Assembly: GCA_047618565.1 (NCBI GenBank)
Contig: JBLHKW010000001.1
Coordinates: 99,019 to 163,018 of the forward strand
DNA: 64,000 nt
Source of the DNA: Planctomycetota bacterium
GTDB lineage: Bacteria > Planctomycetota > UBA1135 > GCA-002686595
Direction: 5' to 3'
In this document: positions 1-64,000 of the stretch, one piece after another
How the letters are laid out: each line of letters starts with the position of its first letter
Position numbering within the stretch: position 1 is the first letter of the stretch
Made by a program: the position numbers and the translations under genes
Notes under the pieces: model-generated
Databases searched by the model: none
What the model saw: only the letters and a program-made list of their open reading frames with translations
Told to the model about the DNA's origin: nothing

Positions 1-192
1 AACAACGGACTGACCCTCAACGATCAGGCCGAGCAAGCCACGGACATCCCGCTGACGACCGTCTCGGTTTTCAGGGGGGCGACCGATGCGGTCTGCCACA
101 GCTTCAGCTTCTGGCTTGCCGAAGAGGGTTACGCCGGCATCAAGCAGACCGTCGACGCGTTCATCATCGTTCACTTTTCCGACGCTGAATAG
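1..192 (+). CDS. 3' end of a CDS entering from upstream of the window (product unknown)
   Basis: Frame 1 is open from base 1 to TAG 190-192 (..GATDAVCHSFSFWLAEEGYAGIKQTVDAFIIVHFSDAE*). Codons are GC3-rich and a hairpin plus T-run follows. No family recognised. Confidence 0.45.
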   Translation, partial: NNGLTLNDQAEQATDIPLTTVSVFRGATDAVCHSFSFWLAEEGYAGIKQTVDAFIIVHFSDAE

Positions 193-253
193 GGCGGGCT
201 ACAACGCCCGAGCGCCCTCAGCTCACCTGCTTGTCGACACGGATCAAACGTTT

Positions 254-291
254 CAGGCCCCGCTACACGGCCGGGCCTGGGGCGTTTTTTT
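254..291 (+). terminator. Rho-independent terminator-like hairpin with T-run
   Basis: CAGGCCC (254-260) pairs with GGGCCTG (273-279), followed by GGGCG and TTTTTTT (285-291), downstream of the partial CDS. Confidence 0.6.
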
Positions 292-329
292 GTGTCGACG
301 CACGTGGTTCTGGAATCCGCCCGCGGACA

Positions 330-1994
330 TCACTGTGACCGGATGAACATGTGGTCCACGAGGATCGTGTCGAGCTTGCTGCTGCCCGGCGTGCGGTCCG
401 TATCTCGCACGCGGATGTAGACGGTCCCGCTGGCTAACGCGGGCAGCGATGCCACCTGGTACGCACCGTCGTCACTGGTCTTGGTTACCGTCAGGAGGTC
501 CGTGTAGCTCGCGTCGTCATCGGACCATGCAAAGACGAAGTCGTCGCCCTCGCCGTTTCCAGAGTGGTGGGCCTGCACGTGCAGCTCGACCGAGTTGCCG
601 CCCTGGACCTCGACCGTCCATGTGTGCTCGAGCATACTCTGCCTGCTCGACTGAGGACCACCGGTGCGCTCCTCCCGGAGCTCCTCGTGCACGTCATTGG
701 CGGTACCCGTATCAACGTGATCGCCCCGGGTGATCGATCCGTCCGTGGTCGTCTCTCCGTCTGCCACGTCCTCGCTGGCTCCGGCGCCGGGCGTGGTGTC
801 GGATGCCACATTGGAGTGGTCCGATACTCCGACAACATTTTGGGACCGCACCCGGTAGTAGTAGGTGGTCGAGTCCATCAGGCCCGTGTCCAGGTAGCTG
901 GTGACGTCATGTTCGACGTTGCAGATCTGGCTGAAGGAGGTGCCGTCGGACGACCGCTCGATCTCGAAGCCATCCTCATCCGGGGAGTTGTCGGCCCAGT
1001 CGAGCTCGATCCAGGCACTGGACGTCGCGGAAGCGGTGAGTCCTGTGGGTGCGATCGGCGGCAATGCCGTCGATGTCGTCCGGATGAACATCTGGTCGAT
1101 GAAGATCGTGTCGAGCTCGCGGTCAGTGCGGCTGCGGTCCGTGTCCATAACCCGGACGTAGATCGTCCCGCCTACAGCGCCCGGCAGGGTGACCGACTGG
1201 TACGCGCCATCGTCGACAATCTTGGTGACCGTCAACATGTCGATGAATCCGCTACCAGGCGTGGCACACGCGAAGACAAAGTCGTCACCATCCACGGATT
1301 GCGTGTGGTGCGCGCGGATGAAGAATGTCGCACTGCCGGAGTCCGGGACCGTGAACGACCAGCGGTGCTCGAGCAAGCTACGGCGCTTGTGCGGGCTTCC
1401 GCCACTCTCCTCCTCCTGAATAGCCTGGGTCACTCCGTCGTCGGCGTGGGTGTCGTGATAGGAGCCCGAGACGAATCCGCGCGTCGTGGAATCGCCATCC
1501 GCGACGGTGTCCACCGGCTCACACGCATTCGGCACACCGTTACCGTCGTCATCGGGGTCGCATCCGTCGGGGACTCCATTCTCATCGCAGTCCTCAAAGC
1601 CCTCGCACTCGTCGGGCACACCGTTTCCGTCGCAATCATGCTCGAGGTCGTCCGGAACCCCGTCGCCGTCGCAGTCGGGGTCGGCCATCGTGCCGCACGC
1701 CAGGGCCACGGGCGCGGCATATAGCGTGAGGTCGAAGGACGCGAACGAGACGGCCTGCGTCTCGTCGGAGGACGCCAGGTCCTGCTCATCTTCCACGCTT
1801 TCGACCCGCGCTTCAGCTGCGGATCGTGCCTTGGCGTCCGGGTTATTCGCCTGGCTGGGTTCGCCGTATTGTTCGACCTCCTCCCGGACCTGGAATGTCC
1901 TCAAAGGGCTGGAAGTAGCGGCCAACTCCAGATCCGACGTCAAGAATGAGGGCAGAATACTGGCCACGATGGCAGCGATAACGGGGTTGAACAT
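330..1994 (-). CDS. Secreted/anchored protein: thrombospondin type-3-like Ca-binding Asp repeats, one fibronectin type III domain and two copies of a ~140-aa uncharacterised module
   Basis: 554-aa ORF with a hydrophobic N-terminus. DxDxDGxxD runs are present (DPDCDGDGVPDDLEHDCDGNGVPDECE..DENGVPDGCDPDDDGNGVPN). The FN3-like segment reads PTGLTASATSSAWIELDWADNSPDEDGFEIERS..YYYRVRSQN. An internal duplication ends in DTDR..LDTI.(V/I)D.MFIR. Confidence 0.85.
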   Translation of the reverse strand: MFNPVIAAIVASILPSFLTSDLELAATSSPLRTFQVREEVEQYGEPSQANNPDAKARSAAEARVESVEDEQDLASSDETQAVSFASFDLTLYAAPVALACGTMADPDCDGDGVPDDLEHDCDGNGVPDECEGFEDCDENGVPDGCDPDDDGNGVPNACEPVDTVADGDSTTRGFVSGSYHDTHADDGVTQAIQEEESGGSPHKRRSLLEHRWSFTVPDSGSATFFIRAHHTQSVDGDDFVFACATPGSGFIDMLTVTKIVDDGAYQSVTLPGAVGGTIYVRVMDTDRSRTDRELDTIFIDQMFIRTTSTALPPIAPTGLTASATSSAWIELDWADNSPDEDGFEIERSSDGTSFSQICNVEHDVTSYLDTGLMDSTTYYYRVRSQNVVGVSDHSNVASDTTPGAGASEDVADGETTTDGSITRGDHVDTGTANDVHEELREERTGGPQSSRQSMLEHTWTVEVQGGNSVELHVQAHHSGNGEGDDFVFAWSDDDASYTDLLTVTKTSDDGAYQVASLPALASGTVYIRVRDTDRTPGSSKLDTILVDHMFIRSQ

Positions 1995-2336
1995 GTCAGA
2001 TACAGGCTTGGGGCGAGGGCCCTTTTGCTACGTGGAGACGTAGGCGTGAATCTTCAAGTAGAAGCGGCGTTCGAAAAACCGTCAACCCCATCCCATGCCG
2101 GTGCCTCGATCTCGTCGTGAAAACGGCTTGCATTGGCCCTCAGGACGCGTTCGCGGGAGCGGGGCAGCGCCCGCGAGCTTCGAAGCGCCGTTCATGGCAT
2201 CTCAGGGTCGGTCCAGGCGAGGAAAGTGGTAAAGATTGCCGTGATTGCGACATAAGTTATCGTTTAGCGGCTATGTTCAGTGCCCGATGTCGTATGTGGA
2301 AGCGAGTCCGTCCGCCAAACCCACAGGAGATGTCCC

Positions 2337-2633
2337 ATGGAGCAGATCGCGTCCCCGGAATCCAAGTTGTCGAGCGTCGAGCATGGAGCCGTGAGCTTCA
2401 GGGTGCTTGCCATCACCTTCGCAGGTCTGGGGGTCGTGCTCGGCGGGGTGGCCGTCGTCTCGGCTCTCGCGCCGGTGGGGGCGGATATTGAGCTCCTGGA
2501 CGCGCTGGTCAGGTCCCTCACCCCGGCCCTGAATTGTGCGATCTGCTTGATGCTCTTCTCGTTTCTCAGTCGCTTCAGCACGCTCTTCTGCACGACAGCT
2601 GCGTTGATACGCGAGATGCGTGAGGTCATCTAG
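2337..2633 (+). CDS. Small membrane protein (DUF2975-like partner of a YozG-type regulator)
   Basis: ATG 2337 is preceded by AGGAGA at a 7-nt spacing. Two hydrophobic helices are present. Only 2 nt separate its stop from the downstream HTH gene, the usual DUF2975/HTH pairing. Confidence 0.6.
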   Translation: MEQIASPESKLSSVEHGAVSFRVLAITFAGLGVVLGGVAVVSALAPVGADIELLDALVRSLTPALNCAICLMLFSFLSRFSTLFCTTAALIREMREVI

Positions 2634-2635
2634 GC

Positions 2636-2872
2636 GTGCCGATCAAAGTGCGGCTGGACGTCCTCATGGCCCTTCGCAAGGTGCGTGGGCTGGACCTGGC
2701 GAAGCGCGTCGGGATCACGCCCGCAAACCTGAGCAAGTTGAAATCCGGTCCCGTCAAGGCGATCCGCTTCTCAACCCTCGACGCTCTGTGTCGCGAGCTG
2801 CAATGCCAGCCGGGGGAACTGCTCGAGTATCAGGAAGCCGATGCCGTGGCCACGGACGGCGACGGAGATTGA
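2636..2872 (+). CDS. XRE/Cro-C1 family helix-turn-helix transcriptional regulator (YozG-like)
   Basis: 78 aa: MPIKVRLDVLMALRKVRGLDLAKRVGITPANLSKLKSGPVKAIRFSTLDALCRELQCQPGELLEY matches the short YozG-type HTH pattern. Confidence 0.9.
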   Translation: MPIKVRLDVLMALRKVRGLDLAKRVGITPANLSKLKSGPVKAIRFSTLDALCRELQCQPGELLEYQEADAVATDGDGD

Positions 2873-2958
2873 CGCCGGCGGTCCACGCCCTGCGGGGCGC
2901 GCGCAGACCGGCCCAGGATCTGGCCAACATCCCCATCGTCCGCGGCGTACGGTAGTGG

Positions 2959-3567
2959 ATGCGCACCATGATCCTGTTCGCCTCCGCGTTCCTCGTGTCC
3001 TGCTCTGCCACCGCGACTGCACCGGTGGAAAGCGATCCTCGCATCGCGAAGGTCGAAGCCTTCCGCGAGCTTCGAAGCATGGGGGACCGTGAGGCCGCCC
3101 GCGCACTGCTCAGCGCGGATGCCCGCATCTGGTGGGGCGAGAGGGATGGCCCCGGGTCCCCGTGGAGTCTGGAGGGTGGCCCCTGGAGCGACTGGGACGA
3201 TCATTTCGATGGATCGGCGAAGAGCGTGACGCCGTGGACGGCGGACGGCGAGCGCGTCTGGGCGGACATCCTCGAGAACAACGACTATTACAGGCTGACG
3301 GAGAGCCAGGCCCGAGCGTGGCGGGCGGTCTACTTCCTCGACAACGATGGGGCCATCGCCGGATTCCTTGTGGCCTCCTTGCCGCGGCCCGAAACGGACT
3401 CCAGCCGCGCCGACGAGTTCGAAGCGTGGGCTGTGCGGAACCGAGGCGCCGAGGCCGAGTACCTGATGCCGGGTGGCGAGATCGACCCCACGGGCGACCG
3501 GCCGGCGCGCATGCGCTCCTTGCTGAACGAGTGGCGTGCCGACGTGGGGCTACCCGCGCTCGACTGA
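2959..3567 (+). CDS. Hypothetical lipoprotein
   Basis: 202 aa with a signal peptide and lipobox (FASAFLVSC). Composition and GC3 look coding. No family recognised. Confidence 0.7.
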   Translation: MRTMILFASAFLVSCSATATAPVESDPRIAKVEAFRELRSMGDREAARALLSADARIWWGERDGPGSPWSLEGGPWSDWDDHFDGSAKSVTPWTADGERVWADILENNDYYRLTESQARAWRAVYFLDNDGAIAGFLVASLPRPETDSSRADEFEAWAVRNRGAEAEYLMPGGEIDPTGDRPARMRSLLNEWRADVGLPALD

Positions 3568-3572
3568 CGCGC

Positions 3573-3646
3573 CCAGGAAGCCGTTGAAAAAGTCATCCGG
3601 ATGCTACTGCCCTGGCATTTGGAGCACTTTATCAACAGCCTCCTGG
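3573..3646. repeat. Miniature (74 bp) member of the GTTGAAAAAGT palindromic repeat family
   Basis: The termini CCAGGAAGCCGTTGAAAAAGT and ACTTTATCAACAGCCTCCTGG are inverted repeats. The element fills the gap between two convergent stop codons (3565-3567 and 3648-3650). Confidence 0.6.
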
Positions 3647-3647
3647 C

Positions 3648-5075
3648 TCAGGCGCGCGCCTCGAGGGGCGGGCGCGAGCGCCAGCGGCCACGGGTGAAAT
3701 CGGGGATGTCGACGGGGCGGGATCGGTCGCCGTTGCTGATCTCGGTGCAGTGCGTGATCACGCTCAGGGCGGCCCCATCGTAGACGTCCATGTCCATGGC
3801 CTCGCCATGGTTGAGGGACTCGATCAGGCGCACGTCCTCGAAGAAGTCCATTCCGCCGTGACCAGCACCCTTGGCCGCTGCGGCGAGGCGCGTGTAGAGC
3901 GGGTGCTCGAACTTGTCCGCGTGGTCCATCAGCTTGTCCCACTGATGCGGCTCGCTGACCCCCTCGATGTAGATCCGGTCGGGGTAGCCCTGCACGATGC
4001 CCCGGGTGCCCTGGACGATGTTGATGCGCGAGTAGGGCCGCGGCAGATTGCAGTCGTGTCCGACGGTGATCGTGTGGCCCAGCCTGGTCTTGATCATGCA
4101 GAAGTTGACGTCACCGAGCTCGTAGGTCTCCGAACGGACGGGATGGTCCTCGGGGAAATGCTCCAGGGCGTAGTCCTGCAGGCCGCGTGAGGTCGAGCTC
4201 ATGGACACCAGGTAGTCGAAGGCGTCGCCGCGGTTGATGTTCATGACCTGTGCTACCGGGCCCAGACCGTGGGTCGGGTAGAGGTTCGCATCGCGCTCCA
4301 TCGAGTGCTTCCTGCGCCACACGCCCTCGCCATCCATGTCGTGCTTGACGCCGCGCAGGTCGTGCATGTACCCGGCTTCGGCGTGGACGATCTCGCCCAG
4401 GACGCCCTGGCGCGCCATGTTCAGCACCATCATCTCCGAGCGGCCGTAGCAGCAGTTCTCCATCATGACGCAGTGCCGCTGCGTGCGCTCGGCCGTGTCG
4501 ACCAGCTGCCAGCACTCGTCGATCGTCAGCGCCATCGGCACCTCCGTCGCGGCGTGCTTGCCGTTCTCCATCGCTGCCAGGCAGATCGGAACGTGCCAGC
4601 GCCAGGGCGTCGCGGTGTAGACCAGGTCCACGTCATCCGACGCGCACAGGTTCTTCCAGTCCGTCTCGCCGGCAGTAAAGAGCTTGGGGCGCGGGAAGCC
4701 GGCCTTCTCGACCTTGTCGGCATTGCTCTCCGCGCGTCCCGGCACGACGTCGCACAGGGCCGTGATGCGGCAACCGGGGATCTTGACCAAGTTGTTGATG
4801 TGCGCCGACCCCATGCCGCCGACGCCCACGAAGCCAATCCGAACCTCCTCGATGGGGGCCGCGGCAAACAACTCTTCGGGGGCTGGCTCCTGTTTGCCCG
4901 TGGTGCCGGTGCCTGTGCTCGAACAGGACGAGAGCGACATGCCTCCCAGGGCCGTCCCGAGCCCCGTGAGGGCCGTGAACTTCATGAAATCCCGCCGATC
5001 GTTCGAGAGCGAGTCGCCACGCGGCTCGGTGTGGCGGAGGCTGGCGGCTCGGTCGGGGTGATCAGGGCGCGTCAT
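3648..5075 (-). CDS. GH109-like NAD-dependent alpha-N-acetylgalactosaminidase (Gfo/Idh/MocA fold) with Tat signal
   Basis: A twin-arginine motif (DRRDFMKF) requires the start at ATG 5075. The Rossmann segment is VRIGFVGVGGMGSAHINN. The stretch TPWRWHVPICLAAMENGKHAATEVPMALTIDECW..MMENCCYGR..LNMARQGVLGEIVHAEAGYMHDLR closely follows the GH109 pattern. Confidence 0.9.
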   Translation of the reverse strand: MTRPDHPDRAASLRHTEPRGDSLSNDRRDFMKFTALTGLGTALGGMSLSSCSSTGTGTTGKQEPAPEELFAAAPIEEVRIGFVGVGGMGSAHINNLVKIPGCRITALCDVVPGRAESNADKVEKAGFPRPKLFTAGETDWKNLCASDDVDLVYTATPWRWHVPICLAAMENGKHAATEVPMALTIDECWQLVDTAERTQRHCVMMENCCYGRSEMMVLNMARQGVLGEIVHAEAGYMHDLRGVKHDMDGEGVWRRKHSMERDANLYPTHGLGPVAQVMNINRGDAFDYLVSMSSTSRGLQDYALEHFPEDHPVRSETYELGDVNFCMIKTRLGHTITVGHDCNLPRPYSRINIVQGTRGIVQGYPDRIYIEGVSEPHQWDKLMDHADKFEHPLYTRLAAAAKGAGHGGMDFFEDVRLIESLNHGEAMDMDVYDGAALSVITHCTEISNGDRSRPVDIPDFTRGRWRSRPPLEARA

Positions 5076-5184
5076 GTTCTGGGGGGTCCGGCAAGGGGCC
5101 AATCGGGGGCAGCTGGTCAGCGAGCTTCCGGACTGTAGCATCAGGGCCGTTCCGAGCACGTGCCACGTTTCTCCTACACCCTCG

Positions 5185-6852
5185 ATGACCATGGGAATCA
5201 CGACCAGAGCTCTCACCTATCTGCTTCCAGCGATCCTCTGCGGCAACGCGTCCGTCGGAGCCTTCGGCGCACAGGTGCCCATGGACAATTCTCCAGGCGC
5301 GCTGGGTCTGATCCCGATGCCGCAGATCCTGGAGCGGGCTGCCGGTGAGTTCCGCATGGTGGCGAGCACGAGCATCGCCTTCACGGAAGCGTCCGCGCGC
5401 CCCGTCGCCGAGTATCTCGCTGGCCGACTACGACCGGCGACGGGGTTGGCGCTGGAACTCGTCGAGAGCCGACTCGCCGCGGGGGCGATCCAGCTGAACC
5501 TGAGAGCGGAGCTTGTACAGAGGCTCGGCACCGAAGGCTACACGCTCGAGTGCAAGCCGGACGGAGTGGCCCTCACCGCCGGCACTCCCGCGGGACTCTT
5601 CTACGGATGCCAGACCCTGTGCCAGTTATTGCCGCCAGCCATCGACAGTCCATCTCGCGTAGCCGACGTGGACTGGGTCGCAGCCTGCGTACGCATCGAG
5701 GATCAGCCGCGTTTCGAGTGGCGTGGTTTGATGCTCGACACGGCGCGCCACTTCTTCCCGGTCGAGTTCGTGAAGCGTTGCATCGACCTGATGTCGCGCC
5801 ACAAGCTGAATCGATTCCACTGGCACCTGACCGAGGATCAGGGCTGGCGCATCGAGATCCTGGCGCACCCTGAACTGACCCTGGTGGGTTCGCGGCGCAA
5901 GGAGACACCGATACCGAGTGACCGCGGGCGTGGTGATGGTCAGCCCCATACGGGCTTCTACACCCAGGCCGAGATTCGCGAGGTGGTCGCGTACGCCGCA
6001 GAACGCTTCGTCACCGTGGTGCCCGAGATCGAACTGCCCGGGCACGCGCTGGCCGCCCTCGCGACCTACCCCGAGATATCCTGCACGGGCGGGCCGTTCG
6101 ACGTTGGCACCCGCTGGGGCGTGCACGAGGATGTGTACTGCGCCGGGAACGAGGCCACGTTTGCGTTCCTGGAGAGCGTCCTGGCGGAGGTTGTCGAGCT
6201 CTTCCCCGGTGCTTTCGTTCACATCGGTGGTGACGAGTGTCCAAAGGCGCGCTGGAAGGAGTGCGCGAAATGCCAGGCCCGCATGCGCGAGAACGAGCTG
6301 AAAGACGAGCACGAGCTGCAGGCCTATTTCATCGAGCGCGTGGGACGTTTTTTGAACGCGCGTGGCAAGCGCTTGCTCGGCTGGGATGAGATCCTGGAGG
6401 GCCGGCTCGCACCGGGCGCGACGGTCATGAGCTGGCGTGGCGTCGAAGGGGGGGTCGCGGCGGCCAACATGGGACACGATGTGGTCATGAGCCCGACCTC
6501 GCACTGCTACTTCGACTACTACCAGTCCGAGGATCGGGACGCGGAGCCGCCGGCGATCGGAGGGCTCCTGTCTCTGGAGAAGGTCTACAGCTTCGAGCCG
6601 CTCCCACCACAGCTCGACGAGGCGGGTGCGCGCCATGTGCTCGGCGCCCAGGGCAACCTCTGGACCGAGTACGTTCAGAATGCGGCGCAGGCCGAGTACA
6701 TGGCCTTTCCGCGAGCGGCCGCCCTGGCCGAGCGCGTCTGGTCGTCGAGGGACGCGCGCGACTTTGGCGATTTCCGTCGGCGTATGGCGCGCCACGCGAA
6801 GCGCCTGGATGCCATGGGAGTGAACTATCGCAAGCTCGATGGGGGCGACTGA
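5185..6852 (+). CDS. GH20 beta-N-acetylhexosaminidase, secreted
   Basis: The signal peptide runs from ATG 5185 (MTMGITTRALTYLLPAILCGNASVGAFG). GH20 hallmarks are RGLMLDTARHF, FHWHLTEDQGWR and HIGGDE. Confidence 0.9.
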   Translation: MTMGITTRALTYLLPAILCGNASVGAFGAQVPMDNSPGALGLIPMPQILERAAGEFRMVASTSIAFTEASARPVAEYLAGRLRPATGLALELVESRLAAGAIQLNLRAELVQRLGTEGYTLECKPDGVALTAGTPAGLFYGCQTLCQLLPPAIDSPSRVADVDWVAACVRIEDQPRFEWRGLMLDTARHFFPVEFVKRCIDLMSRHKLNRFHWHLTEDQGWRIEILAHPELTLVGSRRKETPIPSDRGRGDGQPHTGFYTQAEIREVVAYAAERFVTVVPEIELPGHALAALATYPEISCTGGPFDVGTRWGVHEDVYCAGNEATFAFLESVLAEVVELFPGAFVHIGGDECPKARWKECAKCQARMRENELKDEHELQAYFIERVGRFLNARGKRLLGWDEILEGRLAPGATVMSWRGVEGGVAAANMGHDVVMSPTSHCYFDYYQSEDRDAEPPAIGGLLSLEKVYSFEPLPPQLDEAGARHVLGAQGNLWTEYVQNAAQAEYMAFPRAAALAERVWSSRDARDFGDFRRRMARHAKRLDAMGVNYRKLDGGD

Positions 6853-6855
6853 GGA

Positions 6856-6999
6856 TCAGGATTCGCTGCGCCGCCTGAGCTCGGCCAGCATGCCGCGCAG
6901 ATCACGCCATCCGCCGACGGTGACGACGACGGCGAGTAGCGCGAACCCGGAGGCGCTTGCGATCAGGACGATGGCCCAGAAGCGGATCCAGAAATCCAC
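6856..6999 (-). CDS. Possible 47-aa single-pass membrane peptide translationally coupled to the symporter
   Basis: GTG 6999 directly abuts the symporter stop (TAGGTG). The product is VDFWIRFWAIVLIASASGFALLAVVVTVGGWRDLRGMLAELRRRSES*. GC3 is high. It is absent from the ORF track because it is shorter than 60 aa. Confidence 0.4.
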   Translation of the reverse strand: MDFWIRFWAIVLIASASGFALLAVVVTVGGWRDLRGMLAELRRRSES

Positions 7000-8538
7000 C
7001 TAGTGGCTCCCTTGTGCGGTTCGTGGGTCGGGAAACAACAGGGAACCGAGCACCATCAGGACCAGCGCAGCGCCGGTCGCGCACAGGCCGACGGTCTCGC
7101 TCGCCAGCGATATTCCGAGCAAGCCCTGGATCGGTGCCAGGCCAAGTACGGCCGTGCTGCCCGCGGTGAGGGCCAGATAGGCGCCAACGCGGCTGGCGCG
7201 TGGCCAGTAGAGGCCGAAGAGCAACAGCGCGAAGGCCCCGGTGAAGTAGATGGCGCCCGTGACGGCCATGTAGTCCCACAGATCCTGGCCGAGCGGAAAC
7301 CACAGGCTCCAGATCAGCAGGAAGGCACCGATCGCGATGATGAAGGCGCGCGTGAGCTTGAGCTCAGCGCGTTCGCTGAGTCCACCGCGGCGTGCAGGGC
7401 CAACCACGTCGTGCGCCAGGACCGTGGCCCAGCAGAGCAGGTAGCTGTCGTGGGTCGACATGAACGCCGCCAGCATCCCCGCGGCGATGATGCCGATCAC
7501 GCCGACCGGCAGGACCTGGCTCAAGAAAATCGGCATGGCCTGCATCGTGACCAGAGGATCTGCCACGGGCGCGCCCGCGGAAGTGAAGAAGGTCGAACGC
7601 GCCAGGTCCGAGTTCCAGAAGAACGACAGGGCGCAGATGCCCAGGAACTGGGGCAGCAGGAAGCGCACCAGGAAGCCGACGGACGACCAGGCGTAGAGTC
7701 GTTTGACGACCTCGGTGCTCGATGCGGCACAGGCACGCATGACCGCCGTCTGCCAGACAGCGCATGACACGATGCCGGCGGTGAAGATCATCCACACCAC
7801 GTAGTCGGCTCCGAACCCATCCGCGTGCAGCGGATCGAAGCCCGCCTCGCCGTGCACGGTCTCAACGGTCTTGACGATCGACTCCCAGCCCAGGTGATCG
7901 AGGGCGAAGTAGCAGGCCAGGAGCATGCCGAAGGAGAGCACGACGAACTGCACGTAGTCCGTGATGACGACCGCGACCATGCCGCCCATCGTGGTGTAGA
8001 AGAGCACGAGCAGGATCAGGGCCGTCATCACGAACTTGACCATCGTGGGGTCCGTCAGGCCCGTCATGCCGGTCACGAACAGGGCGCCCGCCTTCAGGAA
8101 CAGCCCCATGTTCAGGATGCCGGAGAGCGCCAGCAGCAGGCCCCCCGCAATGCGCACGCCGCGACCGAAGCGGCGCTCGTAGAACTCGGGGATCGTCATC
8201 ACTCGCATCCGTCGCAGGGGCACGACGATGAAGCCGGTCATGCCCACGATCAGGGTCACGACGCCCGCCACCAATCCGATGTGGAAGGCTGCGAAACCGC
8301 CCGTGAAGCCTTTCTGGGCCGAGTACATGACCGTCACCAGGCCGAGTTCGGAGCCGACCATGGTCGCCACACCGATCATCGACTTGAGCGATCGGCCCGC
8401 GACGACGTAGTCCGCCAGCGTTCCGACGTAGCGATTGACGCGGATGCCGATCCAGAGGGTTGCGAGCAGATATCCGGCGACGATGATCCAGTCGATCGTC
8501 CCGAACGTCTCCCGCAGGCCGAGGGCAGAGAGGTCCAC
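7000..8538 (-). CDS. Sodium:solute symporter family (SSF) transporter
   Basis: 512 aa, polytopic, with an SSF-like N-terminus (DWIIVAGYLLATLWIGIRVNRYVGTLADYVVAGRSL). The GTG start overlaps the upstream kinase stop by 1 nt. Confidence 0.9.
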   Translation of the reverse strand: MDLSALGLRETFGTIDWIIVAGYLLATLWIGIRVNRYVGTLADYVVAGRSLKSMIGVATMVGSELGLVTVMYSAQKGFTGGFAAFHIGLVAGVVTLIVGMTGFIVVPLRRMRVMTIPEFYERRFGRGVRIAGGLLLALSGILNMGLFLKAGALFVTGMTGLTDPTMVKFVMTALILLVLFYTTMGGMVAVVITDYVQFVVLSFGMLLACYFALDHLGWESIVKTVETVHGEAGFDPLHADGFGADYVVWMIFTAGIVSCAVWQTAVMRACAASSTEVVKRLYAWSSVGFLVRFLLPQFLGICALSFFWNSDLARSTFFTSAGAPVADPLVTMQAMPIFLSQVLPVGVIGIIAAGMLAAFMSTHDSYLLCWATVLAHDVVGPARRGGLSERAELKLTRAFIIAIGAFLLIWSLWFPLGQDLWDYMAVTGAIYFTGAFALLLFGLYWPRASRVGAYLALTAGSTAVLGLAPIQGLLGISLASETVGLCATGAALVLMVLGSLLFPDPRTAQGSH

Positions 8539-9806
8539 TAGGATGGATTATTCAGGAATGACTCGTGCGAGTCGACGGCTTCCTGATCCAAAACGCGGGC
8601 CGGGCCCCCGGCGTGCGTCAGCAGGAAGCGCGCTGATCGGGCATTGTCCGGGTACCGGTTCCGGTAGCTGTTCGACCAGGTCTCGAGGAAGGCAGCGGCC
8701 TTATCGGCCTCCACCAGAGCCCAGACCGCGCCGCCGAAGCCCGCGCCGAATGCGGACGCTGCGAGGGCGCCCAGGCTGCGTGCCTCGCGCTGGAGCAAGC
8801 TCGTCTGGGGGATCTGATTCCCGAGCAGTGCCTCCGCGGCGGCTTGTGAGCGATCCACGACCTGGCCGAACTGCTTCAGATCGCCGGCGCCCAGGGCCTC
8901 GACGGCGCCGGGGAGGAGCTCGCCCTGCTCGAGTGCGAAATGGTCAAAACGCCTTGCCAGCTCGTGCCCCGCGAAGCCGCCGTGGTCGGTGGCTTCCAGG
9001 ACCGTGCGGATCTCGCCCGCGCTGGCCGAGCGCAGCATTGCCCCCAGGTGTTCCTGATCGCCGCCGGTCGCGTGGCGCCAGGCACCAGCGGCTGCGGCCG
9101 CGAGGTCTGTTGCACGTCCGTAGAGGGCGCCCGCGTTACCTGTCTTGCGGGCCGCGACACCGCTTACCCCGATGGCGAAGACGCAGTTCGTCGGCATCTC
9201 GATGGTTCGCGTGAGCTGGTGGGGGTCGTAACTGTAGAGATGCAGCTTGTGAGCGCGGGAACACAGGATCGCGGTATGATCGCCCGCTCCGCCGCGCGTG
9301 CCCACGCCCCCGTCGGCTTCGAAGTGTGCGAAGGCGCGCCCGCTCTCGAGCGCCGCGAGATAGGCGGCCAGCGCGAGTTCCGTCCCGATGGCCCGGCGAT
9401 AGGCTTCACGTGCGTCCAGGCCCTCGGTCTCGCGCAGAGCCAGGAAGAGCATGATGAGTAGCGCGCTCGAACTCGACAGGCCCGCCGCCTGGGGCAGGTC
9501 GCTCGTCCAGGTGACCGTGGCGCCGTGACTAGGCGCGCCAAAATCGCGGGCGAAGCGCCTGGCAAACGTCCACGGGTAACGCGTCCAGTCGACGGGGGGC
9601 GACTCGCCCTGGGGCGGGAACGGACCGTGATGGCGCAGATCGCTCGAGCGGTCGTCCAGGGCGAGCTCGCCGTCTTCGCGCGCATCGACCCGGGCGCGCA
9701 AGCCGGACTCGGCCGCGCAGGTGAGGCTCGACCCGCCTGCGTAGTCCGTGTGCTTGCCGAGCACCTCGATTCGCCCTGGGACGAACGTAAATACGGTGTC
9801 AGTCAC
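8538..9806 (-). CDS. GHMP-family sugar kinase, galactokinase-like (divergent)
   Basis: The galactokinase signature region is VPGRIEVLGKHTDYAGG and the GHMP ATP motif is DLPQAAGLSSSSAL. The usual CGxMDQ segment is replaced by GGAGDHTAIL. Confidence 0.85.
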   Translation of the reverse strand: MTDTVFTFVPGRIEVLGKHTDYAGGSSLTCAAESGLRARVDAREDGELALDDRSSDLRHHGPFPPQGESPPVDWTRYPWTFARRFARDFGAPSHGATVTWTSDLPQAAGLSSSSALLIMLFLALRETEGLDAREAYRRAIGTELALAAYLAALESGRAFAHFEADGGVGTRGGAGDHTAILCSRAHKLHLYSYDPHQLTRTIEMPTNCVFAIGVSGVAARKTGNAGALYGRATDLAAAAAGAWRHATGGDQEHLGAMLRSASAGEIRTVLEATDHGGFAGHELARRFDHFALEQGELLPGAVEALGAGDLKQFGQVVDRSQAAAEALLGNQIPQTSLLQREARSLGALAASAFGAGFGGAVWALVEADKAAAFLETWSNSYRNRYPDNARSARFLLTHAGGPARVLDQEAVDSHESFLNNPS

Positions 9807-10218
9807 GGTCGTTGGGGTTGGCGGGGATTCGCGGCACTGCCATTGTCCTGAGGGTCGTCATGACGCCGCTTGGCGCGGGCCAGGGTCGCATCTGGAATGG
9901 CGATTTGCTGGCTCATTGTTCAGATCCAAGGGGCGAGGCTGTGACGAAACGCATATTGGCTGCCACCTCCTGTCGATGGAAGCGCCTCATGCTGGGGCTC
10001 GACCGGGGCGGATTGCCCCGCTGGGCTTCGAGTGCCCGCACATGTTACCGATTCCAGTCGTGATGGTACGGGCTTCCATGCTGCAGCTGGCATGCGATCC
10101 GTGAGGTGCCTGCACGGGTCGGAAATTAGATTGGCTGTCGCTCGCAAGGCCCAAACAAGGTCGATCCACGGAACCAAATCGATGCCCAGGGCATCAGGGC
10201 AAGATCGAGGAGGACGGA

Positions 10219-11331
10219 ATGAAGTACTTCAGAAGCGTCGCGACGATAGGGCTCGCCGCATTGAGTCTCGGGGCCGGGAGCGTCGAGGTCACGACGGGGG
10301 AGTCGGTCCCGAGGTTCACCATCACCACCGTCGCCGGGACGGGCGAGCGCGGGATGACGCTCGAGGAGGTCCCGGCTGTAGAGGCACTCATCGAGCGGCC
10401 CACCGCGGTGGCGGTCGACAGCAAGGGGCGGCTGTACATCGCGGATGAGCAGAACGGGCTCGTTCGCATGGTGACCCGGGACGGATTCCTGACGACCGTG
10501 ATGGGCACTGACAGCACGGACCGTCAGACCAAGGAGCGGCTCGCCGTGCTCACCAACGTCTCGAATGCCTACGGGATCGCCACGGACCTGGAAGACAACC
10601 TCTACGTCTTGAGTCGCGGTCACAGCAAGATCTTCAAGGTCGGGAGTGAGGGCTACGCGCGCTGCATCGTGGGTAACGGCCGGCAGGGCTTCGGGGGCGA
10701 TGGCGGTCCCGCTCTGGATGCCATGGTGGCTTCACCGAACCACCTCGTGGCAGACGGGCATGGCAACCTGTTCATCGCTGATACCGGGAACCACCGCATT
10801 CGAAAGGTGTCGAAGGACGGCGTGATCACCACCGTGGCGGGTACCGGGGTCGTCGGGTTTGCCGGTGATGGGGGGCCAGCCATCGCGGCCCAGCTCGGTG
10901 TGCCCTCGGCCATCGCCATCGATCTGGCCGGCAACCTCTACATCGCCGACTTCTTCAACCACCGCATCCGCAAGGTGTCCACCGACGGGATCATCACGTC
11001 GATCGCTGGCACGGGGAAGTCTGGTTACAACGGTGACGGCAAGTCGGCGGTCGAGTGTCAGATCGGTGAACCCTGTGGTGTGGCGGTCGACCGGGAGGGG
11101 TACGTGTATATCGGGGACCAGCTGAATAATCGGGTGCGCGTCGTGACCCCGAAGGGAATCATGCACACGGTGGCCGGCACCGGTGTACGCGGGCACACCG
11201 GCGACGGCGGGCCGGCCGAGCAGGCCGAGATATCGAATCCGGACATTCTTGCCTTCGATACCCAGGGCAATCTCTACTTCCCCGACCACGTCAACTGTGT
11301 CGTGCGCAAGCTCACCCGCGTGACGGAGTAG
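10219..11331 (+). CDS. Secreted NHL-repeat beta-propeller protein
   Basis: GAGGAGG RBS and a signal peptide are present. The blades repeat L(Y/F)IAD..NHRIRKV..DG.ITT(V/I)AGTG..G..GDGG.A. Confidence 0.9.
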   Translation: MKYFRSVATIGLAALSLGAGSVEVTTGESVPRFTITTVAGTGERGMTLEEVPAVEALIERPTAVAVDSKGRLYIADEQNGLVRMVTRDGFLTTVMGTDSTDRQTKERLAVLTNVSNAYGIATDLEDNLYVLSRGHSKIFKVGSEGYARCIVGNGRQGFGGDGGPALDAMVASPNHLVADGHGNLFIADTGNHRIRKVSKDGVITTVAGTGVVGFAGDGGPAIAAQLGVPSAIAIDLAGNLYIADFFNHRIRKVSTDGIITSIAGTGKSGYNGDGKSAVECQIGEPCGVAVDREGYVYIGDQLNNRVRVVTPKGIMHTVAGTGVRGHTGDGGPAEQAEISNPDILAFDTQGNLYFPDHVNCVVRKLTRVTE

Positions 11332-11557
11332 GCGCGTGCCCTGTCAGGGTTGGATCTTCAGCTCGCACGCGCGAGAGCCCAGGAGTGCGAACACGCGCGC
11401 CTGTGCCATGACCTCGTCGCGGGGTGTATCGACGGACAACACGTAGTCGAAACCTGCGTGGCCGTGACTTCCTTCGAAGCGCGCTTCGAGGGAAGGGTCG
11501 AGGGTGGTCAAGCGGGCCGCTGATCGCGCACTCGTCGTTCACGATAACCAGCTCGCG

Positions 11558-12034
11558 CTATGCGTCCCGTTCGGTGAGCGCTGTTTCCAGGGCGCGCTTT
11601 AGCCGCGAGTGAAGCTCACTGTCGACTCCGCCAGCGTCTGCGACGCGTGCACTGCCGAAGTCGTAGGCCTCGAAGGGGCCAAGCCGTCGTTTCTGCGGAT
11701 CCTCTGACGAGAAACGCGGGATGCAGTGCCCGTGCAGCTCGGGCACCTGGTTGCAGAGCACCAGGTAGTTGATGCGCTCAGCTCCGGTGGCCTCGAGGAT
11801 GGCGTCGCCCAGCAGCACCAGGTCTGCGAAGAAGCGTTCGCGCTGGCGCGGGCCGAGGTCGTTCGGTGAGGAGACAACCGGATCGGGAAGTAGCATGCAC
11901 GCACCGCGCACGGCCTCTGGTTGGTGCTTGCCCAGGATCGCGAAACCGGACGGCATGCGGGCCAGCAGTTCGGGGTCGTCGCCGGCGCGGATGCGCGCCA
12001 CGCGCATGCTGATCGCCTGGGAGGGATTCGTCAT
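11558..12034 (-). CDS. HIT-like (divergent histidine triad) domain protein
   Basis: Only the 158-aa C-terminal part of ORF 11558..12502, from ATG 12034, looks coding. It carries the motif NQVPELHGHCIPRF. The upstream part of the ORF is Arg/Pro-rich shadow. Confidence 0.55.
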   Translation of the reverse strand: MTNPSQAISMRVARIRAGDDPELLARMPSGFAILGKHQPEAVRGACMLLPDPVVSSPNDLGPRQRERFFADLVLLGDAILEATGAERINYLVLCNQVPELHGHCIPRFSSEDPQKRRLGPFEAYDFGSARVADAGGVDSELHSRLKRALETALTERDA

Positions 12035-12078
12035 GGGCAGATGATAGGGCCCGGATCCGCGAAGCACAGCCGCGTCCG

Positions 12079-15000
12079 TCACTCCCAGGACATGGCCAGG
12101 GCGGACAGGTGCGGGAGGAGACCGTTGGCGATGTTGGAACGGAACGTGAGGCGTACCTGGTAGTAGCGCGAACCGTCGATGCCCGTGGGGTTGTCGTTCC
12201 CGGGCGCTTCGAGTGCGCGCCAGTCGTCCGTACGGCCGAGGAAGTCGATCGTCGTGTTGGAGTACTTGAGGTCGCGCGTGCCGTCCAGGTCTACATAATG
12301 GTTGCCATAGGCGTCGATCGTGTTCGCGTTGAAGCGCGGGTCGGCTCCTGGCGCTCCACGATCCGTGATCGTAACGGCTCCCCGGAAGGCCAGGTCGAGG
12401 CTGGTTCCGGAGGGCTGATCCACAGGCGACGGGTCCGTCAACGGATAGTCGAATCTTGGAGCCGTGAAGAAGCCTCCCCCTGGATCGACCGCTGCAAACC
12501 ACACGGAAACAGAGCGGCTGATGCGCACCACGAAATCCATCGCGCCAAGGTAGATGGTGGGGTCGGTGCTGGGCGTCGACTGGCCCCCGTTTGCCGGGTT
12601 GTATCCGCCGTTGGCGACTTCTTCGAGGTCCGGATCGATCGTCACCACGCTGCCGTCAGGCGCGAAGCCGCCCGTGCTGAAGGTCCGGTAGATCGGCTTC
12701 CTGAACGCGGGCGAAGCCAGGACGATCTCCAGCGAGTTGTTGCCCAGGGCGTCGGCGGCGGCCGGGTAGCAGCGGTGCTCGATCAGCAGTGGCAGGCCGA
12801 CTGTCTGGATGTTCAGGGTCGAGTACATGACGTCGCGGGGGAGACCCACCGGAATCACGCTGAAGGGATCCACGCCGCCATTGTTCTTCCCCCCGCGGCC
12901 GGAGATGCCCGTGTCTCTCCAGGTGTAGGTGATCACTTCGTGTGATAAATCGCGGTTCATCGGCCAGGGCATGACGAGCCTCCCGGATGAGGTCAGGAAG
13001 CCGTCGCCCGGGTCCACGACATACCCACGTTCGCGCGGGTGGACGAGCTTCATGGGCGACACTTCCGGTGTCAGAACCTGCATCGAGTAGTCACGCACCA
13101 CGCCGCTCGACGGAAACCGCAGGCAACCGGTCTGCCCCTGGGTCGACTCGTCTGGAGCCCGGTCGCTGTGCGCGAGCCGCATCTGGTACTCGGGGAAGAC
13201 GTCGGCCGTGACGATCCCGAGGGCTGGCGCCCAGTGCAAACCCTCCACGTCGATGTTGTAGTTCGTCGCGTCGCGCAGATCCATGCCCACATCCAGGTAG
13301 CGATAAATGTGGGTCATCCTCGATCCGAAGGGTGACAGTGGAGTCTGGATGCCGCTCGGGAAGGGAGTCATCGGCGCGATGATCCGTTGCGATGGATCCA
13401 CCGGGACCTGGAAGCGTGAGACTGCACGCGGGCGGATCAGCCCCGCTTCCACGTCGTAGACGTGCTGCCCCGTCCACTCGGGCAACGACTGCGTGTCATC
13501 GCCTATCGGCTCGTCCTCGTCCGGTGCGCTGAAGCGGGTGATCCGGCCGCCGCTACGGTGGGTGGGCTGGTCCGGCGCCAGTTCAAAGCGGACCTGCGGC
13601 AGCGCAACCTCGAGCGGGTTGCCGGCCAGGTCCCGTGGACCGCCCGCCCCGGCGGCGAAGGTGAGGAAGTAGTCCTCTCCGGAGCCCACGTCGTGGTCGA
13701 GGTTGAAGCTGGGGACGAATGTGAAGCTGCGCAGGTCCTGTGATCGAGCGATCTGGCCGACCACAAGGTCCACCGACCTCGTCGGCTGCGCGACGCGCGT
13801 CAAGGTGATCGAGTCGAAGGGCGAAAGGGACGCAGGGTCCATCACCTCACTGAACCGCAGTCCACTGGTGACGTTCACGCCGAGGTCGCGGTCCGGCCTG
13901 TCGGCGACAGGCGGCGGTGGGGAGAAACGGACATAGCACGCGGCGGGCGGACCGCTAATCGCATCGTAAACGGTCGAATAGGTGGCGGCGCCGAGGGCTG
14001 TTCCGGACCAGGCTGCGGGCCATGCGGGGTTGTCGGGGAACCCGAGCAGGCGCACGCGTACGCCGGTTGCGACGCCGTCGTTCGGGAAGACCGCATCCTC
14101 GATCACCTCAGCATAGACCAGGTCTTGCTGCAGCACGTCGCCGATGCCAGGCGCGACGGCGCAGGTGGTCGAATCGAAGCGCATCGCTCGGATCGTGAAG
14201 ACGTTCTCGTCTTGCGCGTCCTGCACCGGTGGCGTTTCGATGAAGACGCGCTGCTGGCCGAGCAGGCATGGAACGACATCATCACGCAGGAAACCGTTGT
14301 GGGGGTCTGCGGTCACGTTCTCCGGGCCGCCCGAGCGCATGGCGCGCAGCACGTCCTGGGTTGGCGATCCGAGATCCGCGCTTCCGTTCTCTGCGACGGA
14401 CAGGGCGCTCCCGGACGGATTGCGCAGGATGACCTCCTGTCCAAAGGATGCATCCTCGCGCGTCGGGATGCGCAGCTGAATGTTGGCGACGTTGACACTT
14501 GCGCTGGGAGGGAAGCCGAGCCCGTTCACGGGTAGTGGCGGGTTCTGCCCAAAGGCTTCGAACTCCGAGATGGTCGGGTCGATGACCAGTCGCGTCGTGT
14601 AGAAATCGAGCGTTCCGTCTCCATCGAGATCGACCAGGTCTCCGTGGTTGAGATCGGGGAATACGCGCGCTTCAAAATGGTCGACCGTTGGCGCTCCTGT
14701 CCGTACGTGGACGGTCTCCTGGCTGGCCAGGCGCGAATCCAGCAGGTCGTCAAAGGTGAGGATCAAGACGGAGTTGCGCGGCACCATGGTGAAGAGCCCG
14801 GAGCTTCCGATGCCATGGTCAAAGATCGGTGCGAGATTGACTTCCGCTTGCCTTAGAAGGTTGAAGAACTCGGATCGCCCGGTCGGGTCGTTCACGTTTC
14901 GCAGGATTGTGAGCGACTCGACTCCTGTGATCGGGTTGGTCTGCAGCTGATAGCGGCTGGGGTCGTCGACCAGCCCTCCGGCGATGACGAACTCCTTCTG

Positions 15001-15258
15001 CATCCCGATCGAGTTCCCCTGGCCGTCGAGGCCGAAGACTTCGACGAGCCGGCCCCAGTGCAGGGCGGCCAGGTGCAGCTCCTGGGCATTACCGCCAAAG
15101 TTTTGTTCCACCAGGAACGTCGAACCATCCGGGCGCTGACCTACGGGGCCCATCACATTCGTTCGCGGCCCGGGCGACATGGCGTCGTTGCACGCGATGG
15201 GCAACCCGGCTACGAGAATGGGCAGGAGGACTCTTTGGACTCTCGGGCTCGGTTGCAT
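12079..15258 (-). CDS. Large (~1059 aa) hypothetical lipoprotein, probably multi-Ig/beta-sandwich
   Basis: The start is ATG 15258 with a lipobox (LVAGLPIAC). The long ORF has protein-like composition. One segment resembles SbsA-type Ig-like domains (LRFSEVMDPASLSPFDSITL). Confidence 0.8.
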   Translation of the reverse strand: MQPSPRVQRVLLPILVAGLPIACNDAMSPGPRTNVMGPVGQRPDGSTFLVEQNFGGNAQELHLAALHWGRLVEVFGLDGQGNSIGMQKEFVIAGGLVDDPSRYQLQTNPITGVESLTILRNVNDPTGRSEFFNLLRQAEVNLAPIFDHGIGSSGLFTMVPRNSVLILTFDDLLDSRLASQETVHVRTGAPTVDHFEARVFPDLNHGDLVDLDGDGTLDFYTTRLVIDPTISEFEAFGQNPPLPVNGLGFPPSASVNVANIQLRIPTREDASFGQEVILRNPSGSALSVAENGSADLGSPTQDVLRAMRSGGPENVTADPHNGFLRDDVVPCLLGQQRVFIETPPVQDAQDENVFTIRAMRFDSTTCAVAPGIGDVLQQDLVYAEVIEDAVFPNDGVATGVRVRLLGFPDNPAWPAAWSGTALGAATYSTVYDAISGPPAACYVRFSPPPPVADRPDRDLGVNVTSGLRFSEVMDPASLSPFDSITLTRVAQPTRSVDLVVGQIARSQDLRSFTFVPSFNLDHDVGSGEDYFLTFAAGAGGPRDLAGNPLEVALPQVRFELAPDQPTHRSGGRITRFSAPDEDEPIGDDTQSLPEWTGQHVYDVEAGLIRPRAVSRFQVPVDPSQRIIAPMTPFPSGIQTPLSPFGSRMTHIYRYLDVGMDLRDATNYNIDVEGLHWAPALGIVTADVFPEYQMRLAHSDRAPDESTQGQTGCLRFPSSGVVRDYSMQVLTPEVSPMKLVHPRERGYVVDPGDGFLTSSGRLVMPWPMNRDLSHEVITYTWRDTGISGRGGKNNGGVDPFSVIPVGLPRDVMYSTLNIQTVGLPLLIEHRCYPAAADALGNNSLEIVLASPAFRKPIYRTFSTGGFAPDGSVVTIDPDLEEVANGGYNPANGGQSTPSTDPTIYLGAMDFVVRISRSVSVWFAAVDPGGGFFTAPRFDYPLTDPSPVDQPSGTSLDLAFRGAVTITDRGAPGADPRFNANTIDAYGNHYVDLDGTRDLKYSNTTIDFLGRTDDWRALEAPGNDNPTGIDGSRYYQVRLTFRSNIANGLLPHLSALAMSWE

Positions 15259-15438
15259 GTAAGAGTGACGGGAACGGTGAATCCCGCGTGACGCGACGAG
15301 CATAGCACGCGCGCCTCAGGCGACGGAATCGGCCTGCAGCGGTCTTTCGCTTGGGCGCGGGATCCCGGCGCCATGCCCCCTCTGGCCTGGTGTACAATCG
15401 TCATTCTTGCTTCAGCGGCTTTTCACGAGGTGTCTTCA

Positions 15439-16191
15439 ATGATCGGGACTGTTTTGCGGGTCGGGCTACTCTTCAATCTGCTGCTTGCCACCCCGGCGCT
15501 AGCGGACACGATCGTCACTTTCGATGCCGGCGCCGAAGGATGGACCGGGGTGGGAGCCGTAGAGCCAGCGGGTGGAAACCCCGGGGCCAATTTTCGGATG
15601 CTCAATCCGGATACCTTCGGGATGACGCTGCGCAACACGACCCATCCGGATTTCGTGTTCGACTATACGAGCGTCACGTCGGCGACGATCAGCGTCGACG
15701 TGCAGGTGGCGGACATATCGTTCTTCGGAAGTGCCGTGAGCCGTCCCTGGATCGTCGAGCTGCGTGACTACGACAGTCCGCCGGCCGGCTATCCATTCGT
15801 GTCGGTCTGGTACAAGTTCACGGAGATCTCGGCGGCTCAGAATGCAAGCTGGACGACCTACTCGGTGATGATCGCCGACACATCCGCTGCGGCTCTTCCC
15901 GCGGGGTGGGGTGGAACGGGCGCCGAGACCGGCACCGGTGAGCCGCTGCTTCCCGCCGACCGCACGTTCGCCAGCGTGCTTGCGGGAGTCGATGAGGCCG
16001 TGTTCACGACGTTCGAGCCTGGCTTCTTCTATGGCTTCACGGCGTTCGACATGCGTGTGGACAACATCGGAATCGCGACGGTTGGTGTCCCGGCCCCCGT
16101 GCCAGCACTTCCGGCATGGGGCGCGCTGCTGCTCGTCACCTGCTTGCTCGCTGGCGGCAGCGTGGTGATACGTCGACGCGCGGTTGCATAG
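15439..16191 (+). CDS. Secreted protein with IPTL-CTERM-like (exosortase-type) C-terminal sorting signal
   Basis: The signal peptide is MIGTVLRVGLLFNLLLATPALA. The C-terminus VPALPAWGALLLVTCLLAGGSVVIRRR resembles IPTLsxWG + TM helix + Arg cluster. Confidence 0.75.
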   Translation: MIGTVLRVGLLFNLLLATPALADTIVTFDAGAEGWTGVGAVEPAGGNPGANFRMLNPDTFGMTLRNTTHPDFVFDYTSVTSATISVDVQVADISFFGSAVSRPWIVELRDYDSPPAGYPFVSVWYKFTEISAAQNASWTTYSVMIADTSAAALPAGWGGTGAETGTGEPLLPADRTFASVLAGVDEAVFTTFEPGFFYGFTAFDMRVDNIGIATVGVPAPVPALPAWGALLLVTCLLAGGSVVIRRRAVA

Positions 16192-16315
16192 AGGTCGGGG
16201 CGTGCCAGGCCATGGTGCGTGCCACCCTCCTGGTAGGGCTGTGGCGACCTGAATCACGATCTTGCCGCCCGCCCTTGACCAACGGGGTAGGGTTCATCTG
16301 GTAGAGGACTATCCG

Positions 16316-17029
16316 ATGGATGAAGAGCATAAGTACACCCAGAACCCCGGCGCCAAGCCCGGCGGTTCATGGCCGCGTCGCGTTCGCGTCTCGATCGAGG
16401 GCGCCTGGAAGGAGGCGACCAAGCTGGCCGAGACCCTCCTGGACACGCTTGCACTCCCGGCGGGCGGCTTTTCGATCATCGCATTCGGATGGATGACCTC
16501 CGTTGGTTTCTTTGCATTGAGCATCGCGGTCGGAGTGGTCGTCGCCACGGGCGGATTGCTGCTCTTCATTGGCCTCGAGTGTCTGGCGCTCATGGCCTAC
16601 GCCTATCCAGGGGCCTTGTTCTTGGTGGCCGTCGCGGGCTCGCTGGCTCCACCTCTGGTGCTCTACTGGCTACTGCACTCGTTGCTGGGCATCGAGGGCG
16701 GCTGGACAGACTGGGGCGCGTACCCGCTGCTCTTGACGGGGCTCTTCGGCTCCTATTACTACTGGCGCTTCGGGCGGGTCATCGCGGTGACCGGCGCAGG
16801 CGCCGTGGCCTTCTACCGCGGAGCCGCGCCCAAGGCGAACGAGATCTTCGGCGCCCCCTTCGCGATCTTCGCGGGCGTCTGGGACGTCATCAAGCTGGTG
16901 CTCGGGCTGTTTAGGCGTGTTGCTGGCGAGTTCTTTGGGTTGCTCGGTCGCCGCGCCAGGCGCGCTGACCCCCAGCCATCGCCGACCGAAGATCCCGGTT
17001 CAGACGAGCCCTCCGCTTCCGGACCGTGA
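16316..17029 (+). CDS. Hypothetical polytopic membrane protein
   Basis: Starts at ATG 16316 (MDEEHKY..). Four to five hydrophobic helices are followed by a charged, Pro-rich tail. Confidence 0.6.
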   Translation: MDEEHKYTQNPGAKPGGSWPRRVRVSIEGAWKEATKLAETLLDTLALPAGGFSIIAFGWMTSVGFFALSIAVGVVVATGGLLLFIGLECLALMAYAYPGALFLVAVAGSLAPPLVLYWLLHSLLGIEGGWTDWGAYPLLLTGLFGSYYYWRFGRVIAVTGAGAVAFYRGAAPKANEIFGAPFAIFAGVWDVIKLVLGLFRRVAGEFFGLLGRRARRADPQPSPTEDPGSDEPSASGP

Positions 17030-17279
17030 CTCCACGCACCCTGCGTGCATCGCTGTCAGCATTGCGGAACATGCGTGCGCTGACCGTCGTCCAACACATT
17101 CGAGAACAGGTCTTGCGGGAATCGCGATCGTCATTCACGGTGGATCTGTAAGCGAAACGACATGTGCCTCTTCAACGCCAGCTTCCGTTCCTCCAACGTC
17201 GACGCCCTATTTATGGGCGCCGTCCACGGATGGGTCGGAGCATGCTCTGGCTGAGAACGGCATAGAAACCAAACGAAAG

Positions 17280-17312
17280 CCCATCCGAGACGCGCGTCGG
17301 ACGGGTTTTTTT
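17280..17312 (+). terminator. Strong terminator-like hairpin plus T7 in the leader of the aromatic amino-acid fusion gene (candidate attenuator)
   Basis: CCCATCCGA (17280-17288) pairs with TCGGACGGG (17297-17305): 8 of 9 bp, with an 8-nt loop. TTTTTTT follows at 17306-17312. The hairpin lies 250 nt after the previous stop and 19 nt before ATG 17331. Confidence 0.55.
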
Positions 17313-17330
17313 CGTAGGCGCGCAGATCGG

Positions 17331-19418
17331 ATGGGTCTCCTGGACACCCTCCCGATGAGTATCGACAACCCGCTACGAATTCAGTCCGCCCGCACCGAGA
17401 TAGACCGTCTCGACGACGAGCTACTCCAGATCCTGGCACGGCGCATGAAGGCCGTGCACGAGGTTGGCCGCGCCAAGGGGCGCGAGACCGGGATGCGTTT
17501 GCTGGACACCGGGCGCGAGCGCGGGTTGCTCGAGCGATGGCGGCGGCGGGCGGAGGCCACGGGCCTTTCCGAGCAGCTGGCCGGAAGAGTGCTGCGCGAG
17601 GTCCTGAACCACTCTCGTCGTGCCCAGGAAGTCGACCAGGGGGACCGCTCGTGGGGTTTCGCAAGCGTTCCGCGTGTTGCCTATCAGGGCGAGGTGCATT
17701 GTTACAGCGACCTGGCCGCCACCAAGCTCTTCGAGACCCGTTCACGCATCGGCGCGGAGCGCGTCGGGTACCGGACGTTCGCGGATGCCATCGATGCGCT
17801 GCGCGCCGCGCGCGTGGACTACGCGTTGCTACCCGCCGAGAACAGCATTGCGGGCAGTATCCCCGAGCTGAACCAGCTTCTAGCGGAGCGCGATCTGTAC
17901 GTGGTCGATGAGGAAGTCTGGGAGGTGGAGCACGTGCTCGCAGTGCGCCCGGGGACGGAAAAGGCTCGCATCACGCGCGTTCGGTCGCACCCCGTTGCGC
18001 TGGCGCAGTGCGGCGCGTTCCTGTCGGGTCTGCCCGGAGCCACGCCCGAGCCCTGGCACGATACGGCGGGCGCCGCTGCAGCGCTGGGCACGGGAACCGA
18101 CGACCAGCCAGGGCACGAAGGCGTGGCCGTGATTGCCTCCGAGGAGGCTGCACTGGCCCACGGCCTGACCATCGTCAAGCGCCATATCGCGGACCAGCAG
18201 CACAACGTCACGCGCTTCTTGCTGCTCGCACGTGCACCCGAGGTCGCGCCGCGCGGACTGGCCACGAAGACCTCGTTGCTGATCACCCTCGACCACCAAC
18301 GTGGAGCTTTGGCGGCGGTACTCGCGGCCTTCGCGGCACGTTCGATCAACCTGACTCGAATCGAGAGCCGGCCAGATCCCAGGACACCCTGGCAGTATCG
18401 GTTCTTCATCGATCTCGAGGGGTCTGGCGAGGATGAGAACCTGAGGCGAGCACTCGAGGAGGTGCGCTGCCACTGCAATCTCCTGCGCGAGCTGGGCACC
18501 TACCCGATGCGGACGAAGGAGGGCGAGCACCTGAAAGGGCCGGAACGCCAAAGCGTTCCGCGCCCCGCTCTCCTCGCTCCCGTTGAGGTCCCTGGCGATT
18601 CCGTGCCTGCGGAAGCACCCGACGCTCCCGGTCGGGTCGAGTCCGCCGTTGTCAAGGTGGGCGACACGTCCATCGGTGGGCAGCAGTTCGCGCTGATCCT
18701 GGGCCCCTGCGCGGTCGAGAGCCGTGAACAGATTCTCGAGTCGGCTGAGATGGCAAGGCGCGCCGGTGCCTCGATCCTGCGCGGCGGTGCGTTCAAGCCG
18801 CGCACCTCACCGCACTCCTTCCAGGGGCTCGGCAACGAAGGCCTGATCCTGTTGCAGGAGGCGGGCCGGTCCGTGGAGCTGCCCGTCGTCACGGAACTGA
18901 TGCGTATCGAGGATCTCGAGGCGGTCGTGCAGACCGCAGATATGATCCAGGTCGGCGCGCGCAACATGCAGAACTACGCCCTGCTGCGCGCACTCGGTCG
19001 TGTCGATCGGCCAATCCTGTTGAAGCGTGGACTCAGTGCCACGGTCGACGAGCTGCTCTCGGCTGCTGAGTACATCACCGCAGGCGGCAACCAGCGCGTC
19101 GTCCTGTGCGAGCGTGGGATCCGCACCTTCGAGACGGCCACGCGCAGTACCCTCGACCTGGGCGCCGTTGCGGTGCTCAAGACGCGCACTCACTTGCCGG
19201 TGATCGTCGATCCGTCCCACGCGGCGGGTGCGAGGCACCTGGTGGTCCCGCTCGCTCTGGCGGCGGCCGCGGTCGGTGCGGATGGCCTGATCGTCGAGGC
19301 GCATCCGAACCCGGCGCAGGCCCTGTGCGACAAGGATCAGGCCCTCACAGCGGCGGACCTGAAGACACTTGTTCAGGGCCTGCAGCCGATCCTGCACTCG
19401 CAAGGGAGAGTCTTGTGA
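17331..19418 (+). CDS. Fusion protein: chorismate mutase + prephenate dehydratase + ACT domain + type I-beta DAHP synthase
   Basis: - CM: IDRLDDELLQILARRMKAVHEVGRAK.
- PDT: RVAYQGEVHCYSDLAA..ENSIAGSI.
- ACT: TSLLITLDHQRGALAAVL..ESRP..WQYRFFIDLEG.
- DAHPS: LILGPCAVES..GGAFKPRTSPHSFQGLG..VDPSHAAG..
All four lie in one frame with no stop. Confidence 0.9.
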   Translation: MGLLDTLPMSIDNPLRIQSARTEIDRLDDELLQILARRMKAVHEVGRAKGRETGMRLLDTGRERGLLERWRRRAEATGLSEQLAGRVLREVLNHSRRAQEVDQGDRSWGFASVPRVAYQGEVHCYSDLAATKLFETRSRIGAERVGYRTFADAIDALRAARVDYALLPAENSIAGSIPELNQLLAERDLYVVDEEVWEVEHVLAVRPGTEKARITRVRSHPVALAQCGAFLSGLPGATPEPWHDTAGAAAALGTGTDDQPGHEGVAVIASEEAALAHGLTIVKRHIADQQHNVTRFLLLARAPEVAPRGLATKTSLLITLDHQRGALAAVLAAFAARSINLTRIESRPDPRTPWQYRFFIDLEGSGEDENLRRALEEVRCHCNLLRELGTYPMRTKEGEHLKGPERQSVPRPALLAPVEVPGDSVPAEAPDAPGRVESAVVKVGDTSIGGQQFALILGPCAVESREQILESAEMARRAGASILRGGAFKPRTSPHSFQGLGNEGLILLQEAGRSVELPVVTELMRIEDLEAVVQTADMIQVGARNMQNYALLRALGRVDRPILLKRGLSATVDELLSAAEYITAGGNQRVVLCERGIRTFETATRSTLDLGAVAVLKTRTHLPVIVDPSHAAGARHLVVPLALAAAAVGADGLIVEAHPNPAQALCDKDQALTAADLKTLVQGLQPILHSQGRVL

Positions 19419-20596
19419 TCCAGCGCGGCTGCAGTGTGCAGCTCAGTCGGCTGGCGCGGTCGGTGCGCGAGTCGGCGACCATGGCGGGCAGCAGCGCACC
19501 CATTCCTCATCCGCACCCGATCAATCTCGCGATAGGGCAGCCCGCCGAGGGCCCGGCGCGCGTGGTGATCGAGGCCGTGGTCAAGGCCGCGCGCGACGGT
19601 CAGACGCGCTACGGTCCGCCCGCGGGCCTGCCAGCGCTGCGCGCCCTCGCCGCCCGGGATCAGTTTGAGAAGACTGGAATCACGCGCGCCGTCAAGGAGG
19701 TCATCATCACTCCCGGCGGCAAGCCGGCGCTGCTCGATGCCCTGCGCTGCATGCTGGATCCCGGAGATGAGGTGCTGGTCCTCGCGCCCTACTGGCCGTC
19801 CTTTCTGCAACAGGTGGAGCTCGCCGGTGGGCGCGCTCGCATCGTGCCGCCCGGACCCGGCCTGCTACCCGATCCGGATACGATCGCCGCAGCCTGCACG
19901 GAGCGCACGCGCGTCATCATCCTGAACGACCCCTGCAATCCGACTTCCCGCACCCTCGGCGCCAGCCTCCTGCGACGCATCGGCGAGGTCGCCCATCAGC
20001 GCGGCCTGTGGATCCTGGCCGACCAGGTGTACGCAGACCTGGTCCTCGATGGGGATCACGTCCCCTTGCTGGCCGTTGCGCCCGAACTCGCCGAGCACAC
20101 CGTGGTCGTGGAGAGCTTCTCGAAGCGTTTCGCCATGACGGGCTATCGGGTCGGCTACGCGTGCGGTCCTGCGCCCGTGATCGGGGCCATGACGCGTCTC
20201 GCGACCGCATCGACCACCTGCGTCAACTCCCTGGCCCAGCACGCCGCCATCGCGGCTCTGTCCATGGACGACACCTGGATTAGGGCGCAGCGCGCGCGTT
20301 ATCGACGCCGTCGCGACCGCGCTTGGGCGCTGCTCGAGTCCCTGGGATGCGCCCCGGCGTGTCTGCCCGATACGGCGTTCTACCTGTTCTTCCCCGTGCC
20401 GCCGGGGGCAGAGGATGATGCGATCGTGCGCGATCTACGCCTGAACGAGGGCTTGACCGTGCTCTCGGGGAGCGACTTCGGAGCGCCCGGCCACATCCGC
20501 CTCTCCTGCGGGGCGTCGGACGCCGAGCTCGATGAAGCGGGTCTTCGCCTGAGGCGCTTCCTGGGCGCGGCGACCGTTTTCGACGCCCCCCGCTAG
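19415..20596 (+). CDS. Class I/II pyridoxal-phosphate aminotransferase (aspartate/aromatic/prephenate type)
   Basis: GTG 19415 overlaps the upstream TGA (GTGA), with GGGAGAG just upstream. N-terminal LSRLARSVRESAT and the PLP-lysine motif SFSKRFAMTGYRVGY are present. An alternative start is GTG 19436. Confidence 0.9.
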   Translation: MIQRGCSVQLSRLARSVRESATMAGSSAPIPHPHPINLAIGQPAEGPARVVIEAVVKAARDGQTRYGPPAGLPALRALAARDQFEKTGITRAVKEVIITPGGKPALLDALRCMLDPGDEVLVLAPYWPSFLQQVELAGGRARIVPPGPGLLPDPDTIAAACTERTRVIILNDPCNPTSRTLGASLLRRIGEVAHQRGLWILADQVYADLVLDGDHVPLLAVAPELAEHTVVVESFSKRFAMTGYRVGYACGPAPVIGAMTRLATASTTCVNSLAQHAAIAALSMDDTWIRAQRARYRRRRDRAWALLESLGCAPACLPDTAFYLFFPVPPGAEDDAIVRDLRLNEGLTVLSGSDFGAPGHIRLSCGASDAELDEAGLRLRRFLGAATVFDAPR

Positions 20597-20771
20597 CAGT
20601 CCGTTGAAAAAGTCCCGTAGCGAGACGAAGCCATCTTCGTCGCAGCAAGGAGTGCGAAGTCGAGACGGCGGAGGCGGCCCTGTAGGGCCGCTGAGCACGG
20701 CTCGACGAGCACGACGCAGCGGCGGCGGAGAGGGCGAAGTCGAGCAGGGAGTTTTTAGGGCGGGCTGCTAG
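20593..20771 (+). repeat. Type-1 palindromic MITE/REP-like element (179 bp) flanked by CTAG on both sides
   Basis: The termini CAGTCCGTTGAAAAAGTCCC and GGGAGTTTTTAGGGCGGGCTG are inverted. Internal hairpins are GACGAAGccatCTTCGTC and GCGGCCCtgtaGGGCCGC. It is the reverse complement of 42770-42897 except for a ~51-bp internal insert. Confidence 0.85.
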
Positions 20772-22516
20772 TGCGGCCGGAGGTTATTGCGCCCCCTGGG
20801 CCCCTGCAGCCCCCCGACTGCCCTGAATGTCCGACCGGTTTCGATGTGCGTGGCCGTCACTGAGTAACACGCCAGGCCGCCGCCCAGGTTGCGTGGGTTG
20901 TCGAGCTCAATGAGTACCGGCGCAACGCTTTCGGGCGCAACCTGGATGGGCTGCTGCGAGAGGATGCGCGGATTGATGGGGCCGTCCACGGTCGAGCGTC
21001 GCTTGCCGCAGCGAGTTCCAGAGGGCTCGCCGCGCACGGCGACGGTGAACGTGCCCGTGAGTCCAGTCCCGTTGATGAGGTTGCCGGTGGTGGTGACCGT
21101 GGGGACCAGGATAGGCGTGAAGGGGATGCCGATCACGGGTTCGAGCTCCGTGTAGATCTTGCACTGACCGCTCGTGTGCGAATCGAAGGTCAGTTCGACC
21201 TCGAGCGGCTGGAGCGCGCGAAAGAAGATCTGAACTTCGTCGAGTCCTCCGATGAGGTCCAGGCCGACGCCTGCGCCTCCATCCTGGGCGAAACGCAGCG
21301 GGAGGGCATTGGTCAGGCTCCCGGGCGCAGGCGTCGGGTCAAACGTCGTCGCGATCCCGTCGATCCAGATCGTGCCGCCATCGATCTCGCTACGGTCGAC
21401 CCCCACGACGATCTGAGACCATTCGCCAGCGGCGAGCGCTACGGTCGAAGTTGCGGTCACACTGGCGAGCGAGGCGTCGACCATGGTGAAGCCCACGGTT
21501 CCATCGGTATTCACGACGACCGTGTAACCGGCGCCGGTGAAGATCGGAGGCGACTTCGCGAACAGGGTCTGGTCGGTGCCCAGCGCATCGACCTTGACCC
21601 AGGCTACGATCGAGAAGTCGTCGTCGTCAAGCTCGAGTTCCATGGCCGTCGGGATGGAGACGCCGCTGGCGAGGAATGCGAGCGATGTGTCGACGTATCC
21701 CGGGGTGGGCGTGGGCCCCGCGATGTGCGTGCCGTGCAGTCCATAGATGACTTCGTACGCCGTGGTTCCGGATAACTCGTCGAGGGTCCACCACGCGAGC
21801 AGATCGTCGGGTGGATGGACGCAGGGCTCGCACTGCAGCGAGACCATGTCGAGGTAGTAGTAGGCGCTGCCCGGGTGGAGTGGCGGATCGGGCCCGAGCC
21901 CGGCCGGGATACTGGCGCTGCTCGTCGCGTCGTGGAAATTACCGATGGTGACGAACTGCTCGCCACCCTCCGCGACGAAGGTCCCATCGAGTTCGATCCA
22001 CTCCAAGATGTCCGTGAGGAATGTGCCCGCGGGCGTCTCGAACTGGGGCGTGTACGGCAGGTTGAAGTAGTCGCCCGCGCTGATGGCCGTGTCAGAGAGG
22101 TAGGCGCCGATCCTGTCCGTAGCGACAGAAGAATCCTCGGCCAGGCTCAACTGCATCGAGAAACGATAGGTCTTTCCGGACTCGAGCCCGGTCCCGAGGA
22201 TTGGAGTTTGCACGTACTCTCGATATCCGATGGGGGTGTCGGACAGAGCGAAGAATGCCGCGTAGGCGTCACCGTGGAAAGCGTCCTGGAATCCGAGCGC
22301 ATTCAGGGGCACGCCTGTGACGCCGCTTGTGTCGCAGGCGTTGAAGTAGTCCGACGACCCCAATGTGGGCGCCGTCCACAGGATCGAGCAGGTGATCTCG
22401 GAGGGTCCGCTCGGGCAGCAGGTGAACTGCTCGAAGCTTGGATTCGGAATCAGCTCCTGACCGAATGCGGACAGGCTCGTTCCGATTGTGACGGCGACAA
22501 GAAATACTCTACGCAT
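20768..22516 (-). CDS. Secreted LamG/concanavalin-A-like lectin domain protein
   Basis: The signal peptide is MRRVFLVAVTIGTSLSAFGQ. The LamG_3-like block is LAWWTLDELSGTTAYE..DDFSIVAWVKVDALGTDQTLFAK. Its stop TAG lies inside the right CTAG of the repeat. Confidence 0.8.
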   Translation of the reverse strand: MRRVFLVAVTIGTSLSAFGQELIPNPSFEQFTCCPSGPSEITCSILWTAPTLGSSDYFNACDTSGVTGVPLNALGFQDAFHGDAYAAFFALSDTPIGYREYVQTPILGTGLESGKTYRFSMQLSLAEDSSVATDRIGAYLSDTAISAGDYFNLPYTPQFETPAGTFLTDILEWIELDGTFVAEGGEQFVTIGNFHDATSSASIPAGLGPDPPLHPGSAYYYLDMVSLQCEPCVHPPDDLLAWWTLDELSGTTAYEVIYGLHGTHIAGPTPTPGYVDTSLAFLASGVSIPTAMELELDDDDFSIVAWVKVDALGTDQTLFAKSPPIFTGAGYTVVVNTDGTVGFTMVDASLASVTATSTVALAAGEWSQIVVGVDRSEIDGGTIWIDGIATTFDPTPAPGSLTNALPLRFAQDGGAGVGLDLIGGLDEVQIFFRALQPLEVELTFDSHTSGQCKIYTELEPVIGIPFTPILVPTVTTTGNLINGTGLTGTFTVAVRGEPSGTRCGKRRSTVDGPINPRILSQQPIQVAPESVAPVLIELDNPRNLGGGLACYSVTATHIETGRTFRAVGGLQGPRGRNNLRPH

Positions 22517-22739
22517 CGAGACTCCTCTGTGGTGCGGGATGCGTCGGGCTACAGGAGGCCCCTTGGGGGCTGAGGCTGGCGCTGACGCGGGTACCTACAA
22601 CTGGCTCTCATCTTATGCGCAGGACATCTTTTTTGGGCTTTTGATCGACCGCGGCGCCGCACTCCTCGGGCCGCGGTCCACAACGGCCCGGGACCTGGCC
22701 CTTACGGGTGTGTCTGTGGCTCCGCGGCTCCCAGACTCA

Positions 22740-22958
22740 CTTGTTCCGCCGGTGGGCCTCGTAGATGCCGAGGTCGGGGTCGTGAGCATCCTTCGCGAGC
22801 TCGAAGATCGTGTCGTTGGTGCTGAGCTCGGGACGGTTCGATGTCGTGATATCGATGCCGCGAGCACCCTTCGGGCCCGCTCTGAACCCGTGGATGTTGT
22901 TGCGTGGATTGCCGATCAGGTTGATGCGGGCCTTGCTCCAGCAGCTCGAATAGGAGCG
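22740..22958 (-). other. 73 coding-like codons continuing in frame after the TAG stop of the upstream phosphodiesterase gene (no start codon of their own)
   Basis: After TAG 22961-22959 the same frame reads RSYSSCWSKARINLIGNPRNNIHGFRAGPKGARGIDITTSNRPELSTNDTIFELAKDAHDPDLGIYEAHRRNK* (TGA 22739-22737). It is Asn/Ile/Lys/Asp-rich and GC3-biased, and contains no ATG, GTG or TTG in frame. Confidence 0.4.
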
Positions 22959-24392
22959 CTACTCGGGGTCCTGGCTGGGTTCGTCGTCCTCGCCGGGCTC
23001 GCGCAACGCGTAGCCCAGGGCCTGGAAGGAACGGATGAACTTGCGGTCGAGGCCGCGGCCAGGGACGATCGACTCCGTCGACTCCCGGAACCAATCGTCG
23101 TCGCTGGCCACCGTCTGGGGCGGATGATCGGCGCGCCAGTCTTCCTTCAGCATGCGCTCCAGATCGACGCCCCGTCCCACCTTGGGCCAGTGGTCCGGGA
23201 CGGGCTCCTGCATCAGGTGCAAGACGAGCGGCGCCACGTCGAGCAATCCGCCCATCATGCTCTGCCGCACCTTGGGGATCATGTTGCCAAGCTGGCGTAT
23301 CTCGGGCCCCATGGCGGCGATCACGCCGACGACGTCTCCTGCATGGTTGCCGGTCACGGGGCGCTCGGGATCGTTGCGCGCGATATCGAAGACCCGCATC
23401 CCGTGATCGGAAAGGACGATGATGTTGGCGTTGTCCGGAGCGGCGTCGACGATCGTTCCAACCAGGCGGTCAGCCTCCTCGTAAGCGAGGTTGACGTAGT
23501 CGGCGAAGTCGGAGCGTTTAGGCTCGGATATCTTAATGTTGAAATCCTGCGGCCGATGGCTGCTCCAGAAGCGGTGGCCGGCAACGTCCGGCAGCGCCAT
23601 GTAGACCATGTTCAGGTCGGCCGGCTCCGTGCGCAGGAGCTCGGCCGCGATGGCCGCGAAGGAGAGGTCGGCTGCGTAGGTCCAACCCAGCACCGAGACG
23701 GAGTCGGTGCTGACCTTGTCGAGCATCGTCGGCTGCGGAAAGCGCTTCCAGAGTCGTGATCGGATCTCCTGCGCGTCGCGCGCGAAGATCATCAGGGGCC
23801 GTGTGCGCTCGACAAGTTCGGCCGGGAAGGTCTGATCGCGGAGCTTCTCCCAGGTTCCGGGCTTCCAGACGACGCTGGCCTGGGCCTGCGCGGCGTAGCT
23901 CGCGACCATGTTTCCGTTGACGGGTTCTGCGGGCCAGGTCACCCACCAGCCGACGCAGTTGACCGTGCGATCGCGCTGCGATGCGATGTTCCAGAGAGCG
24001 GGCACCTTGCGCGCGTTGCTCGTGAACGGGTGGTCGTTCGTATCCTGGAAGTCCACGATTCCGTGCTTCTCCAGCGGCTGGCCCGTGGCGATCGTCGTCC
24101 ACAGAACCGGCGACAGGGTCGGGCTCATCGTGCGTAGCCTGCCGATGGTGCCCTTGTCCGCAAAGCGCTGGAAATTTGGCAAGCGGCCCGCCTGCAACAG
24201 ATCGTCGAGCACCTTCGGGTCCAGGCCATCGACCCCGATCACGACAACCGGGTTGACGGTGCCGACCTGGGTCGCGGGCTCCGTGGCCGGGCTGCAGGCA
24301 ATGCTCGCAAGCCATGTGCCGGCGAGCAGGACGAGGCCGGGCCCGCACGTGGGGGCCAGACGCCGGGCGCGGAGCGGAGCTGCGGGTTTCAT
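22959..24392 (-). CDS. Alkaline-phosphatase-superfamily type I phosphodiesterase / nucleotide pyrophosphatase-like lipoprotein
   Basis: The start is ATG 24392 and the lipobox-like segment is LASIAC. NPP-type N-terminus: VVVIGVDGLDPKVLDDLLQAGRLPNFQRFADKGTIGRLRTMSPTLSPVLWTTIATG. Confidence 0.85.
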   Translation of the reverse strand: MKPAAPLRARRLAPTCGPGLVLLAGTWLASIACSPATEPATQVGTVNPVVVIGVDGLDPKVLDDLLQAGRLPNFQRFADKGTIGRLRTMSPTLSPVLWTTIATGQPLEKHGIVDFQDTNDHPFTSNARKVPALWNIASQRDRTVNCVGWWVTWPAEPVNGNMVASYAAQAQASVVWKPGTWEKLRDQTFPAELVERTRPLMIFARDAQEIRSRLWKRFPQPTMLDKVSTDSVSVLGWTYAADLSFAAIAAELLRTEPADLNMVYMALPDVAGHRFWSSHRPQDFNIKISEPKRSDFADYVNLAYEEADRLVGTIVDAAPDNANIIVLSDHGMRVFDIARNDPERPVTGNHAGDVVGVIAAMGPEIRQLGNMIPKVRQSMMGGLLDVAPLVLHLMQEPVPDHWPKVGRGVDLERMLKEDWRADHPPQTVASDDDWFRESTESIVPGRGLDRKFIRSFQALGYALREPGEDDEPSQDPE

Positions 24393-24485
24393 CGGCGGTC
24401 GTCGGCTTGAAGCATCAGGGGCGGGGCGCGATGGGCTGTCGAGCATAGATCGTACGCTCCCTGCCGCCAGCCGTCGACCGCCGGG

Positions 24486-24539
24486 CTAGCCCGATCTATT
24501 CATGACCACGCGGACGAAATACCACGAACGGCCTGCTAG
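24486..24539. repeat. Remnant (solo terminus) of the type-1 repeat between two CTAG sites
   Basis: CGAACGGCCTGCTAG at 24525-24539 matches the family terminus CAACGG(G/C)CTGCTAG. Its TAG, on the minus strand, is the stop of the sulfatase-like gene. A second CTAG lies at 24486-24489. Confidence 0.35.
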
Positions 24540-26083
24540 CGGCGCTCGGACTCGCACGACTCGGCCCCGATGAGCACGTCTGTCCGCTCCTCGTCCGTGC
24601 CGACGTAGCCGAGGGAGGCCAGGTTCTCGGCGACGGCGGCATCCTCATGGACACTCCATCCAGTCAGGCCGCCCGGACGGCCGCGGAACTGCAAGAGCTG
24701 CGCGCGCATGCTATCGCGCACCAGGGGTCGATCGAGCAACCGATCGACGCTCTCGGTCGGGTCCTCGTCGATCCCATAGAGCTCCTCGCAGTGCAGGCGG
24801 AAGCCGCGCTGGAAGCGCTCGAAGGGCGGTTTTTTGGGGTGTGCTCCACGCGGGTTGAGCACGTACTTGTGCTCCGCATCGCGCACGGTCCAGATCAGAT
24901 CCTGCCACTCGGAATAGACGTGCTGGCGCGGAGGCGCAGGGTCGTCGGATGCGAGGGATCGCGCCAGGGACACGCCCTCGAGCTCGTCCGGAACGTCTTC
25001 GCCAAGCCAGGTCAGCAGCGTCGGGACCAGATCCAGGCTCTGTACCAGGGGCTCGAACGTCGTGTCCACCGGCAGTCTTCCCGGCCAGCGCACGATCCAG
25101 GGCACTCGCAGCGTGCCGTCGTAGATCGAGTTGCCGTGGTAGTAGTAGGCTCCATGGTCAGCCAGCTCCTCACCATGGTCAGCGGTGAGGATCACGAGCG
25201 TCTCCTCGGCCAGGCCGCGCGCGTCCAGGGTCTCGAGCAGCTTGCCCACGAGGGAGTCGGCGGCGCGAACGCCTCCATCGTAGAGGCCGATGACATAACG
25301 ATGATCCGCGGGATCGAGGGGCGTTTCCGTGACGGCCGCGTGGCCCAGTCGTGTGTCGATCTTGCGCCAGTCGGGCTGGCCCTGGCGGCCGAGCAACGGC
25401 CCCGCGTAGTCACCGGTGAAGAGGCGGTCGAAGGGCGGGGGCGGGGTGTAGGGTTGATGGACGTCGTACAGGTGGACCCAGCAGAAAAAGGGCCGCTCGT
25501 CATCGGGGGAGCGCGAACTCAGCCATTCGATGGCCTTGCTCGTCACGAACGCGTCCGAGTCAGCTTGCTGCACGAGTCGCTTCTTCTTGCCGGACACGAG
25601 CTCGTCAGTGCCCTGGGCTGGATGTCCGAGCGGGCTGGCCGGCAAGCGCGAGAGGAAGGCGCTCGTGCGGTATCCGAGTGCCGACATGCGCTCGCTCAGG
25701 GTCGTCTGCGTTCCGGCGAACGGCTGACCGTTCTCGCGCACACCGTGCATCGATGGGTACTTGCCGACCATCAACGAGCACAGTGAGGGCGCGGTCTGCC
25801 CGCGCGGGACGAAGCACTGCTCGAAGCGCACTCCCTGGCGCGCGAAGGCATCGATCGCAGGGCTCACGGGCTCGGCGTAGGGCGAATAGCCGTAGCACCC
25901 GAGGTGGTCCGCGCGCAGGGTGTCGATGGTGATCATCAACACCGGCGGCCTGGGGCCGGGAAGCGCGCTGTCAGATGCGGCGCTGCAGGCGGCCAGGACA
26001 TGGGCCAGGAGGCATGCCACCCACGGGGACAGCGGGTGCGAGAATGGGCGCGGCATGCGGCGCGCGACGGGCTCCGGGAGCAT
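24536..26083 (-). CDS. Sulfatase-like hydrolase/transferase lipoprotein with Thr in place of the formylglycine Cys/Ser
   Basis: The sulfatase N-terminal block is ITIDTLRADHLGCYGY. The active-site region GQTAPSLCSLMVGKYP aligns to CxPSRxSLxTGxYP with T for C and L for R. The metal-site segment is TADHGE. Confidence 0.9.
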   Translation of the reverse strand: MLPEPVARRMPRPFSHPLSPWVACLLAHVLAACSAASDSALPGPRPPVLMITIDTLRADHLGCYGYSPYAEPVSPAIDAFARQGVRFEQCFVPRGQTAPSLCSLMVGKYPSMHGVRENGQPFAGTQTTLSERMSALGYRTSAFLSRLPASPLGHPAQGTDELVSGKKKRLVQQADSDAFVTSKAIEWLSSRSPDDERPFFCWVHLYDVHQPYTPPPPFDRLFTGDYAGPLLGRQGQPDWRKIDTRLGHAAVTETPLDPADHRYVIGLYDGGVRAADSLVGKLLETLDARGLAEETLVILTADHGEELADHGAYYYHGNSIYDGTLRVPWIVRWPGRLPVDTTFEPLVQSLDLVPTLLTWLGEDVPDELEGVSLARSLASDDPAPPRQHVYSEWQDLIWTVRDAEHKYVLNPRGAHPKKPPFERFQRGFRLHCEELYGIDEDPTESVDRLLDRPLVRDSMRAQLLQFRGRPGGLTGWSVHEDAAVAENLASLGYVGTDEERTDVLIGAESCESERR

Positions 26084-26092
26084 CGTCAGATT

Positions 26093-26535
26093 CTACTGGG
26101 GATGCTGCCACCTCCATACCCCCTGGCGCTGAAGCACCTTTATCAAGGGCCTGCTACAGCCAGGGCCAGGTGACGCGCAACTGGACCAGGTAAAATCGCT
26201 GTTCAAGAGGGTCCGGCTGGATGATCTGGGCAATCCGAACGAGATTCCGGTGACCGCACTCGGAACCCGATGGAGGACGCGCAGTCGGACCTGGTTCTCC
26301 ATCTCGGTGTCGACGTACTGCTCGGGCTGGAGCAGCATCTCGGTCACGTGCGTCGCCTGTTGCGAGACCAGGCTCAACGGCCGCTCATCGACCGTGCGCC
26401 AGGTCTGATCGGCCACATGCCATAGCTGCACCAGTTGCTTTCCATCCATCCGGTCGGCGCCCGCCTCGACCGCGATGTCGAAGCGCGCGGGGAGGTCGCC
26501 GTTCAGCTGGAACGTGGTCTCGATGGAGCACTCGG
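26093..26535 (-). pseudogene. Frame-disrupted C-terminal extension of the PQQ-dependent dehydrogenase gene
   Basis: Directly after the stop at 26536 a different frame continues with protein-like sequence: ILTECSIETTFQLNGDLPARFDIAVEAGADRMDGKQLVQLWHVADQTWRTVDERPL..VRLRVLH. A further shift near 26230 gives NLVRIAQIIQPDPLEQRFYLVQLRVTWPWL*. Confidence 0.4.
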
Positions 26536-27879
26536 TCAGGATCTGCCATCCGGGGCAGAGCGCATCGCGAGGGTGGCGTCATCCGCGAACTCCAGGTCGG
26601 CGACAGCTCCTGATTCGATGTTGCCGCGCACCGCCTGCGCGGTCAGCGGCTCGAAGACGTCCACCAGGGGGCGGATGCGGCGGATGAACCCTCCGCCGTA
26701 ATCTGCGAGGTACAGGTATCCGTCCGGGCCCATCTGAATCTCGGTGACGAGCCCCAGGCCCGAGCCGAATCGGGCCTGATCTCGCTCCGCGAGGTCGTCG
26801 GCGACGCCGTCGGCCAGGCCTGCGGTGAGGATCAGGTGCTCACGGGCCTGATCGAGTTGGAAGTTGTAAATCTGGCCGTTGACCTCGCCGTAGATGAGGT
26901 TGTTGCGCAGGTCGGCGGGGAAGCGCTTGGAGTTGAGGAAGCACACGCCCGTGACCCCGGGCGTGGGGAGCACGCTATACTCCGGGTCGCGGTAGAAGGA
27001 CCCGGGCAATTGCACGAGGTCGGCCTCGTCCCTTGCGACGTATCCGTTCTTGAGAAAGACCGCGTCCCGTGCATCCGGCCCTGCGATGAGCCCCCAGCCG
27101 CCGTTCATCCCGGACCCGCCGCGGTTGATCTCGTCGTAGACGTCCGGGCCATTATCGCTCCACCACAGTTCGCCGCTCACGGGGTCGAAGTCCATCCCGA
27201 GCGAGTTCCGGAATCCATAGCAGTACCACGCGCGCACATTCAGGTTGGGATGGTCGATGAACGGATTGTCGTGGGGTATCTCTCCGCCCGGGTGGATGCG
27301 AAAGATGCCGCCGGAGCGCGAGGATTCGGCTGTCCCCGAGTTGAGTTCGATGCGGCCGTTGGTCGAGCTACCGCGATGCTTGTCACCGACCTGGCCGTAC
27401 AGCATCCCGTCGGGCCCGAAGCGTAGTGTGCCGCCGTTGTGATTGTTGGTGTTGTCCTGGTCGAGGTCATAGGGTGAGGTGAACACCGGGCCGAAGGGCT
27501 CGGTCATGAACTCGCCGTCAAACCTGTAGCGCATGACCTGGCTCCCGCGCCAGCCGCCGCCATCCGTGGAGGCTGTGGTGTGGTAGTAGTACACGAACCC
27601 GTTCGACGCGAAGTCCGGATGGCAGGTGATGCCGAGTGCTCCCTCGGCTGAGGTGATGACATCCAGGGCGATGCTCTGCACGAGGCCGTCCTTGATGTAC
27701 ACGACCTCGCCCGTGGCGTTCTCGACCACGAGCATCTCGCCGGGACCGATGAACGTGAATGCCGCGGGACGGGACAGGGCGCTGCTCCACAGTTCCACAC
27801 CGATCCGTGCGTCGTCGATGCTCTGCGAGTATGCGGGCACGGACGTCAATGCAAACAGAACGAACGCCGATCGGATCAT
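26536..27879 (-). CDS. PQQ-dependent sugar (glucose/sorbosone) dehydrogenase-like beta-propeller, secreted
   Basis: The start is ATG 27879 with signal peptide MIRSAFVLFALTSVPAYSQ. The SGDH-type block is GALGITCHPDFASNGFVYYYHT, followed by GGTLRFGPDGMLY. Confidence 0.85.
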   Translation of the reverse strand: MIRSAFVLFALTSVPAYSQSIDDARIGVELWSSALSRPAAFTFIGPGEMLVVENATGEVVYIKDGLVQSIALDVITSAEGALGITCHPDFASNGFVYYYHTTASTDGGGWRGSQVMRYRFDGEFMTEPFGPVFTSPYDLDQDNTNNHNGGTLRFGPDGMLYGQVGDKHRGSSTNGRIELNSGTAESSRSGGIFRIHPGGEIPHDNPFIDHPNLNVRAWYCYGFRNSLGMDFDPVSGELWWSDNGPDVYDEINRGGSGMNGGWGLIAGPDARDAVFLKNGYVARDEADLVQLPGSFYRDPEYSVLPTPGVTGVCFLNSKRFPADLRNNLIYGEVNGQIYNFQLDQAREHLILTAGLADGVADDLAERDQARFGSGLGLVTEIQMGPDGYLYLADYGGGFIRRIRPLVDVFEPLTAQAVRGNIESGAVADLEFADDATLAMRSAPDGRS

Positions 27880-28054
27880 CGCCAAAACCTCAAAACACCG
27901 GGGAGGACGTGGAAACGATGGAATGTGTGGGTACTTCTTGGTACCGCACATCCCTTCTGACCGCAAGCTGCGACCACGATTCCGGACGCGCCTCTGCGCG
28001 GCCTGTCGGCAATCACGTCTCTCCCCAACGTCTGACCGAGCTCGCTCCCGACCG

Positions 28055-29281
28055 TCAGGCGTCGTCGGCTTCGATCATCTCGACCAAGCGTGCGACACAC
28101 TCCGCCACGAAGCTCGGATCCTCTGCGTGCGTGTCGCGCTCGACGATCTCGATCGTGTCGGGCAAGCCCGACTTGAGCGCGTCGAAGAACGCGGCGTCCG
28201 CCAGCGTGTCGCGCAGCGGCCCGTCGGGCATCGCGTAGCTCCCGGTGCCATCCTTGGGGATGAACAGGACCGCCTTGCCGTGCGTGTGTTGCAGGCGCGA
28301 GTTGATGTCAGCCGCGACCCGGGCGAGCTCATCGGCTCGCAGGCGCGGGACGAAGACGACCGGGCTGTGGAAGACGAAGGTGTGCTCTTTCCACTCTTCA
28401 GGCACGGTGTTTGGCTGCACAAGGATGCCCAGGTGCTCGGCGCCACCGGGGCAGAGTACCTGGGGCAGTCCGAGCTTCCCGGCAACGGTCAGGCGCTCGG
28501 GGCCGCCCGCGCGCAGGGCGCCGAAGACCTCATCGGAGATCTCGCCCATGGCGTAGTCGAAGACCGCGCCGATGACGCCCTCCTTCATCATCTGTTCCAT
28601 CGCGCGGCCGCCCGAGCCGATGGCGTGGAATACGATCGACTCGTACCCACGCTCGCGAAAGAGCTGGACCGCGTGCAGGGTCCCGCGCGTCAGCACTCCA
28701 AGATTGGATATGCCTATCAATGGCTTGTCGACCCTGTCGGGTTGGGGGACTGCGCCGACCAGGGCCATTCCGTGTGCCGCACCCGCCGCGCCGGCCAGGA
28801 TGCGGCGTGTGAATGAATTGAGGCCGAGGATGTCGCTGACCGAGAACATCATCGTGATGTCCTTGATGCCGACGTACGCCGCCGTGTCGCCGGAGGCTGC
28901 GGTCGACACCATGATCTTGGGGAGTCCGTAGGGCATCGCGCGCATGACAGCGGTACAGGCCGCCGTGCCCTGAAGCCCTCCGAGGCCGAGTATTCCGTGC
29001 AGCTCACCCGCCTTGAACAGGCCTTGCAGGGTGGCGATGGCGCCCGCGATCATCACGGGCGCGGCGGCCTCGCGCGTCGGCGCCGATAGCAGCTGCGCGA
29101 GCTCGGTGCCGCCCGCGCGTGCGATCTCCTCGCGCCCAACGTCCGCGCGGGTGCCGGGTGTATGGATCACACCCATGTCGACGATCAGAGCCCGGCTTCC
29201 AAGTTGCTCCAGCTGCTCACGCAGGTACTGGGCCTCTTCTGCCTTGGTGTCGAGCGTGGCGAGGACCGCGATGACGTTCAT
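28055..29281 (-). CDS. UPF0261 / Tm-1-like ATP-binding domain protein
   Basis: MNVIAVLATLDTKAEEAQYLREQL.. is the typical UPF0261 N-terminus. The start is ATG 29281 (2 nt after the upstream TGA) or TTG 29287 (TTGA overlap). Confidence 0.9.
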   Translation of the reverse strand: MNVIAVLATLDTKAEEAQYLREQLEQLGSRALIVDMGVIHTPGTRADVGREEIARAGGTELAQLLSAPTREAAAPVMIAGAIATLQGLFKAGELHGILGLGGLQGTAACTAVMRAMPYGLPKIMVSTAASGDTAAYVGIKDITMMFSVSDILGLNSFTRRILAGAAGAAHGMALVGAVPQPDRVDKPLIGISNLGVLTRGTLHAVQLFRERGYESIVFHAIGSGGRAMEQMMKEGVIGAVFDYAMGEISDEVFGALRAGGPERLTVAGKLGLPQVLCPGGAEHLGILVQPNTVPEEWKEHTFVFHSPVVFVPRLRADELARVAADINSRLQHTHGKAVLFIPKDGTGSYAMPDGPLRDTLADAAFFDALKSGLPDTIEIVERDTHAEDPSFVAECVARLVEMIEADDA

Positions 29282-29283
29282 GC

Positions 29284-30153
29284 TCAAGCCTCTCCGTCAG
29301 TACCAAAGCGCAGGGCAGCGAAGCGAGCTGCGGTCTCCGTGACCGCGCGTTCGATGGGCAGGCGTTCCGTCGATGATCCGGTCCAGAAGCCATCGCAGCT
29401 GGTGTGGTTCAGGATGTACTGTGCATCCTCGGGCGTCTCCATCGCGGCCCCGTGGGCAACCAGCAGGACGTCGGGCGCGAGAGCGCGCAGCTTCTGGTTG
29501 GCCTCTTCCGTGCGCCTGGCCGTTCCCTCGATCGTCTCTCCGGAGTCGTAGCCGGTCAGGCCTCCGCGGGTTGTGCCCGCGTGGAAGCAGAAGACGTCCG
29601 GCTGCGCCTGTTCGACGAGAGCGCAGCTGTCCTCCTCGTCGAAGGCCAGCCCGATGGTCACGAACTCCATCTCCCTGGCGAGGCGCAGGAACTCGATCTC
29701 GGCCTCGAAGGTGATGCCACTTTTGTTCAGGACCCGGTAGATCTGGCTGTCCTTGTCGACGTAGCTGATCGATGGGCCGATGTTGGAGACCGACTCGACG
29801 CCCATCGCTCTCAGCTCCTCCAGGACCATGCGCATGTCCCGCAGGGGATCGTTGGCGTTCATGCAGGCGCAGACGAAGGCGTCACCCGTGAGCGCTGGCA
29901 TGATGTCCTCGCGCGTGTAGTCGAGGGTCTGCTTGTTGGAATCCAGGATGGGCCAGAGCATGGCCATGGTGCCCATTCCATTGGCGCGCAGGCGAGCTCC
30001 GGAGAAGGTGTTGATGCAGTCGACGCCGGCGCGCTCGAGCAGCTTGGCGACCAGGCCGCTGCCGGCGCTGGCGATCCAGATGGGCTGCCCACTGGCACGC
30101 TTGCGTGCGAGTTTCTCGAGAATCCGGGTTCGGGATGTGCGGGGGACGATCAC
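29284..30153 (-). CDS. Phosphoenolpyruvate hydrolase-like TIM-barrel protein (partner of UPF0261)
   Basis: GTG start. ILEKLARKRASGQPIWIASAGSGLVAKLLERAGVDCINTFSGARLRANGMGTMA matches the PEP_hydrolase/TIM-barrel signal-transduction family pattern. Confidence 0.9.
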   Translation of the reverse strand: MIVPRTSRTRILEKLARKRASGQPIWIASAGSGLVAKLLERAGVDCINTFSGARLRANGMGTMAMLWPILDSNKQTLDYTREDIMPALTGDAFVCACMNANDPLRDMRMVLEELRAMGVESVSNIGPSISYVDKDSQIYRVLNKSGITFEAEIEFLRLAREMEFVTIGLAFDEEDSCALVEQAQPDVFCFHAGTTRGGLTGYDSGETIEGTARRTEEANQKLRALAPDVLLVAHGAAMETPEDAQYILNHTSCDGFWTGSSTERLPIERAVTETAARFAALRFGTDGEA

Positions 30154-30315
30154 GGGTGCTCGCTGGACGGGGGGAGGGGCTTCGAGACGTCGATGAGCTT
30201 AGCGCCCCGGGAGAGCAAACCCAAACCGGGGCCCGTCGATGTCACCCGTCCGACTCTCCGGTAACATCTCAGGGTCGACCGATTTCCTGATCACGAAACA
30301 CCCTCCATCACGCAC

Positions 30316-33300
30316 ATGCTTGCAGCATTCCGCGCCACGCTTCTGATCTTTCTGGCCCCCCTGCTGGTCTCGGGCGTCGGCCCGTCCGCGACGCCTGCGG
30401 CCAGCGCTGGCCAGGCGCCCCTGGACCCGGGCAAGGGGAACGTGATCTGTCTGCTCGGAAACGCTCTGGCCGAGCGCATGCAGCACGACGGCTGGCTGGA
30501 GACGCGTATTCAGCAGCGCTTTCCCGAGCGCGAGCTACGCGTACGCAACCTTGGGTTCGGTGGCGACGCGATCGACGTGCACCAGCGCACGATGAACTTC
30601 GGCAAGTTCACTGCGGACGGCATGGAGATGAACCTGGCGAACGAGCGCTTCGTTCCGTGGGACCGCTATCTCGCCCACTGCGGAGCGGATGTCGTGCTCG
30701 CGTTCTTCGGCTACAACGAGTCCTTCGCCGGCGAGAGCGGTCTGGCTGCCTTCCGTGCGAGCTTGAAGGAATTCATTGGCCACGTACGTGGCGAGACCTA
30801 CGCGGGCCATGCTCCGGAGCTGGTTCTGCTCGGGTCGATTCCGCACGAAGGCCCACGGGGCCGTGGCCTGCCCCAGGGACTTCAGCGCAACGGACGCATT
30901 CAGCTCTACAACCGAGCGATGGCCGAGGTGGCGGCAGAGGCGGGTGTGCGCTACATCGACCTGTACGCGCCCATGCTGGCAGCTTACGGGGTGGCAGAAG
31001 GGCCGTTGACGATCAACGGGGCGCACTTGAACGAGGAAGGCAATCGGTATCTGGCGCGTGCGATCGATGCGGCGCTCTTCGGGGCGAGCTCGCAGACGTC
31101 AGTCGGGCAGCCAGCACGCGATGGACTGCGCGTTGCGATCCAGGAGAAGAACCTGTTGTGGTTCGAACGCTACAGGGCGACCGATGGCTACAACGTTTAC
31201 GGTGGCCGTTCGCGCAAGGTCTACGCCAGCGATGGGGACGGCGGTGTGTTCAGCAACTGGGCCGTGCTGCAGCGCGAGATGGACCACCTCGACGTGCTCG
31301 TCGGCAATCGGGATCAGGCCATCTGGCAGCTTGCGCGCGGTGGGCGCCCCGTGCTCGACGACTCGAACGCGCCGCCGCTGATCGAGGTCGCGACGAATGC
31401 TCGCGGAGACGAGGACGGGGGCATGCACCGGTTTCTCGAGGCGCAGAGTTCCAGGGCACTGGTGACCGCCGCGCCCGGCATGCGGGTCGATGTCTTCGCG
31501 GACGAACAGCAGTTCCCGGAGCTCGCCAATCCCGTCCAGATGGCCTGGGATGTGCGCGGCCGCCTGTGGGTGGCTGTCTGGCCCACCTATCCGCACTGGG
31601 TGCCGGGTGAGCCCAGGAACGACAAGTTGTTGATTCTGGAGGATGAGGATGGGGACGGGCGCGCCGACACCTGCAAGACGTTTGCCGGCGACCTGCACAA
31701 TCCGACCGGCTTCGAATTCTGGAACGGTGGCGTGCTTCTGGCGGCGGCCCCGGATTTGTTGTTTCTGGAGGATACGGACGGGGACGATCGCGTCGATCGG
31801 CGCGAGCGCTTGCTGCACGGGCTGAGCTCCGCGGACACACACCATTCGGCCAACAGCTTCGTACTCGGTCCGGACGGCGCCCTCTATTTTCAGGAGGGCA
31901 CCTTTCACCAGTCCCAGGTGGAGAGCATCTACGGCCCGGTCCGCAATCGCGACGGCTGTGTATGGCGCTTTCACCCGCGCAGCTGGCGCGTCGAGCGCTA
32001 CATCCCGTACGGATTCGCGAATCCGCACGGCCATGTGTTCGATCGCTGGGGGCAGGACTTCATGACCGACGGGACGGGGAACGTGAACTACTACGCGTTG
32101 CCATTCTCCGGAGCCCTCCCGGAGCCGCTCAAGCACAGGGGCTACTTCCCGTTCTTCCAGCAGCGCAGCCGACCGTCCGCGGGCACGGAGATTCTCTCCA
32201 GCGGCCATTTTCCAGAGGAGAACCAGCAGAGCTATCTGATCGCCAACGTGATCGGCTTTCAGGGCATCTTCCAGTACCGAATCACTGACGATGGGGCGGG
32301 CTTCGGGGCCGTCGAGCTGGAACCGATCGTGCAGAGCGAGGAGCGAAACTTCCGGCCCGCCGACATCGAGGTCGGCCCCGACGGCGCGCTCTACTTCCTG
32401 GACTGGCACAACCCGCTGATCGGACACCTGCAGCACCACCTGCGCGATCCCAGCCGCGACGGTTCGCACGGTCGCGTGTACCGCGTGACCTGCGCAGGAC
32501 GCGACCTGCTGACGCCGCCTGCCATCGCGGGGGAACCGATCGAGTCGCTGCTGGAGCTGTTGCGTTCGCCGGAGGACCGCGTGCGTTACCGGGCACGCAT
32601 CGAGCTGAGTGGACGGGACACGGATGAGGTGCTGACCCGTGCGCGCGAGTGGGTGGCGACGCTCGATTCCGAGGATCCGGAGCTGGAACACCACCTGCTA
32701 GAGGCGCTCTGGCTGTACCAGCAGCACGATCGCATGGATCGACCGCTGCTCGAGCGGCTGCTGCGTGCCACGGATGCACGCGCACGGGCGGCGGCGACGC
32801 GTGTGGTACGCAACGGCCGCCACCATCTACCTGATGGGCTGGCGCTCCTCGCGCCGCGCGCCGTCGATGAGCATGCGCGCGTGCGTCTCGAGGCTGTCGT
32901 CGCGGCCAGTTTCTTCGAGTCGGCCCAGGCTGCGGAGGTGGCCCTTTCGGCCCTGTCCCTCGAGACCGACAACTTCCTCGACTATGCGCTGGGCGAGACC
33001 ATCCGTGCCCTCGAGCCGCACTGGCGAGGAGCCCTGCGCGCTGGCGAGTCTCTGAGCGCGGACAACCCGGCCGGGGTGGAGTACCTGCTGGAGCGCGTGG
33101 ACGACGAGGAGCTCCTGATGCTTCCACGTATGGCGCCGGTTCACTGGGCGATCCTGACGCGGCACGGCATCGAGCCTGATCTGCGACGGGATGCGGCCGG
33201 GGCCCTGGCGCACGAGACGAACACGAGTCGTGGTTCCGTCGTGCTCGAGGCGCTGGCCCGTGTCGATCGGGACGGAGGAACGCACGCGGGTCACGTGACC

Positions 33301-36288
33301 CACGAACTTGGGATGCTGCTACGGGTGCTGATCGAAGACGGCGGAGCGCCCGAGCGCTCGGAGCTCGAGCGCTTCGCCGGTCACGCCCGCCGGGCCGACG
33401 CGCGTGGGGTGGCCTATGCCGGCATGGTCATGCTCGACGACTCGATCGATCTGGCGTGGTCGAGCGCGATCGCATCGCGCTCCGGGCTCGCGGGAATGCT
33501 CGAAGCGATCCCGATGTTGCTCAGCTGGCATGATGTGCGGGACTTCCAGGGGCGCGTGCGTCCACTCATGTTCGCGCTGCCGCCGCACCTGATGGGGGAT
33601 GGCCAGGGCGCGGCGGCCGGCTCGGGTGTCGAGGTCTCGGTCTTCGAGCCTCCGCCGCCGAGCGCACGGCGCGAGGACTTCGAGCAGGCTACGCCCACCC
33701 GCACGACGTGGGCGGGGGACTTCACCCTGGACTTGCCCGGCGTGCGGGATCTGCCGAGGTTCGGACTGACGTTCCGCGGCCTGATCCACGTTCCGCAAAC
33801 GGGGCAGTACACCTTCGAGACCGTCTCGGACGATGGCTCGCGGCTCTACGTGGATGGACGTTGCGTGGTCGATAACGATGGCGACCATTCCCTGGGGGCA
33901 GTGGCCGGGCAGGTGAAGCTGACCGAAGGGCCGCACACGATCCTGGTCACCTTCTTCGAGAGTGGAGGCGACGAGGGGCTGGCCGTGTTCTGGGACGGTC
34001 CAGGTTTCGAGCGGCAACCGATCCCGGCCAGCGTGCTGAGCTCGGGCGGCGAGAGTGCGTTGCGCGCAGCCGCCGTGCGCGCCGTGGCGGCTCTCCCGGG
34101 GAATGTGGCCGGCAAGCTCGCCGATGCCGCCCGACTCGTAGGGGATGCCCTGTTGCTCGAGTCTGTCGTGGACCTGGTGCGCACGCTACCGGAGGCCGAG
34201 CGCACGCCGTCCAGTGTGCGCCCGCTGCTCGACAACCTGACCGCGTACCTGTCCGGGCTCGGTGTCGAGTCGCGCACGATGCCCGATGTGCTGGCGGCCC
34301 TGGATCTGGCGCGCGGGCTTGCGCGCTCCCTGCCCGAAGAGGAGGCGCGGCCTGCGCTGGCTGCCCTTGAGGGTCTCGGCGGCACGGTCGTGCTGTTGCG
34401 CACCCTGCCGCACCAGATGCTCTACGACCTGAGCGAGTTCTGGGTCGAGGCGGGCAGTACGGTCTCGATCGTCTTCCAGAACAACGACGTGATGCCCCAC
34501 AACCTTGTCGTGACCATGCCGGGCACGATGGAGGAGGTCGGGCGTGCGGCGGAGCTGCTGCCGACTGGCGCGGGCTCGCAGTCCGCCAGCTTCATCCCGG
34601 ATAGCGAGTCCGTCCTGTGGCACACGCGTCTCGTCTATCCGGGCGAATCGCAGCGCCTGACCTTCACCGCCCCGAGTGTGCCGGGCGACCATCCTTACGT
34701 CTGCACTTACCCCGGGCACTGGCGCGTGATGAATGGCGTGATGCACGTGGTGAAGGACTTCGATGGGGAGACGCGCTTGACCCGTCGCGAGGGCGAGGGC
34801 GCTCCAGCCCCGGCGCGTACCTTCGTGCGCGACTGGGCTCTGGCGGACCTGGAGCGGCACTTCCAGGCGAACTGGCGCGACCTGTGCTCCCTGGAGAACG
34901 GTCAGACGCTCTTCACCGAAGCGGGCTGCATCAAGTGCCATTCGAGTGCTGGAGAGACCCTGATCGGGGGCCCTGACCTGGCCGGCATCGGCGAGAAGTA
35001 CCGCGGCAGCGAGCTGCTCCGGCACGTGCTGGAGCCCTCACTGGAGGTACTCGAGGACTACCTGTTCACGTCCTTCGAACTCCAGAGTGGCGCCACGGTG
35101 ACGGGCCGCATCATGGATGAGGATGAGGAGTCTCTGCACATCGTGGAGCGCCTGCTGCAGCCGGAGGAAGTGACCCGCGTGCGCAAGGTCGACATCTCCG
35201 ACCGCTGGGCATCCAACCTGTCGCCGATGCCGAGCGGTCTGCTGGTGACCCTCGACGAATCGGAAATCGTCGACCTCATCGGCTACGTCCAGGAGGTGGC
35301 TTCCGCGCAGGCACCCGTCGTCGCGCCGGTGCACGAGGTCCCGGACGAGAACTGGCTCGTGTACGAGGGCGGCGATGGCCCCGGGGCGGGCAAGCACATC
35401 GTTCTGCTGGCGGGTGACGAGGAGTACCGTTCCGAGGAGGCCATGCCCATGCTCGCGCGCATCCTGGCCGAGCACCATGGATTCCGCTGCACGGTGCTCT
35501 TCTCCACCGATCCGCTGACCGGTGAGATCGACCCCGAGGAACAGACACATATTCCGGGGATGCACCTGCTCGATGATGCGGACATGGTCATCTGCTTCCT
35601 GCGTTTTCGCGAGCTCCCGGATGCGGACATGGCTCACTTCGTGCAGTACGTCGAGTCCGGCAAGCCGATCTTCGGGGTGCGCACCGCGACACATGCCTTC
35701 GCCTACGGGCGAGATCCGGCGAGTCCTTACCTGCATTACCGCTACAACGCGAGCGACTGGCCCGGTGGGTTCGGGCAGCAGATCCTGGGCGATACATGGA
35801 TCGCACACCACGGCAAGCACGGGTCGGAGAGCACCCGCGGGGTCATCGAGCCGGGGAATGAGGAGCACCCCATCTTGCGCGGTGTCGACGATGTCTGGGG
35901 GCCGACGGATGTGTACGCTGTTCGCAACCTCGGGCCCGACGCGACGGTGCTCTTGCGCGGGCAGGTGCTCGCCGGAATGCAGCCCGAGAGTCAGGCCCTC
36001 GACGGGCCAAAGAATGCCCCGATGATGCCGATCGTCTGGGCACGCGAGCTCGGGCGTGACGCCGGCGCACCGCAGCGCGTCATCTGCTCCACGATCGGAG
36101 CCTCGGTCGACCTCGAGAGTGAAGACCTGCGCCGGGTATTCGTGAATGCCTGCTACTGGGGCATGGGCCTGGAAGACCGCATCCCGCCCGCGAGCAAGGT
36201 GGACATCGTCGGTGACTACGAGCCGACGCCGTTCGGGTTCGGGAAATACGTGCGCGGTCTACATCCAGCGGATTACGCGCTCGAATAG
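30316..36288 (+). CDS. 1990-aa secreted multidomain protein: SGNH/GDSL hydrolase + PVC-type membrane-bound dehydrogenase propeller + HEAT repeats + PA14 + cupredoxin + cytochrome c (CxxCH) + ThuA-like domain
   Basis: Approximate nt positions:
- GDSL block, ~30433-31086: GNVICLLGNALAE..GFGGD.
- Dehydrogenase block, ~31460-32490: NPVQMAWDVRGRLWVAVWPTYPHW..DGDGRAD.
- PA14, ~33757-34030: GQYTFETVSDDGSRLYVDG.
- Cupredoxin, ~34390-34755: HPYVCTYPGHWRVMNG.
- CIKCH, 34927-34941.
- ThuA-like, ~35388-36285: GKHIVLLAGDEEYRSEE. Confidence 0.9.
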   Translation: MLAAFRATLLIFLAPLLVSGVGPSATPAASAGQAPLDPGKGNVICLLGNALAERMQHDGWLETRIQQRFPERELRVRNLGFGGDAIDVHQRTMNFGKFTADGMEMNLANERFVPWDRYLAHCGADVVLAFFGYNESFAGESGLAAFRASLKEFIGHVRGETYAGHAPELVLLGSIPHEGPRGRGLPQGLQRNGRIQLYNRAMAEVAAEAGVRYIDLYAPMLAAYGVAEGPLTINGAHLNEEGNRYLARAIDAALFGASSQTSVGQPARDGLRVAIQEKNLLWFERYRATDGYNVYGGRSRKVYASDGDGGVFSNWAVLQREMDHLDVLVGNRDQAIWQLARGGRPVLDDSNAPPLIEVATNARGDEDGGMHRFLEAQSSRALVTAAPGMRVDVFADEQQFPELANPVQMAWDVRGRLWVAVWPTYPHWVPGEPRNDKLLILEDEDGDGRADTCKTFAGDLHNPTGFEFWNGGVLLAAAPDLLFLEDTDGDDRVDRRERLLHGLSSADTHHSANSFVLGPDGALYFQEGTFHQSQVESIYGPVRNRDGCVWRFHPRSWRVERYIPYGFANPHGHVFDRWGQDFMTDGTGNVNYYALPFSGALPEPLKHRGYFPFFQQRSRPSAGTEILSSGHFPEENQQSYLIANVIGFQGIFQYRITDDGAGFGAVELEPIVQSEERNFRPADIEVGPDGALYFLDWHNPLIGHLQHHLRDPSRDGSHGRVYRVTCAGRDLLTPPAIAGEPIESLLELLRSPEDRVRYRARIELSGRDTDEVLTRAREWVATLDSEDPELEHHLLEALWLYQQHDRMDRPLLERLLRATDARARAAATRVVRNGRHHLPDGLALLAPRAVDEHARVRLEAVVAASFFESAQAAEVALSALSLETDNFLDYALGETIRALEPHWRGALRAGESLSADNPAGVEYLLERVDDEELLMLPRMAPVHWAILTRHGIEPDLRRDAAGALAHETNTSRGSVVLEALARVDRDGGTHAGHVTHELGMLLRVLIEDGGAPERSELERFAGHARRADARGVAYAGMVMLDDSIDLAWSSAIASRSGLAGMLEAIPMLLSWHDVRDFQGRVRPLMFALPPHLMGDGQGAAAGSGVEVSVFEPPPPSARREDFEQATPTRTTWAGDFTLDLPGVRDLPRFGLTFRGLIHVPQTGQYTFETVSDDGSRLYVDGRCVVDNDGDHSLGAVAGQVKLTEGPHTILVTFFESGGDEGLAVFWDGPGFERQPIPASVLSSGGESALRAAAVRAVAALPGNVAGKLADAARLVGDALLLESVVDLVRTLPEAERTPSSVRPLLDNLTAYLSGLGVESRTMPDVLAALDLARGLARSLPEEEARPALAALEGLGGTVVLLRTLPHQMLYDLSEFWVEAGSTVSIVFQNNDVMPHNLVVTMPGTMEEVGRAAELLPTGAGSQSASFIPDSESVLWHTRLVYPGESQRLTFTAPSVPGDHPYVCTYPGHWRVMNGVMHVVKDFDGETRLTRREGEGAPAPARTFVRDWALADLERHFQANWRDLCSLENGQTLFTEAGCIKCHSSAGETLIGGPDLAGIGEKYRGSELLRHVLEPSLEVLEDYLFTSFELQSGATVTGRIMDEDEESLHIVERLLQPEEVTRVRKVDISDRWASNLSPMPSGLLVTLDESEIVDLIGYVQEVASAQAPVVAPVHEVPDENWLVYEGGDGPGAGKHIVLLAGDEEYRSEEAMPMLARILAEHHGFRCTVLFSTDPLTGEIDPEEQTHIPGMHLLDDADMVICFLRFRELPDADMAHFVQYVESGKPIFGVRTATHAFAYGRDPASPYLHYRYNASDWPGGFGQQILGDTWIAHHGKHGSESTRGVIEPGNEEHPILRGVDDVWGPTDVYAVRNLGPDATVLLRGQVLAGMQPESQALDGPKNAPMMPIVWARELGRDAGAPQRVICSTIGASVDLESEDLRRVFVNACYWGMGLEDRIPPASKVDIVGDYEPTPFGFGKYVRGLHPADYALE

Positions 36289-36347
36289 TCGCAGGAGTTT
36301 CCAGGCGGGCCGTTGCTCGGGACGGCCGGGTGCGTGCTACTGCGACT
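36287..36347. terminator. Hairpin spanning both stop codons of convergent genes (possible bidirectional terminator)
   Basis: AGTCGCAG (36287-36294) pairs with CTGCGACT (36340-36347). There is an inner GGCCGT/ACGGCC stem and no T-run. Confidence 0.3.
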
Positions 36348-37785
36348 CGATCGGCCAGAACTCGACGCGCGCTTCGAGGGCGCGCTCGAGTGCCTCACTG
36401 ATGCCCCGCGAGGGCTCCGGAAATGGGCGGTCCAGCACCGGCCGCAGGCCGAAACCGTGGGCCTCGATGCCCTCGTCGGCCCAGGCCGCGACGTCCTGGT
36501 CCTTGATCCGCAGGTTCGTGCGACCGGCCTCGTCGCTGTAAATGCCATTCACGTGGTCCGTCGATGGATCCCTGGGATCCGCAGCCCACAGGACGACGGA
36601 ACGCACTCCCCAGCGGTGGGAACAGAGATAGGCGTGCCGCACGTCACCAGTGATGACGGTATCCAAGGGCTCGATCAGGGCGCGCGTTTTGTCGCGCCAG
36701 GCTGCGAGCGGATCGGTACGGCTGACGTAGCTCTGAGTTCCCAGGAGCAACGCGATCTGGGCCGCCAGTATCACGGCGCCGATGGACGCGGCGCGTGCCG
36801 AACGCGCAGCCTCCATCAGATCGACGAGTCCGATCAGGAGCACCGGAAGGAGCCAGTGGTAAGAGGCGTCCCAGGTGAGCGTGCTTCCGCAGAGCAGAAA
36901 GGCGACGGGCCCCACGCACCAGATTGCGAGCCAGCTCGGCCGTCGATGTTCGGCGGGATCGCGCCGGGGCCAGCAGAGACTCGCCAGGCCAACGAGACCG
37001 AAGCCAATGCCCGGGATGAGGCCCGCGAGCCGCAACCAGGTGTTGCCGTCCAAGGTCCAGAGGATCGATGACGGGTCGAGGTCGGTCGGCAGGGGCACCG
37101 GATCCCAGCCCGCGATGCGCGTCCCGACCACGACCGCAAACACTCCGATGCCGGCCAGGATGCCGACCCCGTTGGCCTTGCGCCCCGCGACGCCCGAGCG
37201 TCGTGGCGGGCGACACCCGATGACGACCGCCGGCCAGAGCAGCAGGGTCGAGAACTGAGTGCCGACCAGCAGACCCCAGAGCCATAGACTGCGCCAGGGC
37301 CCGCGCTCCGGCGCTTCTCGTAGCGCGTGGATCAGCATCAGCAGGAGCAAGAGGCTGATGGATACCATGCCCGGCGTGGTTCCAGCGGTCCAGGCCGTCG
37401 GCGAGAGCAGCACGATCGCGGTCGCGAGCAGACCCGTGCTGAAGCGACAGCCCAGTCGGCGCGCGAGTCCGAGAGCCACGGGCACGCAGGCCCCGTAGGC
37501 CAGGGCTGCGATGCCGAAGCGTACCTGTTCTCCGAGCATTCCCAGGCGCCCGCCGGCCATCCCACCCAGTCGGTGCCAGATCGCCCAGAGCGGACTGTGC
37601 CCGAACCGCCCGACGAAGGCCTCGCCGATCAATCGCTCCTGTGGCGCTGCGCTGGCGATGAAGAAAAGGCCGGCGCCGAGCAGCCAGCCGATCAGACGTC
37701 GTCGGTCCAGGCCCACCGCTGGCCGGGCATTGGACGGGTGTGCGTTGGCGGGGGCGGGGCGAGTCACGGCGGATTCTCGAGTCAT
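36337..37785 (-). CDS. Polytopic membrane protein with C-terminal soluble domain (possibly GT-C/ArnT-like glycosyltransferase; unverified)
   Basis: About 10 hydrophobic helices are followed by ~130 soluble residues. The start is ATG 37785 (or GTG 37797). The family call is a weak guess. Confidence 0.65.
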   Translation of the reverse strand: MTRESAVTRPAPANAHPSNARPAVGLDRRRLIGWLLGAGLFFIASAAPQERLIGEAFVGRFGHSPLWAIWHRLGGMAGGRLGMLGEQVRFGIAALAYGACVPVALGLARRLGCRFSTGLLATAIVLLSPTAWTAGTTPGMVSISLLLLLMLIHALREAPERGPWRSLWLWGLLVGTQFSTLLLWPAVVIGCRPPRRSGVAGRKANGVGILAGIGVFAVVVGTRIAGWDPVPLPTDLDPSSILWTLDGNTWLRLAGLIPGIGFGLVGLASLCWPRRDPAEHRRPSWLAIWCVGPVAFLLCGSTLTWDASYHWLLPVLLIGLVDLMEAARSARAASIGAVILAAQIALLLGTQSYVSRTDPLAAWRDKTRALIEPLDTVITGDVRHAYLCSHRWGVRSVVLWAADPRDPSTDHVNGIYSDEAGRTNLRIKDQDVAAWADEGIEAHGFGLRPVLDRPFPEPSRGISEALERALEARVEFWPIESQ

Positions 37786-38048
37786 CGAGGGTAGCACGCG
37801 CGCGGTAGGCTACGGGTGCGATCCTCGGTGAGCCGCAGGGACTCCGCGGATGCGCAAGCCCCGTGGGGATCCGGGTCACGTCGCGTTCGCTCTGGAGCTG
37901 GTCACGCTCAATTTCCTGGGCCAGGCGCGGACTCCTGATGTAGGCTAGTCGTAGCGCAGCATCGCAGGTTCACGCGGCTCCAGGCGCGATACCGCGGCTG
38001 CGCTGTGGGGATGCGGCCGCGGGACATGTGCCACCCGGAGAGATGACC

Positions 38049-39221
38049 ATGCCGAGCGAACTGCCCACGATTCTGGATATCCTGCGGGTCGCCGTGCTGA
38101 TGGACGCAGACGGGCGACCGCTCGCGGAGCATCAAGCGTCTCCGGTGGCGCAGAGTGGCGTCGATGCGGGCCTGGAGACCTGCGAGTACGAGACGAGCCC
38201 GAGCCGGTATCAGCACGCGAAGCCCATGCGCAAGGCGGGCTACGAACAGGTCAAGGACCACTTCGATGAGTTCCTCTGGCTGGTGGATGGGCTGCGCAAT
38301 CTGCAGTTGAGAGCGGTCGGGCGCTCCATACCGTTGATGGACGATCTCCGGCGCATCTGTTTTCTCGGGGAGGACCTGCCCCGTTACCTGAGGCTGGACG
38401 CCTACCTGTCGCAGGGTGCCGAGGCGAAACTGGCGCAGTTCAACGACTACCGTGTGGTGGCACCGGCATCGGTGGCCTTCAAGTCGATGCGCGGGATCCT
38501 CAAGCTCTTCGACCACATGCAGGCCCATCCGGGCAAGGTGCTGGCATCGCTGCCCGAGGAGCGGCGCGAGCGCCTCGGGGTTCCCGCGGGCGAGCCGAGG
38601 GCCGATGCGACTCTCGATCTGCCGTGGACCGGTGATGACCTGCTCCTCGTCGCGGAGAACACCGGTGTTCTGATTGGCGAACGCGAGGTCTGCGCCGGGA
38701 CGCCGAGCATGCTCCGACGCACGCTCGACACGCAGCTGGCCGGCCGCGAGGGGGATGGGGACAACGGCTGGATCGAAGCCCTCATCGGTAACTCCGAACG
38801 CTTCATGGCATTCTCGCAGCTGCTCTACGATACGTCGCCGCGGATGCGGGCTTACATGGTCAAGTCCAGTGAGCGCCTGCAGCTGATCCAGGGCAAGACT
38901 CACGCTCTGGGCACTCAGGTCAAGCGCAGTCGCATCTACAAGAGTCACTCGGAGGGTCTCGAGCGCTTCCTGATCTTCGAACGCCGGGTGCTGGACTTCC
39001 TCTACGAGCAACAGGGCAAGTTGATCGGTCTGTTTGGCGCCGAGGGGGCGGGACCGCGTCTGGCGCCACAGGGGATGAACGAGCTGGCCCGGAAGAACCC
39101 GCGCGACCTCATCGAGATCACCTACGGTGCGCACACCACCTACGAGCCCGGTGCCATCCGCGTGGAGTTTCAACGCGACTTCAAGCACCGGGACCTGGTC
39201 ATCCCGTTCTCGCCCGCCTGA
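38049..39221 (+). CDS. Hypothetical cytoplasmic protein, no recognisable family
   Basis: GGAGAG lies 6 nt before ATG 38049. Composition is balanced (K/Y/F/D/E) and GC3 bias is strong. The 426-aa ORF on the opposite strand is Arg/His/Val-rich shadow. Confidence 0.7.
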   Translation: MPSELPTILDILRVAVLMDADGRPLAEHQASPVAQSGVDAGLETCEYETSPSRYQHAKPMRKAGYEQVKDHFDEFLWLVDGLRNLQLRAVGRSIPLMDDLRRICFLGEDLPRYLRLDAYLSQGAEAKLAQFNDYRVVAPASVAFKSMRGILKLFDHMQAHPGKVLASLPEERRERLGVPAGEPRADATLDLPWTGDDLLLVAENTGVLIGEREVCAGTPSMLRRTLDTQLAGREGDGDNGWIEALIGNSERFMAFSQLLYDTSPRMRAYMVKSSERLQLIQGKTHALGTQVKRSRIYKSHSEGLERFLIFERRVLDFLYEQQGKLIGLFGAEGAGPRLAPQGMNELARKNPRDLIEITYGAHTTYEPGAIRVEFQRDFKHRDLVIPFSPA

Positions 39222-39251
39222 TTCTCCAGATCCGGTGCGGGCCGCGCGCGT

Positions 39252-40871
39252 CTACTGCGGGTGCTGCAGGTGGTAATCGGTCGTGGCCTGCCACGCGCGT
39301 GCCACGCTCATCAGCTCACTCTCCTCGAAGAGCTTGGCCGTGAACGAGATGCTGTAGGGCGTGCCATCCGGCGCGAATCCTGACGGCGCCACGAAGGTCG
39401 GATGGCCGGTGAGATTGGTTGCCGTGAGCAGGTTGCGGGCAAAGCTGGGGTGCACCAGGACGTCCACGCCCCGGAGCGCCTCCTGCATGTCGCGAATCAG
39501 GAGTGTTCGCAGGCGTGAAGCGCGCAGGTAGTCGACCGCGGGGATCAGTCGCGCCAACCTGAAGACGTTGGGCCAGGCGTCCCTGCTCTGCCGCACGAGC
39601 TGGTCGTCCATGTCGCCGGCCGAGAACTCGTCGAAGGCGCTGGCGGCCTCGGCCGAGAGCACGAAGGACATGTCCCCGATCGGGTAGTCGGGCAGCTCGA
39701 CAGGTACGAGTTCGGCCTCGAGCCTGCGCAGCTCCTCGAGCACGCGCGCATATCGCTCGTCGTCCTCGAGCTCCTTGAGGTATCCGATGCGCTGCGTGGA
39801 CGGGTCGAATGCGCGCAGCGCGTCGAAGGGCGCGGATGCGGTCGTGGGATCGCGCTCGTCGCGACCGTGGATGGCGTCGAACACGAGGCCGGCATCCGCG
39901 GCGGAACGGCAGACCGGTCCTAGCTTGTCCATGGACCACGACAGGGTCATGGCGCCATGGCGGCTGACCCTGCCGAAGGTCGGCCGCAGCGAGGAATTAC
40001 CACAGCGCGTAGACGGTGACACGATCGATCCGAGTGTCTCCGAGCCGATCCCGAACGGAGCGCAGCCCGCCGCCACGGCCGAGGCCGGGCCGGCGGAGGA
40101 ACCGCTCGAGCCCTGTTTCAGGTCCCACGGATTCTTCGTCTGTCCACCGAACCAGACGTCCCCCCATGCCAGGGCGCCCAACGACACCTTGGCGATGAGT
40201 ACAGCACCCGCCTCGTCGAGGGCCTCGACCACCGCAGCATCGAGGTCGAGCGTCTGATCCTCGAAGGGGCTCGCCCCCCACGTGGTCGGCGTTCCACGTA
40301 CCGCGAGCAGGTCCTTCGCCACCCACGGGATTCCGTGCAACAGGCCGCGCGACTGTCCGGCGCTGAGTTCGGCGTCGAGCCGCCGCGCCTGGGCCAGCGC
40401 TCGCTCTTCGGTCATCGAGATGACGCAAGCCAGTTCAGCGTCCCGCCGCTCGAGACGCCCGATGAACATCTCGGCCAGTTCGACACAGGTGAGCGTTCCA
40501 CCGTGCAGGGCGTGGTGGAGCGTCATGATGTCCTCGTACGCGAGATCCTCCAGGTCGGCCGGGCGCGCGATGGGAGTCGCGCCTGCGGGCGCAGGCTGGC
40601 GGGTCAGGCGATCGACCTCGCCGCCGACGTGCTGCGCTCGACGCGGCAGGAAATACAGTGCAGGTTCGATTGCATTGTCGAGCGGGATGGCGCGCAAGGC
40701 CTCGAAGCTCGCGAGGTTCTCCCGCAGGTCATCGAGCATGAGCTCGATCTCCTCCGCGCTGAAGGACGCACCGATGAGGGTTGACGCGGCAGCGACATTC
40801 GCCGGCGAGACCGGCTGATCGAGAGCTGATTCCTGGACCGCGAGCGCGACGATTATGGCTAGGGCTAGCAT
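39252..40871 (-). CDS. Amidase-signature family amidase, secreted
   Basis: The start is ATG 40871 with signal MLALAIIVALAVQ. The AS motif is GSSGSSAGPASAVAAGCAPFGIGSETLGSIVSPS. Confidence 0.9.
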   Translation of the reverse strand: MLALAIIVALAVQESALDQPVSPANVAAASTLIGASFSAEEIELMLDDLRENLASFEALRAIPLDNAIEPALYFLPRRAQHVGGEVDRLTRQPAPAGATPIARPADLEDLAYEDIMTLHHALHGGTLTCVELAEMFIGRLERRDAELACVISMTEERALAQARRLDAELSAGQSRGLLHGIPWVAKDLLAVRGTPTTWGASPFEDQTLDLDAAVVEALDEAGAVLIAKVSLGALAWGDVWFGGQTKNPWDLKQGSSGSSAGPASAVAAGCAPFGIGSETLGSIVSPSTRCGNSSLRPTFGRVSRHGAMTLSWSMDKLGPVCRSAADAGLVFDAIHGRDERDPTTASAPFDALRAFDPSTQRIGYLKELEDDERYARVLEELRRLEAELVPVELPDYPIGDMSFVLSAEAASAFDEFSAGDMDDQLVRQSRDAWPNVFRLARLIPAVDYLRASRLRTLLIRDMQEALRGVDVLVHPSFARNLLTATNLTGHPTFVAPSGFAPDGTPYSISFTAKLFEESELMSVARAWQATTDYHLQHPQ

Positions 40872-41081
40872 GCCTGGACGATACGGGGTTGGGAGCGGTC
40901 GAGTCAGGCCAAAATCGCTGTGTGCGCGATGCGCCGCTCCGGGGCGCTCTCCGGGGGGGGGCGAATTCGCGACGGATGTTACGGTCGCGCACATCGGGGG
41001 CTATTGTCTGGTGTCCGCCAGTCCCTGTTTCCTGCCAGCGGCCTCGCCGCCGGGCACATTTCAGTCCGTACACGAACCACC

Positions 41082-42773
41082 ATGAGCTCTCGACAGTTCC
41101 CGAGTCTGATCATCCTTCCTGTTCTCGCGGGCATCGCGGCGTGCGCCGGGGCGCCCGACGCTTTCGTTGCCGGTGGCGATGCGTTCGATGGAGGCGCGTC
41201 GAGTGTCGGCAGGCAAGGCATGGTCTCGAGTGCGCATCCCCTCGCCACAGAGGCGGGCCTGTCGATTCTGAGGCGTGGTGGGAACGCCTTCGATGCGGCG
41301 GTCGCCATCGCTTCGACCCTGAATGTGGTCGAGCCGATGATGTCCGGGATGGGCGGCTACGGGACGATCCTCGCCTTTGATGCCGAAGCGGGTGAAGCGC
41401 ATTACCTCGATGCGAGCGGCAAGATTCCCCGGGCCGTGGACGCGGATCTCTACCGCGCGCCGACCCCCGGCTACATGGAGAACCGACGCAATGCCAAGGC
41501 CATCTCGACCCCCGGTGCCGCCAACGCATGGGAGGCGATGTCGGAACGCTTCGGCGTGTTGCCATGGGAGAGCCTGTTTGAGCCTGCCATCGACGCGGCA
41601 CAGGGCGGTTTCGTGCTCGACGAGCGCGCCGCGGGCTGGATTGCCCTCGCCTATCCCGAGTTCCCCGCCCACGCACGTGAGTTCTACGGCAAGGATGGAG
41701 TTCCGCTGGCCGCCGGCGACCGACTGATTCAGGTGGACCTCGCCGGTTCACTCAGGGCTGTCGCCGAGCAGGGTGCCGCGGCGGTCTACAGTGGTGCGAT
41801 CTCCAGGGCGATCGATCGGGCCATGCAGGAGTCCGGTGGATTCCTCTCCGCGCATGACCTGGCGGCTGACCGGGCAGAGTGGTGGCGCCCGATCTCGATC
41901 GACTATCGCGGGTACGAGGTGATCACACCGTCTGCTCCGGCCGGCGCGTTCCCGATGCTCGTGCGCCTCGGGATGATGGAGCTCGAGGACAACCAGGCTC
42001 TCGGGCACAACTCGGTTGCTTACCTGCATCGCTTCGCAGAGGTCACCAAGCACGCGTACTGGACAAGGCTGGCCTATTCCGGGGACCCCGACGTGAAGCC
42101 GCCGCCCTACGAGCGACTGTTCTCGGCCCGCTATCTAGCGGAGCAAGAGGCCAAGCTGAACCTGGAAAAGGCCTCCGAGTTCGACACCAGCGGGATCGTG
42201 TCGGCGAACCAGAACAAGAACACCACGCACTTCGTGGTGGCCGATGAACACGGCAACGTCGTCTCCGCCACCGTCACGTTGGGCAATCTCTTCGGCAGTC
42301 GGGTCATGCCCGCGGGGACGGGGATCTGGCTGAACAACTCGCTCGCTTACTGCACCTTTGAGCCCGCCGGAAACCCGATGGACGCGCATCCCGGTCGGCG
42401 CAAGCTGTCCAGCGACTCGCCGACCTTCGTGATGCGCGATGGCCGACCCTGGGTGGCATTGGGCACACCTGGCGGGCACACCATCACCCAGACCTGCGCC
42501 CAGATGGTGATGAACGTGATCGACTTCGGCATGGACATCCAGGCTGCCATCGCTGCGCCCAGGATTGCCTTCAATGTGCCCGATCACCTGGACGTCGAGG
42601 AGGCGATTCCCGAGGCGACACGCACAACTCTCGAGGCGATGGGGCACCGTCTACGCCTGCGCACGCTCGGAAATGCCCACGGCCTCATGATCGAGTACGG
42701 CGAGGACGGAGTACCGCGCAGGTTCCTGGGTGGGACCGACCCCCGTGGCACGGGAACCGCAGTTGGGTACTAG
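41082..42773 (+). CDS. ggt: Gamma-glutamyltransferase lipoprotein
   Basis: The start is ATG 41082 with lipobox LAGIAAC. GGT blocks are GMVSSAHPLATEAGLSILRRGGNAFDAAVA and TTHFVVADEHGNVVSATVTLGNLFGS. The stop TAG lies inside the CTAG of the adjacent repeat. Confidence 0.9.
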   Translation: MSSRQFPSLIILPVLAGIAACAGAPDAFVAGGDAFDGGASSVGRQGMVSSAHPLATEAGLSILRRGGNAFDAAVAIASTLNVVEPMMSGMGGYGTILAFDAEAGEAHYLDASGKIPRAVDADLYRAPTPGYMENRRNAKAISTPGAANAWEAMSERFGVLPWESLFEPAIDAAQGGFVLDERAAGWIALAYPEFPAHAREFYGKDGVPLAAGDRLIQVDLAGSLRAVAEQGAAAVYSGAISRAIDRAMQESGGFLSAHDLAADRAEWWRPISIDYRGYEVITPSAPAGAFPMLVRLGMMELEDNQALGHNSVAYLHRFAEVTKHAYWTRLAYSGDPDVKPPPYERLFSARYLAEQEAKLNLEKASEFDTSGIVSANQNKNTTHFVVADEHGNVVSATVTLGNLFGSRVMPAGTGIWLNNSLAYCTFEPAGNPMDAHPGRRKLSSDSPTFVMRDGRPWVALGTPGGHTITQTCAQMVMNVIDFGMDIQAAIAAPRIAFNVPDHLDVEEAIPEATRTTLEAMGHRLRLRTLGNAHGLMIEYGEDGVPRRFLGGTDPRGTGTAVGY

Positions 42774-51836: not shown

Positions 51837-52263
51837 TGGGGTAATCCTGAGAATCGCGGGGGAAGGGGACCCCTGTAGATCCTCGCGGCTTGCCGAAGAG
51901 TGGCAGCAAAGTGTGGTTTTTGAAAAGTGGCGTCCGCATCGAGGGCCGGCGGTGCCGCGCGATCGGGACCCGGTCTGGTTTTCTCGAATAGCTGCCACCG
52001 TTCCGCTTCCGGGCGGACTGGCTTCCGGTCGGACTGACGAGCGCGTGCTAACTCCTACTCCACGCCCCATCCCTGCGGAATCGCGCCGCCGGGCCGCCTT
52101 CGGCAACGGAATCCGCTGTGCCGCGTGGAGCTGATGGTCCTGTCCGCAGGCCCCGGACCCGGCGACCCCCTGGGCCGAGCTCGGCCTCCAGGTGCGCCGA
52201 TGATTCGGACCCGGTTGTACTTGTCGTGCCTCATGGAGGATGATCGACGGCCGCTCCGCGACC

Positions 52264-53124
52264 ATGAACCTCCTACCGATCCTCTACAGCCTGGCATCCG
52301 CTCTCGCGTGGGGCGCCGGGGACTTCAGCGGCGGCGTCGCGAGCAAGCGAGGCGACACCTATCTCGTCGTCCTGATCTCCCAGGCGCTCGGCGGTCTGTT
52401 GCTGGCCGGGCTGGCGCTTCTGTATTCCGAGAGCCTGCTTCGAAACGTGGACCTGGTGTACGGTGCCGTCGCAGGCATCGCTGGAATGGTGGGGCTCCTG
52501 GCGCTCTACACCGGACTGGCTTCGGGCCGGATGAGCGTGATCGCCCCCCTGGCAGCCATCGTCTCGGTCACCCCGCCCGTTGTCGTCGCCGCCTTGACGG
52601 ACGGAGTTCCGGGAGCCATGACGATCGTGGGCTTCGGGTTTGTGCTGATCGCGGTCTGGTTGCTCTCCGCCGGTGGCGGAGCAACGGGCCGGATCCAGGG
52701 TAGCGAGCTGAGGTGCGCGCTCATCGCGGGTGTCGCATTCAGCGTCTATTTCGTCTTCATCGACCGCGTCAGTACCGGAGCCATCTTCGTTCCGCTCGTC
52801 GCCGCGCGGGTAGCCTCGGTCTCCTTGCTGGCCTTGTATCTGCGCCTGCGTCCGGGCTCGCTGGCCAGGTTGCAGCAGGGCGACCGGGCGCGAGGCTCCC
52901 TGCTCGCCATCATCGCGTTGGCGGGCCTGTTCGATGCAGCGGGAAACGCCTTCTTCGCCCTCGCTGTCCAGGCTGGCCGGCTGGACGTGGCCGTCATTCT
53001 CGCCTCCCTGTACCCGGCCGGGACGGTCTTCCTGGCATGGATTTTCCTGAAGGAGCCAGTGACGCGCCTGCAATGGCTAGGCGTGCTCTCGGCGCTGATC
53101 GCGCTCGCGCTCATCGCGATATAG
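52264..53124 (+). CDS. EamA/DMT-family transporter
   Basis: The start is ATG 52264. Ten hydrophobic helices are present. The N-terminus ALAWGAGDFSGGVASKR is typical of EamA repeats. Confidence 0.85.
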   Translation: MNLLPILYSLASALAWGAGDFSGGVASKRGDTYLVVLISQALGGLLLAGLALLYSESLLRNVDLVYGAVAGIAGMVGLLALYTGLASGRMSVIAPLAAIVSVTPPVVVAALTDGVPGAMTIVGFGFVLIAVWLLSAGGGATGRIQGSELRCALIAGVAFSVYFVFIDRVSTGAIFVPLVAARVASVSLLALYLRLRPGSLARLQQGDRARGSLLAIIALAGLFDAAGNAFFALAVQAGRLDVAVILASLYPAGTVFLAWIFLKEPVTRLQWLGVLSALIALALIAI

Positions 53125-53138
53125 GCGAATGTACCGAG

Positions 53139-53302
53139 CTAGCAGCCCGTGGCGAAACTCACGACGCGCTCAAATCCGCCAGGCTCCGCCCTGGCGGCGT
53201 TGCGCTTTCTCCGAGTATCCACGAATACGCGTCGTCAGCGCGCCTTGCCAGATCGAATCCTGACGCTTCGAGCCCGCCGTGACTTTCACCACGGGCTGCT
53301 AG
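53139..53302 (+). repeat. Type-2 palindromic MITE/REP-like element (164 bp) flanked by CTAG
   Basis: The termini CAGCCCGTGGCGAAACTCACG and CGTGACTTTCACCACGGGCTG are inverted. The internal hairpin is CCGCCAGGctccgcCCTGGCGG. It is about 95% identical to 57060-57224, in the same orientation. Confidence 0.9.
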
Positions 53303-53478
53303 TGCAGGCTCCTGGTGGCGACGGAGCTACCGGCGCCTGGCCATCCGGGTGGGTCGCTCTGCCAGAAATGAGCCCTCCTGGTAGAATTGACGTCGCCGGG
53401 CCTCTTCAGATTGACTCTGACCAGGCGTGCTCGGGACCGCGGCCCCAGGCATCGATCGGGATCGGACAGCAACTCAAC

Positions 53479-56400
53479 ATGCGGCACCTCAGTTTCACGG
53501 TCTTCTCGATCGGCTTCTTACTCCTTCTTGGCGCCGAGGCTCTCGCAGCCGCGCTGCACGAGGAGGCGCCCACCCTGCCGACGTTTTTCGCGACGGTGGA
53601 AGACCAGGGTACCTACACCGTCCCGACGGGGATGTCTTTTGCGGATGACGGCAGCTACTTCGTCATCGGCAAGAGGGGGCGGGTCTATTTTCACGACGGG
53701 ACCGATCCGCAGGCTCAGCTCTTCCTCGACCTGCGCGACGAGACCAATCCCGACGGAGATCGCGGGCTGCTCGGCGTCGAGGTGCATCCGGGCTTCTCAC
53801 CCGATGGGGGACCGACGTCGTGGGTGTACTTCCTGTACACGGTCTCGCCGATCTTCGGGGAGAACACGGACTACAACGAGAACGACATGTACGCCTTCTC
53901 GCGCCTCACGCGCTACAAGGCGCACATGCCCGGCGGCGGATCCGGGACGGATGTGCTCGCGGACATGAGTTCGCGCCAGGTGCTGCTCGGGAATCAGCTC
54001 GCGGACGGCACCGTCCCCGATGGAATCGCCAGCCTGTACAGCATCCACGCGCTGGGTTCGCTGCGCTTCGCTTCCGACGGTTCGTTGATCCTCACCACGG
54101 GCGATGGTGCACACCACAACGATCCGGGCGGTTTCGACGCGGCTGGCTTCGACAGTTTCACGCACCCGACCACTGGCCTGCGTGGACCCATGCCCCTGGA
54201 TCAGGACTCGGGCGCCTTTCGCGCTCAGGATCCGCGCAGCCTGGCGGGCAAGGTCCTGCGCATCGATCCCGAGACGGGTCTCGGCTATCCATCCAACCCG
54301 TTCTACGACGGCGATCCGGCCAGCAATTCCTCCAAGGTATGGGCGCTCGGCCTGCGCAACCCTTTCCGCGTGACCATCGAGCCCGGCACGGGTGGCAGTG
54401 ATCCAGCCGAGGGGCAACCGGGCACCATCTACATCGGTGACGTCGGCTGGGTGAGCTGGGAGGAGGTCAATGTCTCCCGTGGTGGCGAGAACTTCGGCTG
54501 GCCGTGTTTCGAGGGCCCCGATCCCAATGCGATCTACCAGGCCTACACGTCGTCCGGCCCGCCCTTCGACTACCCGGACTGCAACAGCGCAAGTCCGGGC
54601 ATCCCGACCGCGCCGTTGCTGGCCTACAGTCGAGATGATGGATCGCTGCTCACCCCGTCGGGCATGCACTTCGATGTGGACGGAGCTCCCCAGGCCGGAT
54701 TCACCGGAAGCTGCGCCCTGGGTGGCGCGCACTACGAGGGCAACGGCAGTTATCCGCCGGAGTACGACGGCCGGTTGTTCTTCTGTGACTTCTCCGAGGG
54801 CTGGGTCAAGACCCTGGAGAGCGACCCGCAGGGCAACGTCATCGCGATGCGCGACTTCGGTGAGGACTTTGCGCGCCTGGTCGACGTGCGCCTGAACCCG
54901 GTGAACGGGGATCTCTACTTCCTCTTGATGGAGAGGGACTTCAACGGGCACGTGCATCGACTGTACTACGATTCCAACCTGGCGCCGATCGTGGAGCTGA
55001 GCGCGACGCCCACCCATGGCGATGCGCCGCTCGCGGTTCAGTTCGACGGCAGCGGGTCGATCGATGGCGATGGCGGTCCGATCGACTTTCTCTGGGACTT
55101 CGGCGACGGCTCCCCGTCCTCGAGCGCGGCCAGCGTGCAGCACACCTACCAGCTGGATGGGGCCTACGTGGCGCGATTGACCGTCACCGACGCGGACGGA
55201 GCCGCGGCGATCGGCGAGGTGACCATCCTGGTCGGAAACACGCCGCCGGTAGCGACCCTGGTGGAACCGTCCAACGGGCTGCTGTTCGTGGCTGGCGACA
55301 TTGTGCAGCTGGTCGGCACGGGGCAGGATGCCGAGGGACCGATCGCCGAGTACGAATGGTCGGTAGACCTGCACCACAACTCGCACGCACATCCCGACAG
55401 CTTCACGTCGCCCCTCGAGCAGGACGTCCTGGTGACCGAGGACCACAGCCCGCTCGGGGATTCCTATTACTACGAGGTGCACTTCACCGTGCGCGACGCG
55501 GACCTGATCGAGGATACCCGTACGGTGTTTTTGCTGCCCCTCGATCGCGTGCGCGATGTCACGGGCACGTTGCGCCCGATCAGCCACCTGGACAGTGCCA
55601 GTCCCCCGAACCCCACCGCGGCGGGCAACCACGACATCGAGGTGATCCGGGACGGCGTGTTTCCGGGGCTCGCGTCCTCGGATATTCTGAGCCAGTACGA
55701 CACGCGCCACGTGAGTCCGCCGCCCGGCGATCACTGGGTCGGCTTCGAGTACGAGCAGCCCCCGAGTACGGAGACGCGTTTCATCTCGATCAGCTTCCAG
55801 GAGGGCGTGCACCTGCCGGGCGGCGGGTGGTTCGAGAGCTTCACGGTCGAGGTGCGCGAGGCGGGGCAATGGCAGGCGGTGTCGAATCTCGAGTCGCGCC
55901 CGCCCTATCCCTTCGCCCTGGCGCAGCAGAGTGGCTTCGACGGCACGAACTTCGACAGGTACGAGCTGCATTTCGACCCGATCTACGGGGATGCCATCAG
56001 GCTGCGCGGCGTCCCCGGCGGCGATCTGGAGTTCATCAGCGTGGCGGAGTTGCGGCCCAAGCTGGTGTCGATCGTCCCGCCCGCCGAGCCCTTGCTCGAT
56101 GTGAGCGCCGATGGTGAGATCATCGCGCGTCTGTTCGAGCTCGACCCGCCCACGCCCGAGGGCCGCGGCAACCTGGATCCCGAGACGATCCGTAACGGCA
56201 CCTACCCACCCGAGTCCTCGCTCAGTGACTTCGGCCAGTTCGACACGTTTCACTTTGGCGAGCAGGGCGACGACGACTGGATCGGCTACCGTTTCGACGC
56301 GCTACAGGCATTCACGCGCCTGGTGTTCCAGGAGGGACAACATTCCCCCCAGGGCGGACGCTTCGACACGTTGAACGTCGAGGTGCAGGTCACTGACGGC

Positions 56401-57063
56401 GCGGCATGGATCCCCGTGACCAGCCTGACGGTCTCCCCGGTCTACCCTGGCAACCCGTCTCTGTCCGCTTCCTACGAGACCTTCACCTTGGATTTCGATC
56501 CAGTGATCGCGCGTAGCATTCGAATCCAGGGCGATCCCACGGGATCCGTCGGTTACATCGGTGTGGGGGAGCTGCGTGTCTTCGTGGACGCCGCGGATGA
56601 TCTCGCGTTCGAGACCTACTGCTTCTGCGTCTCGGGCCCATGCGGCAACTCCGATTCCTCCGCCGGCTGCGCCAACTCGAGCGGCAGCGGAGCGCACCTC
56701 GACGTCCTGACCGGTAGCAATGACGTGGCCGCTGACGATCTGGTCATTGCCATCAGCAACATGCCGCCGAGTACCTTCGGTCTGATCTTCAAGGGCCGCA
56801 CGCAGATTGCACCCTTCTTCAAGGACGGACTGCGGTGCGTCGGACAGGTCGCCGGTCGTTTTCCGATCCGCCAGGCCGACAGCTCCGGCACCCTGCTGGA
56901 GGGCCCCGGGATGGTCGATCACTTCGCCTCACACCCATCGCAGTCGTTCCACATCACCCCCGGGACGACCTGGAAGTTCCAGGGTTGGTACCGCAACAAC
57001 GCAGGGCCATGTGGAACCGGGTCGAACCTCACCAACGGCCTGAGCATCACCTTCGCGCCCTAA
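53479..57063 (+). CDS. 1194-aa secreted protein: PQQ-dependent sugar dehydrogenase-like propeller + PKD domain + two tandem ~185-aa beta-sandwich modules + shared Cys-containing C-terminal domain
   Basis: The start is ATG 53479 with signal MRHLSFTVFSIGFLLLLGAEALA. The upstream part of the ORF is read-through of repeat 53139-53302.
- SGDH block: DRGLLGVEVHPGF.
- PKD: APLAVQFDGSGSIDGDGGPIDFLWDFGDG..YVARLTVTDADG.
- Duplicated modules end in ..(V/I)(A/G)ELR. Confidence 0.9.
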   Translation: MRHLSFTVFSIGFLLLLGAEALAAALHEEAPTLPTFFATVEDQGTYTVPTGMSFADDGSYFVIGKRGRVYFHDGTDPQAQLFLDLRDETNPDGDRGLLGVEVHPGFSPDGGPTSWVYFLYTVSPIFGENTDYNENDMYAFSRLTRYKAHMPGGGSGTDVLADMSSRQVLLGNQLADGTVPDGIASLYSIHALGSLRFASDGSLILTTGDGAHHNDPGGFDAAGFDSFTHPTTGLRGPMPLDQDSGAFRAQDPRSLAGKVLRIDPETGLGYPSNPFYDGDPASNSSKVWALGLRNPFRVTIEPGTGGSDPAEGQPGTIYIGDVGWVSWEEVNVSRGGENFGWPCFEGPDPNAIYQAYTSSGPPFDYPDCNSASPGIPTAPLLAYSRDDGSLLTPSGMHFDVDGAPQAGFTGSCALGGAHYEGNGSYPPEYDGRLFFCDFSEGWVKTLESDPQGNVIAMRDFGEDFARLVDVRLNPVNGDLYFLLMERDFNGHVHRLYYDSNLAPIVELSATPTHGDAPLAVQFDGSGSIDGDGGPIDFLWDFGDGSPSSSAASVQHTYQLDGAYVARLTVTDADGAAAIGEVTILVGNTPPVATLVEPSNGLLFVAGDIVQLVGTGQDAEGPIAEYEWSVDLHHNSHAHPDSFTSPLEQDVLVTEDHSPLGDSYYYEVHFTVRDADLIEDTRTVFLLPLDRVRDVTGTLRPISHLDSASPPNPTAAGNHDIEVIRDGVFPGLASSDILSQYDTRHVSPPPGDHWVGFEYEQPPSTETRFISISFQEGVHLPGGGWFESFTVEVREAGQWQAVSNLESRPPYPFALAQQSGFDGTNFDRYELHFDPIYGDAIRLRGVPGGDLEFISVAELRPKLVSIVPPAEPLLDVSADGEIIARLFELDPPTPEGRGNLDPETIRNGTYPPESSLSDFGQFDTFHFGEQGDDDWIGYRFDALQAFTRLVFQEGQHSPQGGRFDTLNVEVQVTDGAAWIPVTSLTVSPVYPGNPSLSASYETFTLDFDPVIARSIRIQGDPTGSVGYIGVGELRVFVDAADDLAFETYCFCVSGPCGNSDSSAGCANSSGSGAHLDVLTGSNDVAADDLVIAISNMPPSTFGLIFKGRTQIAPFFKDGLRCVGQVAGRFPIRQADSSGTLLEGPGMVDHFASHPSQSFHITPGTTWKFQGWYRNNAGPCGTGSNLTNGLSITFAP

Positions 57064-57224
57064 CCGCGCGTGGTGAAACTCACGACCCGCTCAAATCCGC
57101 CAGGCTCCGCCCTGGCGGCGTTGCGCTTCCTCCGAGTATCCACGAATACGCGTCGTCAGCGCGCCTTGCCAGCTCGAATCCTGACGGCTTCGAGCCCGCC
57201 GTGACTTTCACCACGGGCTGCTAA
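57060..57224 (+). repeat. Type-2 palindromic MITE/REP-like element (165 bp) flanked by CTAA
   Basis: This is a direct copy of 53139-53302, with about 8 differences including 1 indel. CTAA lies at both ends. The TAA of the left CTAA is the stop codon of the upstream 1194-aa gene. Confidence 0.9.
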
Positions 57225-57283
57225 CGCTCGAAGCTGACGTCGGCACCACCGAGACGGACTCCCTGGACGAGGTGGCGCCAATC

Positions 57284-57620
57284 TCAGCGCTGTACGGGAG
57301 CCCTGAGGTAGATCCGGCTCTGGACTCCCGAGTTAGCCACCGCGATATCGGTGTACCCGTCCTCGTTCAGGTCGCCGATGGCCAGGCCGTACGAGGATCC
57401 GGGCGGGTCGTCAAGGCGGACCTCGCGATATTCTGCGCCCGCGTACTCGTTGAAGAACACGCCGTTGGCTTGATCGGCATGGCCGACGACGGCAACGGCG
57501 CGTGATTCGTCCTCGCCGGTGCCGAACGGAATGCGCTGCTCGAAGCGCGCCTGGCCGTCGCTGAGGATCACGAAAGTCTGCGGCGATTGAGCGTCCCTTC
57601 GGGCCGGCCAGCGACCGCAC
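57284..57620 (-). pseudogene. Remnant of an FG-GAP/VCBS-repeat protein gene
   Basis: The 95-aa C-terminal fragment has an FG-GAP motif (GLAIGDLNEDGYTDIAVANSG). Sequence upstream continues only in a shifted frame (..GRSIAADF..) and then hits stops. No N-terminal body is present. Confidence 0.45.
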
Positions 57621-57854
57621 TTCTACGTGTTCGTCACGCGCCTGGCGCCTACGGGCAACACCTCGGCCCTTCGAATCGTCGACGCGCGCGAGATCGCGCG
57701 AGCGCCGACCGAGGCTGTTCGGGGCCCCCGCGTGGGACCGTGGTCGTGTGCTTGCAGCCTGCCGCCGAGGGATCGCGTCGCCCGGGGCGCAAGCCGGTCG
57801 AGGATTGGCACGCAGGCGTGTACAATCCCCCGCTCACCCGAAGCCATCCGAATC

Positions 57855-59078
57855 ATGATCCACAACCTTCTCATTGCAGCCGCCCTGCTCGCCCCCCAGG
57901 TCGCCAAGCACAAGACCGCCGACACCGTCAAGCTCTCTACCGGCAAGGAGTACGTGGGCCGCGTCGTCTACGAGGACGAGAGCAAGATCCTCATGCGCGT
58001 GCGGTCCAAGCCGCACGAGTTCGACGTGGCTGATGTGGCCGCGGTGCAGACCCTCGAGCGTAGCCAGCGTGAGCTCTTCGCGCGTCTGGACGGCGGGGCT
58101 GCGCTCGATGCGAGCGGGTTGCTCGAGCTGGCGGATTTTGCTGCCGAGCGCGGCCTCGTGGGCGAGGCACGCATGCTCTACGCCAAGGCGATCTTTGCCG
58201 ACGCGGAGAGCCCGGAGGCCTTCGAGGCTCTCGATGGCCGCGAGCACAAGCAGAAGGGCTGGCAGGTCAAGATCGGCAAGCGCTGGAAGACCCTGCCCGA
58301 GATCCGCGAGCGGCATGGCAAGTGGAAGGAGCATTTTGAGGTCGAGACCACGCACTTCATCGTGCGTTCCGATATGCCCGCCGAGCGGGTCGTGGACCTG
58401 GCGCTGGATGTCGAGCGCTATTACCTGGCCTTCTACGATGTACTTGGCGCGCGCCTGAATCTGCACGCCTTTGATGCGCTGCCGACCGTCAATGCCTACG
58501 AGGAATCTGGGCGCATGCCCAAACCTCCCACGGCGATCGATGCGTGGTACGCGGAGGTGCGCAACGAGTTCGATATCAGTGCGGATGGGGGAGTCAACCG
58601 GACGCTGATTGCGCGGGAAATGACGCGTCTGATGCTCAGCAACTCGCTGCGCAAGACCTTCGGCAAGGCCGGCAACCTGACGCCCTGGGCCGCGCGCGGT
58701 ATCGCGGACATGTTCGCGTCGGCGGTGCTCGTCGGTCAGCGCCCGATGGCCTTCGACTTCACGCGCGTCTTCGATGAGTACTTCCGCGTGCACGCGCAGG
58801 CGAAGAAACCGGTCTCGATCAAGAGGCTGCTGACCATGGGCAACGCCGAGTTCTGGGGGCAGGGCGACGGATCCAACGAGGCTGCCGCGTACACCCTGGT
58901 GCACTTCATGATCCACGGCCAGGACGGCAAGTGGTCCGACGGCTTCCGCGACTTCCTGGAGAGCTCATACAACGGCAAGGGGTCAGCCACCCACTTCGAG
59001 AAGGCCCTCGGGCTTCGCAACCTGAAAGAACTCGAAGAGAGCTGGAACGCGTACGTGAAGGCCGCCGCCGGCGTGTGA
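57855..59078 (+). CDS. Hypothetical secreted protein (possibly DUF1570-like)
   Basis: The start is ATG 57855 with signal MIHNLLIAAALLAPQVA. The segment ETTHFIVRSDMPAERVVDLALDVERYYLAFYDVLG resembles the planctomycete DUF1570 pattern. The family call is weak. Confidence 0.75.
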   Translation: MIHNLLIAAALLAPQVAKHKTADTVKLSTGKEYVGRVVYEDESKILMRVRSKPHEFDVADVAAVQTLERSQRELFARLDGGAALDASGLLELADFAAERGLVGEARMLYAKAIFADAESPEAFEALDGREHKQKGWQVKIGKRWKTLPEIRERHGKWKEHFEVETTHFIVRSDMPAERVVDLALDVERYYLAFYDVLGARLNLHAFDALPTVNAYEESGRMPKPPTAIDAWYAEVRNEFDISADGGVNRTLIAREMTRLMLSNSLRKTFGKAGNLTPWAARGIADMFASAVLVGQRPMAFDFTRVFDEYFRVHAQAKKPVSIKRLLTMGNAEFWGQGDGSNEAAAYTLVHFMIHGQDGKWSDGFRDFLESSYNGKGSATHFEKALGLRNLKELEESWNAYVKAAAGV

Positions 59079-59162
59079 CCCGATAGCTGGCTGTCCAAAA
59101 ATGCGTCCGCTGGATTGGCAGTAGCGCCCGGAGCACTCGATGATCCGTCTGCCTGGATCGGC

Positions 59163-60290
59163 TCAGTCGATCACCTGCTCCAGTATGGCGAAGTTGCCCG
59201 GGTTCCAGGCGTAGGCCAGGACGTAGAGTCGTTCGCGCCCGTCCGGCTGGCGCACGCTGCGGAAGGCCGCGTTGTGGATATGGGTGAAGCCCTCGAGACC
59301 CAGGTCGCGACCGATGTTCAGTTCGGCGACCAGGTTGCCCTGCTCCAGGATGTAGATCGGTGCCGGGGTTGCGCCGCCCGGGCCTTTCAGGCATCCGACC
59401 AGTGCCAGGTCGCCGTGGTAGTCGACGTCACAGGGCATGCAGCCTTCCGGCAAGTCGATGCCGCCGATGTAGCGCCCCGCGCGCGAGTAGGACTCGAGTC
59501 GCGCGTTGGCACGGTCGGCGATGGTGAACGTATCGCTTCCTGGAAAGCGTGTGATGCCGTGCGCTGTTCCGAACTTGCCGTGCTCGCGCCCGCTCCCGCC
59601 GAATCGCAGGGCCTGCCACACTCCGACGAGTGGGTCTTGCTCGGAGCCCTGCAGTGGCAGCGTGGCAAAGCAGACGTTGTCCGCATAACCGTTGGTCGCG
59701 AACAGTTGCCCATCCACGTACTCGAGATCGCAAACCCTGAAGGGCGCACCATCCTCTCCATAAGGATTCGGGAAGGTGCGCAGGAGCTCGCCGTCGAGCG
59801 TAGCCAGGAACGCGCGCTGGGCCTCATCAGAGGGCAGCGCCAGATAGGGCTCGCCCGCTTCCCGGAACAGGCACGTGTTGTGCAGGTTCACGCCGCGGAT
59901 GGCCTTGTCGCCTCCGACCACGGCGATCGATGAGAGGTCCGGTGCCAGCCTGAGGATGCCCACGCCCTTGAGCGAGAAGTAGGTCGAGCCATCGCCACCT
60001 GCCGCTTCATGGTCCTGGGCGAAGCCACCGTGGGCGTTTACCAGGTGCTCGGCCATGGCGGTCGGGAACTCGACCGGCAGGTGACGGAAGACGTACGCGC
60101 CGCTGCCCGTGGTTCCGCCGCTTGTTGCCGCGAAGCGGGCCGGGGTCGCGCCGGACGCGTGACCTGCAGGCTGGTGTCGGGCGCCGTTGACGTTGGGGAC
60201 GTGGGATCCATGGGATCCGTGAACGTGAGCGGCATGGACCGGGAGTGCGAAGAGGATCGAGGCGGTCGCGATGAGCGGTATGAATCTCAT
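59163..60290 (-). CDS. Hypothetical secreted beta-propeller-like protein with His-rich N-terminus
   Basis: Only the last 375 codons of the 1101-aa ORF, from ATG 60290, look coding. The N-terminus carries signal MRFIPLIATASILFALPVHA followed by AHVHGSHGSHV. The remainder is antisense shadow of the next gene. Confidence 0.75.
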   Translation of the reverse strand: MRFIPLIATASILFALPVHAAHVHGSHGSHVPNVNGARHQPAGHASGATPARFAATSGGTTGSGAYVFRHLPVEFPTAMAEHLVNAHGGFAQDHEAAGGDGSTYFSLKGVGILRLAPDLSSIAVVGGDKAIRGVNLHNTCLFREAGEPYLALPSDEAQRAFLATLDGELLRTFPNPYGEDGAPFRVCDLEYVDGQLFATNGYADNVCFATLPLQGSEQDPLVGVWQALRFGGSGREHGKFGTAHGITRFPGSDTFTIADRANARLESYSRAGRYIGGIDLPEGCMPCDVDYHGDLALVGCLKGPGGATPAPIYILEQGNLVAELNIGRDLGLEGFTHIHNAAFRSVRQPDGRERLYVLAYAWNPGNFAILEQVID

Positions 60291-60383
60291 GGGTGGAAAC
60301 TCCTTGGGTGCGTAACAGCATACCAGGGCCGGAACCCGGGCTGCTCCCTTGCTACGATCGGGCTCGCGGGCGATGCTGATAGG

Positions 60384-64000: not shown

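Follow-up and report, generated by a model that had tools for sequence, protein, structure and literature searches.

The Correia/NEMIS repeats of Neisseria and the ERIC/IRU repeats of enterobacteria are palindromic, non-coding repeats of ~100–170 bp with terminal inverted repeats, which are bounded by a TA-containing duplication, are found in both orientations at the ends of genes and give long hairpin transcripts. REP/BIME sequences are likewise intergenic, hairpin-forming and located at gene 3' ends; however, they are only 20–40 bp long, have no target duplication and are associated with the RAYT Y1 transposase. The insertion sequence (IS) IS5 of Escherichia coli is 1.2 kb long, has the terminal repeat GGAAGGTGCGAA and encodes a transposase of ~330 residues with a DUF772 plus DDE_Tnp_1 architecture, and the MITEs derived from it have only the terminal repeats in common with their partner. 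IS5 prefers Py-T-A-Pu targets, with CTAG in 15 of the 24 known targets (PMC5493358).

Here we describe a 171-bp, end-to-end palindrome, recognized by sequence inspection at positions 20597–20767 of a 64-kb window (the whole stretch of DNA analysed) and flanked by CTAG on either side. The palindrome is very probably an ordinary non-coding MITE that depends on an IS5/IS1182-type IS, which shares its terminal repeats and whose DDE transposase would mobilize it in trans. The general plan is that of the Correia/NEMIS and ERIC/IRU repeats, but the terminal sequences are different and the duplication is a 4-bp CTAG rather than a TA dinucleotide. Moreover, those repeats have a restricted host range, whereas the family described here crosses phyla and has an identified autonomous partner.

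Structure of the element and its copies in the window

The palindrome lies between convergent aminotransferase and LamG genes. The two stop codons are separated by exactly these 171 bp, and the gap contains no other sequence. The first-pass annotation had described a 179-bp, CTAG-bounded element filling this gap, with the TAG of the left CTAG as the aminotransferase stop and the CTA of the right one, read on the other strand, as the LamG stop; the ORF ends agree with this description. The features of the locus, and the related elements in the window, are as follows.

19106..20596, + strand: aminotransferase ORF with an Aminotran_1_2 domain; TAG stop at 20594–20596
20593..20596, + strand: left target-site duplication CTAG; its TAG at 20594–20596 terminates the aminotransferase ORF
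20597..20767, + strand: MITE proper (171 bp) of subfamily A with GTTGAAAAAGTC termini; of its two strands, + ('S') is the more stable
20597..20616, + strand: left terminal inverted repeat CAGTCCGTTGAAAAAGTCCC, canonical
20646..20650, + strand: conserved internal box CAAGG, ~50 nt from the end, pairing with the GACGC box of the other arm
20673..20692, + strand: apical stem-loop GGCGGCCC-TGTA-GGGCCGCT, strongly conserved in the 171-bp subfamily
20747..20767, + strand: right terminal inverted repeat GGGAGTTTTTAGGGCGGGCTG, degenerate; the family consensus is GGGACTTTTTCAACGGNCTG
20768..20771, − strand: right target-site duplication CTAG; CTA 20768–20770 is the LamG TAG stop
20768..22516, − strand: LamG ORF with a Laminin_G_3 domain; its stop is the reverse complement of CTA 20768–20770
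42770..42897, − strand: subfamily-A copy, inverted, with a 51-bp internal deletion and flanks CTAG/CTGG; TAG 42771–42773 is the stop of ORF 40920..42773
53139..53302, − strand: subfamily-B copy with GTGGTGAAAGTC termini; 156 bp between two CTAG flanks, beginning 15 bp past the stop of ORF 52240..53124
57060..57224, − strand: subfamily-B copy, 157 bp plus CTAA/CTAA; TAA 57061–57063 is the stop of a 1194-residue GSDH/PKD gene
3573..3642, no strand assigned: related 70-bp mini-palindrome in a convergent gap, termini GAAGCCGTTGAAAAAGTC / GAGGCTGTTGATAAAGTG, flanks CCAG/CTGG

No ORF of at least 60 residues lies wholly inside the 171 bp, so the element is short and without coding capacity; two minus-strand ORFs (20280..20648 and 20435..20698) enter it from the aminotransferase coding region. 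The sister copies and the 171-bp subfamily have canonical inverted repeats at both termini. In the 20597 copy, the inverted termini noted previously are canonical on the left and degenerate on the right. The right repeat has decayed, and this copy is therefore probably no longer mobile.

The window carries four full copies in two subfamilies, at 20597, 42770, 53139 and 57060. The latter three are among six other sites for which related termini had been reported; at the remaining sites, the mini-palindrome at 3573–3642 has termini slightly different from those of the full copies, and 24525 and 44413 are no more than candidates, terminus-like fragments of only 10–12 nt that adjoin stop codons. 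The terminus pattern previously suggested for searches, AGCAGNCCGTNGNGAAANGTCNCG, is shifted by one position and for this reason has no match in the window at up to three mismatches; the corrected pattern TARCAGNCCGTKGNRAAANTCNC finds seven termini at up to three mismatches versus 0.04 expected by chance. A '43-bp insertion' in the 20597 copy was considered and rejected, as 171 bp is the canonical length of the subfamily and it is the 42770 copy that carries a deletion.

Family, target sites and partner elements

The termini of the family are conserved (CAGNCCGT[T/G]G..AAAGTC). A genome scan identified more than 116 loci among the matches listed, in many phyla including Acidobacteriota, Planctomycetota, Latescibacterota, Gemmatimonadota and Proteobacteria, and a metagenome scan for the termini identified 120 loci. 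Outside the window, MAGs and metagenomes that span many phyla yielded more than 90 MITE copies, and further copies are located at contig ends within the same population as the window. The element is thus present in multiple dispersed copies, four of them within 64 kb, and the family appears to be abundant in Acidobacteriota, Planctomycetota and other environmental phyla. The 20597 copy aligns over its full length with a metagenomic subfamily of 170–171 bp, with a mean column identity of 82%. An exact 28-mer from the element had no match in the metagenome collection, indicating that the source population is absent from that collection. In the searchable literature, no description of the terminal repeats was found, the terminal 12-mers retrieved unrelated primers only, and publications on MITEs, stop codons, IS5, CTAG and IS1182 gave no account of the family.

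Identical 4-bp direct flanks are present in 92 of 147 paired elements (40/66 from genomes and 52/81 from metagenomes), and CTAG accounts for 28 of the 40 and 45 of the 52, respectively. After CTAG, the duplicated flanks are CTAA/TTAG, followed by TTAA, TTAC, GTAA and CTAC. Pairs such as CTAA...CTAA, TTAC...TTAC and GTAA...GTAA are direct and not inverted; therefore, the 4 bp are a duplication that lies outside the inverted repeat. Its length is fixed while its sequence varies from copy to copy, as is characteristic of MITEs, and the 4-bp Py-T-A-Pu pattern, with CTAG the commonest, is that of the IS5 subgroup (PMC5493358). The interpretation of the flanking YTAR tetranucleotides as target-site duplications is borne out by these flanks, but not every copy has a duplicated pair.

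Other genomes and metagenomes contain full-length elements of 1271–1556 bp that share the MITE termini and the 4-bp duplication and represent the autonomous partner. As with the IS5-derived MITEs, only the terminal repeats are common to the MITE and its partner. The partner elements encode proteins of ~460 residues with mutual identities of 44–61%, and the transposase matches DUF772 (PF05598, 63 bits, cut-off 23.1) and DDE_Tnp_1 (PF01609, 30.4 bits, cut-off 23), which is the architecture of IS5 and identifies a DDE transposase of the DDE_Tnp_1 type found in the IS5 family. An IS5-like transposase behind the duplications, as proposed in the first-pass annotation, is supported by these elements; the full-length IS5-like element anticipated there exists in other genomes and metagenomes, and no transposase homologue is present within the 64-kb window.

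The partner nevertheless differs from IS5 in its terminal repeat (given above for the family) and in its size (1.3–1.55 kb and ~460 residues), and it scores lower against the NCBIfam family IS5_4 (89 bits) than against IS1182 (157 bits). These two are its best NCBIfam families, and it misses both cut-offs (89.1 vs 140 for IS5_4; 156.9 vs 270 for IS1182). Since the transposase is below the NCBIfam cut-off of every named IS family, it is assigned here as IS5/IS1182-type and not to a named subgroup. A 1457-bp IS on plasmid pLB1 (AB244976, ~39.6–41.1 kb), which has homologues on sphingomonad plasmids, encodes a transposase that is 50% identical and is annotated as 'IS5 family transposase'; the terminus of this IS, CAGGCCGTTGACGAAGTCGG, has 16 of 18 positions in common with that of the MITE, and the IS is flanked by a CTAA duplication. 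In contrast to the MITE, this IS is autonomous and full length and resides on a proteobacterial plasmid, where no MITE derivative is annotated.

From these similarities, we infer that the DDE transposase of an IS5/IS1182-type IS with the same 18–20-bp terminal inverted repeats would move the MITE in trans. Integration would proceed through a staggered 4-bp cut at a Py-T-A-Pu site, mostly CTAG, which would then be duplicated.

Stop codons and the double-stop arrangement

Of the MITE flanks, 25 of 103 act as gene stops, and at least one such flank is present in 23 of 49 MITEs (32 of 71, or ~45%, in a larger set); as a baseline, 114 of 1149 free CTAG/CTAA/TTAG sites (10%) serve as gene stops. CTAG occurs 24 times in the 64-kb window, compared to 71 occurrences expected from a Markov model, an approximately threefold depletion. 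Two haloarchaeal papers discuss CTAG avoidance only.

Because the family inserts into CTAG, the duplicated target often doubles as the stop of the neighbouring gene. CTAG and CTAA hold a stop codon and are otherwise scarce in this genome of 66% G+C. A gene hit at a stop-codon CTAG would stay intact, since the duplication regenerates the stop, so that copies would persist mainly at gene 3' ends, and selection of this kind is the likely cause of the enrichment. The family would then be a clean case in which a stop-containing target and G+C-rich, CTAG-poor genomes together steer surviving insertions to gene 3' ends. The duplication restores the stop codons and does not make new ones: the earlier suggestion that the element supplies the stops does not hold, as the copies inserted at CTAG/CTAA sites in which these stops were already present, whereas insertion into CTAG with regeneration of a TAG stop agrees with the duplicated flanks, the stop-codon enrichment and relatives that lack the element.

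An orthologue of the GSDH/PKD gene with 77% nucleotide identity ends at the same last residue, in CCCTGACG, without a MITE, where the window reads CCCTAA[MITE]CTAACG. The element is likewise missing next to the aminotransferase orthologue in a relative, and 22 bp separate this gene from its neighbour. The relatives compared are only ~77% identical, and the position of the stop is kept while synteny past the element is not. These relatives have orthologous gene ends without the element; a true empty site in a near-identical strain was not found.

At the 20597 copy, the aminotransferase stop is provided by one duplicate and that of LamG by the other. If this resulted from a single insertion, both ORFs would have ended in one CTAG, with GACGCCCCCCGCTAGTGCGGCC as the expected empty site; the palindromic CTAG could in principle be a stop on both strands. 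It is quite possible, if somewhat short of probable, that the double-stop arrangement arose instead by later recombination, by a transposase-mediated rearrangement between two MITEs or by a chimeric assembler join at the repeat, and not by a single insertion into a CTAG common to two overlapping convergent stops. Among 71 MITEs, this copy alone is flanked by a stop on either side. Contig L117, from the same population, is 99.97% identical to the window across 13415–20774 but departs immediately after the right CTAG, where another gene on the minus strand follows that also uses this CTA as its stop; the element of L117 carries one SNP with respect to that of the window. As this near-identical contig joins the element to a different gene, the arrangement in the window may be a product of recombination or misassembly. 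Additionally, contigs L119, L120 and L245 from other assemblies terminate within MITE copies, LamG adjoins the aminotransferase in only two of three MAGs (as counted by NCBI accession numbers), and synteny with the 77% identical relative breaks at the 57060 copy as well. However, two independent MAG assemblies give the arrangement of the window, and contig L119, on the LamG side, has the SNP variant of the window.

The MITE accounts for places where contigs end and synteny is lost in these metagenome-assembled genomes, and it marks possible chimeric joins. Annotators should also be aware that stop codons here sit within transposon target duplications.

Hairpin folding and strand asymmetry

Each strand of 20597–20767 folds into a single long and imperfect hairpin that spans the whole element. 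The + strand has a folding energy of −110 kcal/mol and a z-score of −9.7, and the − strand a z-score of −5.0. In addition to being a MITE, the element could carry a hairpin that has been recruited, or is under selection, for a single-stranded function; candidate functions are termination of transcription in both directions, stabilisation of mRNA 3' ends, an RNA encoded by the element, and a transposition substrate made of folded ssDNA, although we regard such a function as unlikely. Whole-element folds have z-scores between −9.7 and −11.6. In a cross-phylum alignment of 24 sequences, compensatory changes are found at 31 of 47 pairs with 92.5% of cells paired, and the covariation score is 0.448, compared to 0.16 for shuffles and at most 0.108 for slid controls. 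One strand is more stable than the other in 47 of 49 copies, the asymmetric internal boxes are conserved, the inner stem of subfamily A is bordered on both strands by A5 on its 5' side and T5 on its 3' side, and divergent (promoter) gaps are rarely occupied (1 of 21 classifiable contexts). On the other hand, the orientation relative to host genes is random, with genes that end in the duplication reading the stable strand 20 times and the other 15 times, and tandem contexts comprising eight sense and six antisense cases. The arm-versus-arm counts are only 102 G.T versus 65 A.C, many of them at shared and hence inherited positions; the T-run is absent from subfamily B; and arm symmetry can persist in palindromic MITEs without an RNA function. 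No Rfam family matches: in the window there are no matches at the gathering score, and only chance-level ones at E-values up to 10.

This random orientation led us to reject the view that the hairpin asymmetry reflects a strand-specific function in host mRNAs. The idea that the stable strand corresponds to the sense strand of the transposase was dropped since both ends of the MITE resemble the left end of the IS.

Given the cross-phylum compensatory pairing, the asymmetric boxes and the presence of one more stable strand in nearly every copy, the conserved hairpin of ~160–170 nt could go beyond mere cargo of the transposon and act single-stranded, either as an RNA working with or regulating the IS5-type transposase or as a folded ssDNA form that is the actual substrate of MITE amplification, but this reading is distinctly improbable. 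The covariation and the consistent strand asymmetry exceed the needs of transposition alone; the current understanding of MITEs is unchanged by this family, and only this strand-asymmetric, covarying hairpin could lead further.

The position between convergent genes and the strong hairpin would also suit a REP/BIME-like palindrome outside genes or a hairpin terminator that evolved locally, but this alternative from the first-pass annotation is extremely unlikely given the length of 171 bp, the matching direct 4-bp flanks that differ among copies, termini identical to those of insertion sequences with a DDE rather than a Y1 transposase, close copies at unrelated loci in unrelated phyla, and orthologous sites without the element. 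The only hit of a scan with the intrinsic terminator consensus is a 6-bp stem with TTTTT behind it, which lies within the repeat, and the A5/T5 runs around the long stem occur in subfamily A only.

The element at 20593-20771 and related sequences in the window

An element bounded by CTAG that closes the gap between two convergent genes, with the stop codons of both neighbors in its flanks, had been proposed in the first-pass annotation, and the sequence and ORF coordinates agree with this description. CTAG is found at 20593-20596 and 20768-20771, with 171 bp between; since both stop codons lie in these tetranucleotides, the element occupies the whole gap between the stops. The left terminus has the canonical form of the family; the right one is degenerate. 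For both strands, the predicted fold is a single long, imperfect hairpin that spans the element (-110.1 kcal/mol, z = -9.7 for the + strand; -77.9 kcal/mol, z = -5.0 for the - strand). The two internal hairpins described previously are present, but as local alternatives within this single fold.

Features of the element, its neighbors and related sequences (coordinates; strand; description)
19106..20596; +; class I/II aminotransferase ORF, stop TAG at 20594-20596
20768..22516; -; Laminin_G_3 (LamG) protein ORF, stop is the reverse complement of CTA at 20768-20770
20624-20641; +; local hairpin GACGAAG-CCAT-CTTCGTC
20673-20692; +; local hairpin GGCGGCCC-TGTA-GGGCCGCT
20597-20767; +; more stably folding strand of this copy
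42770-42897; opposite orientation to the 20593 copy; subfamily-A copy, 96-97% identical over two blocks
53139-53302 and 57060-57224; -; copies of a second subfamily (B), 94-100% identical to each other
53143-53298 and 57064-57220; -; more stably folding strand of these two copies
3573-3642; strand not given; 70-bp mini-palindrome, termini GAAGCCGTTGAAAAAGTC and GAGGCTGTTGATAAAGTG, flanks CCAG/CTGG
24525-24539 and 44413-44432; strand not given; terminus-like fragments of 10-12 nt, ACGGCCTGCTAG and CAGGCCGTTGcgCTAA

Related termini had been listed at six further sites, of which those at 42770, 53139 and 57060 are indeed copies, 3573 is a related mini-palindrome, and 24525 and 44413 are fragments only. 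The search pattern suggested earlier was out of register and gave 0 matches; the corrected terminus pattern found 7 termini in the window, with 0.04 expected by chance, and a profile search confirmed four copies and their orientations. Members of the 171-bp subfamily can be aligned with the 20593 copy from end to end (82% mean column identity); therefore, the 42770 copy is an internally deleted derivative, and not the reverse. The mini-palindrome, which fills the space separating ORFs 2959..3567 and 3648..5216, a convergent pair, probably represents a related yet distinct MITE family. Each of the two fragments adjoins the stop of a minus-strand ORF (24536..26083 and 44429..46507, respectively), and they could be remnants or chance matches. 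Additionally, three diverged 87-nt direct repeats (10426-11016, spacing 168 and 336 bp) within ORF 10219..11331 are probably a protein repeat domain unconnected with the MITEs.

A dispersed MITE family with IS5-like targets and partners

In the wider search that had been proposed, the terminus pattern matched at more than 116 loci of species-representative genomes, and a subfamily-A pattern matched at 120 metagenome loci. The genome matches listed are nearly all in MAGs, often at contig ends, and include Acidobacteriota/Vicinamibacterales, Planctomycetota, Latescibacterota, Gemmatimonadota, Polyangia, Alphaproteobacteria and others. Paired termini delimit MITE-size elements, with length modes of ~158 bp (subfamily B) and 170-171 bp (subfamily A), and a second size class of 1.27-1.56 kb. 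The element is a MITE by its defining features, and the main reading of the first-pass annotation is supported; assignment to the REP/BIME class was rejected on the criteria for that class. Literature searches returned no description of these termini, and no Rfam family matched. Some MITE copies are adjacent or nested with a CTAG in common (L167:5850-6054, L039:1862-2660, L045:1352-1619 and L111:5923-6723, all from other genomes or assemblies), and many subfamily-A copies contain an internal CTAG (GGCTAGGAAC); thus, the elements present targets to one another.

Identical 4-bp flanks, earlier read as YTAR target duplications of the IS5-like kind, are borne by 40 of 66 paired elements among the genome matches listed (28 of them CTAG) and by 52/81 in metagenomes (45 CTAG); the remainder include CTAA, TTAG, TTAA, TTAC, GTAA, CTAC and TTAT. 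Because TAR was imposed by the search pattern on just one side, the opposite flank is an unbiased test. Non-palindromic pairs, such as CTAA...CTAA, are direct repeats, and the four bases are therefore a duplication outside the inverted repeat. IS5 is reported to have the same preference for Py-T-A-Pu targets, and 15 of its 24 known target sites are CTAG (PMC5493358).

The anticipated full-length IS5-like element with the same termini is represented, in other genomes, by the 1.27-1.56-kb elements, which carry a transposase and have an 18-20 bp terminal repeat, and little beyond it, in common with the MITEs. One of these (L026:1542-2930) encodes a 462-aa protein with Pfam matches to DUF772 and DDE_Tnp_1. 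Its best NCBIfam scores are 157 bits for IS1182 (cut-off 270) and 89 bits for IS5_4 (cut-off 140), and no named NCBIfam model reached its cut-off. Homologues 44-61% identical lie within other long elements of both subfamilies, and plasmid homologues are 50% identical, the one on pLB1 being annotated "IS5 family transposase" within a 1457-bp element (terminus CAGGCCGTTGACGAAGTCGG, CTAA duplication). In its target and its duplication, the partner behaves as an IS5-subgroup element, and its domain architecture is of the IS5/IS1182 kind. The 64-kb window contains no transposase homologue. A homologous IS on Solidesulfovibrio magneticus pDMC1 (L122, 7.6-9.0 kb), whose termini are CAGCGTGTTGAAAAACTC and CAGGCCGTTGCAAAAAGC, has the flanks TGTA/TGTA, which are unusual as a target of this family.

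Stop codons and the double-stop junction

The window contains 24 CTAG sites, compared with 71 expected from a Markov model and 204 from base composition alone, and ~10 of the 24 are gene stops. CTAA (6), TTAG (14) and TTAA (1) are likewise rare; GATC and TCGA show no depletion. A flank was counted as a gene stop if the ORF that it ended showed GC3 periodicity and was 300 nt or longer. By this measure, 25 of 103 MITE flanks qualify, and 23 of 49 MITEs (32/71 in a larger set) have at least one; for the free CTAG/CTAA/TTAG sites of these loci, the baseline is 114 of 1149. The stop association is therefore a real, approximately fivefold enriched property of the family, which stems from a stop codon within the target and, by inference, from loss of insertions landing within genes. 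Of the 71 MITEs, the 20593 copy alone has a stop on each flank.

The proposal that the element supplies its neighbors' stops holds insofar as insertion into CTAG regenerates a stop; however, the stops pre-existed. In a relative with ~77% nucleotide identity, the orthologue of the GSDH/PKD gene beside the 57060 copy ends at the same last residue (…TFAP), its stop being the TGA within CCCTGACG, and lacks the MITE, while the window reads CCCTAA[MITE]CTAACG. The aminotransferase orthologue, also without the element, ends in a TAG three codons earlier, 22 bp from its neighbor. Thus, the duplication merely regenerates stops. Synteny with the 77% relative stops at the 57060 MITE (window 57224 onward; L123:11586-12835); the relative's downstream gene has an orthologue at window 38049-39218, and its upstream PSD1-type gene is at window 60564-64000.

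Contig L117, from the same population, is 99.97% identical to window 13415-20774, with one SNP in the element (C at window 20746, T in L117), and diverges at the base immediately after the right CTAG (window 20768-20774; L117:7354-7360). Beyond it lies a different minus-strand gene (470 aa), for which the same CTA is again the stop. Other assemblies of this population have contigs ending inside MITE copies (L119:7749-7890, L120:3745-3798 and both ends of L245), adjoining LamG, and the GSDH/PKD gene on both sides; these repeats thus fragment the assemblies. LamG is next to the aminotransferase in two of three MAGs by NCBI accession order. The window arrangement may therefore have arisen by recombination or by a rearrangement at the element, or be the assembler's choice. 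The NCBI label "Chlamydiales bacterium" on the source MAG looks wrong: the window has a G+C content of 65.6%, and for two of its proteins the nearest named homologues come from Planctomycetota MAGs and Engelhardtia mirabilis.

Covariation and strand asymmetry of the hairpin

The covarying, strand-asymmetric hairpin is the sole lead worth following. When 24 subfamily-B copies, drawn from several phyla, were aligned in their homologous orientation, a 47-pair consensus hairpin was obtained, with compensatory changes in 31 of the 47 pairs and 92.5% of cells paired. The covariation score is 0.448, compared with 0.16 for shuffles and at most 0.108 for slid partners. In 47 of 49 copies, in both subfamilies and across phyla, the same strand has the more stable fold, and G-U pairs account for only part of this asymmetry. 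In a symmetric count of one arm against the other, G.T stands at 102 and A.C at 65, with many at shared positions. About 55 nt in from each end lie conserved asymmetric boxes, C[AT]AGG... and ...G[AC]ACGC. Of the genes whose end lies in the duplication, 20 read into the stable strand and 15 into the other; in tandem contexts the counts are 8 sense and 6 antisense, and 1 of 21 classifiable contexts is divergent. Since orientation relative to host genes is random, a strand-specific role in host mRNAs is unlikely to explain the asymmetry. A terminator consensus scan returned only a trivial 6-bp stem. In subfamily A, A5 precedes and T5 follows the inner stem on both strands, an arrangement that, as sequence, looks like a bidirectional terminator.

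Follow-up and report, generated by a model that had tools for sequence, protein, structure and literature searches.

The two repeats that bracket a secreted-protein gene in the window (the whole 64,000-nt stretch of Planctomycetota contig JBLHKW010000001.1 that was analysed) are very probably ordinary high-copy MITEs that inserted independently beside this gene, and their cassette-like arrangement would be a coincidence. The repeats, here termed copies A and B, and their surroundings are as follows.

52240-53124, + strand: EamA/DMT transporter gene, stop codon 14 nt upstream of copy A
53139-53142: left target-site duplication of copy A, CTAG, matching the other side
53143-53298, + strand: MITE copy A, A/B subfamily, 156 nt, CAGCCCGTGG...CCACGGGCTG
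53299-53302: right target-site duplication of copy A, CTAG
53359-53387, + strand: tentative promoter-like site, CTGCCA-17-TAGAAT, outside the MITE in the leader of the dehydrogenase gene itself
53479-57063, + strand: gene for a 1194-aa PQQ-type sugar dehydrogenase (GSDH)/PKD-domain protein, secreted, with signal peptide, GSDH domain and PKD domain; C-terminus and stop both native
57060-57063: left target-site duplication of copy B, CTAA; the TAA inside it is the stop codon of the dehydrogenase gene
57064-57220, + strand: MITE copy B, 157 nt, right terminus intact
57221-57224: right target-site duplication of copy B, CTAA
57284-57571, - strand: FG-GAP repeat remnant, 95 aa, ~1.5 repeats, a bystander

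Structure of copies A and B

As the original prediction held, copy A (53139-53302) and copy B (57060-57224) lie in direct orientation, are 95% identical (7 substitutions and 1 indel over 164/165 nt), are flanked by CTAG/CTAG and CTAA/CTAA, respectively, and enclose exactly one gene with its 176-nt leader (53303-53478). The longest runs identical between them measured ~37-43 nt. Terminal inverted repeats were present, with arms at 53139-53174 and 53267-53302 (36 nt, 86% complementary); their terminal 21 nt are near-perfect and their overall length is ~25-36 nt. The local hairpin CCGCCAGG/CCTGGCGG was also found, and copy A folded as a single long hairpin with -82.6 kcal/mol (z=-7.1 relative to shuffled sequences). 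The left terminus of copy B has decayed, reading CCGCGCG where CAGCCCG is expected, and its terminal CA is gone. From its sequence, copy B is probably immobile.

The termini of A and B had been proposed to be akin to those of another family, type 1. This kinship holds, with related termini on two further elements in the window, where the terminus motif occurred 10 times (0.72 expected):

20593-20771: type-1 MITE of the same IS superfamily, 179 nt including CTAG/CTAG, located where two convergent ORFs have their stop codons
42770-42899: type-1 MITE, internally deleted derivative, 130 nt, CTAG/CTGG

We regard A and B as MITEs on the grounds of their length (156-157 nt), the lack of a transposase, the terminal inverted repeats, the 4-bp target-site duplications, the dispersed copies and the termini shared with an IS. 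Because the duplications match within each copy (CTAG/CTAG for A, CTAA/CTAA for B), we infer that A and B inserted independently.

Copy number and dispersal

The terminal 21-mer was detected in at least 48 stretches of the source genome, the Planctomycetota MAG OFTM281, among the 97 matches listed, many of them at contig ends. The final 60 nt of contig JAJDEV010000276.1 from this MAG, the contig to which the window corresponds, are for example the start of another MITE copy. The MAG is fragmented because many of its contigs end in these repeats. About 25 full copies were ~80% identical to A and 97-99% identical among themselves, a level that was reached by sister-subfamily copies that are unlinked. 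No further copy of the A/B subfamily itself was found in the 48 OFTM281 stretches among the matches listed.

Sequencing depth points to many more A/B copies. A 69-nt unitig identical to B (57088-57156) had a depth of 662.8 in run X1 (single-copy depth: 28.3) and of 1066 in run X3 (single-copy depth: 48.2). By k-mer depth, the A/B subfamily comprises ~22 copies, those other than A and B being indicated by depth and contig ends and not by assembled loci; contigs of 8.6, 2.7, 11.2 and 9.3 kb at ~30x terminate in A/B-like ends. At position 57173, the majority letter (527/570) was that of A and not that of B, and A and B thus each carry private changes relative to the multicopy consensus. Moreover, runs X5-X8, from the metagenome of another study, contained a full copy in different flanks that differed from A by 3 mismatches and 1 indel. 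This copy is nearer to A than B is. Neither the dehydrogenase gene nor EamA was present in these four runs. The A/B-specific 25-mer had no match in JGI contigs and the terminal 21-mer none in viral contigs.

In the same genome, a second pair of copies in direct orientation (L055; 4798-4962 and 6587-6742) encloses one 539-aa ORF. The ~22 A/B copies indicated by k-mer depth, the nearer copy in the other metagenome and the near-identical unlinked copies of the sister subfamily largely make up the pattern that the original prediction had named as speaking against a tie to this gene. Its cassette, or any special link between A, B and the gene, is not supported in view of these copies, the unlike outer flanks, the second one-gene pair and the nearest relatives of the gene, which lack the repeats (see below).

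Target site and stop codons

In a census of 45 paired elements, the target-site duplications were CTAG/CTAG in 27, CTAA/CTAA in two, TTAA/TTAA in one and CTGG/CTGG in one, to which the CTAA/CTAA of copy B is additional. The duplication is a fixed 4 bp, mostly CTAG and sometimes CTAA, TTAA or TTAG. A 2-bp TA duplication inside CTAG, as in IS630-type elements, was excluded by the recurring CTAA/CTAA and TTAA/TTAA pairs. In 15 of 35 insertions, the site coincided exactly with the stop of a long ORF with high GC3. CTAG was counted 24 times where 204 were expected (~8-fold depleted; 66% G+C genome), and the count for CTAA was 6. Usable targets cluster at gene ends because CTAG is depleted and carries a stop codon on both of its strands. 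Insertions therefore pile up where CTAG/YTAR, rare at high G+C, supplies a stop codon, and the stop stays intact through the duplication. The MITE family thus illustrates neatly that the places where MITEs build up depend on the choice of target.

The native stop of the dehydrogenase gene was kept in this way, since it lies inside the duplicated target CTAA. The claim that copy B supplies the TAA was wrong: the homologues end at the same residue (...SVTFAP* and ...SITFAP*), which identifies the TAA as native.

We propose that an IS5/IS1182-superfamily transposase, supplied in trans, would recognise the MITE termini and insert the element at YTAR, overwhelmingly at CTAG, with duplication of these 4 bp; the duplication itself is evident from the flanks. 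Copy A would have inserted into a CTAG 14 nt past the EamA gene, and copy B into the CTAA that the last Pro codon of the dehydrogenase gene forms with the stop TAA. That one gene is bracketed would then be incidental to the high density of copies and their targeting of gene ends, and would not mark a mobile cassette. Neither an empty site nor a presence/absence polymorphism turned up in the data.

The partner insertion sequence

The ~21-25-nt termini of the MITEs (CAGCCCGTGGYGAAASTCACG) are the ends of IS of ~1.46-1.51 kb, whose product is a DDE transposase (IS5/IS1182 superfamily) of 450-460 aa. The left end of a 1516-bp IS (L071) is the exact 21-mer. Among 76 JGI loci with the transposase, 60 had ...CCACGGGCTG at the expected distance and 33 had both ends, the IS being mostly 1456-1515 bp long; some JGI IS carried the type-1-like ends CAGTCCGTTGAAAAAGTCC. 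Target-site duplications of JGI IS with both ends were CTAG (14 times), ATAG (twice) and TTAG (twice). Intact transposases contained DUF772 and DDE_Tnp_1, both above the Pfam cut-offs. Their best NCBIfam match was NF033551 (IS1182) at 159-170 bits, below the cut-off of 270 bits; the IS is filed under the IS5/IS1182 superfamily only. IS5 itself targets YTAR, and the IS5-group habit of a 4-bp duplication at YTAR is shared by the MITEs and the partner IS. An annotated IS5-family IS of plasmid pLB1 (AB244976.1; tnp, BAF30450.1), with a CTAA/CTAA duplication and a protein ~51% identical to the metagenome transposases, is likewise similar in its ends starting with CAG, the ...GAAGTC motif, the 4-bp duplication and a DUF772 and DDE transposase. 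Unlike IS of the IS5/IS1182 group, the elements in the window lack a transposase and have only the terminal 21-25 nt in common with them. Derivation of the MITE interior from the IS was accordingly rejected for the IS sequences sampled.

A search for transposase homologues returned mostly fragments of 185-325 aa in long-read MAGs. A tblastn search of the window and of ~350 kb of sequence from OFTM281 detected no transposase of the partner-IS family. Comparison of the L071 IS with runs X1 and X3 gave only 2-6x fragments from other organisms and no close relative at genome depth. As neither search revealed the partner IS in the source genome, we can only infer mobilisation in trans there. Near-identical termini occur in MAGs of Planctomycetota, Acidobacteriota, Kiritimatiellae and Victivallales. 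This distribution points to a widely shared IS/MITE system that is seemingly undescribed; our literature searches found no description of this MITE family.

The enclosed gene and its neighbours

The nearest homologues of the dehydrogenase (76-77% amino acid identity; two paralogues, on L002 and L004) are without the repeats and lie among unrelated neighbours. Apart from the source contig, the exact protein occurred solely on one 3.8-kb Logan contig, whose end falls within the repeats. The closest homologues of EamA (64-65%) belong to low-G+C organisms and adjoin ftsZ.

Judged from the sequence upstream of it, the dehydrogenase gene is probably driven by its own promoter, and TAGAAT/TACAAT-like hexamers are also found upstream of its homologues. 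A MITE-borne promoter was considered and rejected, as the sole promoter-like site falls outside the element.

The FG-GAP sequence beyond copy B is a genuine remnant, as had been proposed (homologous proteins: 339-6941 aa). The suggested tie to the repeats did not stand, since the truncated side points away from copy B. The dehydrogenase gene is intact with its own stop and nothing points to mobility; the locus itself is of little consequence.

Alternative explanations

We consider it unlikely that A and B are local sister copies, arisen by short-range transposition or gene conversion, and that recombination between them causes loss or amplification of the gene in a fraction of the population. 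The two belong to one subfamily, lie 3.9 kb apart and share ~95% identity, against ~80% with the remaining assembled copies of the MAG. Their identical runs of ~37-43 nt also exceed the minimal length for RecA recombination, so recombination between A and B would be possible in principle. However, both carry private changes relative to the ~22-copy consensus, and the copy from the other study is nearer to A than B is. No deletion or duplication junction was found in four runs at contig level (Logan contigs drop rare variants, and X4 is shallow). The sole link from B to A was one contig of depth 2 with 16 unmatched letters. In addition, with ~22 copies in an assumed ~6-Mb genome, chance alone would, by our estimate, give ~0.3 pairs of one subfamily within 4 kb. 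We found no evidence for movement of a cassette, deletion or amplification.

It is similarly improbable that the element goes beyond a selfish MITE and owes its retention at gene ends to a role as a structured RNA or DNA module, for instance a hairpin in the 3' UTR for transcript stabilisation or termination. The strong hairpin of copy A would fit such a role, as would the ~158-nt architecture, terminal hairpin and invariant CGCGCCTTG core common to Planctomycetota and Acidobacteriota copies and an interior that is not IS-derived. Compensatory changes were detected in 14 of 40 stem pairs; none of 500 shuffles reached the observed values and slid controls were lower. This covariation comes from a set of only 13 sequences and ~4 lineages, however, and pairing of the terminal inverted repeats is expected of any inverted-repeat element. 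The hairpin is not followed by a U-tract, Rfam gave no match at E <= 1 over 52000-58500, and orientation relative to the gene whose stop is hit was unbiased (5 against 5). The target sequence alone accounts for the location at gene ends. There is thus little likelihood that the ~158-nt element is a functional structured RNA/DNA module that spread across phyla on IS5/IS1182-type termini; if it were, the module's own function would lie in transposition or at transcript 3' ends.

That A, the gene and B form a MITE-flanked composite transposon, with the outer ends used together and the dehydrogenase gene mobile as a unit, is highly improbable: there is no common outer duplication (CTAG left of A, CTAA right of B), each copy has the same four letters on its inner as on its outer side, no second locus with the unit was found, the nearest homologues lack the repeats, and the gene's stop lies inside the duplication of B, as in many other single insertions. 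What invites this explanation is the direct orientation around exactly one gene, the intact outer termini (the only decayed one, the left end of B, is an inner end) and the precedent of Acinetobacter, where MITE pairs flanking class 1 integrons are described as composite-transposon-like (PMC6382973). Those integrons between two 439-bp MITEs, and the MITE-297 pair of pA297-3, resemble the present locus in having one MITE pair around cargo. The Acinetobacter units recur as a block in different contexts (PMC6382973), whereas at this locus A and B each sit within a separate duplication, the flanks on the two outer sides are unlike and the unit was not seen elsewhere.

Comparison with other small repeats

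As independently inserted MITEs, A and B resemble known prokaryotic elements (Correia/NEMIS of Neisseria, RUP of Streptococcus and MITEAba12 of Acinetobacter) in their small size (~157 bp), lack of coding sequence, terminal inverted repeats, short target-site duplication, dozens of copies, whole-element hairpin and IS-shared termini. They differ in the 4-bp CTAG/YTAR target, in place of TA or 9 bp, in the Planctomycetota host with relatives in Acidobacteriota, in the IS5/IS1182-superfamily partner, and in an interior that has no relation to the IS although its conservation extends across phyla. REP/BIME sequences are likewise multicopy, intergenic and hairpin-forming, often just past stop codons; REPs, however, are 20-40 bp long, lack target-site duplications and depend on RAYT (Y1), whereas the elements described here have a 4-bp duplication and the ends of a DDE-type IS. 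The cross-phylum conservation of the ~158-nt hairpin architecture is a mildly interesting point of an otherwise ordinary finding.

Two related repeats around a secreted dehydrogenase gene

Re-reading of the window confirmed the original prediction as far as it described two inverted-repeat elements, copies A and B, around a single gene: their positions, identity, terminal inverted repeats and flanks, and the gene itself, were as first described.

Features of the window
20593-20771 and 42770-42899: type-1 elements, related to A and B
52240-53124: EamA gene
53139-53302: copy A, CTAG/CTAG flanks
53359-53387: promoter-like site CTGCCA-17-TAGAAT, in the leader and outside copy A
53479-57063: dehydrogenase ORF, the only ORF between A and B, preceded by a 176-nt leader
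57060-57224: copy B, CTAA/CTAA flanks
57284-57571, minus strand: FG-GAP ORF, 95 aa

The two copies are 95% identical; 7 substitutions and a single 1-nt indel separate them. They are the sole long direct repeat of the 64-kb window besides one 41-nt pair, and a repeat HMM run on the window matched A and B only. Copy A has terminal inverted repeats with 36-nt arms (86% complementary) and folds into a single long hairpin (−82.6 kcal/mol; z=−7.1). Copy B also has terminal inverted repeats; its left terminus is decayed, with CCGCGCG in place of CAGCCCG. The predicted empty sites are GTACCGAG-CTAG-TGCAGGCT for A and TTCGCGCC-CTAA-CGCTCGAA for B.

The product of the enclosed gene, 1194 aa long, combines a signal peptide with a glucose/sorbosone-dehydrogenase (GSDH) and a PKD domain and is a member of a large Planctomycetota family. 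Its homologues end in ...SVTFAP-TGA and the window gene in ...SITFAP-TAA. Because these ends match, the TAA stop is native and is not, as had been thought, supplied by the downstream copy. Copy B inserted into C|TAA at the gene end, with the duplication preserving the stop. Copy A lies in a CTAG 14 nt past the stop of the EamA gene. Hexamers similar to the promoter-like site were found upstream of the dehydrogenase homologues, and the gene probably still has a promoter of its own.

The FG-GAP ORF matches about 1.5 repeats of proteins of 339-6941 aa and is thus a remnant, as originally proposed. A past rearrangement had been read from it. Its truncated 5′ side points away from B, toward a divergent gene starting near 57855, and its intact 3′ end faces B; there is no sign that the repeats had a part in its decay. 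Farther along, the mechanical ORFs at 59163-62468 (minus strand) and 57627-59078 (plus strand) are longer than the true genes: on the plus strand the probable start is 57855 (MIHNLLIAAALL..., with a signal peptide), and on the minus strand it is MRFIPLIATASILF, far inside the 1101-aa ORF.

A and B belong to a multicopy subfamily

The family of copies A and B (type 2) proved to be numerous. Its terminal 21-mer CAGCCCGTGGYGAAASTCACG, scanned against one genome per species, was found in at least 97 stretches, at least 48 of them from the MAG 'Planctomycetota bacterium OFTM281', which matches the source genome. The last 60 nt of OFTM281 contig JAJDEV010000276.1, evidently the window's contig, begin another copy. 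Many OFTM281 contigs terminate within the repeat, which indicates that it breaks the assembly. The other assembled copies of this MAG form a main subfamily, with at least approximately 25 full-length members on different contigs that are 97-99% identical to each other and ~80% identical to A. Among the OFTM281 matches listed from the scan there was no second A/B-like copy.

The number of A/B-subfamily copies was estimated from unitig depth in ice-metagenome runs. A unitig of 69 nt that matches B exactly (57088-57156) had a depth of 662.8 in run X1, compared with 28.3 for a single-copy gene, and of 1066 compared with 48.2 in run X3; both ratios correspond to about 22 copies. At position 57173, the letter of A was in the majority (depth 527/570). 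Several contigs of 2.7-11 kb from these runs, also at ~30x, end in A/B-like right termini. In runs X5-X8, from another study, we found a full copy with other flanks, separated from A by 3 mismatches and a single indel; neither EamA nor the dehydrogenase gene was present there. The ~22-fold depth, the A-type majority letter and the X5-X8 copy indicate that A and B are ordinary, slightly mutated members of their subfamily. From these comparisons, they appear not to be each other's nearest relatives, a relationship that had been considered at the outset.

Target sites and gene ends

The comparison of flanks covered 45 elements that retain both ends and come from several phyla; copy B was left out because of its decayed left end.

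Flank pairs of 45 elements
CTAG/CTAG: 27
CTAA/CTAA: 2
TTAA/TTAA: 1
CTGG/CTGG: 1
Other pairs, mostly single-base differences: 14

Copy B represents a third CTAA/CTAA pair. The repeated occurrence of matched non-CTAG flanks indicates a 4-bp duplication with the consensus YTAR and rules out a 2-bp TA duplication inside CTAG.

CTAG is about 8-fold under-represented in the window, with 24 sites where base composition predicts 204. There are 6 CTAA sites, 14 TTAG sites and a single TTAA. MITEs are flanked by 5 of the 24 CTAG and 2 of the 6 CTAA sites, both of the latter at copy B. CTAG holds TAG on either strand, and of 35 insertions, 15 had a duplicated TAG or TAA that is the stop codon of a long high-GC3 ORF. 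The orientation of the element relative to the stop-hit gene was unbiased (5 vs 5).

Two independent insertions best explain the bracketing

The bracketing of the dehydrogenase gene is best explained if A and B inserted independently of each other, both at targets at gene ends. The two flanks of A match each other (CTAG), as do those of B (CTAA), whereas the flanks at the two outer ends of the putative unit differ, which is predicted by two separate insertions and not by a composite move. The cassette moved as a unit that was first proposed is therefore not supported. One observation in its favour is that the decayed terminus of B is an inner end and both outer ends are intact, but this concerns one end of four and carries little weight. 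Moreover, the A-gene-B unit was found nowhere else: records of the exact protein are limited to the source contig and one 3.8-kb Logan contig, which ends within both repeats. The closest homologues, two paralogues with 77% and 76% amino acid identity on a single 509-kb contig (JGI Ga0315338_1000067), have unrelated neighbours and no repeats. A similar pair around one ORF also exists in the main subfamily, where two direct copies in L055 enclose exactly one 539-aa ORF with its stop within a duplication; contigs L065 and L085 have copies at both ends. By our own estimate for an assumed ~6-Mb genome, the ~22 subfamily copies would by chance form roughly 0.3 pairs spaced within 4 kb, and several such pairs would arise if all type-2 copies are pooled.

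The two full-length paralogues are ~100 kb apart in neighbourhoods that differ from each other, which suggests that genes of this family tend to be duplicated or relocated in this lineage.

Recombination between A and B is possible in principle, given runs of full identity of up to about 37-43 nt. The deletion or duplication of the gene that had been envisaged left no joint among the contigs of four runs, a level at which rare variants could escape. One contig of X1-X3 at full depth (31-52x) joins window positions 54375 and 55091, skipping 715 nt. Its shorter side is only 21 nt and the two places have no common k-mers, so that it is probably a paralogous dehydrogenase gene and not a deletion.

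An insertion sequence with the same ends

The elements represent a new MITE family of a known kind, apparently undescribed in the literature, which from its ends and flanks would depend on a transposase of IS5/IS1182 type that duplicates 4 bp at CTAG/YTAR sites. In L071, a Vicinamibacterales genome, a 1516-bp IS at 1761-3276 has the exact 21-mer as its left end and ...CTTCTTCCACGGGCTG as its right end; its transposase is a broken copy with DUF772 and DDE domains and several frame changes. In L050, the same IS is interrupted at nt 233 by a ~1.9-kb insertion. A homologue in a Bryobacterales genome ends with CTAG|CAGCCCGTGGCAG.

In JGI metagenomes, 80 loci matched the first 186 aa of the transposase. 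The sequence ...CCACGGGCTG was present at the expected distance in 60 of 76 loci examined, and both ends were found in 33, nearly all spanning 1456-1515 bp, with duplications including CTAG/CTAG (14), ATAG/ATAG (2) and TTAG/TTAG (2). Some of these IS have type-2-like ends (CAGCCCGTGGTGAAAGTC...) and others type-1-like ends (CAGTCCGTTGAAAAAGTCC...), which places the type-1 and type-2 MITEs of the window in this IS group. Intact transposases of 452 and 464 aa matched DUF772 and DDE_Tnp_1 above the Pfam cut-offs; their best NCBIfam match, IS1182, reached 159-170 bits (cut-off 270), and the partner can be filed only under the IS5/IS1182 superfamily. Plasmid pLB1 carries an IS annotated as 'IS5 family' with a 51% identical protein; its ends read CAGGCCGTTGACGAAGTC... 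and its duplication is CTAA/CTAA. Most transposase homologues in the databases are 185-325-aa fragments with DUF772 alone, many from long-read MAGs; these fragments and the frame changes in L071 may reflect either sequencing errors or decay.

Similarity between the MITEs and the IS is limited to the terminal 21-25 nt. No partner-type transposase was found in the reachable OFTM281 sequence; the MITEs of this genome would presumably be mobilised in trans.

The interior of the ~158-nt copies

Between Planctomycetota, Vicinamibacterales, 'Ca. Multivorans' and 'Ca. Marinacidobacterium', the ~158-nt copies agree in length, in an invariant CGCGCCTTG segment, in the segment GCGTTGC and in a small hairpin at the terminus, where 4 of 4 pairs show compensatory changes. 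Double changes occurred in 14 of 40 predicted pairs in a sample of 13 sequences from about 4 lineages, where pairing of the terminal inverted repeats is trivial. The observed values were reached by none of 500 shuffles, and slid controls were clearly lower. Even in this small sample the interior is conserved, and it is not derived from the IS.

Neighbouring repeats and short derivatives

Many main-family copies of OFTM281 adjoin a second repeat that ends in ...GCCTCATGAATSAYCCGGG|CTAG and is conserved over at least 70 nt (L044, L058, L052, L064, L066, L076, L065, L084, L085 and L095). This second repeat resembles the end of another element that targets CTAG, which suggests that different elements accumulate at the same CTAG sites. 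The left flank of the X6-X8 copy resembles this repeat (...CATGAATTATTCGGT), and in L066 two MITEs lie side by side. Elsewhere, termini are nearly back to back within ~30-62 nt (L013:3661-3722, L057:~2603-2634, L078:~1973-2000 and L088:~5710-5765), as in CAGCCCGTGGTGAAACTCACGAAGGGCTG. These short derivatives may be internal deletions or excision remnants.
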